Shown here piece by piece: positions 1 to 64,000 of a stretch of 64,000 bases of DNA. Numbering within the stretch: position 1 is the first letter of the stretch; each line of letters begins with the position of its first letter. Position numbers and translations under genes: made by a program. The notes below the pieces were generated by a model. The model did no database searches. It was not told the origin of the DNA and saw only the letters and a list, made by a program, of their open reading frames with translations. This DNA comes from an uncultured Chloroflexia bacterium (GTDB taxonomy: Bacteria > Chloroflexota > Limnocylindria > Limnocylindrales > CSP1-4): NCBI GenBank assembly GCA_963749705.1, contig CAVVNQ010000008.1:256001-320000 (forward strand). The letters run 5' to 3'.

Positions 1-77
1 TGAGTGGGACCGCATTCGCGGGTTCGTCTCCGCCGAGGTCGAGCTGCCGGCGCGGCCAAGCGACGCCTGAACCAGTC

Positions 78-608
78 TCAGGAGCCTCGCGCGAGGGTCT
101 CCTCGAGCTGCGCGATGTGGTCCTCCAGGTGGCGCACGACGAAGTGGTCACGCACGAAGGTGGCGGGCACCTCACCATCCCGCGGGTGCAGCCCGACCGC
201 CTGATCCTCGCCGGGCTGTGCGACCGGGGGCGACAGCCGTCGCTCCCAGCGCTCGATGCCGGCATCGATCCGGTCGAACAGCTCACGCAGCGGCAGCACG
301 CGGTCCTGCTCGAGGATGCCGAGGCGGAGCACGTTGGCGGCGGTACGCCCGAACGGGACGGGATCGCCAGCCTCCAGCCCGGCCTCGACGATTCGCTCGT
401 ACTGGCCGAGCCAGAACGGCAGCATCTCGGCCGTGTGGGCAAGGACCTCGCGCGGTCCCCAGGAGGCCTCGGGTCCGATCCCGAAGTCCTCGGCGAGGGC
501 CCATGGACCGCCGGCGACCACGCGAGGCCGCAGGCTGGCGAATGCGCGACGCGCGGCGGCGAGGCGCGCGACCTGGGTGGCGTTGTCGGGGGGCGCAGGA
601 TCACTCAT
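78..608 (-). CDS. DinB/YfiT-like four-helix protein
   Basis: ORF from ATG 608; W-G-P-R-E-V-L-A-H near the N-terminus and H-L-E-D-H near the C-terminus match the DinB-like His pattern. Confidence 0.65.
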   Translation of the reverse strand: MSDPAPPDNATQVARLAAARRAFASLRPRVVAGGPWALAEDFGIGPEASWGPREVLAHTAEMLPFWLGQYERIVEAGLEAGDPVPFGRTAANVLRLGILEQDRVLPLRELFDRIDAGIERWERRLSPPVAQPGEDQAVGLHPRDGEVPATFVRDHFVVRHLEDHIAQLEETLARGS

Positions 609-779
609 ACGCGAAGTGTGGCACGCGGGCCAAGGACGCGACGGTGACGCGATCGAGTCGGGATCGGAGCCGGCTTCGGAGTCGGGATCGAGTCGGGATC
701 GCGAGGTGGTCGTCGGCACATCGGACCTCTAGACTTGGCCACCGGTTGGAGCGGCACGGGGGCGTCACGGGAGGGCGTC

Positions 780-3068
780 GTGCACGGGAGTAGCCGGATC
801 CGCCTCGCGGCGACGTGGCTGGCGCTGGCGGCATCGCTGGGTGCGGGGCTGCTGTTCGTCGGCGTGCGGGTCGTGACGCCATCCGACGGCGCGCGCGTCG
901 CGTTCTATGGCGATGGGTGGTCCGCGCGCGGGATCCGAATCGAGCCGATCGATCGTGCCGCACCCGGGCTCGAGGATGGCGACCTGGTGACCGCGGTCGA
1001 CGGTCGGCCGCTCGGGTCATGGGCGAGCGACGCGCTGCGGCCACTGGCCGCGCACGCGGTGCCCTCATCGGGCGCGACCTACCGGATCGAGCGCGGCGGG
1101 GTCAGTGCGGTGGCGGACGTCGCATGGGCCCCACCCAGCGTCGGCGCCACACTGCTCGCCGGCTGGAGCGTCCTGCTGTTCTCGGTCGCGGTTGCCGGGG
1201 TGGCGGCGTTCGTGTTCGCGCGCCGGCCCGACGAGCCCGCCGCCACCGCACTGATGATCGCGGCCTGCGGCGCGGCGGGCAGCAGCCTGCCCTGGTTCCT
1301 GGGGATCACGGTCAGCGATGTCGTCCAGGGTGGCCCGTTCGTGTTCCATGCCCTGGTCACCGGACCGCTGTACATGCTGCTGTGGCCGGCCGGCGTCCAC
1401 CTCGCGCTCGTCTTCCCCCGGCCGCTGCCGATCGTCCGGCGCCACCCGAACATCGTCCCGCTCACGTACGCGGTGGCGCTGGGCGCGTACGGCCTGGCGA
1501 CCGTCGCCGCCGCGGCAACCTCCCCGACGACGCTCGACTGGATCGGGACGTGGCCGCTGACGCAGGTCCTTGTCGTGGTCCCCGCGCTCCTCGTCGCGAT
1601 CGGGCTGTTCGCCCGCAGCTACCGCCGCACGACCGACCCCTCCGAGCGCGACCGCATCCGCTGGGCGACGCTCGGCGGCCTCGCAAGCGCGACCCTGGGC
1701 CTCGGCCTGTTCATGCTTCCCGTGCTGGTGGTCCGCCACCCCCTGATCCCGGATGCCGCGATCGGCATCGTCTCCCTGCCGCTGCCGGTGGGGATCGCCG
1801 CGGGCATCCTGCGCAATCGCCTGTTCGACATCGATGCCGCCATCAACCGCACCCTGGTCTACGGCGGCCTGACCGTCGGCGTGCTGGCCACGTACGTCGT
1901 CGCCGCGACCGCGATCACGACGATCCTCGGCACCGGCACGACGTTCGGCGCCTCGCTGCTGTCGACGGGCATCGCCGCGCTGGTGGCGCTCCCGCTGCGC
2001 GACGTCCTCCAGCGCGCGGCAAACCGCCTGCTCTACGGGCAGCGGGACGATCCGCTGGTCGCGATCCGCCGGCTCGGCGTGCGGCTGGAGCTGGCGGCCG
2101 ACCCGGATCTCGCGTTCCCGGCGATCGCGGAGACGGTCGCGGACGCGCTCCGGCTGCCCTACGTTGCCGTCGAGGTGGCGGACGAGGTCGGCCGGACGAT
2201 GGTCGTCGCCGAGCACGGGCAGCCCGGCCGGGCCGCCGATGAGGTGGCCCTGGTCCATGGCGGCGAGCCGGTCGGGCGGCTGGTCCTGGGCGTTCGCAGC
2301 GGCGAGCAGGGCTTCCGACCCGACGAGCTCGCGTTCCTCCACGACCTCGCGCGCCAGGCCGGCGCGGCGGTCCACGCCCTCCGGCTGCGGGACGCGCTCG
2401 CCGGCTCCCGCGAACGGCTGGTCGTCGCGCGCGAGGAGGAGCGCCGTCGACTCCGGCGCGATCTCCACGACGGCCTGGGGCCGGCGCTGGCCGCGATCGG
2501 CATGCGCGCGGAGGCGTCGGCCGCGATGCTCGATGAGGACGCGGGGGCCGCGCGCCATCAGCTGACCGCGCTCACCGCCGAGGTCCAGGCAGCCCTCGCC
2601 GACGTCCGGCGGCTGGTCGACGGCCTTCGCCCTCCGGCGCTCGACGACCTGGGCCTGGTCGGCGCGATCCGCCAGCAGGCGGCCCGGCTCGATGATCCAG
2701 GGACCGTCGGCGGTGCGGCCGCCAGGGGGACGCGGATCGAGGTCGAGAGCGTCCCGGCCACGCTGCCTGACCTGCCGGCCGCCGTCGAGGTCGCGGCGTT
2801 CCGGATCGCGGTCGAGGCCATGACCAACACCGTCCGCCATGCCGAGGCGTCGATCTGCCGCGTCCGGATCGAGGTTGGTCGCCAGGTGCTCGTCGAGGTG
2901 GTCGACGACGGCCTCGGCCCGCAGGCGGGGCGGCACCCCGGGACGGGCCTGGAGTCGATGCGCGAGCGCGCGGCCGAGCTGGGCGGCGATGCGGTCGTCG
3001 AAGCGCGGCCAGGCGGCGGGACGCGGGTGGTGGCGCGCATCCCGATCGGGCATCCTTCCAGGTCATGA
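780..3068 (+). CDS. Membrane sensor histidine kinase (PDZ-like, multi-TM, GAF, HisKA_3, HATPase)
   Basis: GTG 780 after GGGAGGG; many TM segments; ERRRLRRDLHDGLG H-box, EAMTNTVRHA N-box, DDGLG and GTGLESMRER G-boxes. Confidence 0.9.
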   Translation: MHGSSRIRLAATWLALAASLGAGLLFVGVRVVTPSDGARVAFYGDGWSARGIRIEPIDRAAPGLEDGDLVTAVDGRPLGSWASDALRPLAAHAVPSSGATYRIERGGVSAVADVAWAPPSVGATLLAGWSVLLFSVAVAGVAAFVFARRPDEPAATALMIAACGAAGSSLPWFLGITVSDVVQGGPFVFHALVTGPLYMLLWPAGVHLALVFPRPLPIVRRHPNIVPLTYAVALGAYGLATVAAAATSPTTLDWIGTWPLTQVLVVVPALLVAIGLFARSYRRTTDPSERDRIRWATLGGLASATLGLGLFMLPVLVVRHPLIPDAAIGIVSLPLPVGIAAGILRNRLFDIDAAINRTLVYGGLTVGVLATYVVAATAITTILGTGTTFGASLLSTGIAALVALPLRDVLQRAANRLLYGQRDDPLVAIRRLGVRLELAADPDLAFPAIAETVADALRLPYVAVEVADEVGRTMVVAEHGQPGRAADEVALVHGGEPVGRLVLGVRSGEQGFRPDELAFLHDLARQAGAAVHALRLRDALAGSRERLVVAREEERRRLRRDLHDGLGPALAAIGMRAEASAAMLDEDAGAARHQLTALTAEVQAALADVRRLVDGLRPPALDDLGLVGAIRQQAARLDDPGTVGGAAARGTRIEVESVPATLPDLPAAVEVAAFRIAVEAMTNTVRHAEASICRVRIEVGRQVLVEVVDDGLGPQAGRHPGTGLESMRERAAELGGDAVVEARPGGGTRVVARIPIGHPSRS

Positions 3069-3742
3069 CGGAGCCCGGCGTCCCGACCCGCGTGCTCATC
3101 GCCGATGACCACGCCGCGTTCCGCGCCGGGCTGCGGGCGCTGCTGGAGACCGCCGGCGACCTCGCCGTCGTGGGCGAGGTGAGCACGGGAGCGGCCGCGG
3201 TCGATGCGTCGGCCACGCTCGTGCCCGACGTCGTGCTGATGGACATCAACATGCCCGGGCTCGACGGCGTGGAGGCGACCCGGCGGATCGTCGACCGCTC
3301 ACCCCATGTCGCGGTGCTGGTGCTCACGATGCACGACGACGACGAGACGGTGTTCGCCGCGGTTCGCGCCGGTGCGCGCGGCTACCTGCTCAAGGGCGCC
3401 CAGCGCGGCGAGCTGCTGCGTGCCGTTCGTTCGGTCGCGTCCGGCGAGGCGATCTTCGGCCCGGGCGTCGCGCGCCGGTTGATGGCGTACTTCGCGCGAC
3501 CCGCGCCGGGCATGGACGCCGTCGCCTTCCCCGAGCTCACCGACCGCGAGCGGGAGATCCTCGACCTGGTTGCCCGCGGCCGCTCCAATGCGGAGATCAC
3601 GGCGAGCCTCGTGCTGTCGCCGAAGACGGTGCGCAACCACATCTCGAACGTGTTCTCCAAGCTCCAGGTCCGTGACCGCTCGGAGGCGATCGTGCGCGCG
3701 CGGGAGGCGGGCATGGGGGGCGAGCGCGGGCACCGAGCCTGA
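3065..3742 (+). CDS. NarL/LuxR-family response regulator
   Basis: VLIADDH and DVVLMDINMP receiver motifs; LTDREREIL...KTVRNHISNVFSKL LuxR HTH; ATGA overlap with the kinase. Confidence 0.95.
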   Translation: MTEPGVPTRVLIADDHAAFRAGLRALLETAGDLAVVGEVSTGAAAVDASATLVPDVVLMDINMPGLDGVEATRRIVDRSPHVAVLVLTMHDDDETVFAAVRAGARGYLLKGAQRGELLRAVRSVASGEAIFGPGVARRLMAYFARPAPGMDAVAFPELTDREREILDLVARGRSNAEITASLVLSPKTVRNHISNVFSKLQVRDRSEAIVRAREAGMGGERGHRA

Positions 3743-3753
3743 CGTCGGGGATC

Positions 3754-3790
3754 GGGACACCGGTCCCATGACCGCCGGGACGCGCGCCCC
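3754..3790. promoter_or_regulatory. Putative tandem operator (GGGAC-N4-GTCCC) for the adjacent LuxR regulator
   Basis: GGGACACCGGTCCC at 3754-3767 and GGGACGCGCGCCCC at 3777-3790, upstream of the 3854 gene. Confidence 0.4.
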
Positions 3791-3853
3791 GCAAGGTTGG
3801 CGCCAGGTGGACGGCCGGACGTCCGGTCGCACCCCAACGGAGGTCACACACCG

Positions 3854-4261
3854 ATGCGCGTCCTCAGGAGCATCGCCCTCGCCCTTGCCATCAGCATCAT
3901 CCCGCTCGCCTCCGCGGCAGCCCATGAGTGCTTCGTGGTCAATCGGTCCGACACCGGGAACCTGCACGCCACCGCATCCGGGCGGTGGGTGACGCTGACG
4001 CTCCACGACCTGTACGAGACGACCGAGGAGGTCGGCCTGCCCGACCTGACCGAGGCGCAGGTCGACTATGCGACGGCGCTCGCCTCGTCGTGGGGCGTGC
4101 CCGACAGCTTCACCTTCCGCTCCGACAAGACCCTGCTCGAGAACGCGAGCGGCTGGCAGAAGAACGGCCACTCCTCGGACGGCAAGGGCATCGACCACTT
4201 CGTCGACGTCTACGGTGACCAGCTGTTCGGTGCGCTGTTCGCGGCCCTGGCCAACGCGTAG
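3854..4261 (+). CDS. Secreted hypothetical protein
   Basis: GGAGG RBS; signal peptide MRVLRSIALALAISIIPLASAAA. Confidence 0.75.
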   Translation: MRVLRSIALALAISIIPLASAAAHECFVVNRSDTGNLHATASGRWVTLTLHDLYETTEEVGLPDLTEAQVDYATALASSWGVPDSFTFRSDKTLLENASGWQKNGHSSDGKGIDHFVDVYGDQLFGALFAALANA

Positions 4262-4299
4262 CCGCCGCCAACCGTCTCCCACCTGAAGGAGGTCCGCCC

Positions 4300-4734
4300 A
4301 TGGTCCGCTCCATGGCCCGCCGCGCGCTGCCGCTGGCGGCCGGGCTGTTCGTCGCCTGCGCCGTCGTCCAGGTGTTCCTCGCCGGTCTGGGCGTGTTCGA
4401 CGACCCCAAGGCGTTCATCACCCACCGCGAGTTCGGCTACACGTTCGGCTGGCTGACGCTGGTCGTCCTGGTGCTCGCGCTCGTTGGCGGCGTGCCGCGG
4501 CGGGTCATCGGGCTCGGCGTCCTGCTGCTGGTCCTGTTCGCGCTCCAATCGGTCCTGATCGCCCTTCGCACCGACTACCCCGCCGTCGCGGCGTTGCACC
4601 CGCTCAACGGGTTCGCGGTGCTCGCGGTGGGGCTCGTGACCACCCGCGCCGCGTGGGCGACCCGTCGAGCGGAGCTGCCGGACGCACGAGCGGCCGCGGC
4701 CGGTCCCGCCGCAGCCGCCGCCGAGGCCCGGTGA
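4300..4734 (+). CDS. Four-TM membrane protein (DUF6220-like)
   Basis: AAGGAGG RBS; VQVFLAGLGVF...H...LQSVL...ALHPLNG pattern. Confidence 0.7.
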   Translation: MVRSMARRALPLAAGLFVACAVVQVFLAGLGVFDDPKAFITHREFGYTFGWLTLVVLVLALVGGVPRRVIGLGVLLLVLFALQSVLIALRTDYPAVAALHPLNGFAVLAVGLVTTRAAWATRRAELPDARAAAAGPAAAAAEAR

Positions 4735-4779
4735 TGGTCACCGTGGGCCGCCGGGCCTGCAACGGGTCGGATCCGTTCC

Positions 4780-5406
4780 ATGGCTGACGCCGTCACGATC
4801 GCGGGGCTGCTGCTGGTGGCGGGTCCCATCGTCGGCATGGTCCCCGTCGCGTGGCCGCCGTTCCCGAGGATCTGGTCGATGAGCCGGGAGGACCACGTCT
4901 CGACCGTGGCCGCACACCAGCGCGGCTGGTGGATTCTCAACGCGGGGTTCGCGTTCGCGACCATCACCAGCACCGGTGGGCTGGCCATCCTGGCCGTGGC
5001 GCTCACCGGCGACACCGGCCGGTCAGCATGGCTGACGGCCGTGTGGGTCGCGTACGCGATCGGGGGCGTGCTGTGGTGCACGGTGCTCGCGATGCGGGCA
5101 CGGACGACGCCGGCGATCCACGACCTCGGCCTCATCGATGCACCGCCCGGCACCACCGAGCTGCTGCTGGGCGCCGCCACCGGCGGCGTGTTCGCGATGT
5201 ACGTCGTCGTGACCGCGGCGTCGCTCGTGGTGCTCGGCGTCGTCCTCGTCCTTGCGGGAGGGGTCGCGGCGCCGGTCGCCGGGCTCGCTGTGGTGATCGC
5301 CGCCATCGCCGTCGGCGTCCAGGTCGTGACCGGCGACACCATCCCGGCCGTGCTCTACCTGCCTACCCTGATCATCGGGATCGCCCTGCTCGCGGGCTGG
5401 ACCTGA
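4780..5406 (+). CDS. Multi-pass membrane protein (DUF4386-like)
   Basis: Several hydrophobic segments; coding-like codon usage. Confidence 0.6.
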   Translation: MADAVTIAGLLLVAGPIVGMVPVAWPPFPRIWSMSREDHVSTVAAHQRGWWILNAGFAFATITSTGGLAILAVALTGDTGRSAWLTAVWVAYAIGGVLWCTVLAMRARTTPAIHDLGLIDAPPGTTELLLGAATGGVFAMYVVVTAASLVVLGVVLVLAGGVAAPVAGLAVVIAAIAVGVQVVTGDTIPAVLYLPTLIIGIALLAGWT

Positions 5407-5431
5407 CCCCGACCCTGCGGAGGACCACGTC

Positions 5432-5992
5432 ATGACGTCCCAGGCACCCCGCTCCCTCACCGACGCCCGCATCGGCGCGCCCGCCCTCCGGTTGAGCGGC
5501 GTCATCGGCGCGATCGGGCTGGTGTTCCTGATCGCGATGTTCGCCGCGTTCGCCGCCGGGGCTCGCCGCTTCGGCATGACCGTGGGCTGGATCAACGACG
5601 TGTCCGGCGTCGTCACGATGCCCATCGCGCTGCCGGGGATGCTGGTTCTGCACCGACGGATCCGGCCGCATGCCGGTCGCGGCGGCGACGCCCTGCTCGT
5701 GCTGGGTGTCGGGTCCGTTGGTGCGATCTCGGCGCTGCAGCTCGCTCTCGTCAGCGGTCGCCTGACGTTCGAGGAGCAGATCGGGCCGGTCACCATTGCG
5801 TTCCTGGCGCTCGGCGTGTGGTTCATCCTCACCGGCCGGATCGCCCAGCGGCACGGCATCTTCCCGGGTGGGATCCGGCTGGGCATCCTCGCCACGATCT
5901 ACGCCGGCTACCCGCTGTGGGCGTTCCGGCTCGCACGGGCACTCGAAGCCGAATCCGTTGCGGAGGACGTGGCGGCGGCCGCAACCGCCTGA
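5432..5992 (+). CDS. Hypothetical membrane protein
   Basis: GGAGGA RBS; about 5 TM segments. Confidence 0.65.
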   Translation: MTSQAPRSLTDARIGAPALRLSGVIGAIGLVFLIAMFAAFAAGARRFGMTVGWINDVSGVVTMPIALPGMLVLHRRIRPHAGRGGDALLVLGVGSVGAISALQLALVSGRLTFEEQIGPVTIAFLALGVWFILTGRIAQRHGIFPGGIRLGILATIYAGYPLWAFRLARALEAESVAEDVAAAATA

Positions 5993-6037
5993 CGACGATT
6001 CGCGAGCCGGCACGCCGCCGCATCACGGAGGCCAGAT

Positions 6038-6508
6038 GTGTACACCCCGTTCGTCGCGCTGCACCTGCTCGGCCTGGCCCTGTTCCTCGCGTCGCATGGC
6101 GTCTCGATGTGGGTCGCGTTCCGGGTGCGGATCGAGCGTGACCGGAGCGTGATCCGGGCCATGCTCGAGATGTCGGCGGTGGCCAGCCGGCTCGCGTACG
6201 GCGGCCTGCTGCTGCTCGGCATCGGCGGCATCGGCGCGGCCGCGACCGCGGACCTGCTCACGACCTCGTGGGTGGTGGCGTCCTACGTCGTCCTCGCGGC
6301 GGTCCTGCTCGCGATGTACGGCATCGCCGCCCCCTACTACTACGGGCTGCGCGACGGCCTCGACGGCACGGACAAGGTCGAGCGGCTCGCCGACGAGGTC
6401 CTGGCGGACCGGCTCCGGACGCGGCGTCCAGAGATCCTCGCGGTCACCGGCGGTGCCGGAATCGTGGTGCTCGTGCTGCTGATGGTGGCCCGACCCGGCC
6501 TCTGGTGA
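6038..6508 (+). CDS. DUF2269-like membrane protein
   Basis: ALHLLG N-terminus, 4 TM segments, C-terminal LMVARP. Confidence 0.65.
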   Translation: MYTPFVALHLLGLALFLASHGVSMWVAFRVRIERDRSVIRAMLEMSAVASRLAYGGLLLLGIGGIGAAATADLLTTSWVVASYVVLAAVLLAMYGIAAPYYYGLRDGLDGTDKVERLADEVLADRLRTRRPEILAVTGGAGIVVLVLLMVARPGLW

Positions 6509-6650
6509 TCCCCGGTCCGCGGCGGCCCGGCGGCCACACCATGCGGGATGGGCCCGCCCGGCCGTCCCGCGACACGACGTGAAACCGGTGGCGAAGACCG
6601 CGCGTAGAGATCCCTGTCCAACCCGACGAACCCATGACAGGAGATCCTGA

Positions 6651-7217
6651 ATGCGCCTTCTGCGTGCGACGGCACCCATCCTCATCCTCGGCGTGGCGCT
6701 TGCCGCGTGCAGCAGTGGCGGTACGGCGACCAACGCCCCGACCACGGCTCCGGCGGCCAGCGAGGCACCGGCGGCCAGCGAGGCCCCATCGACGGGCGGC
6801 GGCCGGTACGGCTCCGGCGGCGCGTCCGAGGCTCCGGCGTCCGAGGCTCCGGCGTCCGAGGCTCCGGCAGCCGTGTCGATCGCGGTCACGACGACGCCCC
6901 TGGGCGACATCCTCGCCGACGGAGCCGGGCGGACCCTGTACGTGTTCACCGCCGACAGCGGTGGCACGTCCACCTGCTACGACTCGTGTGCCGACAACTG
7001 GCCGGCGCTCACATCCGACACCACGCCCCAGCTGGGCGCCGGCCTGACCGCGGCGGACTTCGGCACGACGGCCCGGACGGATGGCTCGACGCAGGTCACG
7101 TTCCACAACATGCCGCTGTACTACTTCGCGGGCGATACCGCACCCGGTCAGACGAACGGGCAGGGCCTTGCCAACAAGTGGTACGTCGTCGACGCCAGCG
7201 GCGCGATGATCAAGTAG
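6651..7217 (+). CDS. Secreted repeat lipoprotein with Yx(FWY)xxD motifs (COG4315)
   Basis: Lipobox LAAC; TLYVFTAD, CYDSCADNWP and PLYYFAGD motifs; APA(A)SE low-complexity linker. Confidence 0.85.
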   Translation: MRLLRATAPILILGVALAACSSGGTATNAPTTAPAASEAPAASEAPSTGGGRYGSGGASEAPASEAPASEAPAAVSIAVTTTPLGDILADGAGRTLYVFTADSGGTSTCYDSCADNWPALTSDTTPQLGAGLTAADFGTTARTDGSTQVTFHNMPLYYFAGDTAPGQTNGQGLANKWYVVDASGAMIK

Positions 7218-7250
7218 GCGCACCTCGCGTGCGGTGGCGCCGACCCGGGG

Positions 7251-7829
7251 TCAGCCCACCGCACGCTCGTTGCGGGCCGCCGCGGACGCGATCTTCGCGA
7301 TCCGCGCAGCCCGGGTCTCGGGACGTCGCGCGAAGGCGACCCAGGCCAGCATCTGCTTTCGTGCCGACGGGGGGAACGCCGCGAAGTTGACCGCGGCGGC
7401 GGGGGTGCCGTCGAGTGCGGCGGCGAGGTCCTCCGGAACCTCCATCCGCTCGACGGAATCGAGCACCTCCCACGAGCCGTTGGCCTTGGCCCGCTCGATC
7501 GCGGCCAGCCCGGCCGGCGCCATCCGCCCGCTCGCGATCAGCCGCGCGACGCGCACCTTGTTGGTCGCCGCCCAGCCGCTGCGCGGCTTGCGGGGCGCGA
7601 AGTAGAGCTTGCCGCGGTCGTCATCGACGCGGCCGGCCGTGCTGTCGACCCAGCCGTAGCACAGCGCCTCCTCGATCGCCGCCTCGTAGTCGAGGCCCTG
7701 GCGGCCGGATCGGGGACGCCAGGTCACCAGCCATGCGCCGCGGGCGGTCGCGTGGTTGGCCTTGAGCCACGCACGCCAGGTGTCCCGATCATCGGCGTGG
7801 ACCATCGGGGCATCGTCGAGCGCGGACAC
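7251..7829 (-). CDS. YdeI/OmpD-associated family protein
   Basis: WRAWL...EALCYGWVDS...FAPRKPRSGW...NKVRV...VPEDL...RRPETRAARI. Confidence 0.85.
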   Translation of the reverse strand: MSALDDAPMVHADDRDTWRAWLKANHATARGAWLVTWRPRSGRQGLDYEAAIEEALCYGWVDSTAGRVDDDRGKLYFAPRKPRSGWAATNKVRVARLIASGRMAPAGLAAIERAKANGSWEVLDSVERMEVPEDLAAALDGTPAAAVNFAAFPPSARKQMLAWVAFARRPETRAARIAKIASAAARNERAVG

Positions 7830-7839
7830 GTGGCAGGTC

Positions 7840-8295
7840 TCAGCCGCTCGTCGGGGTCGGGATGGTCAACGTGACCAACGATGCCGGCAGGTCCTCCAGC
7901 CCGGTCAGCCGGAGCGTGTGCCCGATGCCGATCGCATCGCACGCGCCGGCGGCAACCGTGGTGCGGATCGCGATCGAGAGACCCGATCCGGCGGCCGCGA
8001 TGTCGATCGCCGTCGTCTGGTCGCAGGCGCCGCCGACCCACGGCACGAGCAGGATCCGGGGCTGTCCGGCGGGGTTGGAGACCCCCTCGAAGGTGCCGAC
8101 GCCGGTCGGATCGACCTCCGCGTTGTCGATCCGACCGCTCGTGTCGTGGATGGTGACGGTGACGGTCTGGCCGGCGGTCGTCACGGCCGACTCCGTCCAG
8201 TCGCGCGGGCTCGAGACCCGCGTGATGGAGCACCCGGCCAGGGCGAGGGCAGCCACCAGGGCCGCGATGACCATGCGTGAACGATGGGATGACAC
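7840..8295 (-). CDS. Hypothetical lipoprotein
   Basis: Lipobox LAGC; WVGGACD...CDAIG. Confidence 0.7.
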   Translation of the reverse strand: MSSHRSRMVIAALVAALALAGCSITRVSSPRDWTESAVTTAGQTVTVTIHDTSGRIDNAEVDPTGVGTFEGVSNPAGQPRILLVPWVGGACDQTTAIDIAAAGSGLSIAIRTTVAAGACDAIGIGHTLRLTGLEDLPASLVTLTIPTPTSG

Positions 8296-8315
8296 CCGAT
8301 GATCCTCTCATGCGG

Positions 8316-8338
8316 CGGCCCGCCTCCGTGGCGGGCCG
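8316..8338 (-). terminator. Hairpin downstream of the PreA-like gene (possible terminator)
   Basis: Perfect 9-bp stem CGGCCCGCC/GGCGGGCCG with a 5-nt loop; no U-tract. Confidence 0.3.
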
Positions 8339-8396
8339 TACGGATCCCTGACGCGGCCCCTGCTCGCGCGGTTCCGTCAGACGCCGGGATCGAATC

Positions 8397-9596
8397 CTAT
8401 GCCGGCGCGACCGCCATCGGCGCCCACATCAGCGCGCCGGGCCGGCAGCGCGTCAGGCACAGCCCGCACTTCTCGCACCGCTCCTCGTCCAGCTCCGCCT
8501 TCCCGCCGACCACGTGGATCGCGTCGTACACGCACGATCCCTCGCACAGCGCGCAGCCGTTGCACAGGTCGACATCGACGATCGGCGGCCCCGTCACCTG
8601 CTCCGGGACCGGCGCCTGCTGGGCCATCCCGCGGATCTCGTCCAGGCGCGTGTACCCGTGGGCCGCCAGCCACGCGCCCGTCTCCCGCGCGATCTTCCCG
8701 AACACCGCGTGACCGCGCAGGATCGCGGCCGTGCACACCTGGACCGCCGAGGCCCCGGCCATCGCCATCTCGATGACGTCGGTCCCGCGGCTGACGCCGC
8801 CGCAGCCGATCACCGGCAGGTCGACGGCGCGCGCCACGTCGTACACGCAGCGCACGGCGAGCGGCTTGAGCGCCGGCCCGGACAGCCAGCCGTACCCGTC
8901 GCCGCCGCCCATCCGCGGTCGCCCGGTCTCGATGTCGATGCCCAGGCAGGGTCCGAATGAGTTGATGGCCACGATCGCGTCCGCCCCGGCCCGGGCGGCA
9001 TGCTCCGCGGCGCGCGCCATCTCGCGGCCCAGCGGGCTGAGCTTGACGAACACCGGGATGTCCACGGCGTCCTTGGCCGCCCGGATCGCGTCGATCATCG
9101 GCGCCGGGTCCTCGCCGATGTAGTGCGTCGACAGCTCCAGCGCGTCGGCGAACGGGCGCACCCGCGGCGCCAGCCAGGCGATGTCCTCCGCCGAGTAGCC
9201 GAGGCTCACGACCAGCGGCATGCCGGCCGTCCGGGCCAGCGGCAGCTCTCGCTCCAGCCACTGCTCCGGGGCCAGCTCGGACCACAGCTCCGTGTTGAGG
9301 AAGCCGTGCGCGATCTCGGCCATGTTGGGCGTGGGCACCTCGGCGGCACGGCGCGAGATCGTCTTGGCCACCAGGCCGCCGGCGCCGCCCGCGGCGCATT
9401 CGAGGATCGCCTCGCCGTCACGGACGGGTGGCCCGGCCGCCGGCAGCACCGGGTTCGAGAACCGGATCCCGCACACGTCGACGGACAGGTCGACCTCGAC
9501 CGGCGCCGCCGGGTCGAGCGGAGTCGGGGTCGCGGTCGCGGTCGGCATGGCCGCCATCGCGGACGCGGGGGTCGGTCGCGCGCTCGGCCGGCTCAT
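8397..9596 (-). CDS. Dihydroorotate/dihydropyrimidine dehydrogenase (PreA-like) FMN enzyme with C-terminal 2x[4Fe-4S] domain
   Basis: NPVLPAAGP, VAKT, VFVKLSP, AINS, LSGPALKP, IGCGG and VQVCTA; CNGCALCEGSC and CEKCGLCLTRC; ATGA-coupled to the upstream gene. Confidence 0.85.
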   Translation of the reverse strand: MSRPSARPTPASAMAAMPTATATPTPLDPAAPVEVDLSVDVCGIRFSNPVLPAAGPPVRDGEAILECAAGGAGGLVAKTISRRAAEVPTPNMAEIAHGFLNTELWSELAPEQWLERELPLARTAGMPLVVSLGYSAEDIAWLAPRVRPFADALELSTHYIGEDPAPMIDAIRAAKDAVDIPVFVKLSPLGREMARAAEHAARAGADAIVAINSFGPCLGIDIETGRPRMGGGDGYGWLSGPALKPLAVRCVYDVARAVDLPVIGCGGVSRGTDVIEMAMAGASAVQVCTAAILRGHAVFGKIARETGAWLAAHGYTRLDEIRGMAQQAPVPEQVTGPPIVDVDLCNGCALCEGSCVYDAIHVVGGKAELDEERCEKCGLCLTRCRPGALMWAPMAVAPA

Positions 9597-12500
9597 CGGG
9601 TCGCAACCAGGCGCGGATCGAACGGGTGCTCCCCGATGGTCTCGAGCCGTTTCCACAGCCGCCCGGCCTCGCCGCACGCGAGCGCCGTGACCCAGTCCTG
9701 GCCGAACAGCTGGAGCTGCCGGTCACGCACCACGATGTCGCCGTTGACCAGCACGTCCCGCACCGGCCGAGCTGACAGGCCGAACATCCAGTGCCCGGGG
9801 AATGAGCGGTCATCCACCGGCGCCGGGGCCTCGTGGTCGAGGACGACCAGGTCCGCCGGCGCGCCGGCCTCGATCCGGCCCAGCAGCGGCTCGTCGAACA
9901 GGCGGCCCGCGAGCTGTGCGCCCTCCGCGAGCCTCGCGAGCGCCCAGCGCGGGTCGCCGGTGACACCGTCCTCGCGTGCGCGGAGGTACGCGGTCCGGGA
10001 CTCCTCGAACATGTCCGCGCCGATGCCGTCGGTGCCCAGGGCGACGTGCTCCCCCAGCCGGTCGAGCGGCGCCCGGCCCACGGCGTTGTTCATGTTCGAG
10101 CGCGCGTTGTGGACGACGGTGGCGCCCGCCGCGCGGATCTGCTCCGCCTCGGCCTCGTCGACGTGGACCCCATGCGCGATGAGCGTCCGCGCATCGAGCG
10201 CGCCGGCGCCGGCCAGCCGCTCCACGACGGGCATCCCGAACCGGGCGCGGCTGTCCTCCTGGTCCGCAAGGTCCTCGGCGACGTGGATGTGGAGGCCCGT
10301 GCCGGCGTCGACCGACGCCTCGACGCACGCCGCGAGCGTCGCCTCGGACAGGGTGAACGCGGCGTGCGCGCCGGTCATCGCGCGGGCAAGGGGCGCCTCC
10401 CCCGCCGCGACACGAGCCGCGAATCGCCGGTTCTCGCGGACGCCCGCCGTCGCGCGGTCGGGCCCATCGCGGTCGGTCACCTCGTACGCGAGCACGCTCC
10501 GGATCCCCAGCTCCCCGAGCGCCTCGGCGATCACGTCCAGCGAGCCGTCGATCGCGTTGGGCGACGCATGGTGGTCGATGACCGTCGTCGTCCCGGACAG
10601 CAACGCTTCCATTCCGCCGACCAGCGCCGAGGCGCGCACCGACGCCTCGTCCAGGCCGCGATCGAGCCGCCACCACACGCGGCGGAGGATCTGGACGAAG
10701 TCGCGCGGTGGCTCGAGGGCGTACGGCATGCCCCGCGCGAGCGCCGAGTAGAGGTGGGTGTGGGCGCACACGTTGCCGGGGATCACGATGCAGCCGGTGC
10801 AGTCGAGGTGGCCGGCAGCCGCCGGGAGGTCCGCGGCGGGCGCGCCGACGGACAGGACGCGGCCGCCATCGACGACGATGTCGGCGTGCTCGACGACGAC
10901 GGGATCGATGGAGGTCACGACGAGGCCGCCGCCGAGGACGAGGGTCATGGCTGGGTCCTCCCTGTCGAGGATGCGCTCGGGTCGATCCGGGCCGGACGCG
11001 AGGTCGAGGTCGATGTCGAGAGTCGATGCCGTCGCGCCGGTGGGTGGCGTCGACCCCTCGCGCGCGAGCCGCGGCAGCAGGGCGCGGGCGGCGGCCGTGT
11101 CGCGCATCGGGAGCCGGGTGCGGCGGATGCCGTCGAACGCATGGAGCGCCCCGGCCACCGCGGCCGCGGTCGGCACCAGCGCCGCCTCCCCCACCCCCTT
11201 GGCGCCGTGCGGGCCTTCGGGCTGCGGGACCTCGACCAGGATCGTGTCCACGGGCGGCATGGTCGCGGCCGGGATGATCCCCAGCGACTTGAGCGTGTCC
11301 GTCTCCGGGATGCCGCCGCTCACGCGGAGCTCCTCGGTCAGCGCCATCCCCAGGCCCATGTGCACCGCGCCCTCGACCTGGCCGCGCAGGAGCGTCGGGT
11401 TGAGCGCCCTGCCCACGTCGTGGGCCGCGATCACGCGTTCGATCCGGCCCTCGTCGTCGAGCGTCACGACCTGGGTCGCCCAGCCGTAGGCGAAGTGCGT
11501 GACCGGCTCGTCCGTGTCCGCGCCGAGCGGCGTCGTCCAGTCGACGACCACCTCGCCCGGGAACTCGTGCCCCGCGAGCGTGGCCAGTGCCGCGCGAAGC
11601 CGCCACCTCCCGCCCTCGAACGCCGCGGGACCCAGCGCGTCGCGCAGGACCGCGCACGCCCGGAGCACCGCCCGGCCGCCGAGCATCGTCGCCCGTGACG
11701 CCGTCGTCTCGCCGGTGTCGAGCTCGTGCGACGTGTCGACCACGACCCGGATCCGCTCCGCGTCGAGCCCCAGCTCCTCGGCGGCGAGCTGGCGGAACAC
11801 CGTGTGGCAGCCCTGCCCCATCTCGGTCCAGGAGTGGAACAGCGTCACGGTACCGTCGGCCTCCGGTCGGAGCACGGCCCGCCCGCGCTCGACCAGCCCG
11901 TTGCCGATGCCCGTGTTCTTGGCACCGCACGCGATCCCGGCATACCGGGCCTCGCGGTAGGCATCGCGCACGGCGAGCAGCGTCGCCTTGATCCCCACGC
12001 CCGGGCCCAGCCGCTGCCCGGTGCCGAACCGGTCGCCGACGTCGAGCGCGTTGCGCCACCGGATCTCCCACCGATCGATGCCCGCCTGCTCGGCAAGCAT
12101 GTCCAGCACGCCTTCCAGCGCGAACGCCGCCTGGTTGACGCCGAACCCGCGCATCGCGCCCGACGGAGGGTTGTTGGTGTAGACGGCGCGCGCCTCGACG
12201 TCCACGTTGGGCACGCGGTACGGCCCGCACGCATGACCGGCGGCCCGCTCGAGGACCTTGCCGCCGACGCTCGCATAGGCCCCGTTGTCGCCCACGATCC
12301 GCGCCCGGACGGCGACCAGGTGCCCATCCGCGTCGCAGCCGGCGGTGTAGTCGAGCCACATCGGATGGCGCTTGACGTGGAACCGGATGCTCTCCCGGCG
12401 CGTGAGCCGGAGCATCACCGGACGGCCGGTCCGGAGCGCGAGCAGCGCGGCCTGGCCCTGGACGTTGAGGTCCTCCTTGCCGCCGAACCCGCCGCCCGTC

Positions 12501-13693
12501 GCCACCTGGGTGACGAGGACCTCGCGCTCCGGCAGCGCGAGGAACGAGGCGATCTGGCGGCGGTCCTCCCAGGCGCCCTGGCCCTCGGACCAGACGTGGA
12601 CGGCGGGGCCCGCGACCGTCGCCCCATCCGGCCCGGCGGCGCCTCGGGGCACGGCCAGGCTCGCCTCGGGCTCGAGGAACGCGTGCTCGATGGACTGGGT
12701 CCGGAACGACGCCGATGCGACGTGGGCGGCGGCGGCCAGCGCGGCATCCGCGTCGCCCCGGCGCACGACGGAGCGCTCGACGAGGTTGCCGCCCGCGTGG
12801 ATCCGCGGGGCGCCGTCGGCGAGCGCGTCGAACGGGTCGGTGACCGGCGGCAGCGGCTCCAGCTCGATGTCGATCAAGGCCGCCGCCTCGCGTGCCGCCG
12901 CGCGCGTCTCCGCAGCGACCGCGGCCAGCACGTCCCCCACGTAGCGGACGGTCTCGCCCACGGCCACGAACAGCGGCCAGTCGGGGACGATCAGTCCCTG
13001 CTCGCGGCGGCCCGGCACGTCCGCGGCGGTCAGGACGGCGACGACCCCGGGGTGCGCGGCGGCCCTCGACGTGTCGATGCGGCGGACGACGGCGCGCGGG
13101 ACGCCCGCAAAGCGCAGCGCACCCTCGAGCATCGCCGGGGCGACGAGGTCCCCCGTGAACGGCAGCTCGCCGAGGGCCAGCGCCCGGCCCTCGTACCGGT
13201 CGCGGCCGTCGCGCCGGGCATCTTCGGTGGGTGCCTCGCCGCGGCGCACCGCCGCGACGCGCTCGATCGCGTCGAGGATCGGGGCGTAGCCCGTGCACCG
13301 GCACAGGTTGCCGGCGAGCGCCCGCGCGACGGCGTCACGTGATGGCGCCGGGTCACGGCGGAGCAGCGCCTCGGCCTTCATCACCATCCCGGGGGAGCAG
13401 TAGCCGCACTGCGAGGCGCCGGTCGCGACGAACGCGTCGGCAAAGGCCTCGCGGGTCGCCGTCGGCAGCCCCTCCAGCGTCTCGACCGTCCGTCCCGCAA
13501 CGCGGGTCGCCGGCTGGGCGCAGGACACGACGGCCCGACCATCGACGATCACGGTGCACGCGCCGCAGGAGCCCTCGGGCGCGCAGCCGTCCTTCATCGA
13601 TCGCAGGCCGCACGAACCCCGCAGGACGCCGAGCAGCGATTCCCCGGCTGCCGGCTGGACGGACACCGGTCGGCCGTTGAGCGTGAAGTCCAT
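9593..13693 (-). CDS. Fused [2Fe-2S]-molybdopterin hydroxylase (selenium-dependent xanthine dehydrogenase/XdhD-like) plus SsnA-like amidohydrolase
   Basis: [25 protein letters not shown]; [26 protein letters not shown]; then [24 protein letters not shown] and LGTDG of SsnA; continuous frame of 1366 aa from ATG 13693. Confidence 0.85.
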
Positions 13694-13892
13694 TCGACCC
13701 GTCCCGCGGCCGGTCTCCGCTGGACCGTCTGGCCCTAGGCGGGAGGCCCACCGATCCCGAATCGTAGGCAGGGAACCGCCGGTCCCGCGCGTGCCATGTG
13801 TCCCGACCACGCGGACAGCCGGGCCCGAGCCGTCGCTCGAGCGACCCGGCGTGGACCGGGATCGCCGGGAAGTCTTCGTGCTGGAGGTCGTG

Positions 13893-15385
<1,493 letters not shown>

Positions 15386-15389
<4 letters not shown>

Positions 15390-17017
15390 GCGCCGCCCCC
15401 CGGACCCCGCGCTCGAAGGCGGCCGAGCCGCCCGTGACGAGGGCCACGCTGGTCTGCGCCGGGTGCGGCACCGTGGCGCCCGCGAACCGGCCGTTCACGC
15501 CGCGCTGCCCGGCGCGCCGGCCCGGCGACGACATCGACCACGTCCTGGTCAGGACCCTCGACCTCAGCCGCCTGAAGGCGCCCGGCGACCCCGATCCGAA
15601 CCCGTTCGTGCGGTACCGCGCGCTGTTCCATGGCTATCACGTCGCCCGGTCCGCGGGCTGGTCGGACGGGCGCTACGTGGACCTCGTACGGGACCTGGAC
15701 GATGCGGTGGCGAAGGTCGCGGGGCACGGCTTCCGGACGACACCGCTGACCCTGGCCCGCGGGCTCGCCGACGCGGCGGGGCTGGGAACCCGGGGCTCGG
15801 TGTGGGTCAAGGACGAGACCGGCAACGTGTCCGGCTCGCACAAGGCCCGACACCTGTTCGGGGTGCTGCTGGAGCTCCGGGTCGCCGAAGCGGTCGCCGG
15901 GCTCGATGCGACGCTGCCGCTGGCGATCGCGAGCTGCGGCAACGCGGCGCTCGCGGCGGCGGTCGTCGCGCGCGCCGGGGGTCGCGAGCTCCGGGTGTTC
16001 GTTCCCGACAGCGCGGACCCCGGCGTCGTGGACCAGCTTCGCGCGTTCGGGTCGAGCGTGGTCGTCTGCCCGCGGCAGCCGGGCGAGGCTGGTGACCCCT
16101 CGTACCTGCGTCTCCAGGAGGCCATCGCGGCGGGGGCCATCCCGTTCACCTGCCAGGGTCCCGACAACGGGCTGGCGATCGAGGGCGGTGCGACGCTCGC
16201 GTGGGAGATGATCGATGGCGTCCGGGCGTCGGGCGGCTCGGTCGACCGGGTGGTGGTCCAGGTGGGCGGCGGCGCGCTCGCCTCGGGGATCGCGCTCGGG
16301 TTCGCGGACGCCGCCGCGCTGGGGGTGATCGAACGGGTGCCGCGGCTGGACGCCGTCCAGACCCGGGGCGGATGGCCGCTCGCGCGCGCGCTCTGGCGCC
16401 TGCGCGCCGAGGCGGGCCTCAAGCCGGGTTCGGTGGTCGATCCGGAGCGCCTCGATGCGGTCATCGCGACCGCCGCGCACCACCGGTCGCGGTACATGTG
16501 GCCGTGGGAGATCGAGCCGCGAAGCGTCGCCCACGGCATCCTCGACGACGAGACGTACGACTGGCTCGCGGTCGTGCGCACGATGCTGGCCACCGGCGGC
16601 CGCGCCGTCGTCGTCGACGAGGCACCCCTGATCGCGGCCAACGCCCTGGCCATGGACCTCACCGGGATCCGCGCCGACGAGACGGGGTCCGCCGGCCTGG
16701 CCGGGCTGCTCGCGCTGGCGCTGGACGGCGACCTTCGCCCCGACGAGTCGGTCGCCATCGTGATGAGCGGCGTGCGGCGGGGCGATGCCCACGTCATCGA
16801 CGCTCGGCCCGCGTCCGCCGGCCATCGAGCGTCGGCCTCCGATCGGGCTTCAGCCACCGATCGGGCATCAGCGCCCGACCAGGCGTCCCCCACCAATCGA
16901 GCGTCCGCCCCGGATCGACCGTCCACCACCGACCCGGGGTCCCGCGCCGTCCTCGCGTCCCGAACGACACCAGCGTCCTCCATATCGGTCACGTCATCGC
17001 ATCGGAGCACGCCATGA
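15386..17017 (+). CDS. Threonine-synthase-like PLP enzyme with N-terminal Cys motif and repetitive C-terminal tail
   Basis: CAGC...C; [38 protein letters not shown]; ATGA overlaps at both ends. Confidence 0.8.
16826..16921 (+). repeat. Degenerate 18-bp tandem repeat encoding (R/Q)AS(A/P)x(D/N)
   Basis: [30 protein letters not shown] in the C-terminal tail. Confidence 0.6.
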
Positions 17018-17967
17018 GAAGCTTCCTCGGCCGCGACATCCTGTCCCTCAAGGACTTCAGCCGGGACGAGTTCTTCCGGGTCTTCCAGGTCGCCGACGAC
17101 CTGCGGCCGTTCGCCCGCGATCGGCGCAACACGGACCTGCTCAAGAGCAAGACCCTGCTGACCGCGTTCTACCAGCCGAGCACCCGCACGCGCCTGTCGC
17201 ACGAGGCCGCGATGCATCGCCTGGGCGGCCAGGTCCTGGGGTTCTCGGACGCGAAGATGACCCGCGCCGGTGACTTCTACCAGGAGTCGATCAAGGACAC
17301 GTTCCACATGCTGGAGTACTACGCGGACGTCATCGCGATCCGCCACTTCCAGCAGGGCGCACCGGCGGAGGCCGCGAAATGGGCATCCGTCCCGATCATC
17401 AACTGCGGCGACGGCTGGGGCGAGCACCCGACCCAGGTGCTGACCGACCTGTACACGATCCTCCACGAGAAGGGCACCCTCGACGGGCTGACCTACCTCC
17501 TGGTCGGCGACATGCGGATGCGGACGATGCACTCGATCCTGTATGCGCTATCGCAGTTCGACGCCAGGGCGATCGTGGTCGGGCCGCCGGACATGAGCCT
17601 GCTGCCGGAGTTCAAGGCGGAGATCGACCTGCTCAACGTCGACTACGAGGAAGCCGGCGACGTCCGCGACGTGATCGACCAGGCGGACATCATCTACATG
17701 GAGCCCGTCGTCCAGGCCGACTACACCGCGTCGCGCGTGGAGCGCGGCGACAAGGTGGGCCTGACCCCGCCCGAGTACTGCATCACGCGCGAGCTGCTGC
17801 GCGACCAGGCCAAGCGGTCCTCGATCATCCTCCACTCCCTGCCGCGGATGGACGAGCTCCTGCCCGACGTCGACGAGACGCGGCACCAGCGCTACTGGGC
17901 GGAGGCGTTCAACGGCGTCGCGCTCAAGATGGGCATGCTTGCGCTGATCCTCGGCGCGGCCGAGTGA
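17014..17967 (+). CDS. Aspartate-carbamoyltransferase-like carbamoyltransferase with an atypical substrate site
   Basis: QPSTRTRLS, IRH, INCGDG-EHPTQ, HSLPR; lacks KGE and RxQxER. Confidence 0.85.
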   Translation: MRSFLGRDILSLKDFSRDEFFRVFQVADDLRPFARDRRNTDLLKSKTLLTAFYQPSTRTRLSHEAAMHRLGGQVLGFSDAKMTRAGDFYQESIKDTFHMLEYYADVIAIRHFQQGAPAEAAKWASVPIINCGDGWGEHPTQVLTDLYTILHEKGTLDGLTYLLVGDMRMRTMHSILYALSQFDARAIVVGPPDMSLLPEFKAEIDLLNVDYEEAGDVRDVIDQADIIYMEPVVQADYTASRVERGDKVGLTPPEYCITRELLRDQAKRSSIILHSLPRMDELLPDVDETRHQRYWAEAFNGVALKMGMLALILGAAE

Positions 17968-17977
17968 GGGGGCGGCG

Positions 17978-18955
17978 ATGCAGACCGACCTTCGCGGCCG
18001 AGACCTGATCAGCCTCCAGGAGTGGACCCGGGACGAGATCGACACCGTCCTCGACGTCGCGCTCCAGCTCAAGCGGGAGCGGGCCCTCGGGATCCCGCAC
18101 CCGCTCCTCCGGGACCGCGTCCTCGCGATGCTGTTCTTCTTCTCGTCCACCCGCACGCGCGCCTCGTTCGAGGCCGGCATGGCGCAGCTGGGCGGCCACG
18201 CCCAGTTCATCGAGAGCCGGACGACGCAGATCGCCCACGGCGACACGCCCAAGGAGATCGGCGAGATCCTGGGCCGCTACAACGACGGGATCGCGATCCG
18301 CAACGTGGACTGGGGCATCGGCAACCGGTACCTCCGCGATGTCGCCACGGCGTCGCGCGTGCCCGTGCTCAACATGCAGTGCGACCTGTTCCACCCGCAC
18401 CAGTCACTGGCCGACCTGCTGACGATGATGGAGAAGAAGGGCGACCTCAGAGGGCGCACGATCGACATCTCGTGGGCGTACGCAGCGTCGTACCAGAAGC
18501 CGATCAGCGTGCCGGTGGACCTCTCGATGCTCACCACCCGCTACGGGATGCACGTCCGGCTCGTCCACCCGCCGGAGTTCCGGCTGCCACAGGAGCAGAT
18601 GGACCAGGCGGCCGAGAACGCCCGGCGATCGGGCGGCTCGTTCGAGCTCATGGACGATTTCGAGGCCGGGATGCGCGGCGCCGACATCGTGTACGCCAAG
18701 AGCTGGGGCGCGCTGCTGACCGCGACGTCCGAGGAAGAGGGCGCCGCAACGGCGAAGCGGTACACGGACTGGATCACCGACGAGCGGCGGATCGCGATGG
18801 CCGCCGAGGACGCGATCTACATGCACCCGCTGCCCGCGGACCGCAACGTGGAGGTCGCGGATGCCGTGATCGACGGCCCGCACTCGGTCGTCTACGACGA
18901 GGCCGAGAACCGGCTCCATGCGCAGAAAGCGGTGATGGCGCTGACCATGCGCTGA
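17978..18955 (+). CDS. ygeW: YgeW-like (knotted) carbamoyltransferase
   Basis: SSTRTRASF, NMQCDLFHPHQSLAD, SWAYAASYQKPISVP (resembles the YgeW WAYSPSYGKPLSVP loop as recalled), YAKSW, MHPLPAD, EAENR. Confidence 0.75.
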   Translation: MQTDLRGRDLISLQEWTRDEIDTVLDVALQLKRERALGIPHPLLRDRVLAMLFFFSSTRTRASFEAGMAQLGGHAQFIESRTTQIAHGDTPKEIGEILGRYNDGIAIRNVDWGIGNRYLRDVATASRVPVLNMQCDLFHPHQSLADLLTMMEKKGDLRGRTIDISWAYAASYQKPISVPVDLSMLTTRYGMHVRLVHPPEFRLPQEQMDQAAENARRSGGSFELMDDFEAGMRGADIVYAKSWGALLTATSEEEGAATAKRYTDWITDERRIAMAAEDAIYMHPLPADRNVEVADAVIDGPHSVVYDEAENRLHAQKAVMALTMR

Positions 18956-18970
18956 CACAATGCGGGCGCA

Positions 18971-19522
18971 ATGATCCCGGACCTGCCGTTCCTGTTCGCC
19001 ATCGCGGGGCTGTCCGGCAGCCTGGCGGGCCTCGCCGGCCTCGTCGGCGGGCTGCGCCGCGAAGACGAGATGCGCCCGATCGACCGGTTCCGGCTGCGCG
19101 AGATCGTCGGGTTCGCATTCGCCAACACGCTCATCGCGCTCTCGGTCTTGCCGATCGCGAACCTCCTCGACAGCCTCGAGGGGGCGGTCCGGGTGGCGGC
19201 GTTCATCGCCGTCGCCTACGTGGTGGTGATCTCGGCCGTGCTGTTTCGGCGCCTCCGCGCAGCAAGCATCGCGCTCACCGCCTGGGTCTGGGTCGCGGGC
19301 CTGCTGGATGTTGCCGTGTTCGTCACGGGAGCCTGCGCCGTGATCGCGGGCGCAATGGCGGTGCTCGAGGTGCTGCTGGTGCTGATGCTGGCGCGGCCGA
19401 TGACCGCGTTCCTGTTCGTGCTCGACTCGTTCGACCGCACGGCCGACGCGACCGCCGCGTCGCCCGAGGCGATCGAGCCCACGTCGTCGACCGCGCCGCC
19501 CCCGCCGCCCGCGTCGAGCTGA
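18971..19522 (+). CDS. Hypothetical membrane protein
   Basis: About 5 TM segments. Confidence 0.65.
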   Translation: MIPDLPFLFAIAGLSGSLAGLAGLVGGLRREDEMRPIDRFRLREIVGFAFANTLIALSVLPIANLLDSLEGAVRVAAFIAVAYVVVISAVLFRRLRAASIALTAWVWVAGLLDVAVFVTGACAVIAGAMAVLEVLLVLMLARPMTAFLFVLDSFDRTADATAASPEAIEPTSSTAPPPPPASS

Positions 19523-19536
19523 GCCGCGCGCGGTTG

Positions 19537-20187
19537 ATGGCGGTCGTGCCTGCTGCGCCCGAGCCCCTGACCACCGCCACGCTGGCGCTCGGTGCGGCGG
19601 AGCTGGCCGCTCGGGATCCGGCGCTGGGCGCCGTCGTCGACCGGTACGGGCTGCCGCCGATGTGGGCGCGCGACCCGGGCTTCCCGACGCTCGTCCACCT
19701 GATCCTCGAGCAGCAGGTCTCGCTCGCGTCCGCGCTCGCGGCGTTCGATCGCCTGCGCGTGGCCGCCGATCCACTGACGCCCGAGACGTTCCTCGCCCTC
19801 GACGACGCTGCGCTCCTGGCGATCGGGTTCAGCCGCCAGAAGGCACGCTACGGGCGGGCGCTTGCGACGGCGGTGCGCGACGGATCACTGGACCTTGACG
19901 GGCTGCCGGCGCTCGATGAAGCCGGCGTCGACCGGGCGCTGACGGCGGTGCCCGGGATCGGGCCCTGGACGGCGACGATCTACCGGCTGATGGTGCTCCT
20001 CCGGCCGGACGCGTGGCCGGTGCACGACATCGCGCTGGCCCAGGCGATCCGCGAAGTGCGTGGGCTGGAGGCTCGGCCGTCGCCCGATGAGATGCACGCG
20101 CTGGCCGAGGGCTGGCGACCGTGGCGAGCCGTCGCGGCGCGGATCCTGTGGCACCACTACCTGTCGAGCCGGGGGCGGCCGGGCTGA
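19537..20187 (+). CDS. DNA-3-methyladenine glycosylase II (AlkA/HhH-GPD family)
   Basis: ILEQQVSLASA, GFSRQKARY, LTAVPGIGPWTA HhH motif, WPVHD, WRPWRAVAA. Confidence 0.9.
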   Translation: MAVVPAAPEPLTTATLALGAAELAARDPALGAVVDRYGLPPMWARDPGFPTLVHLILEQQVSLASALAAFDRLRVAADPLTPETFLALDDAALLAIGFSRQKARYGRALATAVRDGSLDLDGLPALDEAGVDRALTAVPGIGPWTATIYRLMVLLRPDAWPVHDIALAQAIREVRGLEARPSPDEMHALAEGWRPWRAVAARILWHHYLSSRGRPG

Positions 20188-20488
20188 GGCAGGCTCGATC
20201 AATCGCGCCGGGCCGGGTGTCCGTTGCACTCAGCGGTGGCGAGGTGCATGCTCTGAATGCATCCGGCCCCGTGCCGATCCCCGTCCAGCGGTGAACCGTG
20301 CCCCCTTCCAGGAACCAGCGGCTCGAAGCCTTGCCCAACGTCCTCCGCAACCAGACGGTTCCTAACCGGCTCGGCGGGCGCGGCCCCGATGCCCGGTCGG
20401 TGGCGCGAGTGTCGATTCCGGTCCGCAGGGTCATCGCCATCGCCATCGGGCTGATCGCGGTCGTCGCCCTCATCGTCGGGCGCGCGTG

Positions 20489-20746
20489 ATGGCGAAGACG
20501 GGATCGGCTTCAACACCGGCACGGCGCTACCGCCCGCGCCGGCTCGAGCTCCCCGATGGCGAGCTCCTCGTGCTCCGCGGAGACGGCGTGATCGAGCATC
20601 GGGATGCGGCTGGAGCTGTTGCGCAGAGCTGGAGCCCAGAGGATCCTGAGTGGCCGCAGCGAGCCCTCCGGTTCGGGATCCACGCCGCCCCGCGGACGGT
20701 CAAGCCCAGTGGCCGCGACGCCTTCGACACGAAGCCGCCCGGGTAG
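20489..20746 (+). CDS. Small hypothetical protein
   Basis: 85-aa ORF with protein-like composition (LELPDGELLVLRGDG...WSPEDPEW). Confidence 0.5.
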   Translation: MAKTGSASTPARRYRPRRLELPDGELLVLRGDGVIEHRDAAGAVAQSWSPEDPEWPQRALRFGIHAAPRTVKPSGRDAFDTKPPG

Positions 20747-20901
20747 GATGCGGCCGCTTCGTCTCGTTACCCATTGCCTTGGAGCCGTCCGTTCCCCGGC
20801 TCGCGGTGGACGACGGCAGGAGACGGCACCTCGCGGGGCAGGAAGGCCAGAATGAGGCGATGGGCTTCCCTCCTCGCCACCAACTGACCGAGGGCGTCTG
20901 A

Positions 20902-21342
20902 ATGAACGTCTCGCCGTGGTGTCACGCGAGATTCCCCGCGGCCGGAGTCCTCGCTCTCGTCCTCGCCGGGTGCGGGACCCTGTCGAGTTCACCGTCGCCT
21001 GACCCTTCGTCGGCGTGTGCATCAGCCGGATGCTCGGTGGCGATCCGAACGGAGCCGGCTCCTGGCGGCCCGAATTCCATCTGCGAAGCCGCATTCATTG
21101 GCGGCGTCCTCGCTGCCGACCCCACCGATGGACTGGGCCTGCGGGGGGAAACGCACGGAGTGGCCAGCGTGGTATGGCCCTTCGGCTATGCCGCCCGCCG
21201 CGAATCCAGCGGGATCGTGCTCCTGGATCGCTCGGGTCAAGTGGTGGCCCGAGAGGGTGACACCGTCGCGATGGTGGGTGCCTGGGGGGACGACGGGATG
21301 GCATACCCGTGCGATCAGCCGGACCTGAAGGTCGCTCGCTGA
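20902..21342 (+). CDS. Hypothetical lipoprotein
   Basis: GAGGG RBS; lipobox LAGC; VVWPFGY...VVAREGDTV. Confidence 0.7.
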   Translation: MNVSPWCHARFPAAGVLALVLAGCGTLSSSPSPDPSSACASAGCSVAIRTEPAPGGPNSICEAAFIGGVLAADPTDGLGLRGETHGVASVVWPFGYAARRESSGIVLLDRSGQVVAREGDTVAMVGAWGDDGMAYPCDQPDLKVAR

Positions 21343-21431
21343 CGCGGGCGACGGCGGACCTCGCTCAGGGGGCCTTTCCTGCTAGCCCAGGACGACGACG
21401 CTCCTTCGGCCTCGATCCGCACAGAAGAGTT

Positions 21432-21459
21432 CAGACGTCATTGGGCGAAGACATTGCGA
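21432..21459 (+). repeat. Degenerate copy of the 28-bp array site
   Basis: CAGACGTCATT-GGGCGA-AGACATTGCGA: arms match the consensus 9/11 and 10/11, spacer unrelated. Confidence 0.6.
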
Positions 21460-21641
21460 GTTGGGCGCGCCGTCGCGCCCACGGTTGGAGCCGCCCTGGC
21501 CCTCGACCCGTGTGAGTTCCGTCGCCTCTACCTGAGCCCGACCGGGGGTTTGCGTAAAGTAGGGTCCCGCTGGTCGCACCACCGAGGCTCTTGACTCAGA
21601 GACTCTGAACGCCGGTGATGGTCAGGAAGGGGGGACGGGAC

Positions 21642-22445
21642 GTGGGAACGAGGCTTCCGGGGCTGGCCAGCCTCGCGACGGCTGCCACCTCCGTGTTCAT
21701 CGCACTGGTTGCCGGCTGCTCGACCGGCGTGGCCAGCCCGACCATCCCCGGCAAGGAGCCCTACACGCAGGAGCCGCCGACGCCGACCCTCAGCGTCCCC
21801 AGCCCGACCATCCCCGGCAAGGAGCCCTACACGCAGGAGCCGCCGACCCCGACCTTGAGCGTGCTCGCAACGGTGGCTCCGTCGGGCCATGGCCGGCCGT
21901 ACACCGCAGCCGACATGGCGGCCCTTCTGGGCGCCGCGGCCGCGAGACCATCGGGCTTCGCGAGCGAGCTCAACACGCCGCAGCTCCTGGACACCATGGC
22001 CGGCGTGCTCGCCGACGACGTCTACTCCTATGACGGTACGCCCTACCAGCGAGTCGTCATCACGGCTCGCTGCGATGGGCCGCCCGTCGAACAATGCAAC
22101 GTGTTCCTTGAAGGCATACCGGCGTTCACCGACGATCCCCATGCCCAGGACGGGTACACCTGGACGGTCGACCTGGCAACCGAACGGGTCACCATGACCA
22201 GCTATGGGCTGAGCGGATATCCCGCCGCCCTGACCGCGGGCCTCGACGCGCTGGCGCGTTCCCTCGATGTCGACAGTCGGTACAGGGACCGATACCTCGT
22301 CCAGGTCGCATGGGAGCTGGCGCCCCCAGACGACGCCTACGTGCTGCGCTACAGCAACGGCCTCGGGGAGGGCGACCTGGTGTTCTGGGTCACGATCGAT
22401 CGGACCGCCCGGCGCATCGTATCGATCAGGGAGGCGCCCGGCTGA
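21642..22445 (+). CDS. Hypothetical lipoprotein with an internal 22-aa duplication
   Basis: Lipobox VAGC; SPTIPGKEPYTQEPPTPTLSV twice; start could also be 21615/21618. Confidence 0.7.
   Translation: MGTRLPGLASLATAATSVFIALVAGCSTGVASPTIPGKEPYTQEPPTPTLSVPSPTIPGKEPYTQEPPTPTLSVLATVAPSGHGRPYTAADMAALLGAAAARPSGFASELNTPQLLDTMAGVLADDVYSYDGTPYQRVVITARCDGPPVEQCNVFLEGIPAFTDDPHAQDGYTWTVDLATERVTMTSYGLSGYPAALTAGLDALARSLDVDSRYRDRYLVQVAWELAPPDDAYVLRYSNGLGEGDLVFWVTIDRTARRIVSIREAPG
21733..21862 (+). repeat. 66-bp tandem duplication
   Basis: CCAGCCCGACCATCCCCGGCAAGGAGCCCTACACGCAGGAGCCGCCGAC at 21733 and 21799. Confidence 0.95.
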
Positions 22446-22556
22446 CGCCTCGATCAGTTCTGCGCTGCCGAGCGCTGGCCAGGGTGGGAGCCGGCCAAGC
22501 GCACCCAGAACGCCAAGCACAGGCGGGCGTCGTCCAACCGGAAGCCGCCGCGAGGA

Positions 22557-23030
22557 TCAGCCGGATGCACCCGCGGTCGGCGCGCCGAGTCCGGGCGGTG
22601 GGGTCGCCACGAAGCACCGAGCCGGGAGGCCTGCCTGGGCGACGCGTAGCTGCTCAGAGGCCGTCGCGAGTTCCTCATCTGTGATCCCGTAAGTGCTGGC
22701 ATAGGCGGGGAGCAGCGCGTTGGCGGCCTGTCCGATGTGAAGGTAGGCCCGGAGCAGCGCCTGCCAGGTGCCGCCCTGCCTGACGTCGCTCGACGTGATC
22801 GTCTGGAGGACGTCATGCCCCTGCTTCGCGAGCGCGGCCGCCTCGCTGGCGAGCTGCCGTGCGGATGCCTTGTCCCCGCTGGCGTCCTTCGCGGCCGCCC
22901 CCTCGACAAGCGTCTTGGCTGCGGAGAGACTCCCCGCCACCCCGCACGTCGTGGCATCAGCCGCCGCCCCGAAAGCGGAACAGGCGGCTACAAGCGAATA
23001 CGCCAGGACGATGGTCAGGGCGATCCTCAT
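22557..23030 (-). CDS. Hypothetical lipoprotein
   Basis: MRIALTIVLAYSLVAAC lipobox; helical body. Confidence 0.7.
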   Translation of the reverse strand: MRIALTIVLAYSLVAACSAFGAAADATTCGVAGSLSAAKTLVEGAAAKDASGDKASARQLASEAAALAKQGHDVLQTITSSDVRQGGTWQALLRAYLHIGQAANALLPAYASTYGITDEELATASEQLRVAQAGLPARCFVATPPPGLGAPTAGASG

Positions 23031-23275
23031 GGCGTGACAATCGCGGAAGCTGTTGGCCGGGTCAAGAGTCCGGGGTCAGTCGGTCGAGATCCTGTTATGA
23101 GGAAACCCCCACCAGACGCGTTGCCCCGCAAACCCCCTCAGGTGCGCCTACGTTCACGCCGATTCCCCACGCCGATTGCATTGGCGAACGCATCGCGATG
23201 GGGACGCCCAGTTGCGTCGCCAGCCCGGACTTCCGACGCATGTGACGGCATCGCTTCGAGACTACAGTGACGTCG

Positions 23276-23443
23276 ATGCGACGACTTCTCGTTCGACTTG
23301 AACAGGCTGACGACCTCACTCGGGTCGGACTTCTACTGGTGTTACTGGTCCTGCTGGTCGTGGTGCTCGCACTTTCCAGCGGCCCGCCGCCAATCCTTGG
23401 TGGCGTCAGCACCGGGGTTGATCTGCCGACGCCTCAACGCTAA
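23276..23443 (+). CDS. 55-aa single-TM protein (not in the ORF track)
   Basis: MRRLLVRLEQADDLTRVGLLLVLLVLLVVVLALSSGPPPILGGVSTGVDLPTPQR*; ends 11 bp before array site 1. Confidence 0.5.
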   Translation: MRRLLVRLEQADDLTRVGLLLVLLVLLVVVLALSSGPPPILGGVSTGVDLPTPQR

Positions 23444-23454
23444 GCCTCAGCGGA

Positions 23455-23482
23455 CGGGTGACATTGCCGACACACACTGCGA
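23455..23482 (+). repeat. 28-bp array site 1
   Basis: CGGGTGACATT-GCCGAC-ACACACTGCGA. Confidence 0.9.
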
Positions 23483-23499
23483 CGACGCGGTGGCGTACC

Positions 23500-24108
23500 T
23501 CACCCTGGTGGCCATGACGGGAGGGGGAGGTACCCGTCGCGGCTGACCTCGTCGACTGTAATGCTGAACAGCGCCCGATCAGGGTCGTTCACGTAATGAC
23601 GGTCATCGCCATTCCCGATCATGAGACCGACCCCTCGCTGATCGAGGACCATCCAGAGGCGCCGCACCCGCTCACCGTCGTCATGCCAGCGCAGCGCCTC
23701 GACAACGCAGTGATCCGGCAGGCCGCCGTTGTATGACGGGCAGTCGTCGGCGACGACCGGGCCGCACGGGCTATCCATTGCGGCGGGCGGGAACGAGTCC
23801 TGGCACCCATCGAGCGACAGGACTCGCGGTCGAACGATGAACCCCGCCGCCTCGGCGATCCCTTTCGCGACTGGGTAGCCGTCGAGGGGATCGGCGTCGA
23901 CGAAATAGCTTCGAGTGGCCCGGGCTTTGATCAGGAACCCGCCGTCGATCACCTCGGTTTCGACCGGCTCCCACGACGCAGGCACCGCAAGCGCATCCAG
24001 CGTCGGCAGCAGGCGGTCGCCGTCCGAGGGCCACAGCGCGCAGGTGGCCGGGACCACGACGACGAGCGCCAGCAAGGCGGCGAGCGACGAGATGACTCGG
24101 CGGCCCAT
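23500..24108 (-). CDS. Secreted or membrane-anchored hypothetical protein
   Basis: N-terminal hydrophobic segment; Cys-containing body; GAGG upstream. Confidence 0.6.
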   Translation of the reverse strand: MGRRVISSLAALLALVVVVPATCALWPSDGDRLLPTLDALAVPASWEPVETEVIDGGFLIKARATRSYFVDADPLDGYPVAKGIAEAAGFIVRPRVLSLDGCQDSFPPAAMDSPCGPVVADDCPSYNGGLPDHCVVEALRWHDDGERVRRLWMVLDQRGVGLMIGNGDDRHYVNDPDRALFSITVDEVSRDGYLPLPSWPPG

Positions 24109-24204
24109 CACCTCAAGTATGGAATACCGGCACTCCGGCGACCATGTGACCGGGTGACAAGCAGGGACAGGCGGCCCGGCGGGTCGTTCCGTCGTCCGCT
24201 CTCG

Positions 24205-24942
24205 TCAGACGTTGATCCGATCGCTGTCGAAGGCGATGCGATCGGCGACGCCGACGGGCCAGACCTCGAGGAGGCTCTCCGCGCGCAACGCCTGGACCAG
24301 CATCGCCGAGCCGCCGACGCAGGTGAAGTCGAGGTCAGGGTCCGAGGCCACGAACCAGGCCCGGTCCGCCGGCCAGATGAGGCTTGGCGGCTCGGCTGAA
24401 CGGGTGCCCTCGTCAGATGACCAGCCCAGGTCACGGGCCAGCGTCAGCGGACCTCGGCGGATGAGGTAGCTGCGCTGCTCAAGGTCGAGCACTTCGGGCC
24501 CGGCCCATGCCTCGACCGGCCAGCCGTAGCCGTCCCATACCCCGATGAAACAGTCGCCGGGTGTCGTCGTGTGGGCTGTGAGCACCCCGAACAGGGCCTC
24601 GAGACCTTGCGGGTCGAGGCCGTCCCTGTCGGGCGGTGCCGCGAAGGGCGGTGCCCCGTGGGCCGTCGTCACCGGGGCAGCCACCGACTCCCACTGCGCC
24701 AGCGGGTGCATCGTGCGCTCCGACCAGGCAGCGACGGTTTCCCATCGAACGCGCGCGTCCTTCCACCGCGATCCCCACGCCGGGTGGAGGATGCGGGCAT
24801 AGGCCTCGAAGACGACCGGGACGAGCGACCCGACCACGTACTCGCCAAACGGCCGCCGGTGCTCTGCGATCCAGCCGGCGTCCGCTGCCGGCATCCTGGG
24901 GCGCCGGTCGGGTTTCTGGCGCGTTCGGAGGTGGAACCTCAT
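24205..24942 (-). CDS. Hypothetical protein of an actinobacterial-type family
   Basis: VPVVFEAYARILHP...CFIGVWDGYG...PSLIWPADRAWFVASDPDLDFTCVGGS. Confidence 0.7.
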   Translation of the reverse strand: MRFHLRTRQKPDRRPRMPAADAGWIAEHRRPFGEYVVGSLVPVVFEAYARILHPAWGSRWKDARVRWETVAAWSERTMHPLAQWESVAAPVTTAHGAPPFAAPPDRDGLDPQGLEALFGVLTAHTTTPGDCFIGVWDGYGWPVEAWAGPEVLDLEQRSYLIRRGPLTLARDLGWSSDEGTRSAEPPSLIWPADRAWFVASDPDLDFTCVGGSAMLVQALRAESLLEVWPVGVADRIAFDSDRINV

Positions 24943-25101
24943 CGGGCAATTGTGCCGCGCCTTCAGACCCGCACGCTTCCTGTGTCCCAACGCAATCCGC
25001 ACGTCCTGCCGGCCTCAGCCGATCCTGAATCGCCATTGAGCCCTTGACGGCGGGTGCGGCCGGGGAGACGCTGTGTGGGCGTCCAATTGCTGGGGGGCGA
25101 C

Positions 25102-25497
25102 ATGCGCCGCTCATGGTTGCTGCTCGTGCCGACGCTGATCGCAGGCTGCGCGAACGCCGCGCCCATGGACATCTCCTGCCAGCCATACGGCCACAGCCCT
25201 GCGCCGATCACCTTCTCCTTCACACCGGGTCCGGTCACGGCGTCGGTGGCCGAGCAGACCGCCGTGGCGCTGTTCGAGTCCTGCGGCTCGCTGGACCCGA
25301 CCCTCACGATCACCGACCTCACCTCCACCGTCCGCGCCGCAGCCGGGGCTCCCGGTCCGAACGCCGGACAGGACGTGTGGCTGGTGAAGGTGGATGCGAC
25401 AGTGGCCGACTCAGTGTCTGGAGCAACCTACCCGTCGCACTTCCTGATCGAGGTGAACCAATCGACGGGCTTCCCAACCATCGTCGGCTACGGCTGA
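25102..25497 (+). CDS. Hypothetical lipoprotein
   Basis: MRRSWLLLVPTLIAGC lipobox; PepSY-like VWLV...IEVNQSTG. Confidence 0.7.
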   Translation: MRRSWLLLVPTLIAGCANAAPMDISCQPYGHSPAPITFSFTPGPVTASVAEQTAVALFESCGSLDPTLTITDLTSTVRAAAGAPGPNAGQDVWLVKVDATVADSVSGATYPSHFLIEVNQSTGFPTIVGYG

Positions 25498-25548
25498 GAG
25501 CACCTAGGTTGAAACATCGCTTCGCCACAACTGCGTCGTGTCGCTGAC

Positions 25549-25959
25549 ATGTGGACGCAGGTTCGGCACAGCCTGCTCGCTGGCGGCGTCGCCCTGCTCG
25601 TCGCTGCGTGCGCAGGACCGAGATTCAGCCCGCCGCCGGACGCGGCCGGTCCCGACGTCGTCTTGCGCGCCTATCTGCAAGCCCTGGTGGCCGGCGACTG
25701 CTCGGCTGGTCAGGTTCTCGGCACTTCGACGTTCGGTTTCGGCGGCGGTGAGCTTTGCGGACATACCACGGTGAGCAGCTTCAGCATCGATGGCCTGCCG
25801 GCGACGCCGAACGGCTCTGAGGTCGTCTTCTCCACGACCCTCGAGACCAGCGGTACTGCCGACGGCACCGTCCGGCCTGGCGGAATGACCTGGTTCTACG
25901 ACCTCAAGCGTCAGCCGACCGGTGCGTGGCGAATTGCAGGGGGTGGCTCCGGTCCCTGA
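25549..25959 (+). CDS. Hypothetical lipoprotein (NTF2-like/DUF4829-like)
   Basis: Lipobox VAAC; PDVVLRAYLQAL...WFYDLKRQPTGAWRIAGGGSGP. Confidence 0.65.
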   Translation: MWTQVRHSLLAGGVALLVAACAGPRFSPPPDAAGPDVVLRAYLQALVAGDCSAGQVLGTSTFGFGGGELCGHTTVSSFSIDGLPATPNGSEVVFSTTLETSGTADGTVRPGGMTWFYDLKRQPTGAWRIAGGGSGP

Positions 25960-25975
25960 TCGGCCTGGTCGGGCC

Positions 25976-26003
25976 GTGATGACAATCCCGACACACATGG
26001 CGA
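25976..26003 (+). repeat. 28-bp array site 2
   Basis: GTGATGACAAT-CCCGAC-ACACATGGCGA. Confidence 0.9.
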
Positions 26004-26070
26004 AGCGACGGCGACGTTCCAGGGGCCGAGGGCGCGGTCACAGCTCCCGGCCAGGTGCCAGACTGTGGCG

Positions 26071-26436
26071 ATGGACAGCCCACGCCCCATGCGCCACCTG
26101 CAGACCGCCGACCTGGCCTGGTTCGACCTCGACCCGGCTTGGCTTGTGACCCTCGCGGCTGCGAATGAGGACCGCCTGCCTGGGCTCGCCGAGCGCCTCG
26201 CCACTTGCCACCGAGCCGCCTGGCAGTGCGATTCGTACCTCGTGCTCCGGGTAGTCTTTCCGGGGCCAGGGATGGATACGGTTGTGCTCGACGACGGGGA
26301 CGCGGAAGAGTTCGCGATCGACCTAGACCGGAGCGGCGATCCCGTCGGGGTTGAGTTCCTCCATCGGCTGCCCTGCCGGTCGGACGGCGCATCCGGACGC
26401 GTCCGCGACCTGATCGGGCGACTCCGCAGCAGGTGA
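26071..26436 (+). CDS. Hypothetical protein with a DUF2283-like C-terminal motif
   Basis: FAIDLDRSGDPVGVEFL; stop TGA is supplied by array site 3. Confidence 0.55.
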   Translation: MDSPRPMRHLQTADLAWFDLDPAWLVTLAAANEDRLPGLAERLATCHRAAWQCDSYLVLRVVFPGPGMDTVVLDDGDAEEFAIDLDRSGDPVGVEFLHRLPCRSDGASGRVRDLIGRLRSR

Positions 26437-26457
26437 CATTCCAGGCACACATTGCGC
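26430..26457 (+). repeat. 28-bp array site 3
   Basis: CAGGTGACATT-CCAGGC-ACACATTGCGC. Confidence 0.9.
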
Positions 26458-26483
26458 ACCTCGCGTATCGCGCTGGCCCCCTG

Positions 26484-26894
26484 ATGTTCTGCCGACGCCG
26501 ACGTCCGACCTTTCTCCATCCAACGCGCGATCTCAGGGCGATCCTCGGGGCCGCGATGGCGAGTGCCGGATCGGATGCGACCGACAGCCTCGACCTCCTC
26601 ACGGCTGCCGTCGGCTCGGGTGCCCTCGCGGACGCGATGCGGCGACTTGGGGTCGACCCGGCAGTGGTTGTGGCCTCGGCCGAGCGGGCGCGGCTCACTC
26701 GCCAGCCGAGCCCGGGCCTGACCGACGATGCAAGAAGAATCGTGGAGACGGTGTCGCATCTGGCGCTCGAAGGTCGCCGTGATCCGTCGGGTCCTGACCT
26801 CCTTGTCGCGCTCGCAACAACGGACACCCCGGCGCGGGCCGTGCTGAACTCCTTGGGTATCGACGAGACACGGCTACGAACGCTCAGCGGTTGA
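26484..26894 (+). CDS. Stand-alone Clp N-terminal-domain-like protein
   Basis: Two repeats of the Clp_N pattern (DLLTAA...MRRLGVD; LTDDARRIV...DLLVAL...ARAVLNSLGID); stop TGA is supplied by site 4. Confidence 0.6.
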   Translation: MFCRRRRPTFLHPTRDLRAILGAAMASAGSDATDSLDLLTAAVGSGALADAMRRLGVDPAVVVASAERARLTRQPSPGLTDDARRIVETVSHLALEGRRDPSGPDLLVALATTDTPARAVLNSLGIDETRLRTLSG

Positions 26895-26915
26895 CGTTCC
26901 GCGCACACATTGCGA
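26888..26915 (+). repeat. 28-bp array site 4
   Basis: CGGTTGACGTT-CCGCGC-ACACATTGCGA. Confidence 0.9.
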
Positions 26916-26920
26916 GGCGA

Positions 26921-27388
26921 CTATCCTCTGGACTGCCCGCCCAGGCCGACAGTTCGGATGGAGTAGACGACCCAGACTCCGGTGGAGATGGCGGTGATCG
27001 CGAACGCGACGCGGATCCCGGGGAATGGAACAACCAGGGCGAGGAGAGGATCCAGCAACGCGACAACCGCATAGGCGATCACCGGCGCCAGGAACGTCGA
27101 TCCGATCACCACCCGGTCGCCATATGTCGACTGCAGCCGCAGCCGCTCCAGTTGATCGGTCGGCTGAGGTTGTCCCTGCTGTCGGCCCGCAGGTGACTGC
27201 TGGTACCTGGCCACGAACCGTGACCATGAGTCGGCGGGTGTGACACGAGGCGGGATGCGCCCCGCCTCGACCAGCGCCTGCTCGAATCGGTGGAACAAGA
27301 CGTTGCGGATTGCGACGCCCAGCCCGACCACCTCGATGGCAACCAGGAACACGCCGATCATGTAGCTAAATCCGTCCGTCAGCTCCAT
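26921..27388 (-). CDS. Hypothetical membrane protein
   Basis: TAAGG RBS; about 3 TM segments; lies between sites 4 and 5. Confidence 0.6.
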   Translation of the reverse strand: MELTDGFSYMIGVFLVAIEVVGLGVAIRNVLFHRFEQALVEAGRIPPRVTPADSWSRFVARYQQSPAGRQQGQPQPTDQLERLRLQSTYGDRVVIGSTFLAPVIAYAVVALLDPLLALVVPFPGIRVAFAITAISTGVWVVYSIRTVGLGGQSRG

Positions 27389-27480
27389 GACCTTAGTATT
27401 CCGCGCGGTCCGACCTCTTGGACCTGGCACGCTCGCTGGCGCGAAGATTGGTTCGCCAAGTCCGGTCCGAGATCCCCAAG

Positions 27481-27508
27481 CAGATGACATTCGCGGCACA
27501 CATTGCGA
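27481..27508 (+). repeat. 28-bp array site 5
   Basis: CAGATGACATT-CGCGGC-ACACATTGCGA. Confidence 0.9.
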
Positions 27509-27690
27509 TGACGACGTGACAGGTCTCGGTGCCGCAACTGCGGGTGACGTGCGTGGCGGACCGGCCCGCGATCCTGCCGAACGGCCCGTTGCGTCGTGCT
27601 CTGCCCCGCACTCATGATCGGAGTCACGGCACATGAGCGGGGATGTCATGAAGCGACGGACCCTCTGTCCGATGGCGATAGCCGAGTAGC

Positions 27691-27882
27691 GTGAGACCCG
27701 CTGTGAGATCGCTCAACAGCCGCTCGGTCAGTGCCCGGTGGGACGTGCCACCGGACGCGGTCGCGGCCGCGATCAGGCGCGCGATCGCCGACGAGCGCTA
27801 CGAGGACGCGGGGCATCCCACCGGGTCGCTGTGGCTCGTGCCGCAGGTCGAGGCCGTCCTCGAGCGAGTCGGCACCCCGTGA
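27691..27882 (+). CDS. Small hypothetical ORF or gene fragment
   Basis: 63 aa; C-terminal half is protein-like; no clear RBS. Confidence 0.3.
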   Translation: MRPAVRSLNSRSVSARWDVPPDAVAAAIRRAIADERYEDAGHPTGSLWLVPQVEAVLERVGTP

Positions 27883-28037
27883 AGGTGTGACCTCCAGACG
27901 CTCGCGAACGACGTCGGAAGGTGCTGAACGTCAGGCGTCATTCGCTCGTGCTATGCGAGATTGCCCGTGCGTACTATCGGACCGTGAGCCTCCAGGACAA
28001 TGTGGGGCGGGTGCGATCTGATCGAGGAGGAGGAGCG

Positions 28038-28337
28038 ATGGTGCGCCGGAAGGAGACTGGTGCCGAGTACATCGAGCGCCACGCGCTCGTGATCCCGCTG
28101 ATCCTCGGCGACATGATCGAGCACCTCGGAGCCGCAACCCAAGCGTGGACCCAAGCCGTCGAGGCCGCCCGCAGCGGTGACCTCGACCGAGCCCTGAAGG
28201 AAGTCGTAGATGTCGAGATCGGCGTCGACGTCCCACTCCGGGTCGGCCGCGCCGAGATCCGATCGATGATGGAACGCGCCGGCAACCTCCTCGACTCGGA
28301 ACTCCCGGACGACGACGGGGATCTCCAGACCGGATGA
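28038..28337 (+). CDS. Hypothetical protein (99 aa)
   Basis: Strong GAGGAGGAG RBS; stop TGA is supplied by site 6. Confidence 0.7.
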   Translation: MVRRKETGAEYIERHALVIPLILGDMIEHLGAATQAWTQAVEAARSGDLDRALKEVVDVEIGVDVPLRVGRAEIRSMMERAGNLLDSELPDDDGDLQTG

Positions 28338-28358
28338 CATTCCCGCGACACATTGCGA
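28331..28358 (+). repeat. 28-bp array site 6
   Basis: CGGATGACATT-CCCGCG-ACACATTGCGA. Confidence 0.9.
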
Positions 28359-28432
28359 TGGGACTGGCACCCTCTGCCGTGGCGCGGGCCACACACTTAG
28401 CGGGGCACCATCCGAACTGCTAGGGTGCGAAC

Positions 28433-28840
28433 GTGGTCAGCAAGCGCCTCCTCGAGCTTGTCACGGATCCCGCTGAACGGTCGTACCTCTCGGGGGAGGA
28501 CGGCTACTGGGCCGATATGGTCGTCGAAGAGCTGTCGTTCCTCGAGGCCCGCGGGTTCCGGATCGAGGCGATCCGTTTCCATCAGGAGGGCGACTCGATC
28601 ACCTACCGCGGACCAGAGGGTTCCGTCGAGTTCGGGTTCTTCCCGGACGCGGGTGACATCTCGGCGCGGGCCTCGCTGCGCACCTCTGCACTGAGGTACG
28701 ACGGCGACCTTGACGTTCTCGCTCGTCAGCTGCATCCCGACATGCCAACGCCGCCCAAGCTCCCGCTCCATCCGGAGACGATCTCCCGCAACGTGCAGTT
28801 CTGGGCGGATCTGCTCCACTCGGTGTCTGACACCGTGTAG
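28433..28840 (+). CDS. Hypothetical protein
   Basis: 135-aa ORF with globular composition. Confidence 0.6.
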   Translation: MVSKRLLELVTDPAERSYLSGEDGYWADMVVEELSFLEARGFRIEAIRFHQEGDSITYRGPEGSVEFGFFPDAGDISARASLRTSALRYDGDLDVLARQLHPDMPTPPKLPLHPETISRNVQFWADLLHSVSDTV

Positions 28841-28847
28841 GGGCACT

Positions 28848-29141
28848 GTGGGTGGTCGATTGACCGTCACTTACGTGCCGCCGGACGGCGACCTCGCCCT
28901 GTGTTTCCGGCCCGAGGGCGCTGGTCACGATGTCGACTTGCCGCTGTATCTCCGGGCCTGGCATAGCGACCTGCCGGACATCCTCGAGTACGGCGTCGCG
29001 GAGAGCGCGGCTAACGCCCTTGAGAATGCGCGCGCGTTTGCCAGCCGGGCTGATGCCCTTCGGGACCTCCTCGCAGGTGATCCGCGCGAGGTCCAGCGTG
29101 CCCTCGCGCTCCGGTGGTGGGATGTCCCTCTGCCCAGGTGA
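28848..29141 (+). CDS. Hypothetical protein or 3' gene fragment
   Basis: 97 aa from GTG 28848; ends 13 bp before site 7. Confidence 0.45.
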   Translation: MGGRLTVTYVPPDGDLALCFRPEGAGHDVDLPLYLRAWHSDLPDILEYGVAESAANALENARAFASRADALRDLLAGDPREVQRALALRWWDVPLPR

Positions 29142-29154
29142 TCACCACCGGCAG

Positions 29155-29182
29155 CCGATGACCTTTCCGACACAGATTGCGA
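29155..29182 (+). repeat. 28-bp array site 7
   Basis: CCGATGACCTT-TCCGAC-ACAGATTGCGA. Confidence 0.85.
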
Positions 29183-29355
29183 CGCGTGCGACCTGCCGCC
29201 CGGTACGTCTCCACCGCAACACCGTTCAAGGGCATCGGCGGGAGGGCCACAGACGATGAGCGAGGCTGAAGTCAGCGCCCGGCTGGCGACCCTCCCGTGT
29301 TCCTGGGTGAGTCCTGCTCCGCGACGACGTAGGGTTGACCCGCGCCGGCACCCCC

Positions 29356-29988
29356 TCAGCCTGGTTGGTCGTCAATCAGGCGGGGGAACACAACGTCGAG
29401 CGGGTCCATCCCCAAGGCCTTCCCTTTGTCTCTCGCCCATTTGAGCGCGGCCGACACGTCCTCCTCCGAAAGCGTTTGCTCAACCGGACTCCATGCCCGT
29501 ACGAACGTGATGACCCGGATCAGATCCGCCGCGTCGGCAATGACGCTTTCGAGGTCTGGCCATACGGTCGTTGGCTCCGCCAGTACCGCAATCTCCCACT
29601 CATCGGTGTCCATCGACTTGAGCGCGCTCTTCGCCGAATGGGCCTGGTCGTACATTCTCGCGGCATGGGCAATCGTCTCCGCAGCAGCCCTGCTGATGGA
29701 CGGAGGCAGGTCATCAACGTGCCGGGCTGCCGGGAGGATCAGACTCCAGGCGAAGATCGGGCCTCCCCACTCTTCCCGAAGCAGATCCATCGCTGCAGCT
29801 TCCGCCAGCACGCCGTTCGCATCTGCGCCAATGGCGATCATCCGCGCTGATGGGTCGGCGGCTAGTAGCTCCCGCAGGTTGCGGCGCTCTGTCGCTGGAT
29901 CCCGTGCCCCCAGCAGCGCAAGCAGCGGCTGGGCCCGGGCCAGAGAGAGCAGTTGGACCAACTGCCGCTCGATCACGAGTCCTGCCAC
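29356..29988 (-). CDS. Hypothetical protein
   Basis: 210-aa helical ORF; GAGG upstream; atypical codon usage. Confidence 0.55.
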   Translation of the reverse strand: MAGLVIERQLVQLLSLARAQPLLALLGARDPATERRNLRELLAADPSARMIAIGADANGVLAEAAAMDLLREEWGGPIFAWSLILPAARHVDDLPPSISRAAAETIAHAARMYDQAHSAKSALKSMDTDEWEIAVLAEPTTVWPDLESVIADAADLIRVITFVRAWSPVEQTLSEEDVSAALKWARDKGKALGMDPLDVVFPRLIDDQPG

Positions 29989-30235
29989 CTCGTCATGCCC
30001 CTTCCCCGTCTCCGATTGGCCGGTTCGTGCTTTCGCATCGACACTTTGGGCGAGTTCTACGACGAGGCCTGGCTCATGGCCTCTTGATCACGGCGTGTGT
30101 AGCGGCCCGTCTAGCTGTGGGGCGATTGATCTCCCGAAACTGACCTTCGTGTCATGGGAGCTGTCACGGTCGAGTCCAAACGCCGACCAGTCGACCGGCG
30201 AGTTCTACGACAACGACCGGCTACTCGCCCTCTGA

Positions 30236-30640
30236 TCAGCGGCCGGCCTTCGCCGCCAAGATCAACAGGATTGTGCCTATCGCGAGAGCGCCCACCCAAA
30301 CGATCACGAGCGTCTTGAAGGCAGGCATTCTGAAGGCGGCGCGCCGTCGCTCGACAGCCAGCGGGCCTTCACCTCGGCGAGATTGATACACCCAGGCTGC
30401 CACGACGGCTGCGTTCAGCGTGAGGAGGATCACGATCCACGTTTGATCGCCGAGAATGCCGCCCAGGACGGGCATGGCGAGAACCACGACGACAAGCCCG
30501 GCAGCCAGCACGGCGAGGCGAGGTGCTTGGCGTCGAACGGCTCCGCTTCCTCCACCCAGATATATCGCGCCGACGGTAAACGCCATCGTTCCGATCACGA
30601 TGAACGCGCCGAACAGCACGAGGGCGGGGCTGGACATCAC
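30236..30640 (-). CDS. Four-TM membrane protein
   Basis: Four hydrophobic segments; GAGG RBS. Confidence 0.65.
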   Translation of the reverse strand: MMSSPALVLFGAFIVIGTMAFTVGAIYLGGGSGAVRRQAPRLAVLAAGLVVVVLAMPVLGGILGDQTWIVILLTLNAAVVAAWVYQSRRGEGPLAVERRRAAFRMPAFKTLVIVWVGALAIGTILLILAAKAGR

Positions 30641-30730
30641 GCCTCAAGCATCGGCTCACCATGGCCGAACCGCAAGTTGGTCAAGGCGCAGGAGTCGTGA
30701 ATACCCACTGCAGCCGTTCTTGGCCTGCGG

Positions 30731-31237
30731 TCAGCCGATGCTTCTGGCCGTGCCGGTTCGGTCGAGGCAGAGGAACCGTCCGCCCAGGCTGCCATCCGGG
30801 GTGACGCCGGTGAAGTCGTGGGCTTTGGGGATCCGCAGATGCGTCTCGATCCCGCCTCGGGCGTTGCTGAGTGTGATCTCGATCCAGTCTCCATCCACGC
30901 GGCCCCTCGCCGCGACCTGCCAGCAGGCGGGGTCGTCGCCCGACGGCCGCCCGGCGTATCCCCAGGTCGGCGTTTCATCGCCCGCGAGCAGCAGGTCGCC
31001 GATGGCCGCGACGCTGCTCGCGATGAATGACGACACCTGGACCTCGCCCGGTCGCCCGTCGAGCGTGTAGAAGTAACCGGCGCCGGGAGCGCCAGACCGC
31101 TCGGCGGTGATGACGCCGGCCAGTGTCACGGTGTAGACGGCGACGGGCTTGCGCTTCAGCTCGCCGACCCCGAGCAAGATCCACGCCAGCACCACCCCGA
31201 TGACGCCGACGATGACCCACTTGCTCATTGCGACCAT
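30731..31237 (-). CDS. Membrane-anchored hypothetical protein
   Basis: N-terminal TM (WVIVGVIGVVLAWILLGV) followed by a beta-rich domain. Confidence 0.6.
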   Translation of the reverse strand: MVAMSKWVIVGVIGVVLAWILLGVGELKRKPVAVYTVTLAGVITAERSGAPGAGYFYTLDGRPGEVQVSSFIASSVAAIGDLLLAGDETPTWGYAGRPSGDDPACWQVAARGRVDGDWIEITLSNARGGIETHLRIPKAHDFTGVTPDGSLGGRFLCLDRTGTARSIG

Positions 31238-31317
31238 CGGACGGGACTCACCCGTTCACATTGATCGCGGTGGCGCGCACCTGCAACTGGTTCGAATGTC
31301 CTCGGTGTGCTCGGGAC

Positions 31318-31345
31318 CACGTTACATTCCCGACACACATTGCGA
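31318..31345 (+). repeat. 28-bp array site 8
   Basis: CACGTTACATT-CCCGAC-ACACATTGCGA. Confidence 0.9.
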
Positions 31346-31497
31346 GATGGCGCGCCGTGCGCCATGGTGGGTCCGCTTCGTGCGCCATGGGAGCCAGCCG
31401 GACGCACGAGGGAACGTTTGGGTCGGCGTTGGCGTTCGATCGTCACACGTTCGCCATCCCGCCGTCACAGCGAGCACATTGACGGAGTCGGGAGGAG

Positions 31498-32388
31498 ATG
31501 AAGGTGGGGACGCTCCGGTTGCTGGCAGGGGTGGTGGCTGTCGCCTTCGTGGTGTCGGCATGCGCCGATACCTCATCCCCCACCGCCTCACCCGCTCCCT
31601 CGATGCAGCAGGCCTCGCCCACGCCGACGGCCATGGAAGCGACGCCGAGTTCCGTTGCCCCGACCCCGACCCCGGTCCCTCCGCTGGCGATCGACGATCT
31701 CCCCCGTGTCGAGCTCGCGGACGTCGACGCGACCGCCGTCTGCGACCCCGAGCCAAGCCAGGCGAACATCGACGCCGGCGAGTCCACGGTCCACTGTTCC
31801 GACGGGCTCGGCCTGGCGCTCGCGGTCATTCGCACGGTGACGCAGGATCCGGCGATCCGTCTCTATCTTCACCTCCCGACCTGCGCGTCGGTGCCGTGTT
31901 CGGAGGATGAGCTGAGCACGGCGGAGGTCACCATCTGGACGGAATCGCTGGCCTTCAAGGTCCAGTTCGACTCGCGTCTCCATTCCGTGCAACAGCCGGT
32001 GGTCTCGAGCAACGACGCCTGGCCCGCGCCGGGTAGCGAGCCCGAGCCGCCAGTGAGCCGTCCATCGATCCAGGGCGCACCGCGCGCGGTGGCCGACCGC
32101 GATCCCTACCCGTTCTGCGGCCGCGCAGAGATTGGTGAACCGTCCTCCGTTCTGGGCTGCTTTCGGGACGCCCTGCTCGCTGGGAACAAGGCGGAGATGA
32201 TCAATCGCGTGTATGGAACCGAGGGCGGCGAGATCCTCTGGATCTACCGCTATGACGGTGCCGGCCGCCTCCGTCGCTTCCAGCAGGACGGCACCAACTG
32301 GGCGATGAACGAAGGCGCGATGATCCTCGGGATCGCACCGCAGACATGGGACTTCGACCCTTGGTGGGGCACCGAGCGGCGGCTCTGA
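31498..32388 (+). CDS. Hypothetical lipoprotein
   Basis: GGAGGAG RBS; lipobox VSAC; Pro/Thr linker; paired cysteines. Confidence 0.75.
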   Translation: MKVGTLRLLAGVVAVAFVVSACADTSSPTASPAPSMQQASPTPTAMEATPSSVAPTPTPVPPLAIDDLPRVELADVDATAVCDPEPSQANIDAGESTVHCSDGLGLALAVIRTVTQDPAIRLYLHLPTCASVPCSEDELSTAEVTIWTESLAFKVQFDSRLHSVQQPVVSSNDAWPAPGSEPEPPVSRPSIQGAPRAVADRDPYPFCGRAEIGEPSSVLGCFRDALLAGNKAEMINRVYGTEGGEILWIYRYDGAGRLRRFQQDGTNWAMNEGAMILGIAPQTWDFDPWWGTERRL

Positions 32389-32518
32389 ACCCGCCGATCA
32401 AGACGCGACATGTCGCGCGTCGCGCCTTGCGAACGCAGCGCGGGATGATCACAATTCCGCTCCCTGAGCGTCTCGATCGCCACCGGGGCGGCCACATCCA
32501 GGCCCGAAGGAGCGGAGC

Positions 32519-33184
32519 GTGAGGCGTTCGATCGCGATCCTGCTCATCTCGATCGCGGCGACCGGCTGCAGTGGCGCCGGGGCAGCGTCACGGGTACCGA
32601 AATCCGAGCCACCCCCCACTCCCACGATGCCGGCCACGCCTGTCGCTCCACCCACGGCGGTGCCGTCGACCGCCGCAGTCGCTTCGGAGGCGCCGATCCC
32701 GTCCATGCCGCCATTCACGGGCAACCCGACACTGCACGTCGGGAGCGGTCCGGCGGTCGAGCGAACCGGTGATGGTGGCTGCACCGACGTGTTCTATCTC
32801 GCAGTCCAGGTCGGCGGATCAGACTGCGGTCCGAGCGCCTTCGGCCTCAACGCGCCGCCACAATCGGTCCAACGTGGTGAGCTGCTCACGATCACCGCAC
32901 CGTCCGGCTGGTCGTTCTCCGGGGTGGCCGTCGGTGTTCCGGAGGCGTGGTCGATGACGATTGCCCCCGTCAGCGCGCTCGCGGACATCGGCGAGAACGA
33001 CCAGGCCGAGATCCCTGCCGAACTTGGGACGGTCCTGGGCAGCGGCCACGGGCCGGACGAGATGGCAACCGCGGCGGCGCCGACATCACCCGGCGAATAC
33101 CTCCTCCAGTTCCGGGACGAGCTCGCCGGGGACGGCTGGACGCTCGATGGCGCCACGTTCTTCTGGCGGCTCTCGATCAAGTAG
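32519..33184 (+). CDS. Hypothetical lipoprotein
   Basis: GGAG RBS; lipobox ATGC; Pro-rich linker; ends 16 bp before site 9. Confidence 0.7.
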   Translation: MRRSIAILLISIAATGCSGAGAASRVPKSEPPPTPTMPATPVAPPTAVPSTAAVASEAPIPSMPPFTGNPTLHVGSGPAVERTGDGGCTDVFYLAVQVGGSDCGPSAFGLNAPPQSVQRGELLTITAPSGWSFSGVAVGVPEAWSMTIAPVSALADIGENDQAEIPAELGTVLGSGHGPDEMATAAAPTSPGEYLLQFRDELAGDGWTLDGATFFWRLSIK

Positions 33185-33200
33185 GGATCGGAATGGGCAG

Positions 33201-33228
33201 CGGGTGACATTCGCGACATGCATTGCGA
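33201..33228 (+). repeat. 28-bp array site 9
   Basis: CGGGTGACATT-CGCGAC-ATGCATTGCGA. Confidence 0.9.
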
Positions 33229-33289
33229 GGGACGTACCCGCCACTGGCGCCGTTGACCAACCAGAACGGACCGTGGAAGGCTATGGACG

Positions 33290-33673
33290 ATGCATCAGCT
33301 ACGCGTGCCGGCGGGCTCGGAGGTGTTCCTCGGGGCGCCCAGGGTGCCCATGGAGCCCGAGATCGTTACTGCCCTCGGCGGGCTCGTGGACAGCACACCG
33401 GAGGTGATCGAAGCCCATCTGCCGCAGGCGTTTGTGCCCGGCACCATGTCGAGCCCGATGCAGGTGCTGGTGATCGTCACCGAGGAATCGGACAGGCACG
33501 TGGCACTCGCGAAGCTTGGCACCGGTCTCGGGCGCATCCTGCCTGACGGCCGCCCCATCGATGTCTGGCCGTTGAGCCCAGGCGACCAACTCCTGCCGGC
33601 GGTGCGGGGAGCGAACTGTCGTATCGGGAAACGCTCTGGACGACGTGGGATTCTGGGGCGCCTGCGTCGATAG
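33290..33673 (+). CDS. SseB C-terminal-domain-like protein
   Basis: VPAGSEVFLGAP...ALGGLVDSTPEVIEAHL...VLVI pattern. Confidence 0.5.
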   Translation: MHQLRVPAGSEVFLGAPRVPMEPEIVTALGGLVDSTPEVIEAHLPQAFVPGTMSSPMQVLVIVTEESDRHVALAKLGTGLGRILPDGRPIDVWPLSPGDQLLPAVRGANCRIGKRSGRRGILGRLRR

Positions 33674-33985
33674 CGGGCCAGAAATGAGAGTGACGATGAG
33701 CGGCAACGGCCGTCGTGATTGGCGCCGATCGGGTGATCACGACGGATTCAGGCTTGTCGGGGCTTCCGGTCTCGGTCGACGACCTCGCTGCCGGCGGATA
33801 GCCTGCCCGGATCTGGCAGGCTCGACGCGGCCGGCGGGCCCTCGGTCAAGCACCCGCGCCCGTCTGGCCGCCGATGAGCGCTGGGCCAACGCTTGGCAGC
33901 CGAGCGCGAGGTTGGCGCAACTCGCTCGCGTTTGGTCTGGTCCTCACTTGTCCGGGGACGCGCGACCCACCATGCTCGCTGGCAC

Positions 33986-34735
33986 ATGAACCGTCGCCGG
34001 GCCGCTGTTGGGTCACGCTGCCAGTTGCTGTTGGCCGGTGTCGTGCTGGCCGTGGCGTCATGCACGTCCGTGCCACAGGCGACCATGGAAGCCGCCGCCT
34101 CGACGTCCGCGGGTGCATCGACCGCTCCTGCCCCATCGGCTCCCGCCGCCACCGATGCCGCCGCCACGCCGAGCCCGACCGAGATCGCGTCGTCCGCACC
34201 GCTGCCGAGTCCGGGCGGAACCTGTTCGGCGAGCCAGCTCGTGCCGGGCACGGCCACGAACGGGTACACGTTCAGCGCCGTCAACTACCGGCACGTGCAC
34301 CTCGATCAGCCGGTTCGCAATGCCGGCGGCGGGTGCGTGCTGGCTGTGCCGGCAATGATCGGGGTCGCGTCCGCGACCGGGCTCGTCCAGGCCGTCCAGG
34401 TCAACAACATCGGCTACGACGTCTGCGTCGACGACGCCTGCCAGTTCGTCAGTCCGCCGTCATACGAGATCCGGGCCGGGCAGTCGCTGGGGATCGCCCT
34501 TGACGCCTCGTGGTGGGTCGGCGGCTACGACGAGAATGGAGCGCCGATCGACACGCCGCCTCCGTGCCCCGGCGCGGTCAACGATGTGACCCGCGTCGAG
34601 ATCCCGCTCGCGTCCGGCGCCCTCACGATCGATCTCGAGACGGCCGTCCGCGTGCCCGAGTCAAGCGTCCCCTGGCAGGAGGTCTGCGCCGGCCGGGACA
34701 GCATCTCGCTCTCGATCACGACCGAGAGTCCGTGA
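33986..34735 (+). CDS. Hypothetical lipoprotein (DUF4232-like fold possible)
   Basis: Lipobox VASC; Ala/Pro/Ser linker; CSASQL...VRNAGGGC. Confidence 0.65.
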   Translation: MNRRRAAVGSRCQLLLAGVVLAVASCTSVPQATMEAAASTSAGASTAPAPSAPAATDAAATPSPTEIASSAPLPSPGGTCSASQLVPGTATNGYTFSAVNYRHVHLDQPVRNAGGGCVLAVPAMIGVASATGLVQAVQVNNIGYDVCVDDACQFVSPPSYEIRAGQSLGIALDASWWVGGYDENGAPIDTPPPCPGAVNDVTRVEIPLASGALTIDLETAVRVPESSVPWQEVCAGRDSISLSITTESP

Positions 34736-35307
34736 ATGACAAGGCTGATCAGGTTGCGCGCCCGGCGGCCCGACGCATGACTCCCGCGGTGACGATCCGG
34801 GAGGCGCTGCCGGGTGAGCTCGATGCGGCGGGTGAGGTCGTCGTGCGCGCCTACGGAACGCTGCCGGGACCGCGCCACCCCGAATACCTCGCCTTCATCC
34901 GCGACGCGGCGCGGCGAGCTCGCCATTGCTCGATCCTGGTTGCGATCGACGCTGCGTCCGGCGAGCTGGTGGGGAGCGTGAGCTACGTCCCGGACGCTCG
35001 GAACCCCTACGCGGAGCTGGAACGCGACGGCGAGGCAGGGTTTCGGATGCTCGGCGTGTCGCCTGAGGCGCGTGGACGCGGCGTCGGAGAGGCGCTGGTT
35101 CGCGCCTGCATCGCCCGCGCCAAGGCTGCCGGTCGGAGCGGCATCGCCATCTCCACGGTTCCCACCATGACGGCGGCGCACCGCCTCTACGAACGACTCG
35201 GGTTCCGGCGAGCGCCCGACCGGGACCACGAGCCGGTGCCCGGGGTCCGGCTGTGGGCGTATGTCCTATCGCTGGCCGGCGACCCGATGGAGGGAGGCGC
35301 GGGATGA
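34732..35307 (+). CDS. GNAT family N-acetyltransferase
   Basis: RMLGVSPEARGRGVGEAL acetyl-CoA motif; AHRLYERLGF; start may be ATG 34777. Confidence 0.9.
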   Translation: MNDKADQVARPAARRMTPAVTIREALPGELDAAGEVVVRAYGTLPGPRHPEYLAFIRDAARRARHCSILVAIDAASGELVGSVSYVPDARNPYAELERDGEAGFRMLGVSPEARGRGVGEALVRACIARAKAAGRSGIAISTVPTMTAAHRLYERLGFRRAPDRDHEPVPGVRLWAYVLSLAGDPMEGGAG

Positions 35308-36245
35308 CCGTCTCGAGGCTGAGACACCGTAGGGTAGGCCCGGCATTCGATCCGGCGGCGGGGCTGACGCGACTCCTGGCTCTCGTCATCGCCATTGCCG
35401 CGACGGCCGTGCTGGCCGGCTGCGTGGGCAGCCCCGACAACGTCGAGCGGCTCGAGCGCCAGGCGCACACCGCTCTGACCCGCTGGGCCGATGCCGTCGG
35501 CGCAGCTGGCGGACCGTCGCCGGTGGTCCTCGTCGGCGAGCTGACCGGCCAGATCGGCGACTGGGAGCTCGAGGTTGGAGACAACAACAAGCGCGCGCTC
35601 TACGCGGGCATGGTCGAGGCGCCCGACGGCCTTCCGGACGAGCAGCCGCCGGACGGCGAGGTCCGCTGGCCGGACGGCACCACCGCGACGGTGCCGGTGC
35701 TCTCCGCGCAGCAGGCCGTCACGGCGATCCGGGACACCGCGACGGCGCCCTGCGGCGACTGCACCATGATGCAGATCACGGCCGCGGCACTGACCAACGA
35801 GTCGATCGAGACGAGCCGCGGACCGGCCACAGGGCCGGTCTGGGAGTTCACCCTGCAGGGCACGGCGGTCAAGGTGACTCGCGCGGCCATCGCGCATCCG
35901 ATCACGGTCATGCCGCCCCAATGGGACGGCAGCGACCCGCCCGGCGGGCTCGCGATCAATTCGGCCACCGGGACCATCGGCGGATCGGAGCTCACCGTCG
36001 ACTTCGTCGGAGCTCCCGATCCCGGCGACGAGCCGTGCGGGGAGGACTACACGACCGAGGCGGTCGAGTCAGACCTGGCGGTCGTCGTGATCGTGATCCG
36101 GCACCCCAACATGCCGCTGTTCGGCGGATGCACCGCGGCCGGGGCCCGGCGGACGGCCACCGTCGAGCTGGCGGCACCCCTCGGAGACCGCGCCGTGCTC
36201 GAGGTCCAGCAGGGATTGCCCGTGCCGGTCGTGCTGACGCCGTGA
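35304..36245 (+). CDS. Hypothetical lipoprotein
   Basis: GGGAGG RBS; lipobox LAGC; RGPATGPVWEF and LAAPLGDRAVL. Confidence 0.75.
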   Translation: MTVSRLRHRRVGPAFDPAAGLTRLLALVIAIAATAVLAGCVGSPDNVERLERQAHTALTRWADAVGAAGGPSPVVLVGELTGQIGDWELEVGDNNKRALYAGMVEAPDGLPDEQPPDGEVRWPDGTTATVPVLSAQQAVTAIRDTATAPCGDCTMMQITAAALTNESIETSRGPATGPVWEFTLQGTAVKVTRAAIAHPITVMPPQWDGSDPPGGLAINSATGTIGGSELTVDFVGAPDPGDEPCGEDYTTEAVESDLAVVVIVIRHPNMPLFGGCTAAGARRTATVELAAPLGDRAVLEVQQGLPVPVVLTP

Positions 36246-36259
36246 ATGGGTGGGCTGCG

Positions 36260-36709
36260 ATGTCGCGGGTCGTGACCGCGCCCGCTCGCGTGGGACTCGT
36301 CGGGGCCATGCTGTTCGCGGCGCTGATCGTCGGTGGCTGCGACGCGCGCTCGCTGACCGACCCGCTCGGGCAGACCTGCTGCACGCACGGACCGACCGGT
36401 GCGCCGGGCGGACTCTCGCGTGACGCCGCCATCGCGCGGGCTCTCGAGGTGGCGCCGGTGTCGAGCGCCTTACCGGCGGTCATCTGGGCCGAGGTCGAAT
36501 CAGACCCGTTCGTCCCACGGGGCAACGCCACGCCGGGGCCCCTGGTGTGGATCGTCCGCCTGCAGGGCGCGCTGACCCCGTCGGCGTGCCCGACCGGGTT
36601 CCTGGACGTCCCGCCGGCGGCCACGTCGAGCGCCTGCCTCGACATGGATGGCGGACTCGACGTCGTGCTCGACTACTTCACGGGCGAGCTGTTGGGGTGG
36701 GTTCACTGA
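36260..36709 (+). CDS. Hypothetical lipoprotein (PepSY-like)
   Basis: Lipobox VGGC; LSRDAAI...VWIV...VVLDYFTGELL. Confidence 0.65.
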   Translation: MSRVVTAPARVGLVGAMLFAALIVGGCDARSLTDPLGQTCCTHGPTGAPGGLSRDAAIARALEVAPVSSALPAVIWAEVESDPFVPRGNATPGPLVWIVRLQGALTPSACPTGFLDVPPAATSSACLDMDGGLDVVLDYFTGELLGWVH

Positions 36710-36777
36710 ACCCACCCCTGACCGTGTTTCCGGGCGCTCCGGCGCAGATCGCCGGCAATCGACCGCCGCCAGCCTGG

Positions 36778-37113
36778 TTACATCACGCCGACGACGTGAC
36801 CTTCGGGATCCGCGAACAGCGCGATGGTCGTCTCCGGCGCCACCTCGGTAAGCGGCATGATCACGCGCCCGCCGCCGGCGACCGCCCGATCGAGGATTCC
36901 CTGCGGGTCCTCGCCGTGGACGTAGAACGTGACGTGGCCGGCACCGCCGTCGCTGCTCGCGCCGACGCCGGCTGCGATGTCACCCAGCCGGGCCATCCCG
37001 TACCCGGTCGGGTTGTCGGTGTCGAACGTCCAGCCGAGGACGTCTGAGTAGAACCGCTGGAGCGCGGGACCGTCCTTGCCCACGACCTCGACGTGGATCA
37101 CGTGGTTGCCCAT
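36778..37113 (-). CDS. VOC/glyoxalase family protein
   Basis: AGGAGG RBS; HVEV...FYSDVLGW...FADPEGHVVG. Confidence 0.9.
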   Translation of the reverse strand: MGNHVIHVEVVGKDGPALQRFYSDVLGWTFDTDNPTGYGMARLGDIAAGVGASSDGGAGHVTFYVHGEDPQGILDRAVAGGGRVIMPLTEVAPETTIALFADPEGHVVGVM

Positions 37114-37326
37114 CGGGTTGTGCCTCCTGGCCAATTCGGGGCGGCTCTGGTACCGCTCTCAGGAGGACGACGTACGGCCGCCCACCGAATCGACAGGTCG
37201 TCGAGCTTCGCCGCGACGAGCCCCTGCAAATGGCGCGTCGCTGAGTGGTCGATCCCTGCCCCGGCCGCGTCGGCCCCCGGCGAGAACCTCGTGTCGGTCC
37301 AGCCGTCGCGTGCGACCCTGATACGC

Positions 37327-37713
37327 GTGACTGATCCCGGAGCAACCCCGGAGACACGCGTCGACCGCTGGCTGTGCGCGGTGCGGCTGGTGAAGACCCG
37401 CCCGCTTGCGATGCAGCTGTGCGAGGGCGGTCACGTCCGGATCAATGGAACGCCCGCGAAGCCCTCGACGAGGGTTCGCACCGGCGATCGCGTGGAGGCG
37501 CTCATCGCGGGCCGCGAGCGGATCGTCGAGGTCGTTCGGCCGATCGAGTCGCGCGTTGGAGCTGCCGTCGCCACGCAGTACTACGTGGACCACAGCCCGC
37601 CGCCGATCGTGACCGAGATTCGGCCGGGGATCATGGCTGTCCGGGGCGAAGGCCGGCCGAGCAAGCGTCTTCGGCGCGAGCTCGAGCGCCTGCGCCGGGC
37701 GGGCGACCGCTGA
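37327..37713 (+). CDS. S4-domain RNA-binding protein (Hsp15-like)
   Basis: RVDRWLCAVRLVKTR...GGHVRING...KPS; GRPSKRLRRE. Confidence 0.85.
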   Translation: MTDPGATPETRVDRWLCAVRLVKTRPLAMQLCEGGHVRINGTPAKPSTRVRTGDRVEALIAGRERIVEVVRPIESRVGAAVATQYYVDHSPPPIVTEIRPGIMAVRGEGRPSKRLRRELERLRRAGDR

Positions 37714-37755
37714 GCCGCGCGCTGGGGCCTGTCCGCGAGTCGGGAGCGCTGGTAC

Positions 37756-39381
37756 CTACCGCTTCGCGCCGCCGCCCTTCGTCGCCGCTCGTTCCCGGTC
37801 CTTCACGATCGCGGCCGCCGCCAGCTTCCCCGGCGCACCCGACACGCAGCCGCCCGGGTGCGTCCCCGAGCCGCACTGGTAGTAGCCGGTGATCGGCGTC
37901 CGGTAGTCGCTCCAGCCCGGCGCGGGTCGGAAGAAATACATCTGCGGCGCCAGGAACTCGCCCGCAAAGATGTTGCCCTCCGACAGCCCCACCACCCGCT
38001 CGATGTCGGCCGGCGTGACCACCTCGCGGTGGAGGATGAGTGACGAGAACCCCGGGAAGAACGACTCCAACGTCCGCTGCACCGTGTCCCCCAGACCGGC
38101 ACGCTCCGTCTCCCAGTCGCTCTCGCGGAGCTGGTAGGGCACGTACTGCACGAAGCAGGACATGATGTGCTTGCCGGGCGGGGCCATGTCGGGGTCGATC
38201 GTGGACTGGATCGCGCAGTCGAGGTACGGGCGCTGGCTGTACCAGCCGTACTTCGCGTCGTCGTAGGCGCGCTCGAGGTAGTCGAGCGAGGGCCCGATGT
38301 TGGTGAACCCCCGGTAGTGGTCCTCGCGATCGGCGAGGGCCGGGTAGACCGGCAGCCCGTCGAGCGCGAAGTTGACCTTGGCCGAGGTGCCCTGGAACCG
38401 GAACCGCCGGATCGCGTCGACGAGGTCCGACGGCAGCTCGCGCGGATCGACGAGCTCGGTGAACGTCCGCCGCGGGTCCAGCGCGGACACCACGATCGGC
38501 GCCTGGTACTCGCCACCGTCCTCGAGCGCCACGCCCGTGACACGCCCGTCGCGCGTGATCACCGAGGCGACCGGCGACTCCAGCCGGATCTCCGCGCCCA
38601 GCGCCGTCGCGGCCCGGGCCATGACCTGGGTCAGCCCGCCATTGCCGCCCTTGTGGAACGACCACGCCCCGAAGATGCCGTCGTGCTCGCCAAGCAGGTG
38701 GTACAGCAGCACCAGACCCGAGCCCTGCGACCGCGGCCCCACCTTGGTGCCGATGATCGCGGACGAGGCGAGGTACCCCTTCAGGATGTCCGACTCGAAG
38801 TAGTCGTCGAGGAAGTCCGCGGCGCTGCCGGTCAGCAGCCGGACCGCGTTGTGGAGGACCTCCTTGGGCAGCGCCCGGAAGCGCGCGCCCAGCCCGGCCA
38901 GGGCGAGCAGCTCCTCCGGATCGTCGCTGAACAGGTTGGGCGGCGGGGCGTCCATCAGCGGCTTGAGCGCCTGGAGCACCTTGTTGAGGTCGTGCTCGAA
39001 CTTGTCGTAGTTGTCGGCGTCGTGCCTCGAGTGGCGCGCGATCTCCCGCTGGTTGACGCCGTGGTCCTGGCCCAGCAGCAGGTAGTCGCCGTTCTCCATG
39101 GGCGCGAACGTCGACGACATGAGCAGCGGCATGAACCCGTGCTTGACGAGGTCGAGGTCCTGGACGATGTCCGGCCGCAACAGGCTCAGCGCGTAGGAGA
39201 AGGTCGTGAACGAGAAGCCCGGGTACAGCTCCTCGGTGATCGCGGCACCGCCTACGAACGGACGGCGCTCGAGGACCAGCGTCCGCAGCCCCGCCTTGGC
39301 GAGGTAGGCGCCGTTGACGAGGCCGTTGTGGCCGCCGCCGACGACGATGGCGTCATAGGTTCGATCGGTCGAGGTCGTCAT
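37756..39381 (-). CDS. Phytoene-dehydrogenase-like FAD/NAD(P) oxidoreductase
   Basis: YDAIVVGGGHNGL, LERR..VGGAA, DPDMAPPGKH, CGSGTHPGG. Confidence 0.9.
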   Translation of the reverse strand: MTTSTDRTYDAIVVGGGHNGLVNGAYLAKAGLRTLVLERRPFVGGAAITEELYPGFSFTTFSYALSLLRPDIVQDLDLVKHGFMPLLMSSTFAPMENGDYLLLGQDHGVNQREIARHSRHDADNYDKFEHDLNKVLQALKPLMDAPPPNLFSDDPEELLALAGLGARFRALPKEVLHNAVRLLTGSAADFLDDYFESDILKGYLASSAIIGTKVGPRSQGSGLVLLYHLLGEHDGIFGAWSFHKGGNGGLTQVMARAATALGAEIRLESPVASVITRDGRVTGVALEDGGEYQAPIVVSALDPRRTFTELVDPRELPSDLVDAIRRFRFQGTSAKVNFALDGLPVYPALADREDHYRGFTNIGPSLDYLERAYDDAKYGWYSQRPYLDCAIQSTIDPDMAPPGKHIMSCFVQYVPYQLRESDWETERAGLGDTVQRTLESFFPGFSSLILHREVVTPADIERVVGLSEGNIFAGEFLAPQMYFFRPAPGWSDYRTPITGYYQCGSGTHPGGCVSGAPGKLAAAAIVKDRERAATKGGGAKR

Positions 39382-39383
39382 CG

Positions 39384-40586
39384 TCAGGCCGTCTTTCGCT
39401 CGGGGTTCCAGAGGGGCGGGCGCGCGGTGTGCGCCGCGACGTGGACGTACCGGTGGCTGATCGGGATCTCGAGGTTGACCTTCGATCCCGGCGCCGCGAG
39501 CTCGACCGGCACCCGCACCAGCCCGATGTGCCGCTGGAGCATGGGCGAGTACATGAAGCTCGTCGCGTAGCCGACCTGGGTCCCGTCGTCGTCGTACACG
39601 AACATCTCCTCCTGGACGGGCGTGTGGTCCATGGGCGGGATGAAGCCGGCCTCGTCGTGGAGGCGGTTCCAGTCGCGCCAGTCCACGACAAGCCCGGTCA
39701 GCCGGAACCGCGAGGACTTCTCGGCCAGCTCGCGCCGGATCGCGTTGCGCCCGATGAACACCCGGTCGTCGGTGGTGACGCCCTTGAGCATCCAGCCCAG
39801 CCCCAGCTCGTGCGGGGTGGCCCGGTCCGCGTCCGTCCAGGCCAGGCGGCTGGACGCGAAGTCCACGTCGAGCAGCAGCAGCCCCGCCTCGATCCGGGTC
39901 ATGTACAGCGCCTGGAGCCCGAACGGCAGCACGCCGTGGCCGCGCGAGGCGGCCCACACGGCATCCCAGACCTCGAGCGCGCGGTCCGCCGCGACCCAGA
40001 TCTCGTAGCCCAGGTCCCCGGTGTAGCCGGTGCGCGAGATGGTGACCGGGCGGCCCGCGATCTTGCCGGTGGTGATGCCGAAGAACGGCAGCCCCTCGAC
40101 CGCCGGCACCAGCGTGGCCAGGATCGCCCGGGAGCGCGGGCCCTGGATCGACAGCACCGCGTGCTGGTCCGACACGTCCTCGATCGTCACCTGGTCGCGG
40201 GACCCGACCAGGTCGCGGAAGTAGCCGAGGTTGGGCTCGGCCGAGGTGAGCACGAACTCCTGCGCGCCGTGCCGCAGGAGGACGCCGTCCTCGACGATGA
40301 ACCCGCGGTCATCGCACCAGATCGTGTACTGGGCCTGCCCGGGGGCGAGCACGCGTGGATCGCGCGCCATGACACCCGCCAGGAAGCGCTCCGCGCCCGG
40401 CCCGGAGAACCGGTACTTGAACAGCGGCGAGGTGTCGAACACGCCGGCCGAGTTGCGGACGGCGAAGTACTCGAACTTCTCGGACAGCCCGTACTTCTCG
40501 GCCGCGAGATGGCCGGACCAGTGGCTCCACAGCCCGGTCTCGTTCAGCGCGGACGTACGCTCGTGGAACGGGGTCGTGCGGATCAT
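39384..40586 (-). CDS. Aminomethyltransferase (GcvT-like) family protein
   Basis: EYFAVRNSAGVFDTSPL, QGPRSR, SRTGYTGDLGYEIW, RIEAG. Confidence 0.9.
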   Translation of the reverse strand: MIRTTPFHERTSALNETGLWSHWSGHLAAEKYGLSEKFEYFAVRNSAGVFDTSPLFKYRFSGPGAERFLAGVMARDPRVLAPGQAQYTIWCDDRGFIVEDGVLLRHGAQEFVLTSAEPNLGYFRDLVGSRDQVTIEDVSDQHAVLSIQGPRSRAILATLVPAVEGLPFFGITTGKIAGRPVTISRTGYTGDLGYEIWVAADRALEVWDAVWAASRGHGVLPFGLQALYMTRIEAGLLLLDVDFASSRLAWTDADRATPHELGLGWMLKGVTTDDRVFIGRNAIRRELAEKSSRFRLTGLVVDWRDWNRLHDEAGFIPPMDHTPVQEEMFVYDDDGTQVGYATSFMYSPMLQRHIGLVRVPVELAAPGSKVNLEIPISHRYVHVAAHTARPPLWNPERKTA

Positions 40587-40701
40587 GCGCGGGGCTCTGC
40601 CTCCCTTGGGAACCCGGACGGTAGCCGACGCAGGTCTCCGGAGGCAGGGGCGTTGCTTGGGGTGGGTCAGGTCCGCCGAGATCGGGCCGGATCCGGGGGC
40701 G

Positions 40702-41193
40702 TCAGGCCGTAACGGTCTCGCGCTCGTCCTCGCCCGGCGCCTCGGAGGTGATCCCCCAGCCGCCGAAGATGGCCGTGCCCTCGAGACGCAGCGTCGGCGC
40801 ATCGGCCGGTCGCTCGATGCTCGGGCGCCCGTCACCGGCACCGCCGATCCCGACGATCCGCGTCTCCACGTTCCAGGTCTCGGGCACGATCAGGTTGCCG
40901 CCGCCGAACAGCGCGCTGGAGTGGATCGTGGCGCCGGCCGGGTCCAGGGTGGCATCGCGCAGGTCGAGCGTGCCGCCACCGAACCAGGTCGTGACGGTGC
41001 CGCCCTTGAACGCGCCGGACTCGCTGTGGAACTCGAGCGGACCGAAGGTCGCGACAAGGTCGACCTCATCCGAGGCGGGGTCCTGCGGCACGGCTTCGCG
41101 CCGTCGCGTCGCGGCGTAGATCACGGATCCGATCATGAACACGAACCACGCGAACAGCAGCAGGCTGACCGCCCGCATGAGCTTTCCCAACAT
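40702..41193 (-). CDS. LiaF/DUF2154-like membrane-anchored protein
   Basis: N-terminal TM; FGGGTLDLRDA...LFGGGNLIVPETWNV...IFGG. Confidence 0.75.
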   Translation of the reverse strand: MLGKLMRAVSLLLFAWFVFMIGSVIYAATRRREAVPQDPASDEVDLVATFGPLEFHSESGAFKGGTVTTWFGGGTLDLRDATLDPAGATIHSSALFGGGNLIVPETWNVETRIVGIGGAGDGRPSIERPADAPTLRLEGTAIFGGWGITSEAPGEDERETVTA

Positions 41194-41571
41194 CGCTGTC
41201 CTCATCTGCTGTGGGTCGTTCCCCGACCCGGACGGCGCTCCACCCGCCGCCCTCACATGGTGCCCTCGGACACCGCTCGTGGTCCAGTGCCGTGTGACGG
41301 CACGCCGACGGCTATCGAGCCTGCACCGGGTCGCCGTGCGCACGACCGCCGCCCATCGGCGATCGGCACGAGCACCCGCGAGCCAGTCGCCGGCCGGAGG
41401 CTGATTCGCGTGATCGAGCCCCGGCCTGTATGGTGGCCGCCTTCTCGTGCTCGATGGGCGCGCCGGTCAGCGCCCCGGTCCAACGGACCGCCCGATCCCG
41501 AATCACCATCACCAGCGCCCTGACCGGGCCCCGCATGCGTGCGGGAAGGGCCCTCAGGAGCGTTCCTCCCC

Positions 41572-43263
41572 ATGTCCTTCGATGCTCTCGGGCTGACGCC
41601 CGAGCTCCTCCGTGCCGTGTCCGACGAGGGCTACACGGAGCCCACCCCCGTCCAGCGCGAGGCGATCCCGCTCGTGCTCGCCGGCCGGGACCTGCTCGCC
41701 GGCGCCCAGACCGGCACCGGCAAGACCGCGGCGTTCGTGCTGCCGATCATCCAGATCCTGCACGCGACGCGCGTCCCCGGCACCCCCGCCCCGGTCGCCG
41801 ACGTCCGGCGCGACGGGTCGCGACCCCGCCCCGGCCAGTCCTCGCGGTCGACGCCCGCCACGGCGCGACCGCCGGTCCGCGTCCTGGTCGTCGTTCCGAC
41901 ACGCGAGCTCGCGATCCAGGTCGAGGAGAGCGTTCGGACCTACGGCGCCCACAAGCCCATCCGATCGACCACCATCTACGGCGGCGTCGGCTTCGAGCCC
42001 CAGGTGTCGAAGCTGCGGGGCGGCCCCGAGATCGTCGTCGCGACCCCCGGCCGCCTGCTCGACCATGTCACCCAGCGGACCATCGACCTGTCCCGGGTCG
42101 AGATCCTCGTCCTCGACGAGGCGGATCGCCTGCTCGACATGGGCTTCATCCGCGACATCCGCCGGATCATCGCCCTGCTCCCGGAGCGCCGCCAGAACCT
42201 GCTGTTCTCGGCGACCTTCTCCGACGATGTGCGAGCGCTGTCGAGCCTGATCCTCCACGAGCCCGCTCGCGTCCAGGTCACCCCGCGCAACACCACCGCC
42301 GAGCTGATCGAGCAGGTCGTGATGCCCGTCGATCGTGAGCGCAAGCGAGAGCTGCTGTCCCACCTGGTCTCGTCCGGGCGGGTCAGCCAGGCCCTCGTGT
42401 TCACGCGCACCAAGCACGGGGCGAACCGGTTGGCCGAGCAGCTCGGGCGCGACGGCATCAACGCCTCGGCGATCCACGGCAACAAGAGCCAGTCCCAGCG
42501 CGTCCGCGCGCTCGACGACTTCAAGGCCGGGCGGGTCGGGATCCTGGTGGCGACCGACATCGCAGCGCGCGGGCTGGACATCGAGCAGCTGCCGCACGTC
42601 GTCAACTACGAGCTGCCGATGGTCCCCGAGGACTACATCCACCGCATCGGCCGGACCGGCCGGGCCGGCACCGACGGCCAGGCGATCTCGCTGGTGTGCG
42701 TGGACGAGACGCCGCTGCTGCGCGACATCCAGTCGCTGCTCCGGCGGACGATCCCGTCCGAGGTGATCGAGGGCTTCGAGCCGGACCGCTCCGTGCGCGC
42801 CGAGCCGATCCGCCTGCGGTCCACGCCGGCCGAGCGAGCGATGCATGCCGCGGCCCGCGGCGGATCCTCGTCCCGTGGCGGATCCTCGTCCCGTGGCGGC
42901 TCACCGTCCCGTGGCGGCGCGGTCCAGAACCGGGGCGGCGCGATGTCGCGCGGCCCTGCGGCCCGCGGCGGATCACCGTCCCGTGGCGGCGCGCCGTCAT
43001 CGGCGAGAGGCGGCTCCCCGTCCCGTGGTCACGGTCGCGGCCGCGACGGTCGCGGCTCCGGGTTCTCCGGCGCCCCGACTCCCGGCAGCACGATCGGTCG
43101 CGTGTTCCCCGTGGGCGGCCCCGGCCGCAACGGAGATGGGCGCCCCGCGCATCACGATGGGCGACCGACGCATCAGGCCGACAGCCGCCCGACGCACCAC
43201 GCCCCCAATCATTCCCGGGCCCTCCCCGGCGAGCGCATCCGGCGCCTCGAACCGCGGGGCTGA
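41572..43263 (+). CDS. rhlE: DEAD-box RNA helicase, RhlE-like
   Basis: Q motif, [31 protein letters not shown]; RGG-rich tail. Confidence 0.9.
42856..43028 (+). repeat. 18-bp degenerate repeats encoding RGGS(S/P)S
   Basis: [18 protein letters not shown] ... RGGSPS ... RGGSPS. Confidence 0.75.
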
Positions 43264-43342
43264 TCGGACGGGCGGCCCCGGGTCGCTCCACCGGGGTCCG
43301 GCCCACGGCGTTCCCGCTCCACACGGGTTCCCGGTCCACGGC

Positions 43343-43382
43343 GTTCCGCCGCGGCCGACGGGGTTCCGCCGCGGCCGACGGG
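43343..43382 (+). repeat. 20-bp intergenic tandem repeat
   Basis: GTTCCGCCGCGGCCGACGGG twice. Confidence 0.85.
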
Positions 43383-43688
43383 TCGCCTGCCAGCGGATCG
43401 CCGCCAGCGGCCACCTCCCGATGACGGCCGTTGACCCACAGGCCACGAATTCGCCCGATCGGCGCCTCTGGGAACCATTGTGGCTGGATCCGTGGTCTGT
43501 GCGGCCACGGACCTGGCCCAAATCGCGTCCCGCATCGACGAATTGGGACCCGAGGGCAATTTCGTGGCGCAGGAGTCAACAGAGGCCCCCAACGCGCCGC
43601 GGACAGCCGGCAATCGTGGCGGCTGAGGCCACGGTCGGAACGGACTCGCTCCCCGCCCGAGGACCGCGCCCCGATCAGACCGCGGCGA

Positions 43689-44650
43689 TCAGACCGCGGC
43701 GGGCCCCGGCATCCGGGACGACGGCATCCGGGACGACGCCAGCCGTTCCTCGAACCGCTTCGCCGCGGCATCGAGCTTGTCCAGGTGCTCGGCCAGGCGG
43801 CGGCGCGCCTCTTCGGCGGCGGCATCCAGCCCGCTGAGCTCGAAGATCCCCCAGTGCCGGATCACCGGTAGCAGCACCTCGTCCCGGTGGACGCGCAGGT
43901 CGTAGATCCCGGCCTTCGCGATGTCCGCCGCCTTGCGCAGGAAGTTGGGGATCCCGGCGCCCGGCATCTGGAACCGCAGCACCTCGTCGACGATCGCCCG
44001 CACGGCAGCCGACGGCTCGATCGCAGGGCGGCCTTGAGGATGTCGCGGTAGAACACCATGTGCAGGTTCTCGTCGGCGGCGATGCGGACCATGATCCGGT
44101 CCGCGACCGGGTCGTCCGAGTACCGCCCGGTGTTGCGATGCGCGATCCGCGTCGCCAGCTCCTGGAACGCCACGTACGCGAGGCCGTGGAGCGTGTCCGG
44201 TGAGTCGTGGTCGTATCCCTGCTGGAGCTGGCTCATCCGGCCGCGCTCGATGAGCACCGGGTCGATGTTGCGGGTGACCGTGAGGTAGTCGCGGAGCACG
44301 ATGGCGTGGCGACCCTCCTCGGCGGTCCATCGGCCGACCCACGTGAGCCACGCCCCGTCGCCCTTGCCGAACATCCCGTGGATCAGCCGGTGGTAGCTGG
44401 GCAGGTTGTCCTCGGTCAGCAGCCCGACCTCGAACGCGGTCTGGGCGACCCCCTCGAGCCGCGGCTGGTCCGGCGTCCAGGGCTCCTTGTCGAAGTCGCG
44501 GCCGAGCCGGTACGGGACGTACTCGTGCGGGAACCATTCCGCCGCGACCTTGAGGTGCCGGTCGAGGAGCCGTCCGGCCTCGGGCTCGAGCTCGGTGAGC
44601 AGGCGACGATCGAGGGCGGAGATCTCGGACGGATCGAGGGTGTCGGACAC
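43689..44650 (-). CDS. Acyl-ACP desaturase (DesA-like), frameshifted near 44024
   Basis: LLTEDNLPSYH, WTAEEGRH, QELAT, DENLH; C-terminal FQMPG...AKAGIYD continues in another frame after a 1-nt loss. Confidence 0.85.
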
Positions 44651-44839
44651 GGGTCACCAATGGTTGCGGTCGATGCGAGCCGGGACGCGGGTCGCACCGG
44701 AGAGCCGATGATGACCGCTGGGAACGCCCGCCCGATCGGCCGTGCGTGCAGCCCTGCAGGCACCGACGGCCCGGCGCTCTTGCGACGCGGTCCCGGGCGC
44801 GCCAACCCCCCAGGTTGGACCGCGCCGTATCCTTCGGCC

Positions 44840-45682
44840 ATGTCGCTGTACCGCCTCGACGGCCCGATCGCGATCGAGGCCCCGGTCATCATCGCCGCGT
44901 TCGACGGCTGGGTCGACGCGGGATCGGCGGCCACCACCGCCCTGTCGCTGCTGGCGCTCGAGGGTGTCAGGGTCGCGACCTTCGACGGCGACCAGCTGTT
45001 CGACTACCGCTCGCGCCGGCCGACGCTGGACATCCGCGACGGCCGCCTGTCATCGCTGGCATGGCCGGAGCTGACGCTCAAGCACGTGCGGTTCGGCACT
45101 CGCGACCTGCTGGTGCTGACCGGTGCCGAGCCCGACGATCGATGGCGGGCGCTGGGCGACGCGGTGACCGAGCTGGCGCAACGGCTCGACGTCCGCGGCT
45201 GGATCAGCCTGGGGGCGATCCCGGCAGCCGTTCCACACACCCGCCCGGTGCCGATCCTGGGCACCGAGAGCCAGCCGGGCCTGCTGCGGGGCGGCGTCGC
45301 GCCGGGCCCGATCGGCACCCTGCGCGTGCCGTCGGCGGCGCTGTCGATGCTCGAGATGGCCATCGGGGCCATCGGGATCCCGGCGGTCGGGTACTTCGCG
45401 CAGGTGCCGCACTACGTCACGGGCCCGTACGCGATCGCCGCCGTGGAGCTGCTGCGCGCCGTGGAGCAGCACCTCGACGTCGACCTGCCGCGCGGCGCGC
45501 TGGCCGAGGAGGCGCGACAGCTCCGGACCCGCCTCGACGCGGCGGCCGCCGCCGACGAAGCCACGCGCACGTACGTCGAGCGGCTCGAAGCGATGGTCGA
45601 TGAGTCGCGGCTGCCCGAGGGCGACGACCTGATCTCCGAGATCGAGCGGTTCCTGGCTGATCGGAACGCGAACGGCTCATAG
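44840..45682 (+). CDS. PAC2 family (proteasome assembly chaperone-like) protein
   Basis: AFDGWVDAGSAA, FDYRSRRP, GAEPD, VPHTRP, QVPHY. Confidence 0.85.
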   Translation: MSLYRLDGPIAIEAPVIIAAFDGWVDAGSAATTALSLLALEGVRVATFDGDQLFDYRSRRPTLDIRDGRLSSLAWPELTLKHVRFGTRDLLVLTGAEPDDRWRALGDAVTELAQRLDVRGWISLGAIPAAVPHTRPVPILGTESQPGLLRGGVAPGPIGTLRVPSAALSMLEMAIGAIGIPAVGYFAQVPHYVTGPYAIAAVELLRAVEQHLDVDLPRGALAEEARQLRTRLDAAAAADEATRTYVERLEAMVDESRLPEGDDLISEIERFLADRNANGS

Positions 45683-45754
45683 CCGTCCGCACGGCTCGCC
45701 GTCGGACGGCTCGCCGTCGGGCGCCGGTCCGCTCGCACCCGGTCCGGCGGCTCG

Positions 45755-47809
45755 CTAGTAGCGCTCGCGCCTGACCATCACCTTGAGGCCCTTGACCGTC
45801 GCCGCCCGGAGCGCGCGGATCACGTGGTCCGCGGCATCGTCGGGCACCTCGACCAGCGAGAACCCGTCGGCGATCTGGATCGCACCGATGTCGCCGCCAC
45901 GGAGCCCGGCCTCGTTGGTGATCGCGCCCACCAGGTCGCCGGGCCGGACGCCCGCCGCACGGCCCGCGCCCACGAACAGCCGCGTGACGCCCCCGCCCGA
46001 GCCTCGCTTCGGTGCCTGGAGCACGGGCCGCCCCTCGTTGTCGTGCCAGCCGCTCACGCGGAAGCCGCGCCGGGGTCCGGCGCCGGGACGCCCGGGTCCG
46101 GCGGCTGGACGTCCGGCTCGCGCCGGGTACGGGGCCGGGCGCCCGTCCCCATCGTTGCCGCCCGGCCGTGGCGCCCCACGAGATTGCGGCGGGCGCCCGC
46201 GACCGCGCGGTCCGGGACCCCAGCCAGGGCCACCCGGGCCACCTCGCGGATCCTGGAAGCCGGGCAGCCTGGCGGGTGCCAGCTCCTTCTCGTCCTCGGC
46301 GCCCCGCGCCTCCGTATCGGCGAGGCTGAGCGCGGCGAGCGCGATGTCGACGAGGTCGAACTCGGCCGACAGCGGCTCCACCGCGGCACGGTACCGGTCG
46401 AGGCCGCCGGCGACCAGCGTCTCGCGCAGCGTGCCCCGCAGCATGTCCAGCCGGTGCTCCCGCACGTCGGCCACCGTGGGCAGGCCCGCGATCTCGAGCG
46501 GGGTGCCGATCGTGCGCTCGATGTCCCGCAGCAACCGGTGCTCGCGTGGCTCGACGAGGGTGATCGCAACGCCCTCCCGGCCCGCACGACCGGTCCGCCC
46601 GGTCCGGTGCACGTACACGTCGGGCGAGGACGGCACGTCGTAGTTGACGACGTGGCTGATGTGCCCGATGTCGAGCCCGCGCGCGGCCACGTCCGTGGCC
46701 ACCAGGACGTCGAGCGCCCCGTCGCGGAAGCGGTTCATGATCCGGTCGCGCTGCTCCTGCGACAGACCGCCGTGGAGCGCCGCCGCATCGCGGCCGCGCC
46801 CGCTCAGCGCCTCGGCGAGGTCATCCACCTCGCCCCGGGTCCGTGCGAACACGAGCGTGGCGGCGCCGTCCTCGAGGTCGAGGATCCGGCCCAGGGCCGC
46901 GAGCTTGTCGGCCCGCCGCACGACGTAGGCGACCTGGCGGACCCGGGCGGCCTCACCCTCGGGCTGCGCCGCCTGCTCCACGCGGACGCGGACCGGCCGC
47001 TCGAGGTGTCGCTCGGCGAGGCGCGCGATCTGGCCCGCGATGGTCGCCGAGAACAGCGCGGTCTGGCGCTTCTTCGGCAGCGCCGACAGGATCTTGTCAA
47101 GATCGTCCGCGAAGCCCATGTCGAGCATCTCGTCCGCCTCGTCGAGGACGACGGTCTCGACCTCGTCGAACCGGAGCGTCCCCCGATCGAGATGGTCGAC
47201 CGCGCGACCCGGCGTGGCGACCACGACATCGACGCCGCGCGCCAGGCGGTGGAGCTGCGTGGTGATCGGCTGTCCGCCGTAGATCGGCACCACCCGAACG
47301 CCCAGCTCGCGTCCGTAGCGGTGGATCGCCTCGGCGACCTGCATCGCCAGCTCGCGCGTCGGGGTCAGGACCAGCGAGCTGGGCCGGCTCCCCCGACCGT
47401 CCTGCGGCACCCCGCGATTGCCCGCCGGCCGCCCGGCATCGCGATCCGCGTCCATGCGCGTCGCCAGGTGCTGGAGGATCGGCAGCGCGAACGCGGCCGT
47501 CTTGCCGGTCCCGGTGGGCGCCTCGGCGAGCAGATCCTGGCCCGCGAGGAGCGGCGGGATCGCCGCCAGCTGGACGGGTGTCGCCTCCTCGTACCCGAGC
47601 CCGGCCAGCGTTCGCAGCAGCCGGGGATCGAGGTCGAGGGCGGCAAAGCCCTCGCCGTCGGGCTCGGCCTGCGCGGGCGTGGATCGGGCGTCGGCAGCGG
47701 CGGAGTTGGCCGGCTCGAGATCCGGTGGGCCGGCGTCGACGTGGTCGCCGGCGGGCGTCGACACGGGTTCAGGATCGGCCGCGGCCGGATCATCGATTGG
47801 AGAGGTCAC
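45755..47809 (-). CDS. deaD: DEAD-box RNA helicase DeaD/CsdA with a DbpA RNA-binding domain
   Basis: APTGTGKT, DEADEMLDMGF, HRTGRTGRAG; C-terminal RLFVGAGR..GVRPGDLVGAITNE. Confidence 0.85.
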   Translation of the reverse strand: MTSPIDDPAAADPEPVSTPAGDHVDAGPPDLEPANSAAADARSTPAQAEPDGEGFAALDLDPRLLRTLAGLGYEEATPVQLAAIPPLLAGQDLLAEAPTGTGKTAAFALPILQHLATRMDADRDAGRPAGNRGVPQDGRGSRPSSLVLTPTRELAMQVAEAIHRYGRELGVRVVPIYGGQPITTQLHRLARGVDVVVATPGRAVDHLDRGTLRFDEVETVVLDEADEMLDMGFADDLDKILSALPKKRQTALFSATIAGQIARLAERHLERPVRVRVEQAAQPEGEAARVRQVAYVVRRADKLAALGRILDLEDGAATLVFARTRGEVDDLAEALSGRGRDAAALHGGLSQEQRDRIMNRFRDGALDVLVATDVAARGLDIGHISHVVNYDVPSSPDVYVHRTGRTGRAGREGVAITLVEPREHRLLRDIERTIGTPLEIAGLPTVADVREHRLDMLRGTLRETLVAGGLDRYRAAVEPLSAEFDLVDIALAALSLADTEARGAEDEKELAPARLPGFQDPRGGPGGPGWGPGPRGRGRPPQSRGAPRPGGNDGDGRPAPYPARAGRPAAGPGRPGAGPRRGFRVSGWHDNEGRPVLQAPKRGSGGGVTRLFVGAGRAAGVRPGDLVGAITNEAGLRGGDIGAIQIADGFSLVEVPDDAADHVIRALRAATVKGLKVMVRRERY

Positions 47810-47870
47810 GAGGTGATGCTAGGCCGCATCGGATATCCGCGCCTCGAAACGGGCGCCTCCAACCCGCCGG

Positions 47871-48939
47871 CTACCGCGTCTCGGTCACCTTGCGCAGGCC
47901 GCGCGGCCGTTCGGGGTCGAGACCCCGGGCGAGCGCCAGGTGCATCGCGTGGAGCTGGGCGGGCACGATCGCGGCGATCGGGTTCAGCCACTCCGGCAGC
48001 CCGCCGGGCACGGCCATGGCCCATCGCCCGATGGATCGGGCGTCGGCGTCATCGGACAGCACGAGCACGTCCGCCTCGAGATCGCGGACGAGCGCTCGCA
48101 GCGACGTGGCCAGGGCGTCGCGCGCAGGCCCCGAGGAGACGCTCGCGAACACGGCATCGCCCGGCGCCAGCAGGGCGACCGGACCATGCGCGAAGTCGGC
48201 GGCGCTGTACGGATCGGCCCACAGCTGGGCGATCTCCTTGAGCTTGAGGCTCCACTCGCGGGCCGTTGCATATCCGAACCCGCGACCGAGCACGACGGCC
48301 CGGGCCAGACCGGCCTGGTCTGCCGCGATCCGCGATGCGTCCGGCTCCACCTCGAGTGCCCCGGCGATCGCCTGCGGGACGTGCTCGAGCTCGCCACGTG
48401 CCGGCCCCGGGTCGCCGTCGAGCGCCGCCGACAGCATCGCCACCGCCAGCAGCTCTGCGGTGTACGTCTTGGTTGCCGCGATCGAGCGCTCCTCGCCCGC
48501 GCCCAGGTCGAGGACATGGGCGGCAGCCGCGGCCAGCGGCGAGCCCGGCACGTTGGTGATCGCGAGGGTGAGCGCCCCCTGCTCGTCGCGCGGCCGCGAC
48601 GACGCCGACCACGTCCGGCGACTGTCCCGACTGGCTGACGCCGACCACGATGGCATCGCGGTAGCCCGGCGACGCGTCGTACAGGGTCGCGAGCGACGGC
48701 GCGGCGAGCGCGACCGGCAGCCCGTTGCGAGCCCCGAGGACGTACTGGGCGAACACGGCGGCGTGGTCGGACGTGCCGCGCGCCGCGATCACGACCAGCC
48801 CGGCCTCGCGCCGGCGCACCTCCGCGGCCACGGCGTCGACGACGGGCGCTGCCGAGCGGAGCAGGCGTGCCGCGACCTCCGGCTGCTGGCGGATCTCGTC
48901 GCGCAGGCGGCTCGCGGCTGGGGTGGACGGTGTGGTCAC
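47871..48939 (-). CDS. Double SIS-domain phosphosugar isomerase/deaminase (GlmS C-terminal-like), frameshifted near 48577
   Basis: EIRQQP, ARGTSDHA, SQSGQSPD, then AITN...AATKTY, LKLKE, HGP, PRGLRKVTET in the next frame; shift at a C5 run. Confidence 0.85.
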
Positions 48940-49011
48940 CTGCCCATTGTCGCGGAACCCGCGCCGCGAGGGGGGTTCCCAGCGACCGGCCGGCGGCGGG
49001 ATACTCATGCC

Positions 49012-49461
49012 ATGCGGCGAGTCGAGGCCGAGGCGCTCGTGGGCGCGTCGCGCGAGGAGGTCTGGCAGCTCTACGACGACATCGCGGGCACGCCCCGCTG
49101 GGTGCCGTTCGTCGTGGACGTCGTGTACGTGTCGGGCCCGGCACGGGTCGGGACGGTCTACCGGGAGCGGACGCGGCTGGCCGGCGTGCTCGACACGGGA
49201 CAGTGGGAGATCGTGGAGCACCGCCGTCCCGTCCGCCAGGTGCACGTCTCGTCGGACAAGGGCCTCGACAGCACGCTGATCATCACCTTCGATGCGCGCG
49301 GAACCGGCACCTGGGTGACCGAGGTCGCCGAGCTCCGCTCGCGGCTGTGGGGCCCGCTCGGCTGGCTCCACGAGGCGATCGCCAGCATCCCGGCCGGCCG
49401 CGGCGTGCGGGGCGCGGTCGCCGGCGCCAAGCGCGTGTTCGAGGGCGATCCACCGCGCTGA
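49012..49461 (+). CDS. SRPBCC family protein
   Basis: ASREEVWQLYDD...PRWVP...VGTVYRE. Confidence 0.8.
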   Translation: MRRVEAEALVGASREEVWQLYDDIAGTPRWVPFVVDVVYVSGPARVGTVYRERTRLAGVLDTGQWEIVEHRRPVRQVHVSSDKGLDSTLIITFDARGTGTWVTEVAELRSRLWGPLGWLHEAIASIPAGRGVRGAVAGAKRVFEGDPPR

Positions 49462-49529
49462 CCGGGCGGGCGGCCGGGATGACCCGCGGCGCAACCAGGC
49501 AAACCCCGGGTCATCCGGCAGTGCGGCGG

Positions 49530-50210
49530 TCAGGGAACCTCGATCTCGCGGACCACGGCAAGGTGCCGGCCGGGCCCGGCGCCGTCGCGGGTCACGTGGT
49601 ACTCGATCTCGCGCGGCGACCCGTCACTGAACCGGAAGCGCAGGGTCGAATGCAGGGTCCCTACCGACCGAAGCACCGCCCACATCGCCAGCACATCGTC
49701 CGCCGCCGAGACGTCACCGGGGTTCGCGAACGCCTCGACCTGCTGCCCCCGGAGCACCTCCGCCGGCGCCTCGACGATCTCGGTCAGCGACGTCGACACC
49801 TCAACGAACCGGCGCTCGTCGTCGATGATCGCCCACGCATGGCCCGGCTCCTCCCACCAGCGATGTCCCGGGACGACGCTGCCGAAGCGGTACACGTACC
49901 ACACGGTCTCGGCCGTGCCGGGATCGGCGAGCGAGTCCCGCGGCCGGACGACCGCGGCCGGATACCGGTCGCGCAATCGCCACTGGAGGTCGTGCGCCTC
50001 GATGGGCTTGAGCCGGCGCGTCCGCGACCCCTTCGTCGCCGTCGCCTGCAGGTAGGCGAGCGCGTCCCCGACGTGTCGCCGGAACGCGATGTCCTCGGCG
50101 GGAAAGATCTGCAGGCGCAGGGTCGGGTCAGCGGGCAAGGGGGTACCGATCCGGACTTGTGTGGGACCACGGACATGGTCCACAGGCAACGCCCCGGCGT
50201 CACTCCGCAA
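49530..50210 (-). CDS. PAS-domain-containing protein
   Basis: AIIDDERRFVEVS...EVLRGQQV...RFSDGSPREIEYH; start uncertain. Confidence 0.6.
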   Translation of the reverse strand: MRSDAGALPVDHVRGPTQVRIGTPLPADPTLRLQIFPAEDIAFRRHVGDALAYLQATATKGSRTRRLKPIEAHDLQWRLRDRYPAAVVRPRDSLADPGTAETVWYVYRFGSVVPGHRWWEEPGHAWAIIDDERRFVEVSTSLTEIVEAPAEVLRGQQVEAFANPGDVSAADDVLAMWAVLRSVGTLHSTLRFRFSDGSPREIEYHVTRDGAGPGRHLAVVREIEVP

Positions 50211-50511
50211 TGTGCCCTATTCGCGCCGGCCGCTCGGCCGCGGACGGCGGGCTGCCCGGGGAATCAGAAACGGACCGCCTTGCGAACAGGATTTCCGACT
50301 CCGCCGCCGCCCGGCATCCCGCCGGAGGGTCGACGCGCCATCGGATTTGGTCCGAATGTTGGCGGTCCGTTTGATGCGCCCACCCTAGCCCTGGCCGTGG
50401 CGGCGGGGCACCGGCCAGAGGTCAGGGCCGGAGGCAGACGAAGGTCAGGGAACCACCCGGCCAACCGGCCCCGCCCGGGCCGTGCCGGTCCTTCGCGATA
50501 CCCTTGTGGGG

Positions 50512-51225
50512 ATGCTCGCCGCCGACCGCCACCTGCCGCTCGAGGGCACCCGCAACCTCCGCGACGTCGGCGGCTACCCAGCGGCGAACGGCCGCATGAC
50601 CCGCTGGCGGACGCTGCTCCGGTCGGACGAGCTGACGACGCTCCCGGACCACGCGCGCCGGGAGCTGCTCGAGCTCGGTGTCCGCCAGGTCGTCGACCTG
50701 CGCTGGCCGGAGGAGCTCGAGCGATCCCCGAATGCGTTCCTGCGCTCCCCCGTCGTCCGATATCGCAGCGTGCCGCTGCTCGCCGACGATCCCACCCCGC
50801 ACGCCGGCCTCGCCGGCATGTACCGCCACGTGTTCGACGCCCGGGCGCCCCAGCTGGCCGAGGTGGTCAGGGCGCTGCTCGAGGACGAGGGCCTGCCCGC
50901 GATCATCGGCTGCGCCGCGGGCAAGGACCGGACGGGGGTCACGATCGCCCTGCTGCTGGACCTGGTCGGCGTCCCGACGGACGTCATCGTCGAGGACTAC
51001 GCGCTGTCGGCCGGCTACTTCGCGTCGCCCGTGGCACACGTGGCGCTCGATGACTGGCGGCACCACCCGCTCGTGGTCGACAGCCCGCCGGAGTTCATGG
51101 CCAGCGCCCTCGAGCACCTCGACCGGGTGCACGGCGGAGCGCAGGCGCTGCTCCGCCGCCAGGGGATTGCCCAGGCCGACATCGACCGCCTGGTCGACCT
51201 GCTCACCGAGCCGTCCGCCGCCTGA
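50512..51225 (+). CDS. Protein tyrosine/lipid phosphatase (Y_phosphatase3, MptpB-like)
   Basis: NLRDVGGY, LLRS, VDLR, CAAGKDRTG, DYALS. Confidence 0.9.
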   Translation: MLAADRHLPLEGTRNLRDVGGYPAANGRMTRWRTLLRSDELTTLPDHARRELLELGVRQVVDLRWPEELERSPNAFLRSPVVRYRSVPLLADDPTPHAGLAGMYRHVFDARAPQLAEVVRALLEDEGLPAIIGCAAGKDRTGVTIALLLDLVGVPTDVIVEDYALSAGYFASPVAHVALDDWRHHPLVVDSPPEFMASALEHLDRVHGGAQALLRRQGIAQADIDRLVDLLTEPSAA

Positions 51226-51286
51226 CCTCCCGGCGATCTCGCGGGCGCATCGTGCACCGGCCGCCCAGGAAGCCTACGATTCCCGC

Positions 51287-51730
51287 ATGGGCCGTGTCGG
51301 CGCCTCCCTCGAGCTCCCCCATCCTCCCGAGCGCGTGTTCGACGTGGCCACGAGGATCGAGGACCTGCCGCGCTGGCTGCCCGAGGTCATCGAGGCCGAG
51401 CTCATCGATGCCCCGCTGGCCCCAGGAAGCCGGGTCCGGCTCAAGCTGTCCGCCGCGGCGGCCGGGGTCGAGGTCACCGGCACCGTCCGGCAGCTGCGCG
51501 CCCCGTCGATCCTCGCCATCGGTGGATCCGGCGGCCCGCTCACCGTCGAGGTCCGGACGAGGCTGCAGCCGGTCGGCGAGGGCTCCACGCGGATCTCGCT
51601 CGAGATCGACCTGACCGCGTCGCCGCTGCTGGGGTTCGTCGCCCGCGAGGCCGAGCGCCGGATCAACGCGGAGCTGCCCGCCTCGCTGCAACGGTTCCGG
51701 GTGCTGCTGGACGCCGACCCGACAGCCTGA
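51287..51730 (+). CDS. SRPBCC family protein
   Basis: PPERVFD...LPRWLP... Confidence 0.75.
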   Translation: MGRVGASLELPHPPERVFDVATRIEDLPRWLPEVIEAELIDAPLAPGSRVRLKLSAAAAGVEVTGTVRQLRAPSILAIGGSGGPLTVEVRTRLQPVGEGSTRISLEIDLTASPLLGFVAREAERRINAELPASLQRFRVLLDADPTA

Positions 51731-51772
51731 GCTCCGGCGCGCAAGCGCGAGCGGGGTCGCCGGACCGCCGCC

Positions 51773-52168
51773 TCAGGCCGCGACCGGTGCGTCGCGGTAA
51801 CCGGGAACGCTCACCTCGATCAACGGGCTGTGCTCGACCATGACGTCCAGGTCCGTGCGATTCCAGTTGCGCGCGACGCCCGTCAGCAGCGCGCGACGCT
51901 CCGCCGGATCGGTGATCACGCGGGCGGTCGCCTCGACGTCGGCCTGGGCGAGCTCGTCCTTCAGATGGAGCGTGACCCGCGGGTTCGCGGCCACGTTGCG
52001 GAGCCAGGCCCGTACGCTGCCCGGGCGAGGCATGCCGCTGATGACGATCCGGCCGTCGAGGTTGTGCATGAAGATCTCGATCCGTCGCGGCTGGCCGGTG
52101 CGGCGGCCGGTGGTCGTGAGGTCGATGACCTGGTTGTGGTCGAGTGCGCTTCGCACGAGCTGGTCCAT
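51773..52168 (-). CDS. Deazaflavin-dependent nitroreductase-like (split-barrel) protein
   Basis: LTTTGRRTGQPR...WLRNVAANPRV. Confidence 0.8.
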   Translation of the reverse strand: MDQLVRSALDHNQVIDLTTTGRRTGQPRRIEIFMHNLDGRIVISGMPRPGSVRAWLRNVAANPRVTLHLKDELAQADVEATARVITDPAERRALLTGVARNWNRTDLDVMVEHSPLIEVSVPGYRDAPVAA

Positions 52169-52303
52169 TGGTGCTCCGGGGGCCGTCGGCGCGACGGCTG
52201 GGTATTGGTAGTTGCATGTGCAACGATACCGCACGCGGGAGGTGAACACAAGGCGGGGCCGCCGGGGCACAGCAACCAGTCGCACGGCCCTACACTCGCT
52301 CCG

Positions 52304-53082
52304 ATGCTGCGCACCGTGACCGCGACCCGATACGTGACCCCGCTGCGCGAGGGCGGGTCGGTCCCCGCGCTCGTCGAGGCCGACGACGACGGCCTGTACG
52401 TCACGAAGCTGCTGGGCGCGGGTCACGGCCGCAAGGCGCTGGTCGCGGAGCTGGTGGTGGGCGAGATCGGCTCGGCATCTCGGGCTGCCCGTCCCCGACC
52501 TCGTCCTGGTCGAGCTGGACGCCGCGCTCTCGAAGGCCGAGCCGGACCAGGAGATCCGCGAGATGCTGGCGCGGTCGGCGGGCACCAACTTCGGGCTCGA
52601 CTTCCTGCCCGGCGCGCTGGCGTTCGCGCCGCGGATCGAGCCCGCGCCCGAGGCGGACCTCGCCGCGGCCATCGTGTGGCTCGACGCGTTCACGACCAAC
52701 GTCGACCGCACCCCGCGCAACCCCAACCTCATCGTGTGGCACCGGCGGCTCCACCTCATCGACCACGGATCCGCGCTGTACATCCACCACACCTGGCGCG
52801 ACCCGGACGAGCACGCCCGGCGCCCGTTCGAGGCCATCCGGGACCACGTGCTGCTGCCGTTCGCGGGATCGATCGTCGGAGGCGGACGAGCGCCTGGCCG
52901 CGCAGCTGGACGCCGCTACGCTCGACGAGGTCGTCGCCTCGATCCCGGACGACTGGCTGCGCCCGGAGGCCGGGCTCGCCGACCCGGATGCGCACCGTCG
53001 GGCATATGTCCGCTACCTGCTTGCGCGGCTGGCCGGGCCGCGGGCATTCGTCGAGGAGGCCGAACGTGCCCGAGCAGCCTGA
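52304..53082 (+). CDS. HipA-like kinase, two frameshifts (about 52478 and 52878)
   Basis: YVTPLREGGS, YVTK, LVAEL, then LGLPVP...NVDRTPRNPNL...LIDHG; removing 2 nt gives 258 aa. Confidence 0.8.
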
Positions 53083-53500
53083 CCCCGCGCCGGCTGACGC
53101 CCGCGGGCCCGGAGACGCCGGCCGAAGCCCGTTCGAGTACGCGATCGTGCGCGTCGTGCCGCGCGTCGAGCGGGGCGAGGGGTTCAACGCCGGCATCGTC
53201 CTCGCGTCGCGCGTGCACCGCTACCTGGCCGCGAAGGTGCTGCTGGACGAGGCCGTGCTCGTCGCGCTCGCTCCCGACTGCGACCCGGAGATCGTCCGCG
53301 CGCACCTCGACGCGATCGTGCGGATCGCGGCCGGTGACCCGGAGGCGGGGCCGATCGCCGCCCTGTCGGCCCCCGAGCGGTTCCACTGGCTGGCATCGCC
53401 GTCGTCCACGATCATCCAGCCCTCGGACGTCCACACGGGCCTGACGTCCGACCCCGCGGCAACGCTCGAGCACCTGTTCCGGACGCTCGTCCAGCGCTGA
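53066..53500 (+). CDS. DUF3037 domain protein
   Basis: FEYAIVRVVPRVERGE.FNAG, ERFHWLASPSSTIIQPS.VHTG. Confidence 0.9.
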   Translation: MPEQPDPAPADARGPGDAGRSPFEYAIVRVVPRVERGEGFNAGIVLASRVHRYLAAKVLLDEAVLVALAPDCDPEIVRAHLDAIVRIAAGDPEAGPIAALSAPERFHWLASPSSTIIQPSDVHTGLTSDPAATLEHLFRTLVQR

Positions 53501-53673
53501 TCCGGATGGAAGGGTCCGGCCCAGGGCAGGACCGTTGGCAGCCTTGCACGCATCGACGGACCACCGGACGATGAGCGCATGGTCGGTCGGATGTCGTGCT
53601 GTCGTCGCGACCCGCGTCGGCAGCTGCGTGGCAGCCCGCACGGTCGAGCGCCCACCAGAGGACGAGATCGGCA

Positions 53674-54486
53674 GTGACCCACGCGACTGACCGCCCGAAC
53701 ATCCGGCTCCGGCTCATCCGACTCCTCATCGTCGGCCTGACCGGTGTCGTGCTCGCCTTTGGCCTCTACTCGATCGGACGGGCGATCACGACGCCCCATC
53801 GCACGACGCCCGTGTACGACCCGCCGGTGCTGGCCGGCCAGATCATCCCGGGCTACTGCTCGGCGGGGGTCTACGCCCGGCTTGGCGACACGATCGTGCT
53901 CACCACCTCGCCCCACTGTGCCGGCGAGGGAACGCTCGAGACCTCGCCCGACGGCACGGTCCAGGGTGTCGTCGGCCCGACGGCCCTGGAAACCCCCTGC
54001 GCGCACCCCGATCACACGTGCAAGCCCTCGGACATGAACTACGTCATCGTTGCGCTCGACCGCATCCCGTGGGGCCACCTCAACGAGATCGACATGGGTG
54101 TCGGTGGCTACAGGATCCTGTCGGCTGGCACCGAGGCGCTGTCCTGCGGCGAGATCGCGGTCGGGGACCCGATCGAGATGGACGGGCGGAACGAGTACCG
54201 GACCGGAACGGTAGCCGCGAAGGGTCCATACCTGTTCTCGCCGAGCGAGGACGGCGACTACTTCTCGTGCATGATCGCCGCGCGCCTGCCGGTCGGCGGC
54301 GGCGACTCCGGCAGCGTCGTGCTCGTCCGCGGCATCCCGGCCGGGATCACCTCGCGCAGTCTCAACGGCGATCTCGGCTTCACGCCCCTTGCCGAGGGCC
54401 TGGACAACCTGGGCCTGGCGCTGTGTACCACGCCTGATTGCGGTCTCGTGCCGACCGCGGCATCGCCGACGGCAATCCAGCCTTGA
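53674..54486 (+). CDS. Membrane-anchored trypsin-like serine protease
   Basis: N-terminal TM; CSAG...LTTSPHC (His), SDMNY (Asp), GGGDSGS (Ser). Confidence 0.65.
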   Translation: MTHATDRPNIRLRLIRLLIVGLTGVVLAFGLYSIGRAITTPHRTTPVYDPPVLAGQIIPGYCSAGVYARLGDTIVLTTSPHCAGEGTLETSPDGTVQGVVGPTALETPCAHPDHTCKPSDMNYVIVALDRIPWGHLNEIDMGVGGYRILSAGTEALSCGEIAVGDPIEMDGRNEYRTGTVAAKGPYLFSPSEDGDYFSCMIAARLPVGGGDSGSVVLVRGIPAGITSRSLNGDLGFTPLAEGLDNLGLALCTTPDCGLVPTAASPTAIQP

Positions 54487-54562
54487 ATGCCGGCCGGGGG
54501 TCATCGTTCGGCGGACGCCCGACCCGCCCGCACGCGCCGCGACCCGCGCCCTGCCTCGACGC

Positions 54563-54711
54563 CTAGCGCGGCGGCGCCGCGATCCCCGGCTCGGTGGCAG
54601 GATCGACTGCGGGTACCGGTCGCGCGTTGACAGGGTCAGCGGACGCCCGGTCCTGGCGCCGCCGGAACGACCAGGCGATGGCGATCGTGATCAGCATGAA
54701 CGTGAGCGACA
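54563..54711 (-). pseudogene. Orphan alternative 3' end of the SemiSWEET gene
   Basis: In frame SLTFMLITIAIAWSFRRRQDRASADPVNARPVPAVDPATEPGIAAPPR*; no start codon. Confidence 0.8.
54642..54711 (+). repeat. 70-bp direct repeat, copy 1
   Basis: Identical to 58055-58124. Confidence 0.97.
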
Positions 54712-54717
54712 ATCCCC

Positions 54718-56094
54718 TCAGGGGTTCGGCGGCGGCAATGCCAGCTCAGGCGTCGAAGCGTCCGGCAGTGGCGTGCTGACCGCTCCCGAGACCGAGTCGC
54801 GTACGCCCCCCGTACCGAAGAAGCCGCCGTCGCCCCCGTCGACCACGATGCACGTTGGGTCGAGGTATGTCAGACCGCCCGGCAGGCGGATGTCACCCTG
54901 GAACTGCACGACCCAGGCTGGACGATCCGACTGAAGCTCCGGGTTCCGTGCACTCAGCCGCGCGTATCGGGGCGCGTCGCTCGCGTGCTCGATCCGACCG
55001 AGGCCCGTGATGGCCGCACTTCCGTAGCGCGAGACGATCTCCGGGACGAGGCAGACCTCGAAGGCCCGGGCTGCGTCGGCCGGCGGGTTTGACAGCGATA
55101 CAGGCGCAACCGTCGGGTCGATGGGCACGCCCTCGGTGGCGCCAGTCGGGTCAGACGCCGGGGTGGCGCTGGCCGACGGCGCCGGCGCAACAGACACGCT
55201 TGGCCCCGCTGACGGGATAGGCGAGCCCAGCGGTACGAAGCCGACGCCCGGCACCATGTGCCCCATCAACGTCGTAAGGTCGTCCGCGTAGACGGGCCGA
55301 GGCGCGTCCTGCGGAGGGTTCGACGGCGTCCCGGGGACGGGGTCGAAGGGCCCGATGAGGTACTGCTTGGGAACGTAGCCGGCGATCGTCACGCCATCGC
55401 GAGCCCAGGCTGAAACAAAGTCGGGCACCAGCGCCCCGTAGGTGGGGCCGCCCTCCGGCGGGCTTGCGTTGGCCGGGATCGGACCCTTGGTCGGCTTGCG
55501 CCAGGCGACCGCCTCGACGGTGAGCGTGGTCTCGCAGTCGCTGCACAGGCTTGGTCCGCTCGACCCTCCGGTGAACGTTTCGACGCGGACGACGGTAAGC
55601 GCGCCGGAGGTCCGGACGAAGCCAGGCGCAACCGTCATGCCGTTCAGCGCGAACTGCGGGCCTGATCCCGCGGCACCGGAGAGCTTCCACCACTCCCCGC
55701 AGGGCGCGCCCGAGGCCACCGTCGCGTCTGGGCAGGGGTCCGAGCCAAGCACGAGCGTCCCACCGGCGAGGAACGTTCCGGACGTCGCGCTCCGCGCTGT
55801 GATCTGGTCGCCGCGAAGGACCGGCTCGCCGCCAATCGAGACGGGAAGCCCATCCGACCCGATCTGGATCGCACCCGGTCCCGCCGATGTCGCGGGGAGG
55901 AGTCGCGGCCCAAAGACGACGGCGGCCACGACTGCGACCACCGCCAGGGCGACGCCGACCGGCAGCCGACGGCCGGACGGCCGCGGTGCCGGGCGCGGGA
56001 GAAACGGGAAATCACGCTCGGCCCGATCCAGCTCGGCGACCAGGTAGTCGCGCAGGCGGGGGTCGACCGACGTGCTGGACGGCAGGTCAGTCAT
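54718..56094 (-). CDS. Putative anti-sigma factor (single TM, large extracellular region)
   Basis: Overlaps the ECF sigma stop; short N-terminal domain DPRLRDYL, then a TM segment. Confidence 0.65.
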   Translation of the reverse strand: MTDLPSSTSVDPRLRDYLVAELDRAERDFPFLPRPAPRPSGRRLPVGVALAVVAVVAAVVFGPRLLPATSAGPGAIQIGSDGLPVSIGGEPVLRGDQITARSATSGTFLAGGTLVLGSDPCPDATVASGAPCGEWWKLSGAAGSGPQFALNGMTVAPGFVRTSGALTVVRVETFTGGSSGPSLCSDCETTLTVEAVAWRKPTKGPIPANASPPEGGPTYGALVPDFVSAWARDGVTIAGYVPKQYLIGPFDPVPGTPSNPPQDAPRPVYADDLTTLMGHMVPGVGFVPLGSPIPSAGPSVSVAPAPSASATPASDPTGATEGVPIDPTVAPVSLSNPPADAARAFEVCLVPEIVSRYGSAAITGLGRIEHASDAPRYARLSARNPELQSDRPAWVVQFQGDIRLPGGLTYLDPTCIVVDGGDGGFFGTGGVRDSVSGAVSTPLPDASTPELALPPPNP

Positions 56095-56602
56095 CGTGGA
56101 GGTCCTCTCGTAGCCGGGCGAGGCCCGTCTTCAACTGGCTCTTGATCGTGTTCTCGCTCACGCCCAGCGCCAGGGCGGTCTCCGGCACGGACAGGCCGGC
56201 GAGGTGGTGCAGGGCGATCGCGGCCCGAATTCGTCGCGGCAGCCTGGCCAACCCGTCCCGGACGTCGATCCGCTGGGCGGCATCACTGCCTGCCGTCGGC
56301 ACCTCGCGGACATGACTGTCGAGACTGACGAGCCGACGGAGGCGGCGGACGACGCGGAACGCCTCGCGGGTCTGGACCCGAAGGAGCCACGCCCGGAGGG
56401 CCCGCGGTTCGCGCAGCCCATCGAGATGTCGGAGGGCTATCTCGAATGTCGTCTGGACGAGGTCCTGGGCTTCGTCGTCGTCCAGGGTGATCACTCGCGC
56501 TGCGGCCAATAGCACAGGCCCGTGCGTGTACAGCTCCTCGACCAGGGCGTCTCGGGTGCGCGCCTCCCCTGGGGCCAGTTCGGTCACCTGCGCTGTGTCC
56601 AT
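56087..56602 (-). CDS. ECF RNA polymerase sigma-70 factor
   Basis: EAQDLVQTTF...RAWL region 2; LARLPRRIRAAIAL...ETALALGVSENTIKSQLKTG region 4. Confidence 0.9.
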   Translation of the reverse strand: MDTAQVTELAPGEARTRDALVEELYTHGPVLLAAARVITLDDDEAQDLVQTTFEIALRHLDGLREPRALRAWLLRVQTREAFRVVRRLRRLVSLDSHVREVPTAGSDAAQRIDVRDGLARLPRRIRAAIALHHLAGLSVPETALALGVSENTIKSQLKTGLARLREDLHDD

Positions 56603-56794
56603 CCACCCTCTATTCCTGGCTGCTCGATAACCAAGAGGATGCAGCACGACGAACCGGGTGAGAGGCCAGCCCGGAGGCGTAGCCCAAACGGCCGAGACCA
56701 ATGACGCACTACCTTCGCCCCGGAGGCGGGACGCGGCCGCGCGACGCGATGCGCAGGCGACGACGAGGTTGGACGGGGTTAGACGCCAGACCGT

Positions 56795-57967
56795 CTACGC
56801 CTCGCTCGGCAGCCCGCGCAGGTAGCGGCCGAAGCCCGGGATGCTGAACTCGTACGGGCCGTAGGGTCGTTGCTGGAACACCAGCCCTGCCTTCATGAGG
56901 TCCTCACGGACCCGGTTCACGTTCACCTTCGTGGGCATCAGCCGGGCGGCGTCGGACAGCCGGACCCCGTTCTCGCCGGTTGTCGCCCTGGCCATCGCAA
57001 CCAGGAACGCCTGCTCGGTCGGGCTCACGAGCTGGAAGCGCGGCCTGTAGAACTGCTCCTGGAGCTGGAGCTCGTAGAGGCCCCGCACGCGCTCGACATC
57101 GTCGCTCGAGATGGGATTGCCGGATCGCGGCCACACAGCGTCACCGAGCTGGTGGATGAACTCCGGATACCCCGCCGTCATCGCGTACCCCGCCCCGAGC
57201 GCCTCGGTCGTGAACGCTCCGGATCCCATCGCCGCGATGCCGTCGAACGCCTCGGTGGTCTCGGCCTCGGTGAACCGGTCCAGCCGCTGGTAGTTGAACC
57301 GCTCCGCGAAGCCGCCGGCCTGGTGGCACAGGACCTGCGTCTGGGGCAGCCCGGCGGCCACCATCGTGATCGGGACGCCCTGGGCCATCACCTCCTCGAG
57401 CGCCGACACCAGGGCATGCAGCGCCGCGGCCGGGAGGAATTGGAGCTCGTCGACGAACAGGATGGCGCGGAACTCGGGCGCGATCACCTCGCCCAGCGAC
57501 ACGAGCACGCGCGTGAGGTCCTGCGTCAGGCCGCGTTCGCGCTCCGCCCTGGTGGCGCCGACCGAGAGCGAGATCCCGGCGAACCCGAGCGACACGCTGA
57601 ACGCCTTGAACCGGTCGAATGCCCGGCGCACCCGGGACGATGGGCCCTCGGCCGCAAGGATCTGCGCCTCGATCTGCTCGATGGCGTCGCCGAAGGTGAC
57701 CCGCAGGTTCTCGTCGTAGGTCATCTTGCGGCGCACGCCGACCAGCCAGCCACGTTCCACGACCAGCTCGGTGAGGTGGAACAGCAGCGCCGACTTGCCG
57801 ACCCCGCGCACGCCGTGGACGACGAGCGGCGGCGCGCTGTTGTCGGTCTCCCACTTCTCGACGAGGCGCCGGATGAAGTGCTCCTCGATCAGCTCCTGGC
57901 GACCGGCGAAGTAGCGGGGTCGAGGCGATCCCGGGGCGAACGGGTTGGCTCCCTTGGGCGATGCCAT
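56795..57967 (-). CDS. AAA_16/STAND-like P-loop ATPase with a C-terminal winged helix
   Basis: NPFAPG...FAGRQE, Walker A GVRGVGKS, Walker B ILFVDELQ, GYP motif, YEFSIPGF. Confidence 0.85.
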   Translation of the reverse strand: MASPKGANPFAPGSPRPRYFAGRQELIEEHFIRRLVEKWETDNSAPPLVVHGVRGVGKSALLFHLTELVVERGWLVGVRRKMTYDENLRVTFGDAIEQIEAQILAAEGPSSRVRRAFDRFKAFSVSLGFAGISLSVGATRAERERGLTQDLTRVLVSLGEVIAPEFRAILFVDELQFLPAAALHALVSALEEVMAQGVPITMVAAGLPQTQVLCHQAGGFAERFNYQRLDRFTEAETTEAFDGIAAMGSGAFTTEALGAGYAMTAGYPEFIHQLGDAVWPRSGNPISSDDVERVRGLYELQLQEQFYRPRFQLVSPTEQAFLVAMARATTGENGVRLSDAARLMPTKVNVNRVREDLMKAGLVFQQRPYGPYEFSIPGFGRYLRGLPSEA

Positions 57968-57978
57968 GCGCTGCGTCC

Positions 57979-58335
57979 CTACGTCGGTGGCGACGCGGTC
58001 CCGGGCTCGGTCGCGTCGATCGCCGATGCCCGTCGGGGATCCGGCGGCCCGCCTGACGCCCGGTCCTGGCGCCGCCGGAACGACCAGGCGATGGCGATCG
58101 TGATCAGCATGAACGTGAGCGACACGGTGTTGGTGATCATGACCGGACCGTTGCCGATCGAGATCCCATAGGCCAGCCAGAGCACGAACCCCGGCGTCAG
58201 CAGGCCCAGGTAGCCCAGCGAGACATCCCGGCTGGACTGGGTCTGGAACATGCGCCGGATCTGCATCGTGGGCGCCAGCCCCATCACGAGGCCCCAGGCG
58301 GTTGCCGCGACGGCCAGGACGTCCTCGATCGACAT
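57979..58335 (-). CDS. SemiSWEET/PQ-loop transporter
   Basis: PTMQIRRMFQTQSSRDVS...LWLAYG...PVMITN; 3 TM segments. Confidence 0.85.
   Translation of the reverse strand: MSIEDVLAVAATAWGLVMGLAPTMQIRRMFQTQSSRDVSLGYLGLLTPGFVLWLAYGISIGNGPVMITNTVSLTFMLITIAIAWSFRRRQDRASGGPPDPRRASAIDATEPGTASPPT
58055..58124 (+). repeat. 70-bp direct repeat, copy 2 (inside the SemiSWEET gene)
   Basis: Identical to 54642-54711. Confidence 0.97.
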
Positions 58336-58913
58336 CAGGCCTTCGTCTGTGCGCGAAGCTCGGCCTTGCGGGCGCGCTTGCCGGCCTGGTACTCGGCCAG
58401 CGCCTCCGGGGAATCGACGTCGCCCAGCGTCGGGTGCGACGGGACGACGTCGTCCCAGCCGGCGGGCTTGATCCCGTAGCGCATGCCCAGCAGCGCGACG
58501 ATCGTGCCGGCCTTCATCTCGCCGATGCCGGGCAGCGCGATCAGCCGCGCGTGGAGGTCGCGCGCGTCCGACGCCTCGGACCAGATCCGGGTCGCATCGC
58601 CGGCGTACGCGTCCGCGATCGCCGCGCACAGGTCGCGAACCCGCTTGGCCATGTTGCCCGGGAAGCGATGGAGCGCGGGCGGCGTCCGGAACGCGGCGTC
58701 GAGCTGCTCGGGATCCATGGTCGCGATCGTCGCGGCATCGAGCGACCCGATCCGGCGGCGCAGCTCGTACGGGCCTGCGAACGCCTTCTGGACGGTCACC
58801 TGCTGGTCGAGCGCGAAGCCGATGAGCAGGGCTAGCGGGTCGGTCGCGATCAGCGCGTCGGCGTCGGCGTCGCCGGTGAACGGGAGGTGGTCAGGCGGGA
58901 CGGGGAGGCTCAT
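58335..58913 (-). CDS. HhH-GPD-type base excision repair family protein
   Basis: DPLALLIGFALDQQV...AFAGP, PALHRFPGNMA, LPGIGEMKA. Confidence 0.85.
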   Translation of the reverse strand: MSLPVPPDHLPFTGDADADALIATDPLALLIGFALDQQVTVQKAFAGPYELRRRIGSLDAATIATMDPEQLDAAFRTPPALHRFPGNMAKRVRDLCAAIADAYAGDATRIWSEASDARDLHARLIALPGIGEMKAGTIVALLGMRYGIKPAGWDDVVPSHPTLGDVDSPEALAEYQAGKRARKAELRAQTKA

Positions 58914-58968
58914 GGGCCCATCGTACGGTGCATGCGGGCATCGCGGGCTCCGACGTACGATCAATTCG

Positions 58969-59748
58969 ATGCTGCTGGGGATCGACCATCTCGTCATCGC
59001 CGTCCGTGACCCGGACGCGGCCGCCGCCACCATCGAGCACGACCTCGGGCTGTCGTTCACGGGTGGCGGCCGGCACGAACACGCCGGCACGTTCAACCGG
59101 CTCGCCTTCCTGGGCGACAGCTACCTCGAGCTGATCGGCGTGTTCGACCGGTCGCTGGTCCTGGCATCGTCGTCGTTCGCCGTCGGGCGGGCAGCGCTGA
59201 CGGTGCTGGACGATGGCGGCGAAGGGCTGGCGACGTTCGCGCTCGCCGTCGACGACATCGGCGCCGAGGTGGCCCGCCTCCGGTCGACCGGGTCACGGAT
59301 CGGTGGACCGGTCCCGGGTGCGCGCACTCGTACCGACGGCGACATCGTGCGCTGGATCACCGCATTCCCGGCGCTCGGACCGGCGGAGCCACCGTTCCTC
59401 ATCGAGCATGACTACCGCGGCGCCGAGTGGGGCGATGCCGCGTTGGCGGAGCGAGCCGCGTTCCGCCACCCCGTCGGCGGATGCGTCCGGCTCGCCGGGC
59501 TGACGATCCCGGTTGCGGACCCGGCGGTGACTGCGGGCGAATGGGCCTCGACGATCGGGGTGACGTTCGACAACGGCCATCGCGCCGCGATCGGGGCGCA
59601 GGTCATCGAGCTTGGGCGCCAGGACGCCGGATCGCCCGGGTCATCGATCCCGGCCGTCCACCTCGTCGCGGACGCGGACACGCCGTCGATCGAGCTAGGC
59701 GGCTTCGGTGTTCGGTGGCATCGCCACGAGGCGCCGCCCGGGTCCTGA
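58969..59748 (+). CDS. VOC family (Glyoxalase_3) protein
   Basis: IDHLVIAVRD...GGRH..GTFNRL...YLELI, PFLIE. Confidence 0.85.
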   Translation: MLLGIDHLVIAVRDPDAAAATIEHDLGLSFTGGGRHEHAGTFNRLAFLGDSYLELIGVFDRSLVLASSSFAVGRAALTVLDDGGEGLATFALAVDDIGAEVARLRSTGSRIGGPVPGARTRTDGDIVRWITAFPALGPAEPPFLIEHDYRGAEWGDAALAERAAFRHPVGGCVRLAGLTIPVADPAVTAGEWASTIGVTFDNGHRAAIGAQVIELGRQDAGSPGSSIPAVHLVADADTPSIELGGFGVRWHRHEAPPGS

Positions 59749-60456
59749 GCTCGCACCGGCCGCCCGAGCGGCAACTCCCGCATTGCGACGGCTCGCGATC
59801 GAGACCACGATCCGGTACGTGAGCAGGAAGCCCACGATCGCGGTCGATCCGAGGTACAGCCCCTGCGCCCAGCCCGCCCCGCTATCCGTCCCCGACGCGA
59901 TGCCGTGGACCGTCGCGCCCAAGAACGCGAGGAAGGTCAGGTAATGGAGCGTCCGCCAGGCGCGCTGCCCGATGTGGCGGCGGACGTAGAAGCTGGCGGT
60001 GACGATCGCCATCAGGTACAGCGCGACCTGCCCGATCCCGACGGCCAGCGGCGCATGCGGCGAGAGCCCCGGGACGAGGATCTGCGCGAGCGAGAACGGG
60101 ATCGTCCGGTCGAGACCGAGGAGGATGCCGTGGATCCCGGCCAGCCCGAGCCCGATCGCCGCCAGGTCCTGGTGGAGCGAGAAGCTGATCGGGCGGTGCG
60201 CGATCGCGTCGAGCAGCTTCGTGGACAGCAGCAGCCCGTACACCACCGAGCCGGTGGTCGCGAGGTAGGCGAGGAACCCGAACAGCCGCTCGAACAGCCA
60301 CGGCAGGCTCGCGGCGTTGGTCTCGACGACGGTCGCGATGCCCCGAACGGCACCCGGACCGGTGGCTCCGGCGACGATCCCCACGGCGACCGCGGCCAGG
60401 CCCCACCGGGCGAGCGCCGTACGCGGGTCGAGCCCGCGATACCTCACGCCAGCCAT
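59695..60456 (-). CDS. Ferric-reductase-like (MsrQ-type) heme membrane protein
   Basis: Four His in TM helices (LHQDL, IHGI, WRTLHY, VHGI), GTDS. Confidence 0.85.
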   Translation of the reverse strand: MAGVRYRGLDPRTALARWGLAAVAVGIVAGATGPGAVRGIATVVETNAASLPWLFERLFGFLAYLATTGSVVYGLLLSTKLLDAIAHRPISFSLHQDLAAIGLGLAGIHGILLGLDRTIPFSLAQILVPGLSPHAPLAVGIGQVALYLMAIVTASFYVRRHIGQRAWRTLHYLTFLAFLGATVHGIASGTDSGAGWAQGLYLGSTAIVGFLLTYRIVVSIASRRNAGVAARAAGASSGPGRRLVAMPPNTEAA

Positions 60457-61394
60457 CGGACCATCCCCGGGGTCGCGCGAAGGTCGCCGTCGTCGGTCAG
60501 CAGGAGCAGGCCACGGACGCCCGGATGATCGAGCGCGGCGAACGCACCGGCGCTGCCGCGGATCACCGCGACCTTGGCCCAGGCCTCGGCCTCGCGCGCG
60601 GTGGCAGCGAGCACCGTGGCCTGGACGACATCGGTGTCGGCGGGGCGAAGCACGCGCGGATCGATCAGGTGGTGCGAGGGCCGGCCGCCGTGCATCCAGC
60701 GGTGGACGCTCGTGCCCGAGGTCGCGACACCCATCTCGACCGGCGCGTCACCGTCCGCTCGCAGGTCGAGGACCGCCAGCGTGTGACCCGGCATCCGCGG
60801 GTCAGCGATGCCGACCGGCCAGTGATCGCCGGGCGCGACGCGCACGGCGATGTCGCCGTCGCCGTCGACCATCGCGGAACGGGTCGATGCGAGCCCGAGG
60901 GCACGATCGGCGAGCCAGCCCTTGGCGACGCCATCGAGGTCGAACCGGACGCCCGGCTCGCGGCGGACGACGGCGCCTCGTGCACGCCGGTCGAGCGACC
61001 AGCGATGCGACGCCGGGACCGGCCGGCCGCCGGCGAGGTGCTCCGGCTCGCGGCCGGACTCGGCCGCCAGCCGCGCATCGAGCAGCGACGCGTCGACCAG
61101 CCCGTCGGTCAGGCCCTCTGCTCGGCGCGCCCAGTCGAGGACGGCGGTCAGCGTCGGGCCGATGGGGACCCGGGACCCGGGCGCATCGTTGAGGCGGCTC
61201 AGCTCGGAGGTCATCGTGAACCGGGTCAGGCGATCCGCCCACGCGGCCAGGCGGTCGAGGATGCGGTCCGCGGCAGCCGCCAGCCGAGCGGGGTCGCCGC
61301 GGTCGATGAGGTGGACCGAGACCCGACCGCCCATCATCGATGCCGCAGACGAGACGGGCTCGATCGTGGCCGGCACGGTGGCAACGGCGCTCAT
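60444..61394 (-). CDS. apbE: FAD:protein FMN transferase
   Basis: SELSRLN, DLDGVAKGW, DGDGD, VATSG, HHLIDPR. Confidence 0.9.
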   Translation of the reverse strand: MSAVATVPATIEPVSSAASMMGGRVSVHLIDRGDPARLAAAADRILDRLAAWADRLTRFTMTSELSRLNDAPGSRVPIGPTLTAVLDWARRAEGLTDGLVDASLLDARLAAESGREPEHLAGGRPVPASHRWSLDRRARGAVVRREPGVRFDLDGVAKGWLADRALGLASTRSAMVDGDGDIAVRVAPGDHWPVGIADPRMPGHTLAVLDLRADGDAPVEMGVATSGTSVHRWMHGGRPSHHLIDPRVLRPADTDVVQATVLAATAREAEAWAKVAVIRGSAGAFAALDHPGVRGLLLLTDDGDLRATPGMVRWLA

Positions 61395-61765
61395 CGCACG
61401 GTTCCCGACTGGCGGGTCGTGGTCACGACCTTGACCCGCGGGGTCGGCGTCGGCGGGACCACGACCGATGCCTGCGGCGGTGCCGTCTGGCCCGGCTTGA
61501 GCATGACCACGCGCGTGACGTGGATCACGGACGGACCGGGCGTGGTCGCGTCGGTCAGGGCCGCGATGTCGGCGACGGTCGCCGGGGCCGGCGTGACGGA
61601 CGGGAGCATGGCGCTGGCGATCGCCGATGCCGAGGCGATCCCCGCCAGCCCGACGAGGAGCCGCAGCGGGTTGGCGTCGGGCTTCGCGCGCACCGGTCGC
61701 TCGCCGGGGACGGCCCGGGGTGGCCGGGCGGCGGGCATGGGCCGAGGCGTCGGCAGCTCGGGCAT
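61391..61765 (-). CDS. Small membrane-anchored Pro/Thr-rich protein
   Basis: One hydrophobic segment; C-terminus VVTTTRQSGTVR; coupled to apbE. Confidence 0.6.
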   Translation of the reverse strand: MPELPTPRPMPAARPPRAVPGERPVRAKPDANPLRLLVGLAGIASASAIASAMLPSVTPAPATVADIAALTDATTPGPSVIHVTRVVMLKPGQTAPPQASVVVPPTPTPRVKVVTTTRQSGTVR

Positions 61766-62052
61766 CAGTCGTCGCCCCCGCGCTCGTGCTCTCCGTCGTC
61801 GTCGCCCCGGCGCGAGGCGGTCGCCGGCTGGGTGACCGTGACCTCCTGCGGCGCCACGGGGGGCGCGACGTAGACCAGGTCGACCTGGAAGGTCGGCCCG
61901 GGGGCGGGGATGTCGGCCGTTGCGGCGGCCGGGACGACGGGCTCGGCGGCGGCCGGACCGGCGCCGGGCGTAACGCCCGCGACCACGAGGCCGACCGCAA
62001 GGGTCAGCGCGGCGACGAGCGAGCCGGCAAAGAGCGCAACTCGATGGATCAT
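61765..62052 (-). CDS. Small secreted protein with an acidic tail
   Basis: GGAGG RBS; signal or TM segment; GDDDGEHERGGDD tail. Confidence 0.6.
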   Translation of the reverse strand: MIHRVALFAGSLVAALTLAVGLVVAGVTPGAGPAAAEPVVPAAATADIPAPGPTFQVDLVYVAPPVAPQEVTVTQPATASRRGDDDGEHERGGDD

Positions 62053-62120
62053 GGCGTGAGGACCTCCGGGAGGTGGCGGTGACGTGCTGCGAGCATCGCC
62101 GCACAGGGCGCACCGAGCCG

Positions 62121-62140
62121 TGAGGTCCGGATGAGAATGC
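62121..62140 (-). promoter_or_regulatory. Putative OmpR/MprA-type direct-repeat box
   Basis: Minus strand reads TCTCA-N6-CCTCA (11-bp period), between the divergent operon and the response regulator. Confidence 0.45.
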
Positions 62141-62198
62141 CCACAGACAAGGCGTCCGGCCCTCGACCAACCACCGGATCGCCCGCACAATGCCGGCC

Positions 62199-62873
62199 AT
62201 GCGAGTCCTGGTGGTCGAAGACGAGCCCAAGATGGCGGCCCTCATCAAGCGGGTCCTCGTGGCCGAGCGCCACGTGGTGGACGTCGCGCCCGACGGGGTC
62301 GGCGCGATGGCGCTCGCCGAGACCGGGCCGCACGACGTCGTGATCCTCGACCGGATGCTCCCGGACATCGACGGGTTCACCGTGCTCCGGCTGCTGCGTG
62401 CCAAGGGGATCGAGACGCCCGTGCTCATGCTCACCGCGCTGGGGTCGGTGGACGACCGGGTGGCGGGCCTCGACGCCGGCGCCGACGACTACCTCGCCAA
62501 GCCGTTCGCGTTCTCGGAGCTGCTCGCCCGGATCCGCGCTCTCGCGCGCCGGCCCGCAGCCCCGGCCGACGCCCGCCTGGCCGCCGGCGACCTCGCCCTG
62601 GACGAGCTCCGGCACGTCGCGCTGGTGGGCGACCGGACGGTCGACCTGTCGGCCCGCGAGTTCGCGCTGCTGGGGTTCTTCATCCGCCACGCCGGCCAGG
62701 TCGTGACGCGCCAGCAGATCCTCGACCAGGTCTGGGGCGCGGAGCCGGACGTGTACTCCAACGTCGTCGACCTGTACGTGTCGTACCTGCGCAAGAAGCT
62801 GGGCGAGCTCGATCGCGCCGACCGGCTGCGAACCGTGCGCGGCGTCGGCTACACGCTGCGGGCGGCGGACTGA
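62199..62873 (+). CDS. OmpR-family response regulator
   Basis: VLVVEDE, ILDRMLP, GADDYLAKPF, YLRKKL, TVRGVGY. Confidence 0.95.
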   Translation: MRVLVVEDEPKMAALIKRVLVAERHVVDVAPDGVGAMALAETGPHDVVILDRMLPDIDGFTVLRLLRAKGIETPVLMLTALGSVDDRVAGLDAGADDYLAKPFAFSELLARIRALARRPAAPADARLAAGDLALDELRHVALVGDRTVDLSAREFALLGFFIRHAGQVVTRQQILDQVWGAEPDVYSNVVDLYVSYLRKKLGELDRADRLRTVRGVGYTLRAAD

Positions 62874-62878
62874 CCGGG

Positions 62879-64000
62879 GTGGCGATCAGCCCCACCGATC
62901 GGCTGCTGCGCGCCACGCGCCGCCGGCTGTTCGTCGTCACCCTGACGCTGCTCACGCTGCTGGTGGTGGGGGTCGGGGCGGCGACGGCCGTGATGGGCCT
63001 CAACGCGCTCGACGCGGACGTGGACCGGGCGCTCCAGGCGACCGTCGACGCGACCGTGGCCACGCTGTCCGGCGAGCTGCCGTCGAGCGATGAGGGCGGT
63101 GAGCCCGACGAGCAGCAGCCCGCCGCGGCGGACACCGTCCTGCTGGTCCTCGACCCGAACGGCGCGGTCGTCCAGAACCGCACGGGCAGCGCGGTCCCGG
63201 GTCTCCCCGATGCCGACGTCCTGCCCGCGGCGAGGACCGCGGGGCAGGACCTGCGGACGATCCGCGCGGGCGGCCACAGCCTGCGGCTGTTGACGGTGCC
63301 GCTGACGCACGACGGCGCGCTGGTCGGGTTCGTCCAGGGCGGGTTCATCCTCGACCTCCACGACAGCCAGTCGGACAGCCTCGTGCTCGCGGTGATCACG
63401 GTGGGCGCGATGGGCCTCGTCGCCGCGGCATTGATCACGCTCCTGGTCACCGGGCGGGCCCTGGTCCCGATCCGGGACGGCTTCGAGGCCCAGCGGCGGT
63501 TCGTCGCCGACGCCTCGCACGAGCTGCGGACCCCGGCCGCCCTGATCCGGGCCAACGCGGAGGTGCTCGAGCGCGAGCGCCTGGTGGCGGCGGACGGGGC
63601 CCCGCTCCTGTCCGACGTCATCGCCGAGGCCGATCGCCTGGGCGGCCTGGTCGGCGAGCTGCTCCAGCTGGCCGCCTGGGACGAGACGCGCACCACGCTG
63701 TCGCCCGTCTCACTGGATCTCGCGGCGCTGGCGGCCGAGGTCGTCCGTGGCGCGAGCGCGCTGGCCGCGGAGCGCGGCGTCCGGCTCGAGCTCGAGGCTC
63801 CCCGACCGGTGGCCGCGACCGCCGACCGGGGACGGCTCGTCCAGCTGCTGCTGATCCTGATCGACAACGCCATCGATCATTCGCCGGCCGATCACGTCGT
63901 CGGGGTCCGGGTCACGGGCGACGGCCGCAGCGCGGCCATCGAGGTGATGGACGACGGCCCAGGCATCCCCCAAGCCGAGCTGGAGCGGATCTTCGAGCCG
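62879..64000 (+). CDS. Sensor histidine kinase (runs off the window end)
   Basis: Two TM segments; FVADASHELRTP H-box, LIDNAIDH N-box, DDGPGI. Confidence 0.9.
   Translation, partial: MAISPTDRLLRATRRRLFVVTLTLLTLLVVGVGAATAVMGLNALDADVDRALQATVDATVATLSGELPSSDEGGEPDEQQPAAADTVLLVLDPNGAVVQNRTGSAVPGLPDADVLPAARTAGQDLRTIRAGGHSLRLLTVPLTHDGALVGFVQGGFILDLHDSQSDSLVLAVITVGAMGLVAAALITLLVTGRALVPIRDGFEAQRRFVADASHELRTPAALIRANAEVLERERLVAADGAPLLSDVIAEADRLGGLVGELLQLAAWDETRTTLSPVSLDLAALAAEVVRGASALAAERGVRLELEAPRPVAATADRGRLVQLLLILIDNAIDHSPADHVVGVRVTGDGRSAAIEVMDDGPGIPQAELERIFEP

What the first reader, a model, noticed from the sequence alone, without database searches (positions are those of the whole stretch)
21432..33228. 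Candidate new gene-cassette array: ten same-orientation 28-bp sites (11-6-11) separating unrelated small genes
Seen in the sequence: consensus CRGRTGACATT-CCCGAC-ACACATTGCGA starting at 23455, 25976, 26430, 26888, 27481, 28331, 29155, 31318 and 33201, plus a degenerate copy at 21432. All are on the + strand and at gene boundaries, and I saw none elsewhere in the 64 kb. Spacings are 2521, 454, 458, 593, 850, 824, 2163 and 1883 bp, each holding 1-4 genes in either orientation. Over the 24-bp core, 12 of 22 deviations from consensus fall in the central 6 bp, and the 21432 copy keeps both arms with an unrelated spacer. Established knowledge: 11-6-11 sites with a variable core are the geometry of tyrosine-recombinase Xer/dif sites, while integron attC sites are longer hairpins with RYYYAAC/GTTRRRY ends, which are absent here. 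Inference: a recombinase encoded elsewhere captures or excises gene modules at these sites, forming an integron-like platform with a different site chemistry. No recombinase is visible in this window.
Basis: partly seen in the sequence, partly recalled or inferred. Interest (0 to 1): 0.92.

Follow-up and report, generated by a model that had tools for sequence, protein, structure and literature searches.

The report
Integron-like cassette array, novel sites
A soil Chloroflexia genome carries a row of small unrelated genes, each followed by the same 28-base tag, and related genomes hold the same tags and genes in other orders and places, which points to a gene-capture system that is not an integron.

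Summary
Nine strong and one degenerate 28-bp sites lie on the + strand between 21432 and 33228, and the 3.6-Mb genome has no other strong copy.

The site is asymmetric: RGRTGACATT, 5 variable G/C-rich bases, then CACACATTGCGA. It has no inverted repeat and no hairpin.

It is not dif. The lineage's dif is a different sequence, found in 51 of 70 genus genomes, and sits on another contig.

The array is a variable insert. The closest relative has two other cassettes and one site between the same flanks. The same cassettes occur in other orders and at other loci in about six genus genomes. Soil contigs show alternative junctions exactly at the 3' edge of sites.

A sister site type, GTGACATT-SSCGNAC-NCTSGC, forms arrays of up to 20 sites. 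It occurs in 77 of 201 family genomes and in 0 of 42 genomes of the sister family. Arrays start with a distinct head site just after housekeeping genes.

No integron integrase was found, and no recombinase is consistently linked.

Best reading: an integron-like cassette platform with a new site type and an unidentified recombinase acting in trans.

The parts
20752..20779 (+). Decayed head (H-type) site. It starts 6 nt after the stop codon (20744-20746) of the conserved flank gene 20486-20746. It keeps a remnant of the right part only (..CGTCTCGTTAC-CCATTGCCT).
   Evidence: sequence. One search shows the intact counterpart in the closest relative at L019:7262-7283 (..GATCTCGTCG-CACATTGCGA). Homology to that relative ends at about window 20777.
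20902..21342 (+). Cassette 0 ORF. It has a lipoprotein-like N-terminus (..LAGC). The same module occurs twice in another genome's array.
   Evidence: translation. L017:1-569 and L017:2081-2636 match window 20875-21459 at 90-91% identity, ending at the site.
21432..21459 (+). Degenerate type-1 site (CAGACGTCATTGGGCGAAGACATTGCGA).
   Evidence: 25 bits with the 47-site PWM. Its intact counterpart follows the same cassette at L017:2081. A soil contig diverges right after 21459.
21615..23030 (.). Cassette 1 ORFs: 21615-22445 (+) and 22557-23030 (-). Both have lipoprotein-like N-termini and no Pfam family.
   Evidence: In soil contigs the first ORF alone is followed directly by a site (joint 22402 to 23458).
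23455..23482 (+). Type-1 site.
   Evidence: 41.7 bits. A soil contig carries a different cassette directly after 23482.
23500..25959 (.). Cassette 2, a multi-ORF unit: 23500-24111 (-), 24205-25002 (-), 25054-25497 (+), 25549-25959 (+). None has a Pfam family.
   Evidence: Parts of it are separate cassettes in other arrays (L013:3901-4386 and L013:13298-13896; G214:C15:1474-1885).
25976..26003 (+). Type-1 site (GTGATGACAATCCCGACACACATGGCGA).
   Evidence: 2 mismatches to the shorter pattern. (39.4 bits).
26065..26436 (+). Cassette 3 ORF. Its stop codon is the TGA inside the next site.
   Evidence: A homologous cassette lies at L013:7687-8120.
26430..26457 (+). Type-1 site.
   Evidence: 41.8 bits.
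26888..26915 (+). Type-1 site. It closes cassette 4, whose ORF lies in frame 26433-26894 and has a weak Clp_N-like C-terminus.
   Evidence: 36.8 bits.
26921..27388 (-). Cassette 5 ORF, a membrane-protein-like sequence in the opposite orientation to the sites.
27481..27508 (+). Type-1 site, a perfect match to the consensus.
   Evidence: 46.7 bits. A soil contig joins 27508 directly to 32446, and another contig has a different upstream cassette up to 27483.
27691..28337 (+). Cassette 6 ORFs: 27691-27882 and 27921-28337. The stop codon of the second is the TGA of the site.
28331..28358 (+). Type-1 site.
   Evidence: 43.5 bits. An independent soil contig spans 27805-29307 with no differences.
28433..29141 (+). 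Cassette 7 ORFs: 28433-28840 and 28860-29141. Neither has a Pfam family.
   Evidence: the nearest Atlas clusters are unnamed hypothetical proteins.
29155..29182 (+). Type-1 site (3 mismatches).
   Evidence: 40.0 bits.
29356..31237 (-). Cassette 8: three minus-strand ORFs (29356-29988, 30236-30640, 30731-31237). Two are membrane-protein-like.
31318..31345 (+). Type-1 site.
   Evidence: 44.9 bits.
31498..32388 (+). Cassette 9a ORF with a lipoprotein-like N-terminus.
32406..32434 (+). Decayed site between two ORFs (..GACATGTCGCGCGTCGCGCCTTGCGA).
   Evidence: it aligns with the intact site at L013:2134, which precedes the same downstream cassette. The soil-contig joint 27508 to 32446 agrees.
32519..33184 (+). 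Cassette 9b ORF with a lipoprotein-like N-terminus. The same cassette is present in three other arrays.
   Evidence: L013:2175-2959, L017:5025-5823 and L018:8872-9658, at 84-88% identity.
33201..33228 (+). Type-1 site.
   Evidence: 41.0 bits.
33290..33673 (+). Cassette 10 ORF with a weak SseB_C-like match. It is found at other loci in two genus genomes.
   Evidence: G218:C7:93809-94264 and G214:C15:1888-2135.
33871..33894 (+). Decayed left-arm-only site (CCGATGAGCGCT...). From here on the sequence is shared with the closest relative.
   Evidence: The counterpart in the relative is GTGCCATTGCGCGCAC, directly followed by the shared GGCAGCCGAGCG.
33893..34735 (+). Lipoprotein-like ORF distal to the last intact site. 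It behaves as a cassette in another genome, so older cassettes with decayed sites probably continue to about 37.7 kb.
   Evidence: L013:5066-5622 and L013:7005-7224. Low codon scores run to about 37.7 kb. GC content is lower from 21 to 34 kb.

Best explanation
The locus is a chromosomal array of mobile gene cassettes. Each cassette is a short leader (about 60-390 bp), one gene, sometimes several where inner sites have decayed, and a 25-28-bp asymmetric site just after the stop codon. All sites point the same way.

The array begins with a different 'head' site right after the stop codon of a resident gene. This plays the role that attI plays in an integron.

Cassettes are inserted, lost and reordered by site-specific recombination. 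The exchange point is at or next to the 3' edge of the site, so the whole site stays with the upstream gene.

The window's type-1 site (TGACATT-N5-CACACATTGCGA) is a rare sub-type of a site family (GTGACATT-N5-AC-NCT-N4-GA). That family forms such arrays throughout one family of soil Chloroflexia.

Shown here: site anatomy, uniqueness, array variability, shared cassettes in new contexts, junctions at site edges, head sites, family-wide spread, and the absence of integron parts.

Inferred: that a dedicated protein cuts and joins at the sites, where exactly it does so, and that it acts in trans. The enzyme is not identified. The only recognised site-specific recombinases in this genome are XerC, XerD and an extra Xer-like pair on contig C6.
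For: 1. Real and unique. Nine copies at up to 3 mismatches against 0 in 100 shuffles. No other strong copy in the genome.

2. Variable insert. In the closest relative (flanks 82-97% identical) the 13.1 kb between window 20777 and 33895 is replaced by about 1.5 kb holding a head site, one type-1 site and two other genes. The region has lower GC and lower codon scores than its surroundings.

3. Arrays elsewhere. Among 70 genus genomes, clustered same-strand type-1 sites occur in G258 (12), G260, G201 and G250, with single sites in G218 and G225, at different chromosomal loci.

4. Shuffling. Eight G000 cassettes recur in the G258 array in a different order, one of them inverted.

5. Junctions. 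Soil contigs diverge exactly after 21459 and 23482 and join 27508 to 32446. These are the last bases of three sites.

6. What travels with what. In 5 of 5 site pairs that share only the upstream cassette, the right part differs by at most 1 base. The 1 pair sharing only the downstream cassette differs at 5 of 9 bases. A second such case is G000 C18:139311.

7. Gene-then-site layout. Over 140 sites the upstream gene is co-oriented in 97 of 135 cases. In 10 cases the stop codon is the site's own TGA. The median stop-to-site distance is 72 bp, against 190 bp from a site to the next start.

8. Head sites. GAGGT[GC]AC fused directly to the right part lies at the 5' end of 7 arrays, 12-24 nt after the stop codon of an IMPDH-like gene in G159 and G245 and close downstream of other housekeeping genes elsewhere. 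The empty IMPDH-like locus in G000 lacks it.

9. Family-wide sister sites. Found in 39 of 70 genus genomes, in 77 of 201 family genomes (31 of 49 genera), and in 71 of 258 family genomes against 0 of 42 sister-family genomes with 0 control hits. Arrays reach 16 to 20 sites.

10. Cassette content resembles integron cassettes. Of the 20 array-region ORFs scanned (20902-33184), 18 had no Pfam hit at E<=0.01 and 2 had only weak partial matches (FG-GAP_2, Clp_N). Many have lipoprotein or membrane signatures.
Against: No recombinase is linked.
- None lies on the window's contig.
- Clustering 218 flank proteins from 27 array loci gave no family present at more than 4 loci.
- The extra Xer-like pair occurs in only 3 of the 7 genomes that carry type-1 sites, and also in 3 genomes without them.

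The site has no dyad symmetry, which is unusual for simple tyrosine or serine recombinase core sites.

There is no direct evidence of excision. No circular junctions were seen, because the runs were available only as contigs.

About 28% of sites follow a gene of the opposite orientation.

Only six site pairs were informative for placing the exchange point.

All genomes are MAGs of 50-98% completeness, so absences are weak and plasmids or phages may be missing.

ECF sigma and putative anti-sigma gene pairs lie near 5-6 arrays. This keeps a regulatory reading alive.
Confidence: 0.6

Rival explanations
1. Xer-dependent modules, like Acinetobacter dif modules or IMEX elements. The host XerC/XerD bind the two arms and move the modules, so no dedicated recombinase is needed.
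For: XerC- and XerD-like genes are the only tyrosine recombinases common to the genus. All 70 of 70 genomes have PF00589 hits, and several array-bearing genomes such as G250 and G233 have only two. In G000 the two sit on C2. The overall site length resembles a dif site. One sister-type site lies 273 bp from dif in G243.
Against: The real dif, found in 51 of 70 genus genomes, shares no significant similarity with either site type (p = 0.24 and 0.78). The AT-rich inner palindrome ATAA/TTAT is absent. The arms are direct repeats, not inverted. The arrays are not at dif: in G000 dif is on C2 and the array on C8, and in G260 they are 200 kb apart. The right part varies by lineage while dif is conserved. 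The whole site travels with one cassette rather than being split in a central region.
Confidence: 0.12
2. The motif is a protein-binding regulatory element shared by a regulon of accessory envelope genes. It could be an ECF-sigma-type promoter, an operator or a transcription stop signal. Shuffling would then be a by-product of homologous or illegitimate recombination between the repeats.
For: The motif is asymmetric, about 28 bp long and strand-specific, like an ECF promoter. ECF sigma genes with a partner gene lie within 7 kb of arrays at 4 of 27 loci, and also next to the G258 and G201 array. Many cassette products look like lipoproteins or membrane proteins.
Against: - In the window, 3 of 9 sites are followed by an opposite-strand gene. 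Over all arrays 44 of 137 downstream genes are anti-oriented.
- Sites hug the upstream stop codon and not the downstream start.
- Conservation runs through the would-be spacer.
- There is no -10-like element at the right distance (read by eye).
- Head sites and one-armed remnants at array ends are what recombination products look like.
- Junctions in other genomes and in soil contigs fall at the exact site edge.
- The motif exists only inside arrays.
Confidence: 0.13
3. A genuine integron remnant (a CALIN: a cluster of attC sites lacking an integrase) with unusually short attC sites.
For: The layout matches an integron cassette array: same-orientation sites after promoterless-looking small ORFs of unknown function.
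Against: - No complementary partner for either arm lies within 150 bp of 47 sites.
- Single-strand folds of 9 sites with flanks give z-scores from -1.4 to +1.5.
- No RYYYAAC/GTTRRRY boxes are visible in the aligned sites (read by eye).
- No match to the integron-integrase model in 70 genus genomes. None of the 14 control genomes matched either, so there was no positive control.
- The four recombinases of G000 score far below that model's cut-off.
Confidence: 0.03
4. Selfish short repeats (REP- or MITE-like) that spread on their own into intergenic DNA of an already variable island.
For: The elements are short, intergenic and lineage-specific.
Against: - They are not palindromic.
- They are never scattered. 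All strong copies in G000 lie in one array on one strand.
- No Y1 (RAYT-type) transposase was found in G000.
- Whole genes move together with the repeat.
Confidence: 0.04

Closest known systems
Integrons, including sedentary chromosomal integrons and CALIN arrays
   Same: Arrays of small genes, mostly of unknown function. Each gene is followed by a recombination site, and all sites have one orientation. The site belongs to the upstream gene. A distinct first site sits at the array head. Cassettes are shared and reordered between genomes.
   Different: The site is 25-28 bp of duplex-type sequence without a hairpin and without R/L boxes. No IntI-type integrase was found. The head site abuts the 3' end of a housekeeping gene, not an integrase gene. 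About 30% of genes are in the opposite orientation. The right part of the site is lineage-specific.
Acinetobacter plasmid dif modules and IMEX elements (XerCD-dependent). Known to me from recall and from the listings and abstract starts.
   Same: Gene modules are bounded by 28-bp sites. No recombinase is encoded by the module. Modules are shuffled between replicons.
   Different: Those sites resemble the host dif and alternate in orientation (recalled), or they lie at dif in the case of IMEX. Here the sites are unrelated to the host dif, all are direct, they are chromosomal, and they are away from dif.
Shufflon sfx sites of the Rci tyrosine recombinase (recalled, not tested here)
   Same: A short asymmetric site with one conserved arm beside the crossover region. 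This shows that a tyrosine recombinase can use a site without dyad symmetry.
   Different: As recalled, sfx sites are inverted and give inversions of gene segments, not capture of whole genes. No Rci-like gene is linked here.
Tandem accretion of integrase-less elements at an att site (CIME-type elements, tycheposon islands; recalled)
   Same: Direct repeats of an att-like sequence separate cargo modules that lack their own integrase.
   Different: In those systems the repeats are copies of the 3' end of a tRNA or other target gene, and the modules are several kb long. Here the repeat matches no gene of the genome, and the modules are mostly single genes 0.45-2.5 kb apart.

Membership tests
Integron / CALIN | Integron integrase (IntI, a tyrosine recombinase with the extra domain) adjacent to the array. 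For a CALIN, at least attC sites. | tested here: not met
   No PF00589 hit on the window's contig. The four recombinases of G000 score 59-115 bits against a cut-off of 265 for TIGR02249. None of 70 genus genomes gave a hit at E<=1e-40. The 14 control genomes gave none either, so that search had no positive control.
Integron / CALIN | attC: an imperfect inverted repeat of 55-140 bp that folds as a single-strand hairpin, with R''/L'' and L'/R' boxes (RYYYAAC ... GTTRRRY). | tested here: not met
   No reverse-complement partner of the conserved arms within 150 bp of 47 sites. Fold z-scores of 9 sites range from -1.39 to +1.53. No conservation outside the 28-mer. IntegronFinder's own attC model could not be run.
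Integron / CALIN | Cassette made of a gene followed by its site, with all sites co-oriented. | tested here: met
Xer/dif modules or IMEX | Sites resemble the host dif (XerC arm, 6-8-bp centre, XerD arm, partly palindromic). | tested here: not met
   The lineage's dif was identified (found in 51 of 70 genus genomes). The best local alignment of either site type to it is no better than shuffled sequence. The arms carry a direct ACATT repeat, not an inverted one.
Xer/dif modules or IMEX | Located at the chromosomal dif (IMEX), or sites of alternating orientation on plasmids (dif modules; this feature is recalled). | tested here: not met
   dif is at G000 C2:295806 and the array is on C8. All sites of every array share one strand.
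Xer/dif modules or IMEX | XerC and XerD bind and recombine the sites. | not testable with these tools
   XerC- and XerD-like genes are present. Binding needs a bench assay.
REP / RAYT repeats | Short palindromic repeats scattered through intergenic DNA, with a Y1 transposase (RAYT) in the genome. | tested here: not met
   The sites are not palindromic. They occur in a single array. No PF01797 match in G000, which is 88% complete.
ECF-sigma-dependent promoter | Conserved -35 and -10 blocks 16-17 bp apart, upstream of co-oriented genes. | tested here: inconclusive
   The overall length fits. But the middle is also conserved, a third of downstream genes are anti-oriented, and sites sit closer to the upstream stop than to the downstream start. 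No transcript data were available.

The most novel reading that the evidence does not exclude
One family of soil Chloroflexia has its own gene-capture system, functionally parallel to integrons but built from different parts. Its parts are a 25-28-bp asymmetric duplex site carried at the 3' end of each cassette, a dedicated head site placed after housekeeping genes, lineage-specific crossover sequences that keep arrays of different types apart, and a recombinase encoded in trans. That recombinase is either a re-used Xer-type enzyme or a protein family not yet recognised as a recombinase.
Probability: 0.4. Interest if true: 0.92.

Novelty: new variant of a known kind. Interest (0 to 1): 0.82.

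Why it matters
Integrons are the only well-understood general platform for capturing single genes. Their hallmark is one integrase and folded attC sites.

A second platform with a different site chemistry would show that cassette-based gene capture evolved more than once. This one is spread through a whole family of abundant soil bacteria, and current tools such as IntegronFinder and Pfam-based mobile-element callers would miss it.

It would open a large hidden pool of mobile genes to study. Here these are mostly lipoprotein-like, membrane and unknown proteins.

It also gives a short, defined DNA site whose partner enzyme could become a new recombination tool.

The question can be tested directly. 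The site is 28 bp, and in this genome the candidate enzymes are only four tyrosine recombinases.

Tried and rejected
- dif or IMEX array. Rejected after the real dif was found elsewhere and showed no significant similarity to the sites.
- attC-like hairpin. Rejected.
- Known RNA family. No Rfam match at E<=1 in window 18000-38000.
- Linked recombinase. PF00589, PF00239, PF01797, PF01548, PF03432, PF08751 and PF02486 were searched in G000. Only four tyrosine recombinases were found, none on the window's contig.
- The Xer-like pair with an AAA_16 ATPase on C6 (a 3.7-kb element, 98.75% identical to G258, where it lies 5.7 kb from an array). Followed up, but its distribution does not track the sites. 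An apparent half-site at its end lies in coding sequence and varies between copies.
- Integrases next to the G260 array. They have no orthologue in G000.
- Common neighbours of arrays. None was found beyond ECF sigma factors at 4 of 27 loci.
- Phage or plasmid origin. Two scans of viral contigs gave 12 single hits. Only L127, and perhaps L123, looks like a true sister-type site. The L127 integrase has no orthologue in four array-rich genus genomes.
- Metagenome scan. Of 32 stretches, only L061 carries a full-scoring site.
- A half-site at the 'empty' G250-type locus in G000. None found.
- The right-arm-only regex for the sister type was swamped by chance G/C-rich matches. Only the GAGGT[GC]AC-anchored hits were kept (13 hits in 767,405 bases, 7 of them at array heads, the other 6 treated as chance).
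- Atlas look-ups of two cassette proteins gave only unnamed clusters.
- Sequencing runs. All four runs laid were contigs, so circular intermediates, read depth and absence could not be assessed. Parts of the array without cover in runs X2-X4 are not used as evidence.
No supplementary files of papers were consulted.
- Literature. Four full-text searches listed only integron and Acinetobacter dif-module papers. I read only listings and abstract starts, so 'not described' rests on those searches alone.
- My gene calls come from a home-made codon-score model trained on G000. It misses small genes, which inflates some distances.

Full report
**1. The observation**

All are on the + strand, at the stated coordinates, and none of 100 dinucleotide-preserving shuffles gave a match.

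The copy at 25976 has four mismatches to that pattern. A shorter pattern and a position-weight-matrix (PWM) scan (39.4 bits) recover it.

The window is G000:C8:256001-320000, in a 3.6-Mb, 22-contig, 88%-complete genome of about 71.5% GC. A PWM scan of the whole genome gives 36.8-46.7 bits for the nine good copies. The next best hits are 22.4 bits on another contig and 18.1 bits for the degenerate 21432 copy. So the motif exists only in this array.

Independent short contigs from a soil run span several sites with 0-3 differences: 25623-26595, 27805-29307, 30098-31640 and 33130-33818. The arrangement is therefore not an artefact of one assembly.

**2. Anatomy of the site**

Over 47 sites from this and related genomes, TGACATT (positions 5-11) and CACACATTGCGA (positions 17-28) are 83-100% conserved. 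Positions 12-16 are variable G/C. Positions 1-4 are a weak CRGR.

The two conserved blocks are not inverted repeats. ACATT occurs in both in direct orientation. No reverse-complement partner lies within 150 bp of any of the 47 sites. Single-strand folds of nine sites with 45-nt flanks are no more stable than shuffles, with z-scores from -1.39 to +1.53. Nothing outside the 28-mer is conserved, and there is no Rfam match.

**3. It is not dif**

A dif-like 11-6-11 sequence with the ATAA/TTAT inner palindrome occurs once in G000, at C2:295806. It was found in 51 of 70 genomes of the genus, once in nearly all of them, with two matches in G218 and G239. That is the Xer site of this lineage.

Neither the window's site nor its sister type aligns to it better than shuffled versions do (p = 0.78 and 0.24). 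The array lies on another contig.

**4. The region is a variable insert made of cassettes**

GC content drops from about 72-75% to 65-69% between 21 and 34 kb. Codon-usage scores drop from about 0.5 to 0.1-0.3 per codon between 19.5 and 37.7 kb.

Of the 20 array-region ORFs scanned (20902-33184), 18 had no Pfam hit at E<=0.01 and 2 had only weak partial matches (FG-GAP_2, Clp_N). The ORF at 33290, scanned, has a weak SseB_C match. At least eight ORFs have lipoprotein-type N-termini and three look like membrane proteins.

The closest relative, G218, has both flanks at 82-97% identity. Between window 20777 and 33895, where G000 has 13.1 kb, G218 has only about 1.5 kb. That stretch holds a head site, one gene, one type-1 site, one more gene and a one-armed remnant.

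Individual G000 cassettes recur elsewhere. The G258 array holds eight of them in a different order, one inverted. Others are in G201, G250, G260, G214, G207 and G051.

Where two sites in different genomes follow the same gene, the sequences agree up to and through the site and diverge right after it.

Two G000 units that hold several ORFs contain decayed sites at the position where other genomes have intact ones.

**5. Junctions in soil contigs**

Four runs of one study hold parts of the array. Laid on 19000-36000, their contigs show three things:
- Sequence that diverges directly after 21459 and after 23482.
- A contig that joins 27508 to 32446.
- A contig with another upstream cassette up to 27483.

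Positions 21459, 23482 and 27508 are the last bases of three sites. The foreign sequences match cassette flanks seen in the G258 and G201 arrays.

These are contigs from mixed communities. They show alternative arrangements, not excision events.

**6. Where the exchange happens**

The variable middle and the right block stay with the upstream gene. In five of five pairs sharing only the upstream cassette, the 9-nt right part differs by at most one base. The one pair sharing only the downstream cassette has right parts of different types, with five of nine bases differing.

The cassette at G000 C18:139311 is likewise preceded by a different right part than its G258 homologue.

Together with the contig junctions, this places the exchange at or next to the 3' edge of the site, not in the 'central 6 bp'. 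The sample is small.

**7. A family-wide system**

Scanning for left-arm-only copies revealed a sister site, GTGACATT-SSCGNAC-NCTSGC(GGAC). Its distribution:
- 39 of 70 genus genomes.
- 77 of 201 genomes and 31 of 49 genera of the family at up to 2 mismatches. The reversed control pattern matched once each in 13 genomes, by my count of the table.
- 71 of 258 family genomes against 0 of 42 genomes of the sister family at up to 1 mismatch, with 0 control matches.

One flagged unpublished genome, G082, is among those counted.

Arrays reach 20 sites in G216 and 16 in G195, spaced 0.28-1.1 kb apart.

The left block is constant. The 9-nt right part is largely array- or lineage-specific: GCTGGCGGA, GCTGACTGA, GCTCACAGA, ACTTTGCGA, and ACATTGCGA in the window. 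Some arrays mix types.

The window's type was found as arrays in four of 70 genus genomes, as single sites in two more, and nowhere else:
- 4 of 201 family genomes, counting G000, and the other three had only single weak hits.
- The named genome collection, where every multi-site record is a MAG titled uncultured Chloroflexia bacterium.
- One real hit among 32 metagenome stretches.

Over 140 sites, the upstream gene is co-oriented in 97 of 135 cases, often ending within 50 bp or at the site's own TGA. The next gene starts a median of 190 bp downstream.

**8. Head sites**

Seven arrays begin with GAGGT[GC]AC joined directly to the right part, in the same orientation as the cassette sites. Six further regex hits were treated as chance.

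Where measured, these head sites sit 12-24 nt after the stop codon of an IMPDH-like gene in two genomes. In other genomes they lie close downstream of an MpaB-family oxygenase gene and an S26 signal peptidase gene.

The IMPDH-like gene of G000 has no such sequence and no array after it. So the head comes with the array.

G218, G250 and, in decayed form, G000 have a diverged head (..ATCTCGTCG + right part) at the same relative place.

At the far end, one-armed remnants occur that keep only the left block.

**9. The enzyme is unknown**

G000 has four tyrosine recombinases. Two, on C2, score near the XerC and XerD cut-offs. The other two are a convergent Xer-like pair on C6 next to an AAA_16 protein.

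G000 has no serine recombinase, Y1 transposase, IS110-type transposase, or relaxase/Rep family member among those tried. No integron-integrase match was found in 70 genus genomes (without a positive control).

The C6 element is 98.75% identical to one in G258, against 87-89% for its flanks. In G258 it lies 5.7 kb from array-associated DNA. But it is present in only G000, G258 and G218 among the seven genomes with type-1 sites, and also in three genomes without them.

Several array-bearing genomes show only two PF00589 hits. No gene family recurs beside arrays, apart from ECF sigma factors at 4 of 27 loci. Viral contigs gave nothing convincing.

The enzyme therefore acts in trans. It could be Xer-type, could be carried on unbinned elements, or could be unrecognised.

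**10. Comparison and verdict**

By layout this is an integron-like cassette platform: a gene followed by its site, one orientation, a distinct head site, and shuffled, largely unknown cargo. By parts it is not an integron, since it has no IntI, no hairpin attC and no R boxes. It is not a dif-module or IMEX system either, since the sites are unrelated to dif, are all direct, and lie away from dif.

The shufflon sfx site (recalled) shows that tyrosine recombinases can use asymmetric sites.

My four literature searches listed only integron and dif-module work (listings and abstract starts only).

I rate the cassette-platform reading at about 0.6. The regulatory-motif rival is at about 0.13 and Xer-driven modules at about 0.12. 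The remainder goes to repeats, a divergent integron, or something not considered.

The finding is of high interest. The main gaps are the missing enzyme and the lack of direct evidence for excision.

Noticed in passing
G000 contig C2:295806-295830 (outside the window): Candidate chromosomal dif, CTTCCGATAA-GGTGAG-TTATGTC. It was found in 51 of 70 genus genomes, once in nearly all of them. XerD-like and XerC-like genes lie on the same contig at 177778-178785 and 136181-137326.
   Followed up: yes
G000 contig C6:172997-176675 (L084:7997-11675): A 3.7-kb element with two convergent Xer-like tyrosine recombinases (45-50% identical to each other) and an AAA_16/AbiEi_4-like protein. It is 98.75% identical to G258 while its flanks are 87-89% identical. 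It is also present in G218, G203, G229 and G228. It looks like a recently spreading mobile element. Its right end carries a tandem GTGTGTACG repeat.
   Followed up: partly
window 17014-18955: Two adjacent carbamoyltransferase paralogues (OTCace_N plus OTCace domains) lie just upstream of the array flank, followed by an HhH-GPD base-excision glycosylase gene at 19537-20187.
   Followed up: no
G000 contig C18:136362-139327: A second, small cassette locus in the same genome. It has a head-like site (GAGGTCAC + GCCGGCGGA, minus strand, at 139311) followed by a homologue of a G258 cassette and a paralogue of window ORF 24205-25002. No intact cassette sites were found there.
   Followed up: partly
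L116 (G243:C5) 9467 and about 9760: A sister-type cassette site lies 273 bp from that genome's dif, next to an ECF sigma gene and a partner gene of about 470 aa. This is the only case seen of a site close to dif.
   Followed up: no
L110, L111, L113, L116, L012/L017: ECF sigma factor genes, each paired with a 320-500-aa protein without a Pfam family, lie within a few kb of arrays in several genera. This could be chance, given how common ECF sigmas are, or it could be a regulatory link.
   Followed up: partly
L127 (viral contig, 8816 bp, 66% GC) 96-125: A near-perfect sister-type site lies at one end of a contig that carries a phage-type integrase at the other end (7527-8711) and a terminase-like gene. 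It may be an integrative element that uses such a site.
   Followed up: partly
L098 (G216:C6) 23014-25602 and 20030-20578: An FtsK/SpoIIIE-family gene (862 aa) and an IS4/IS5-type transposase gene lie just beyond the head end of the 20-site G216 array.
   Followed up: no
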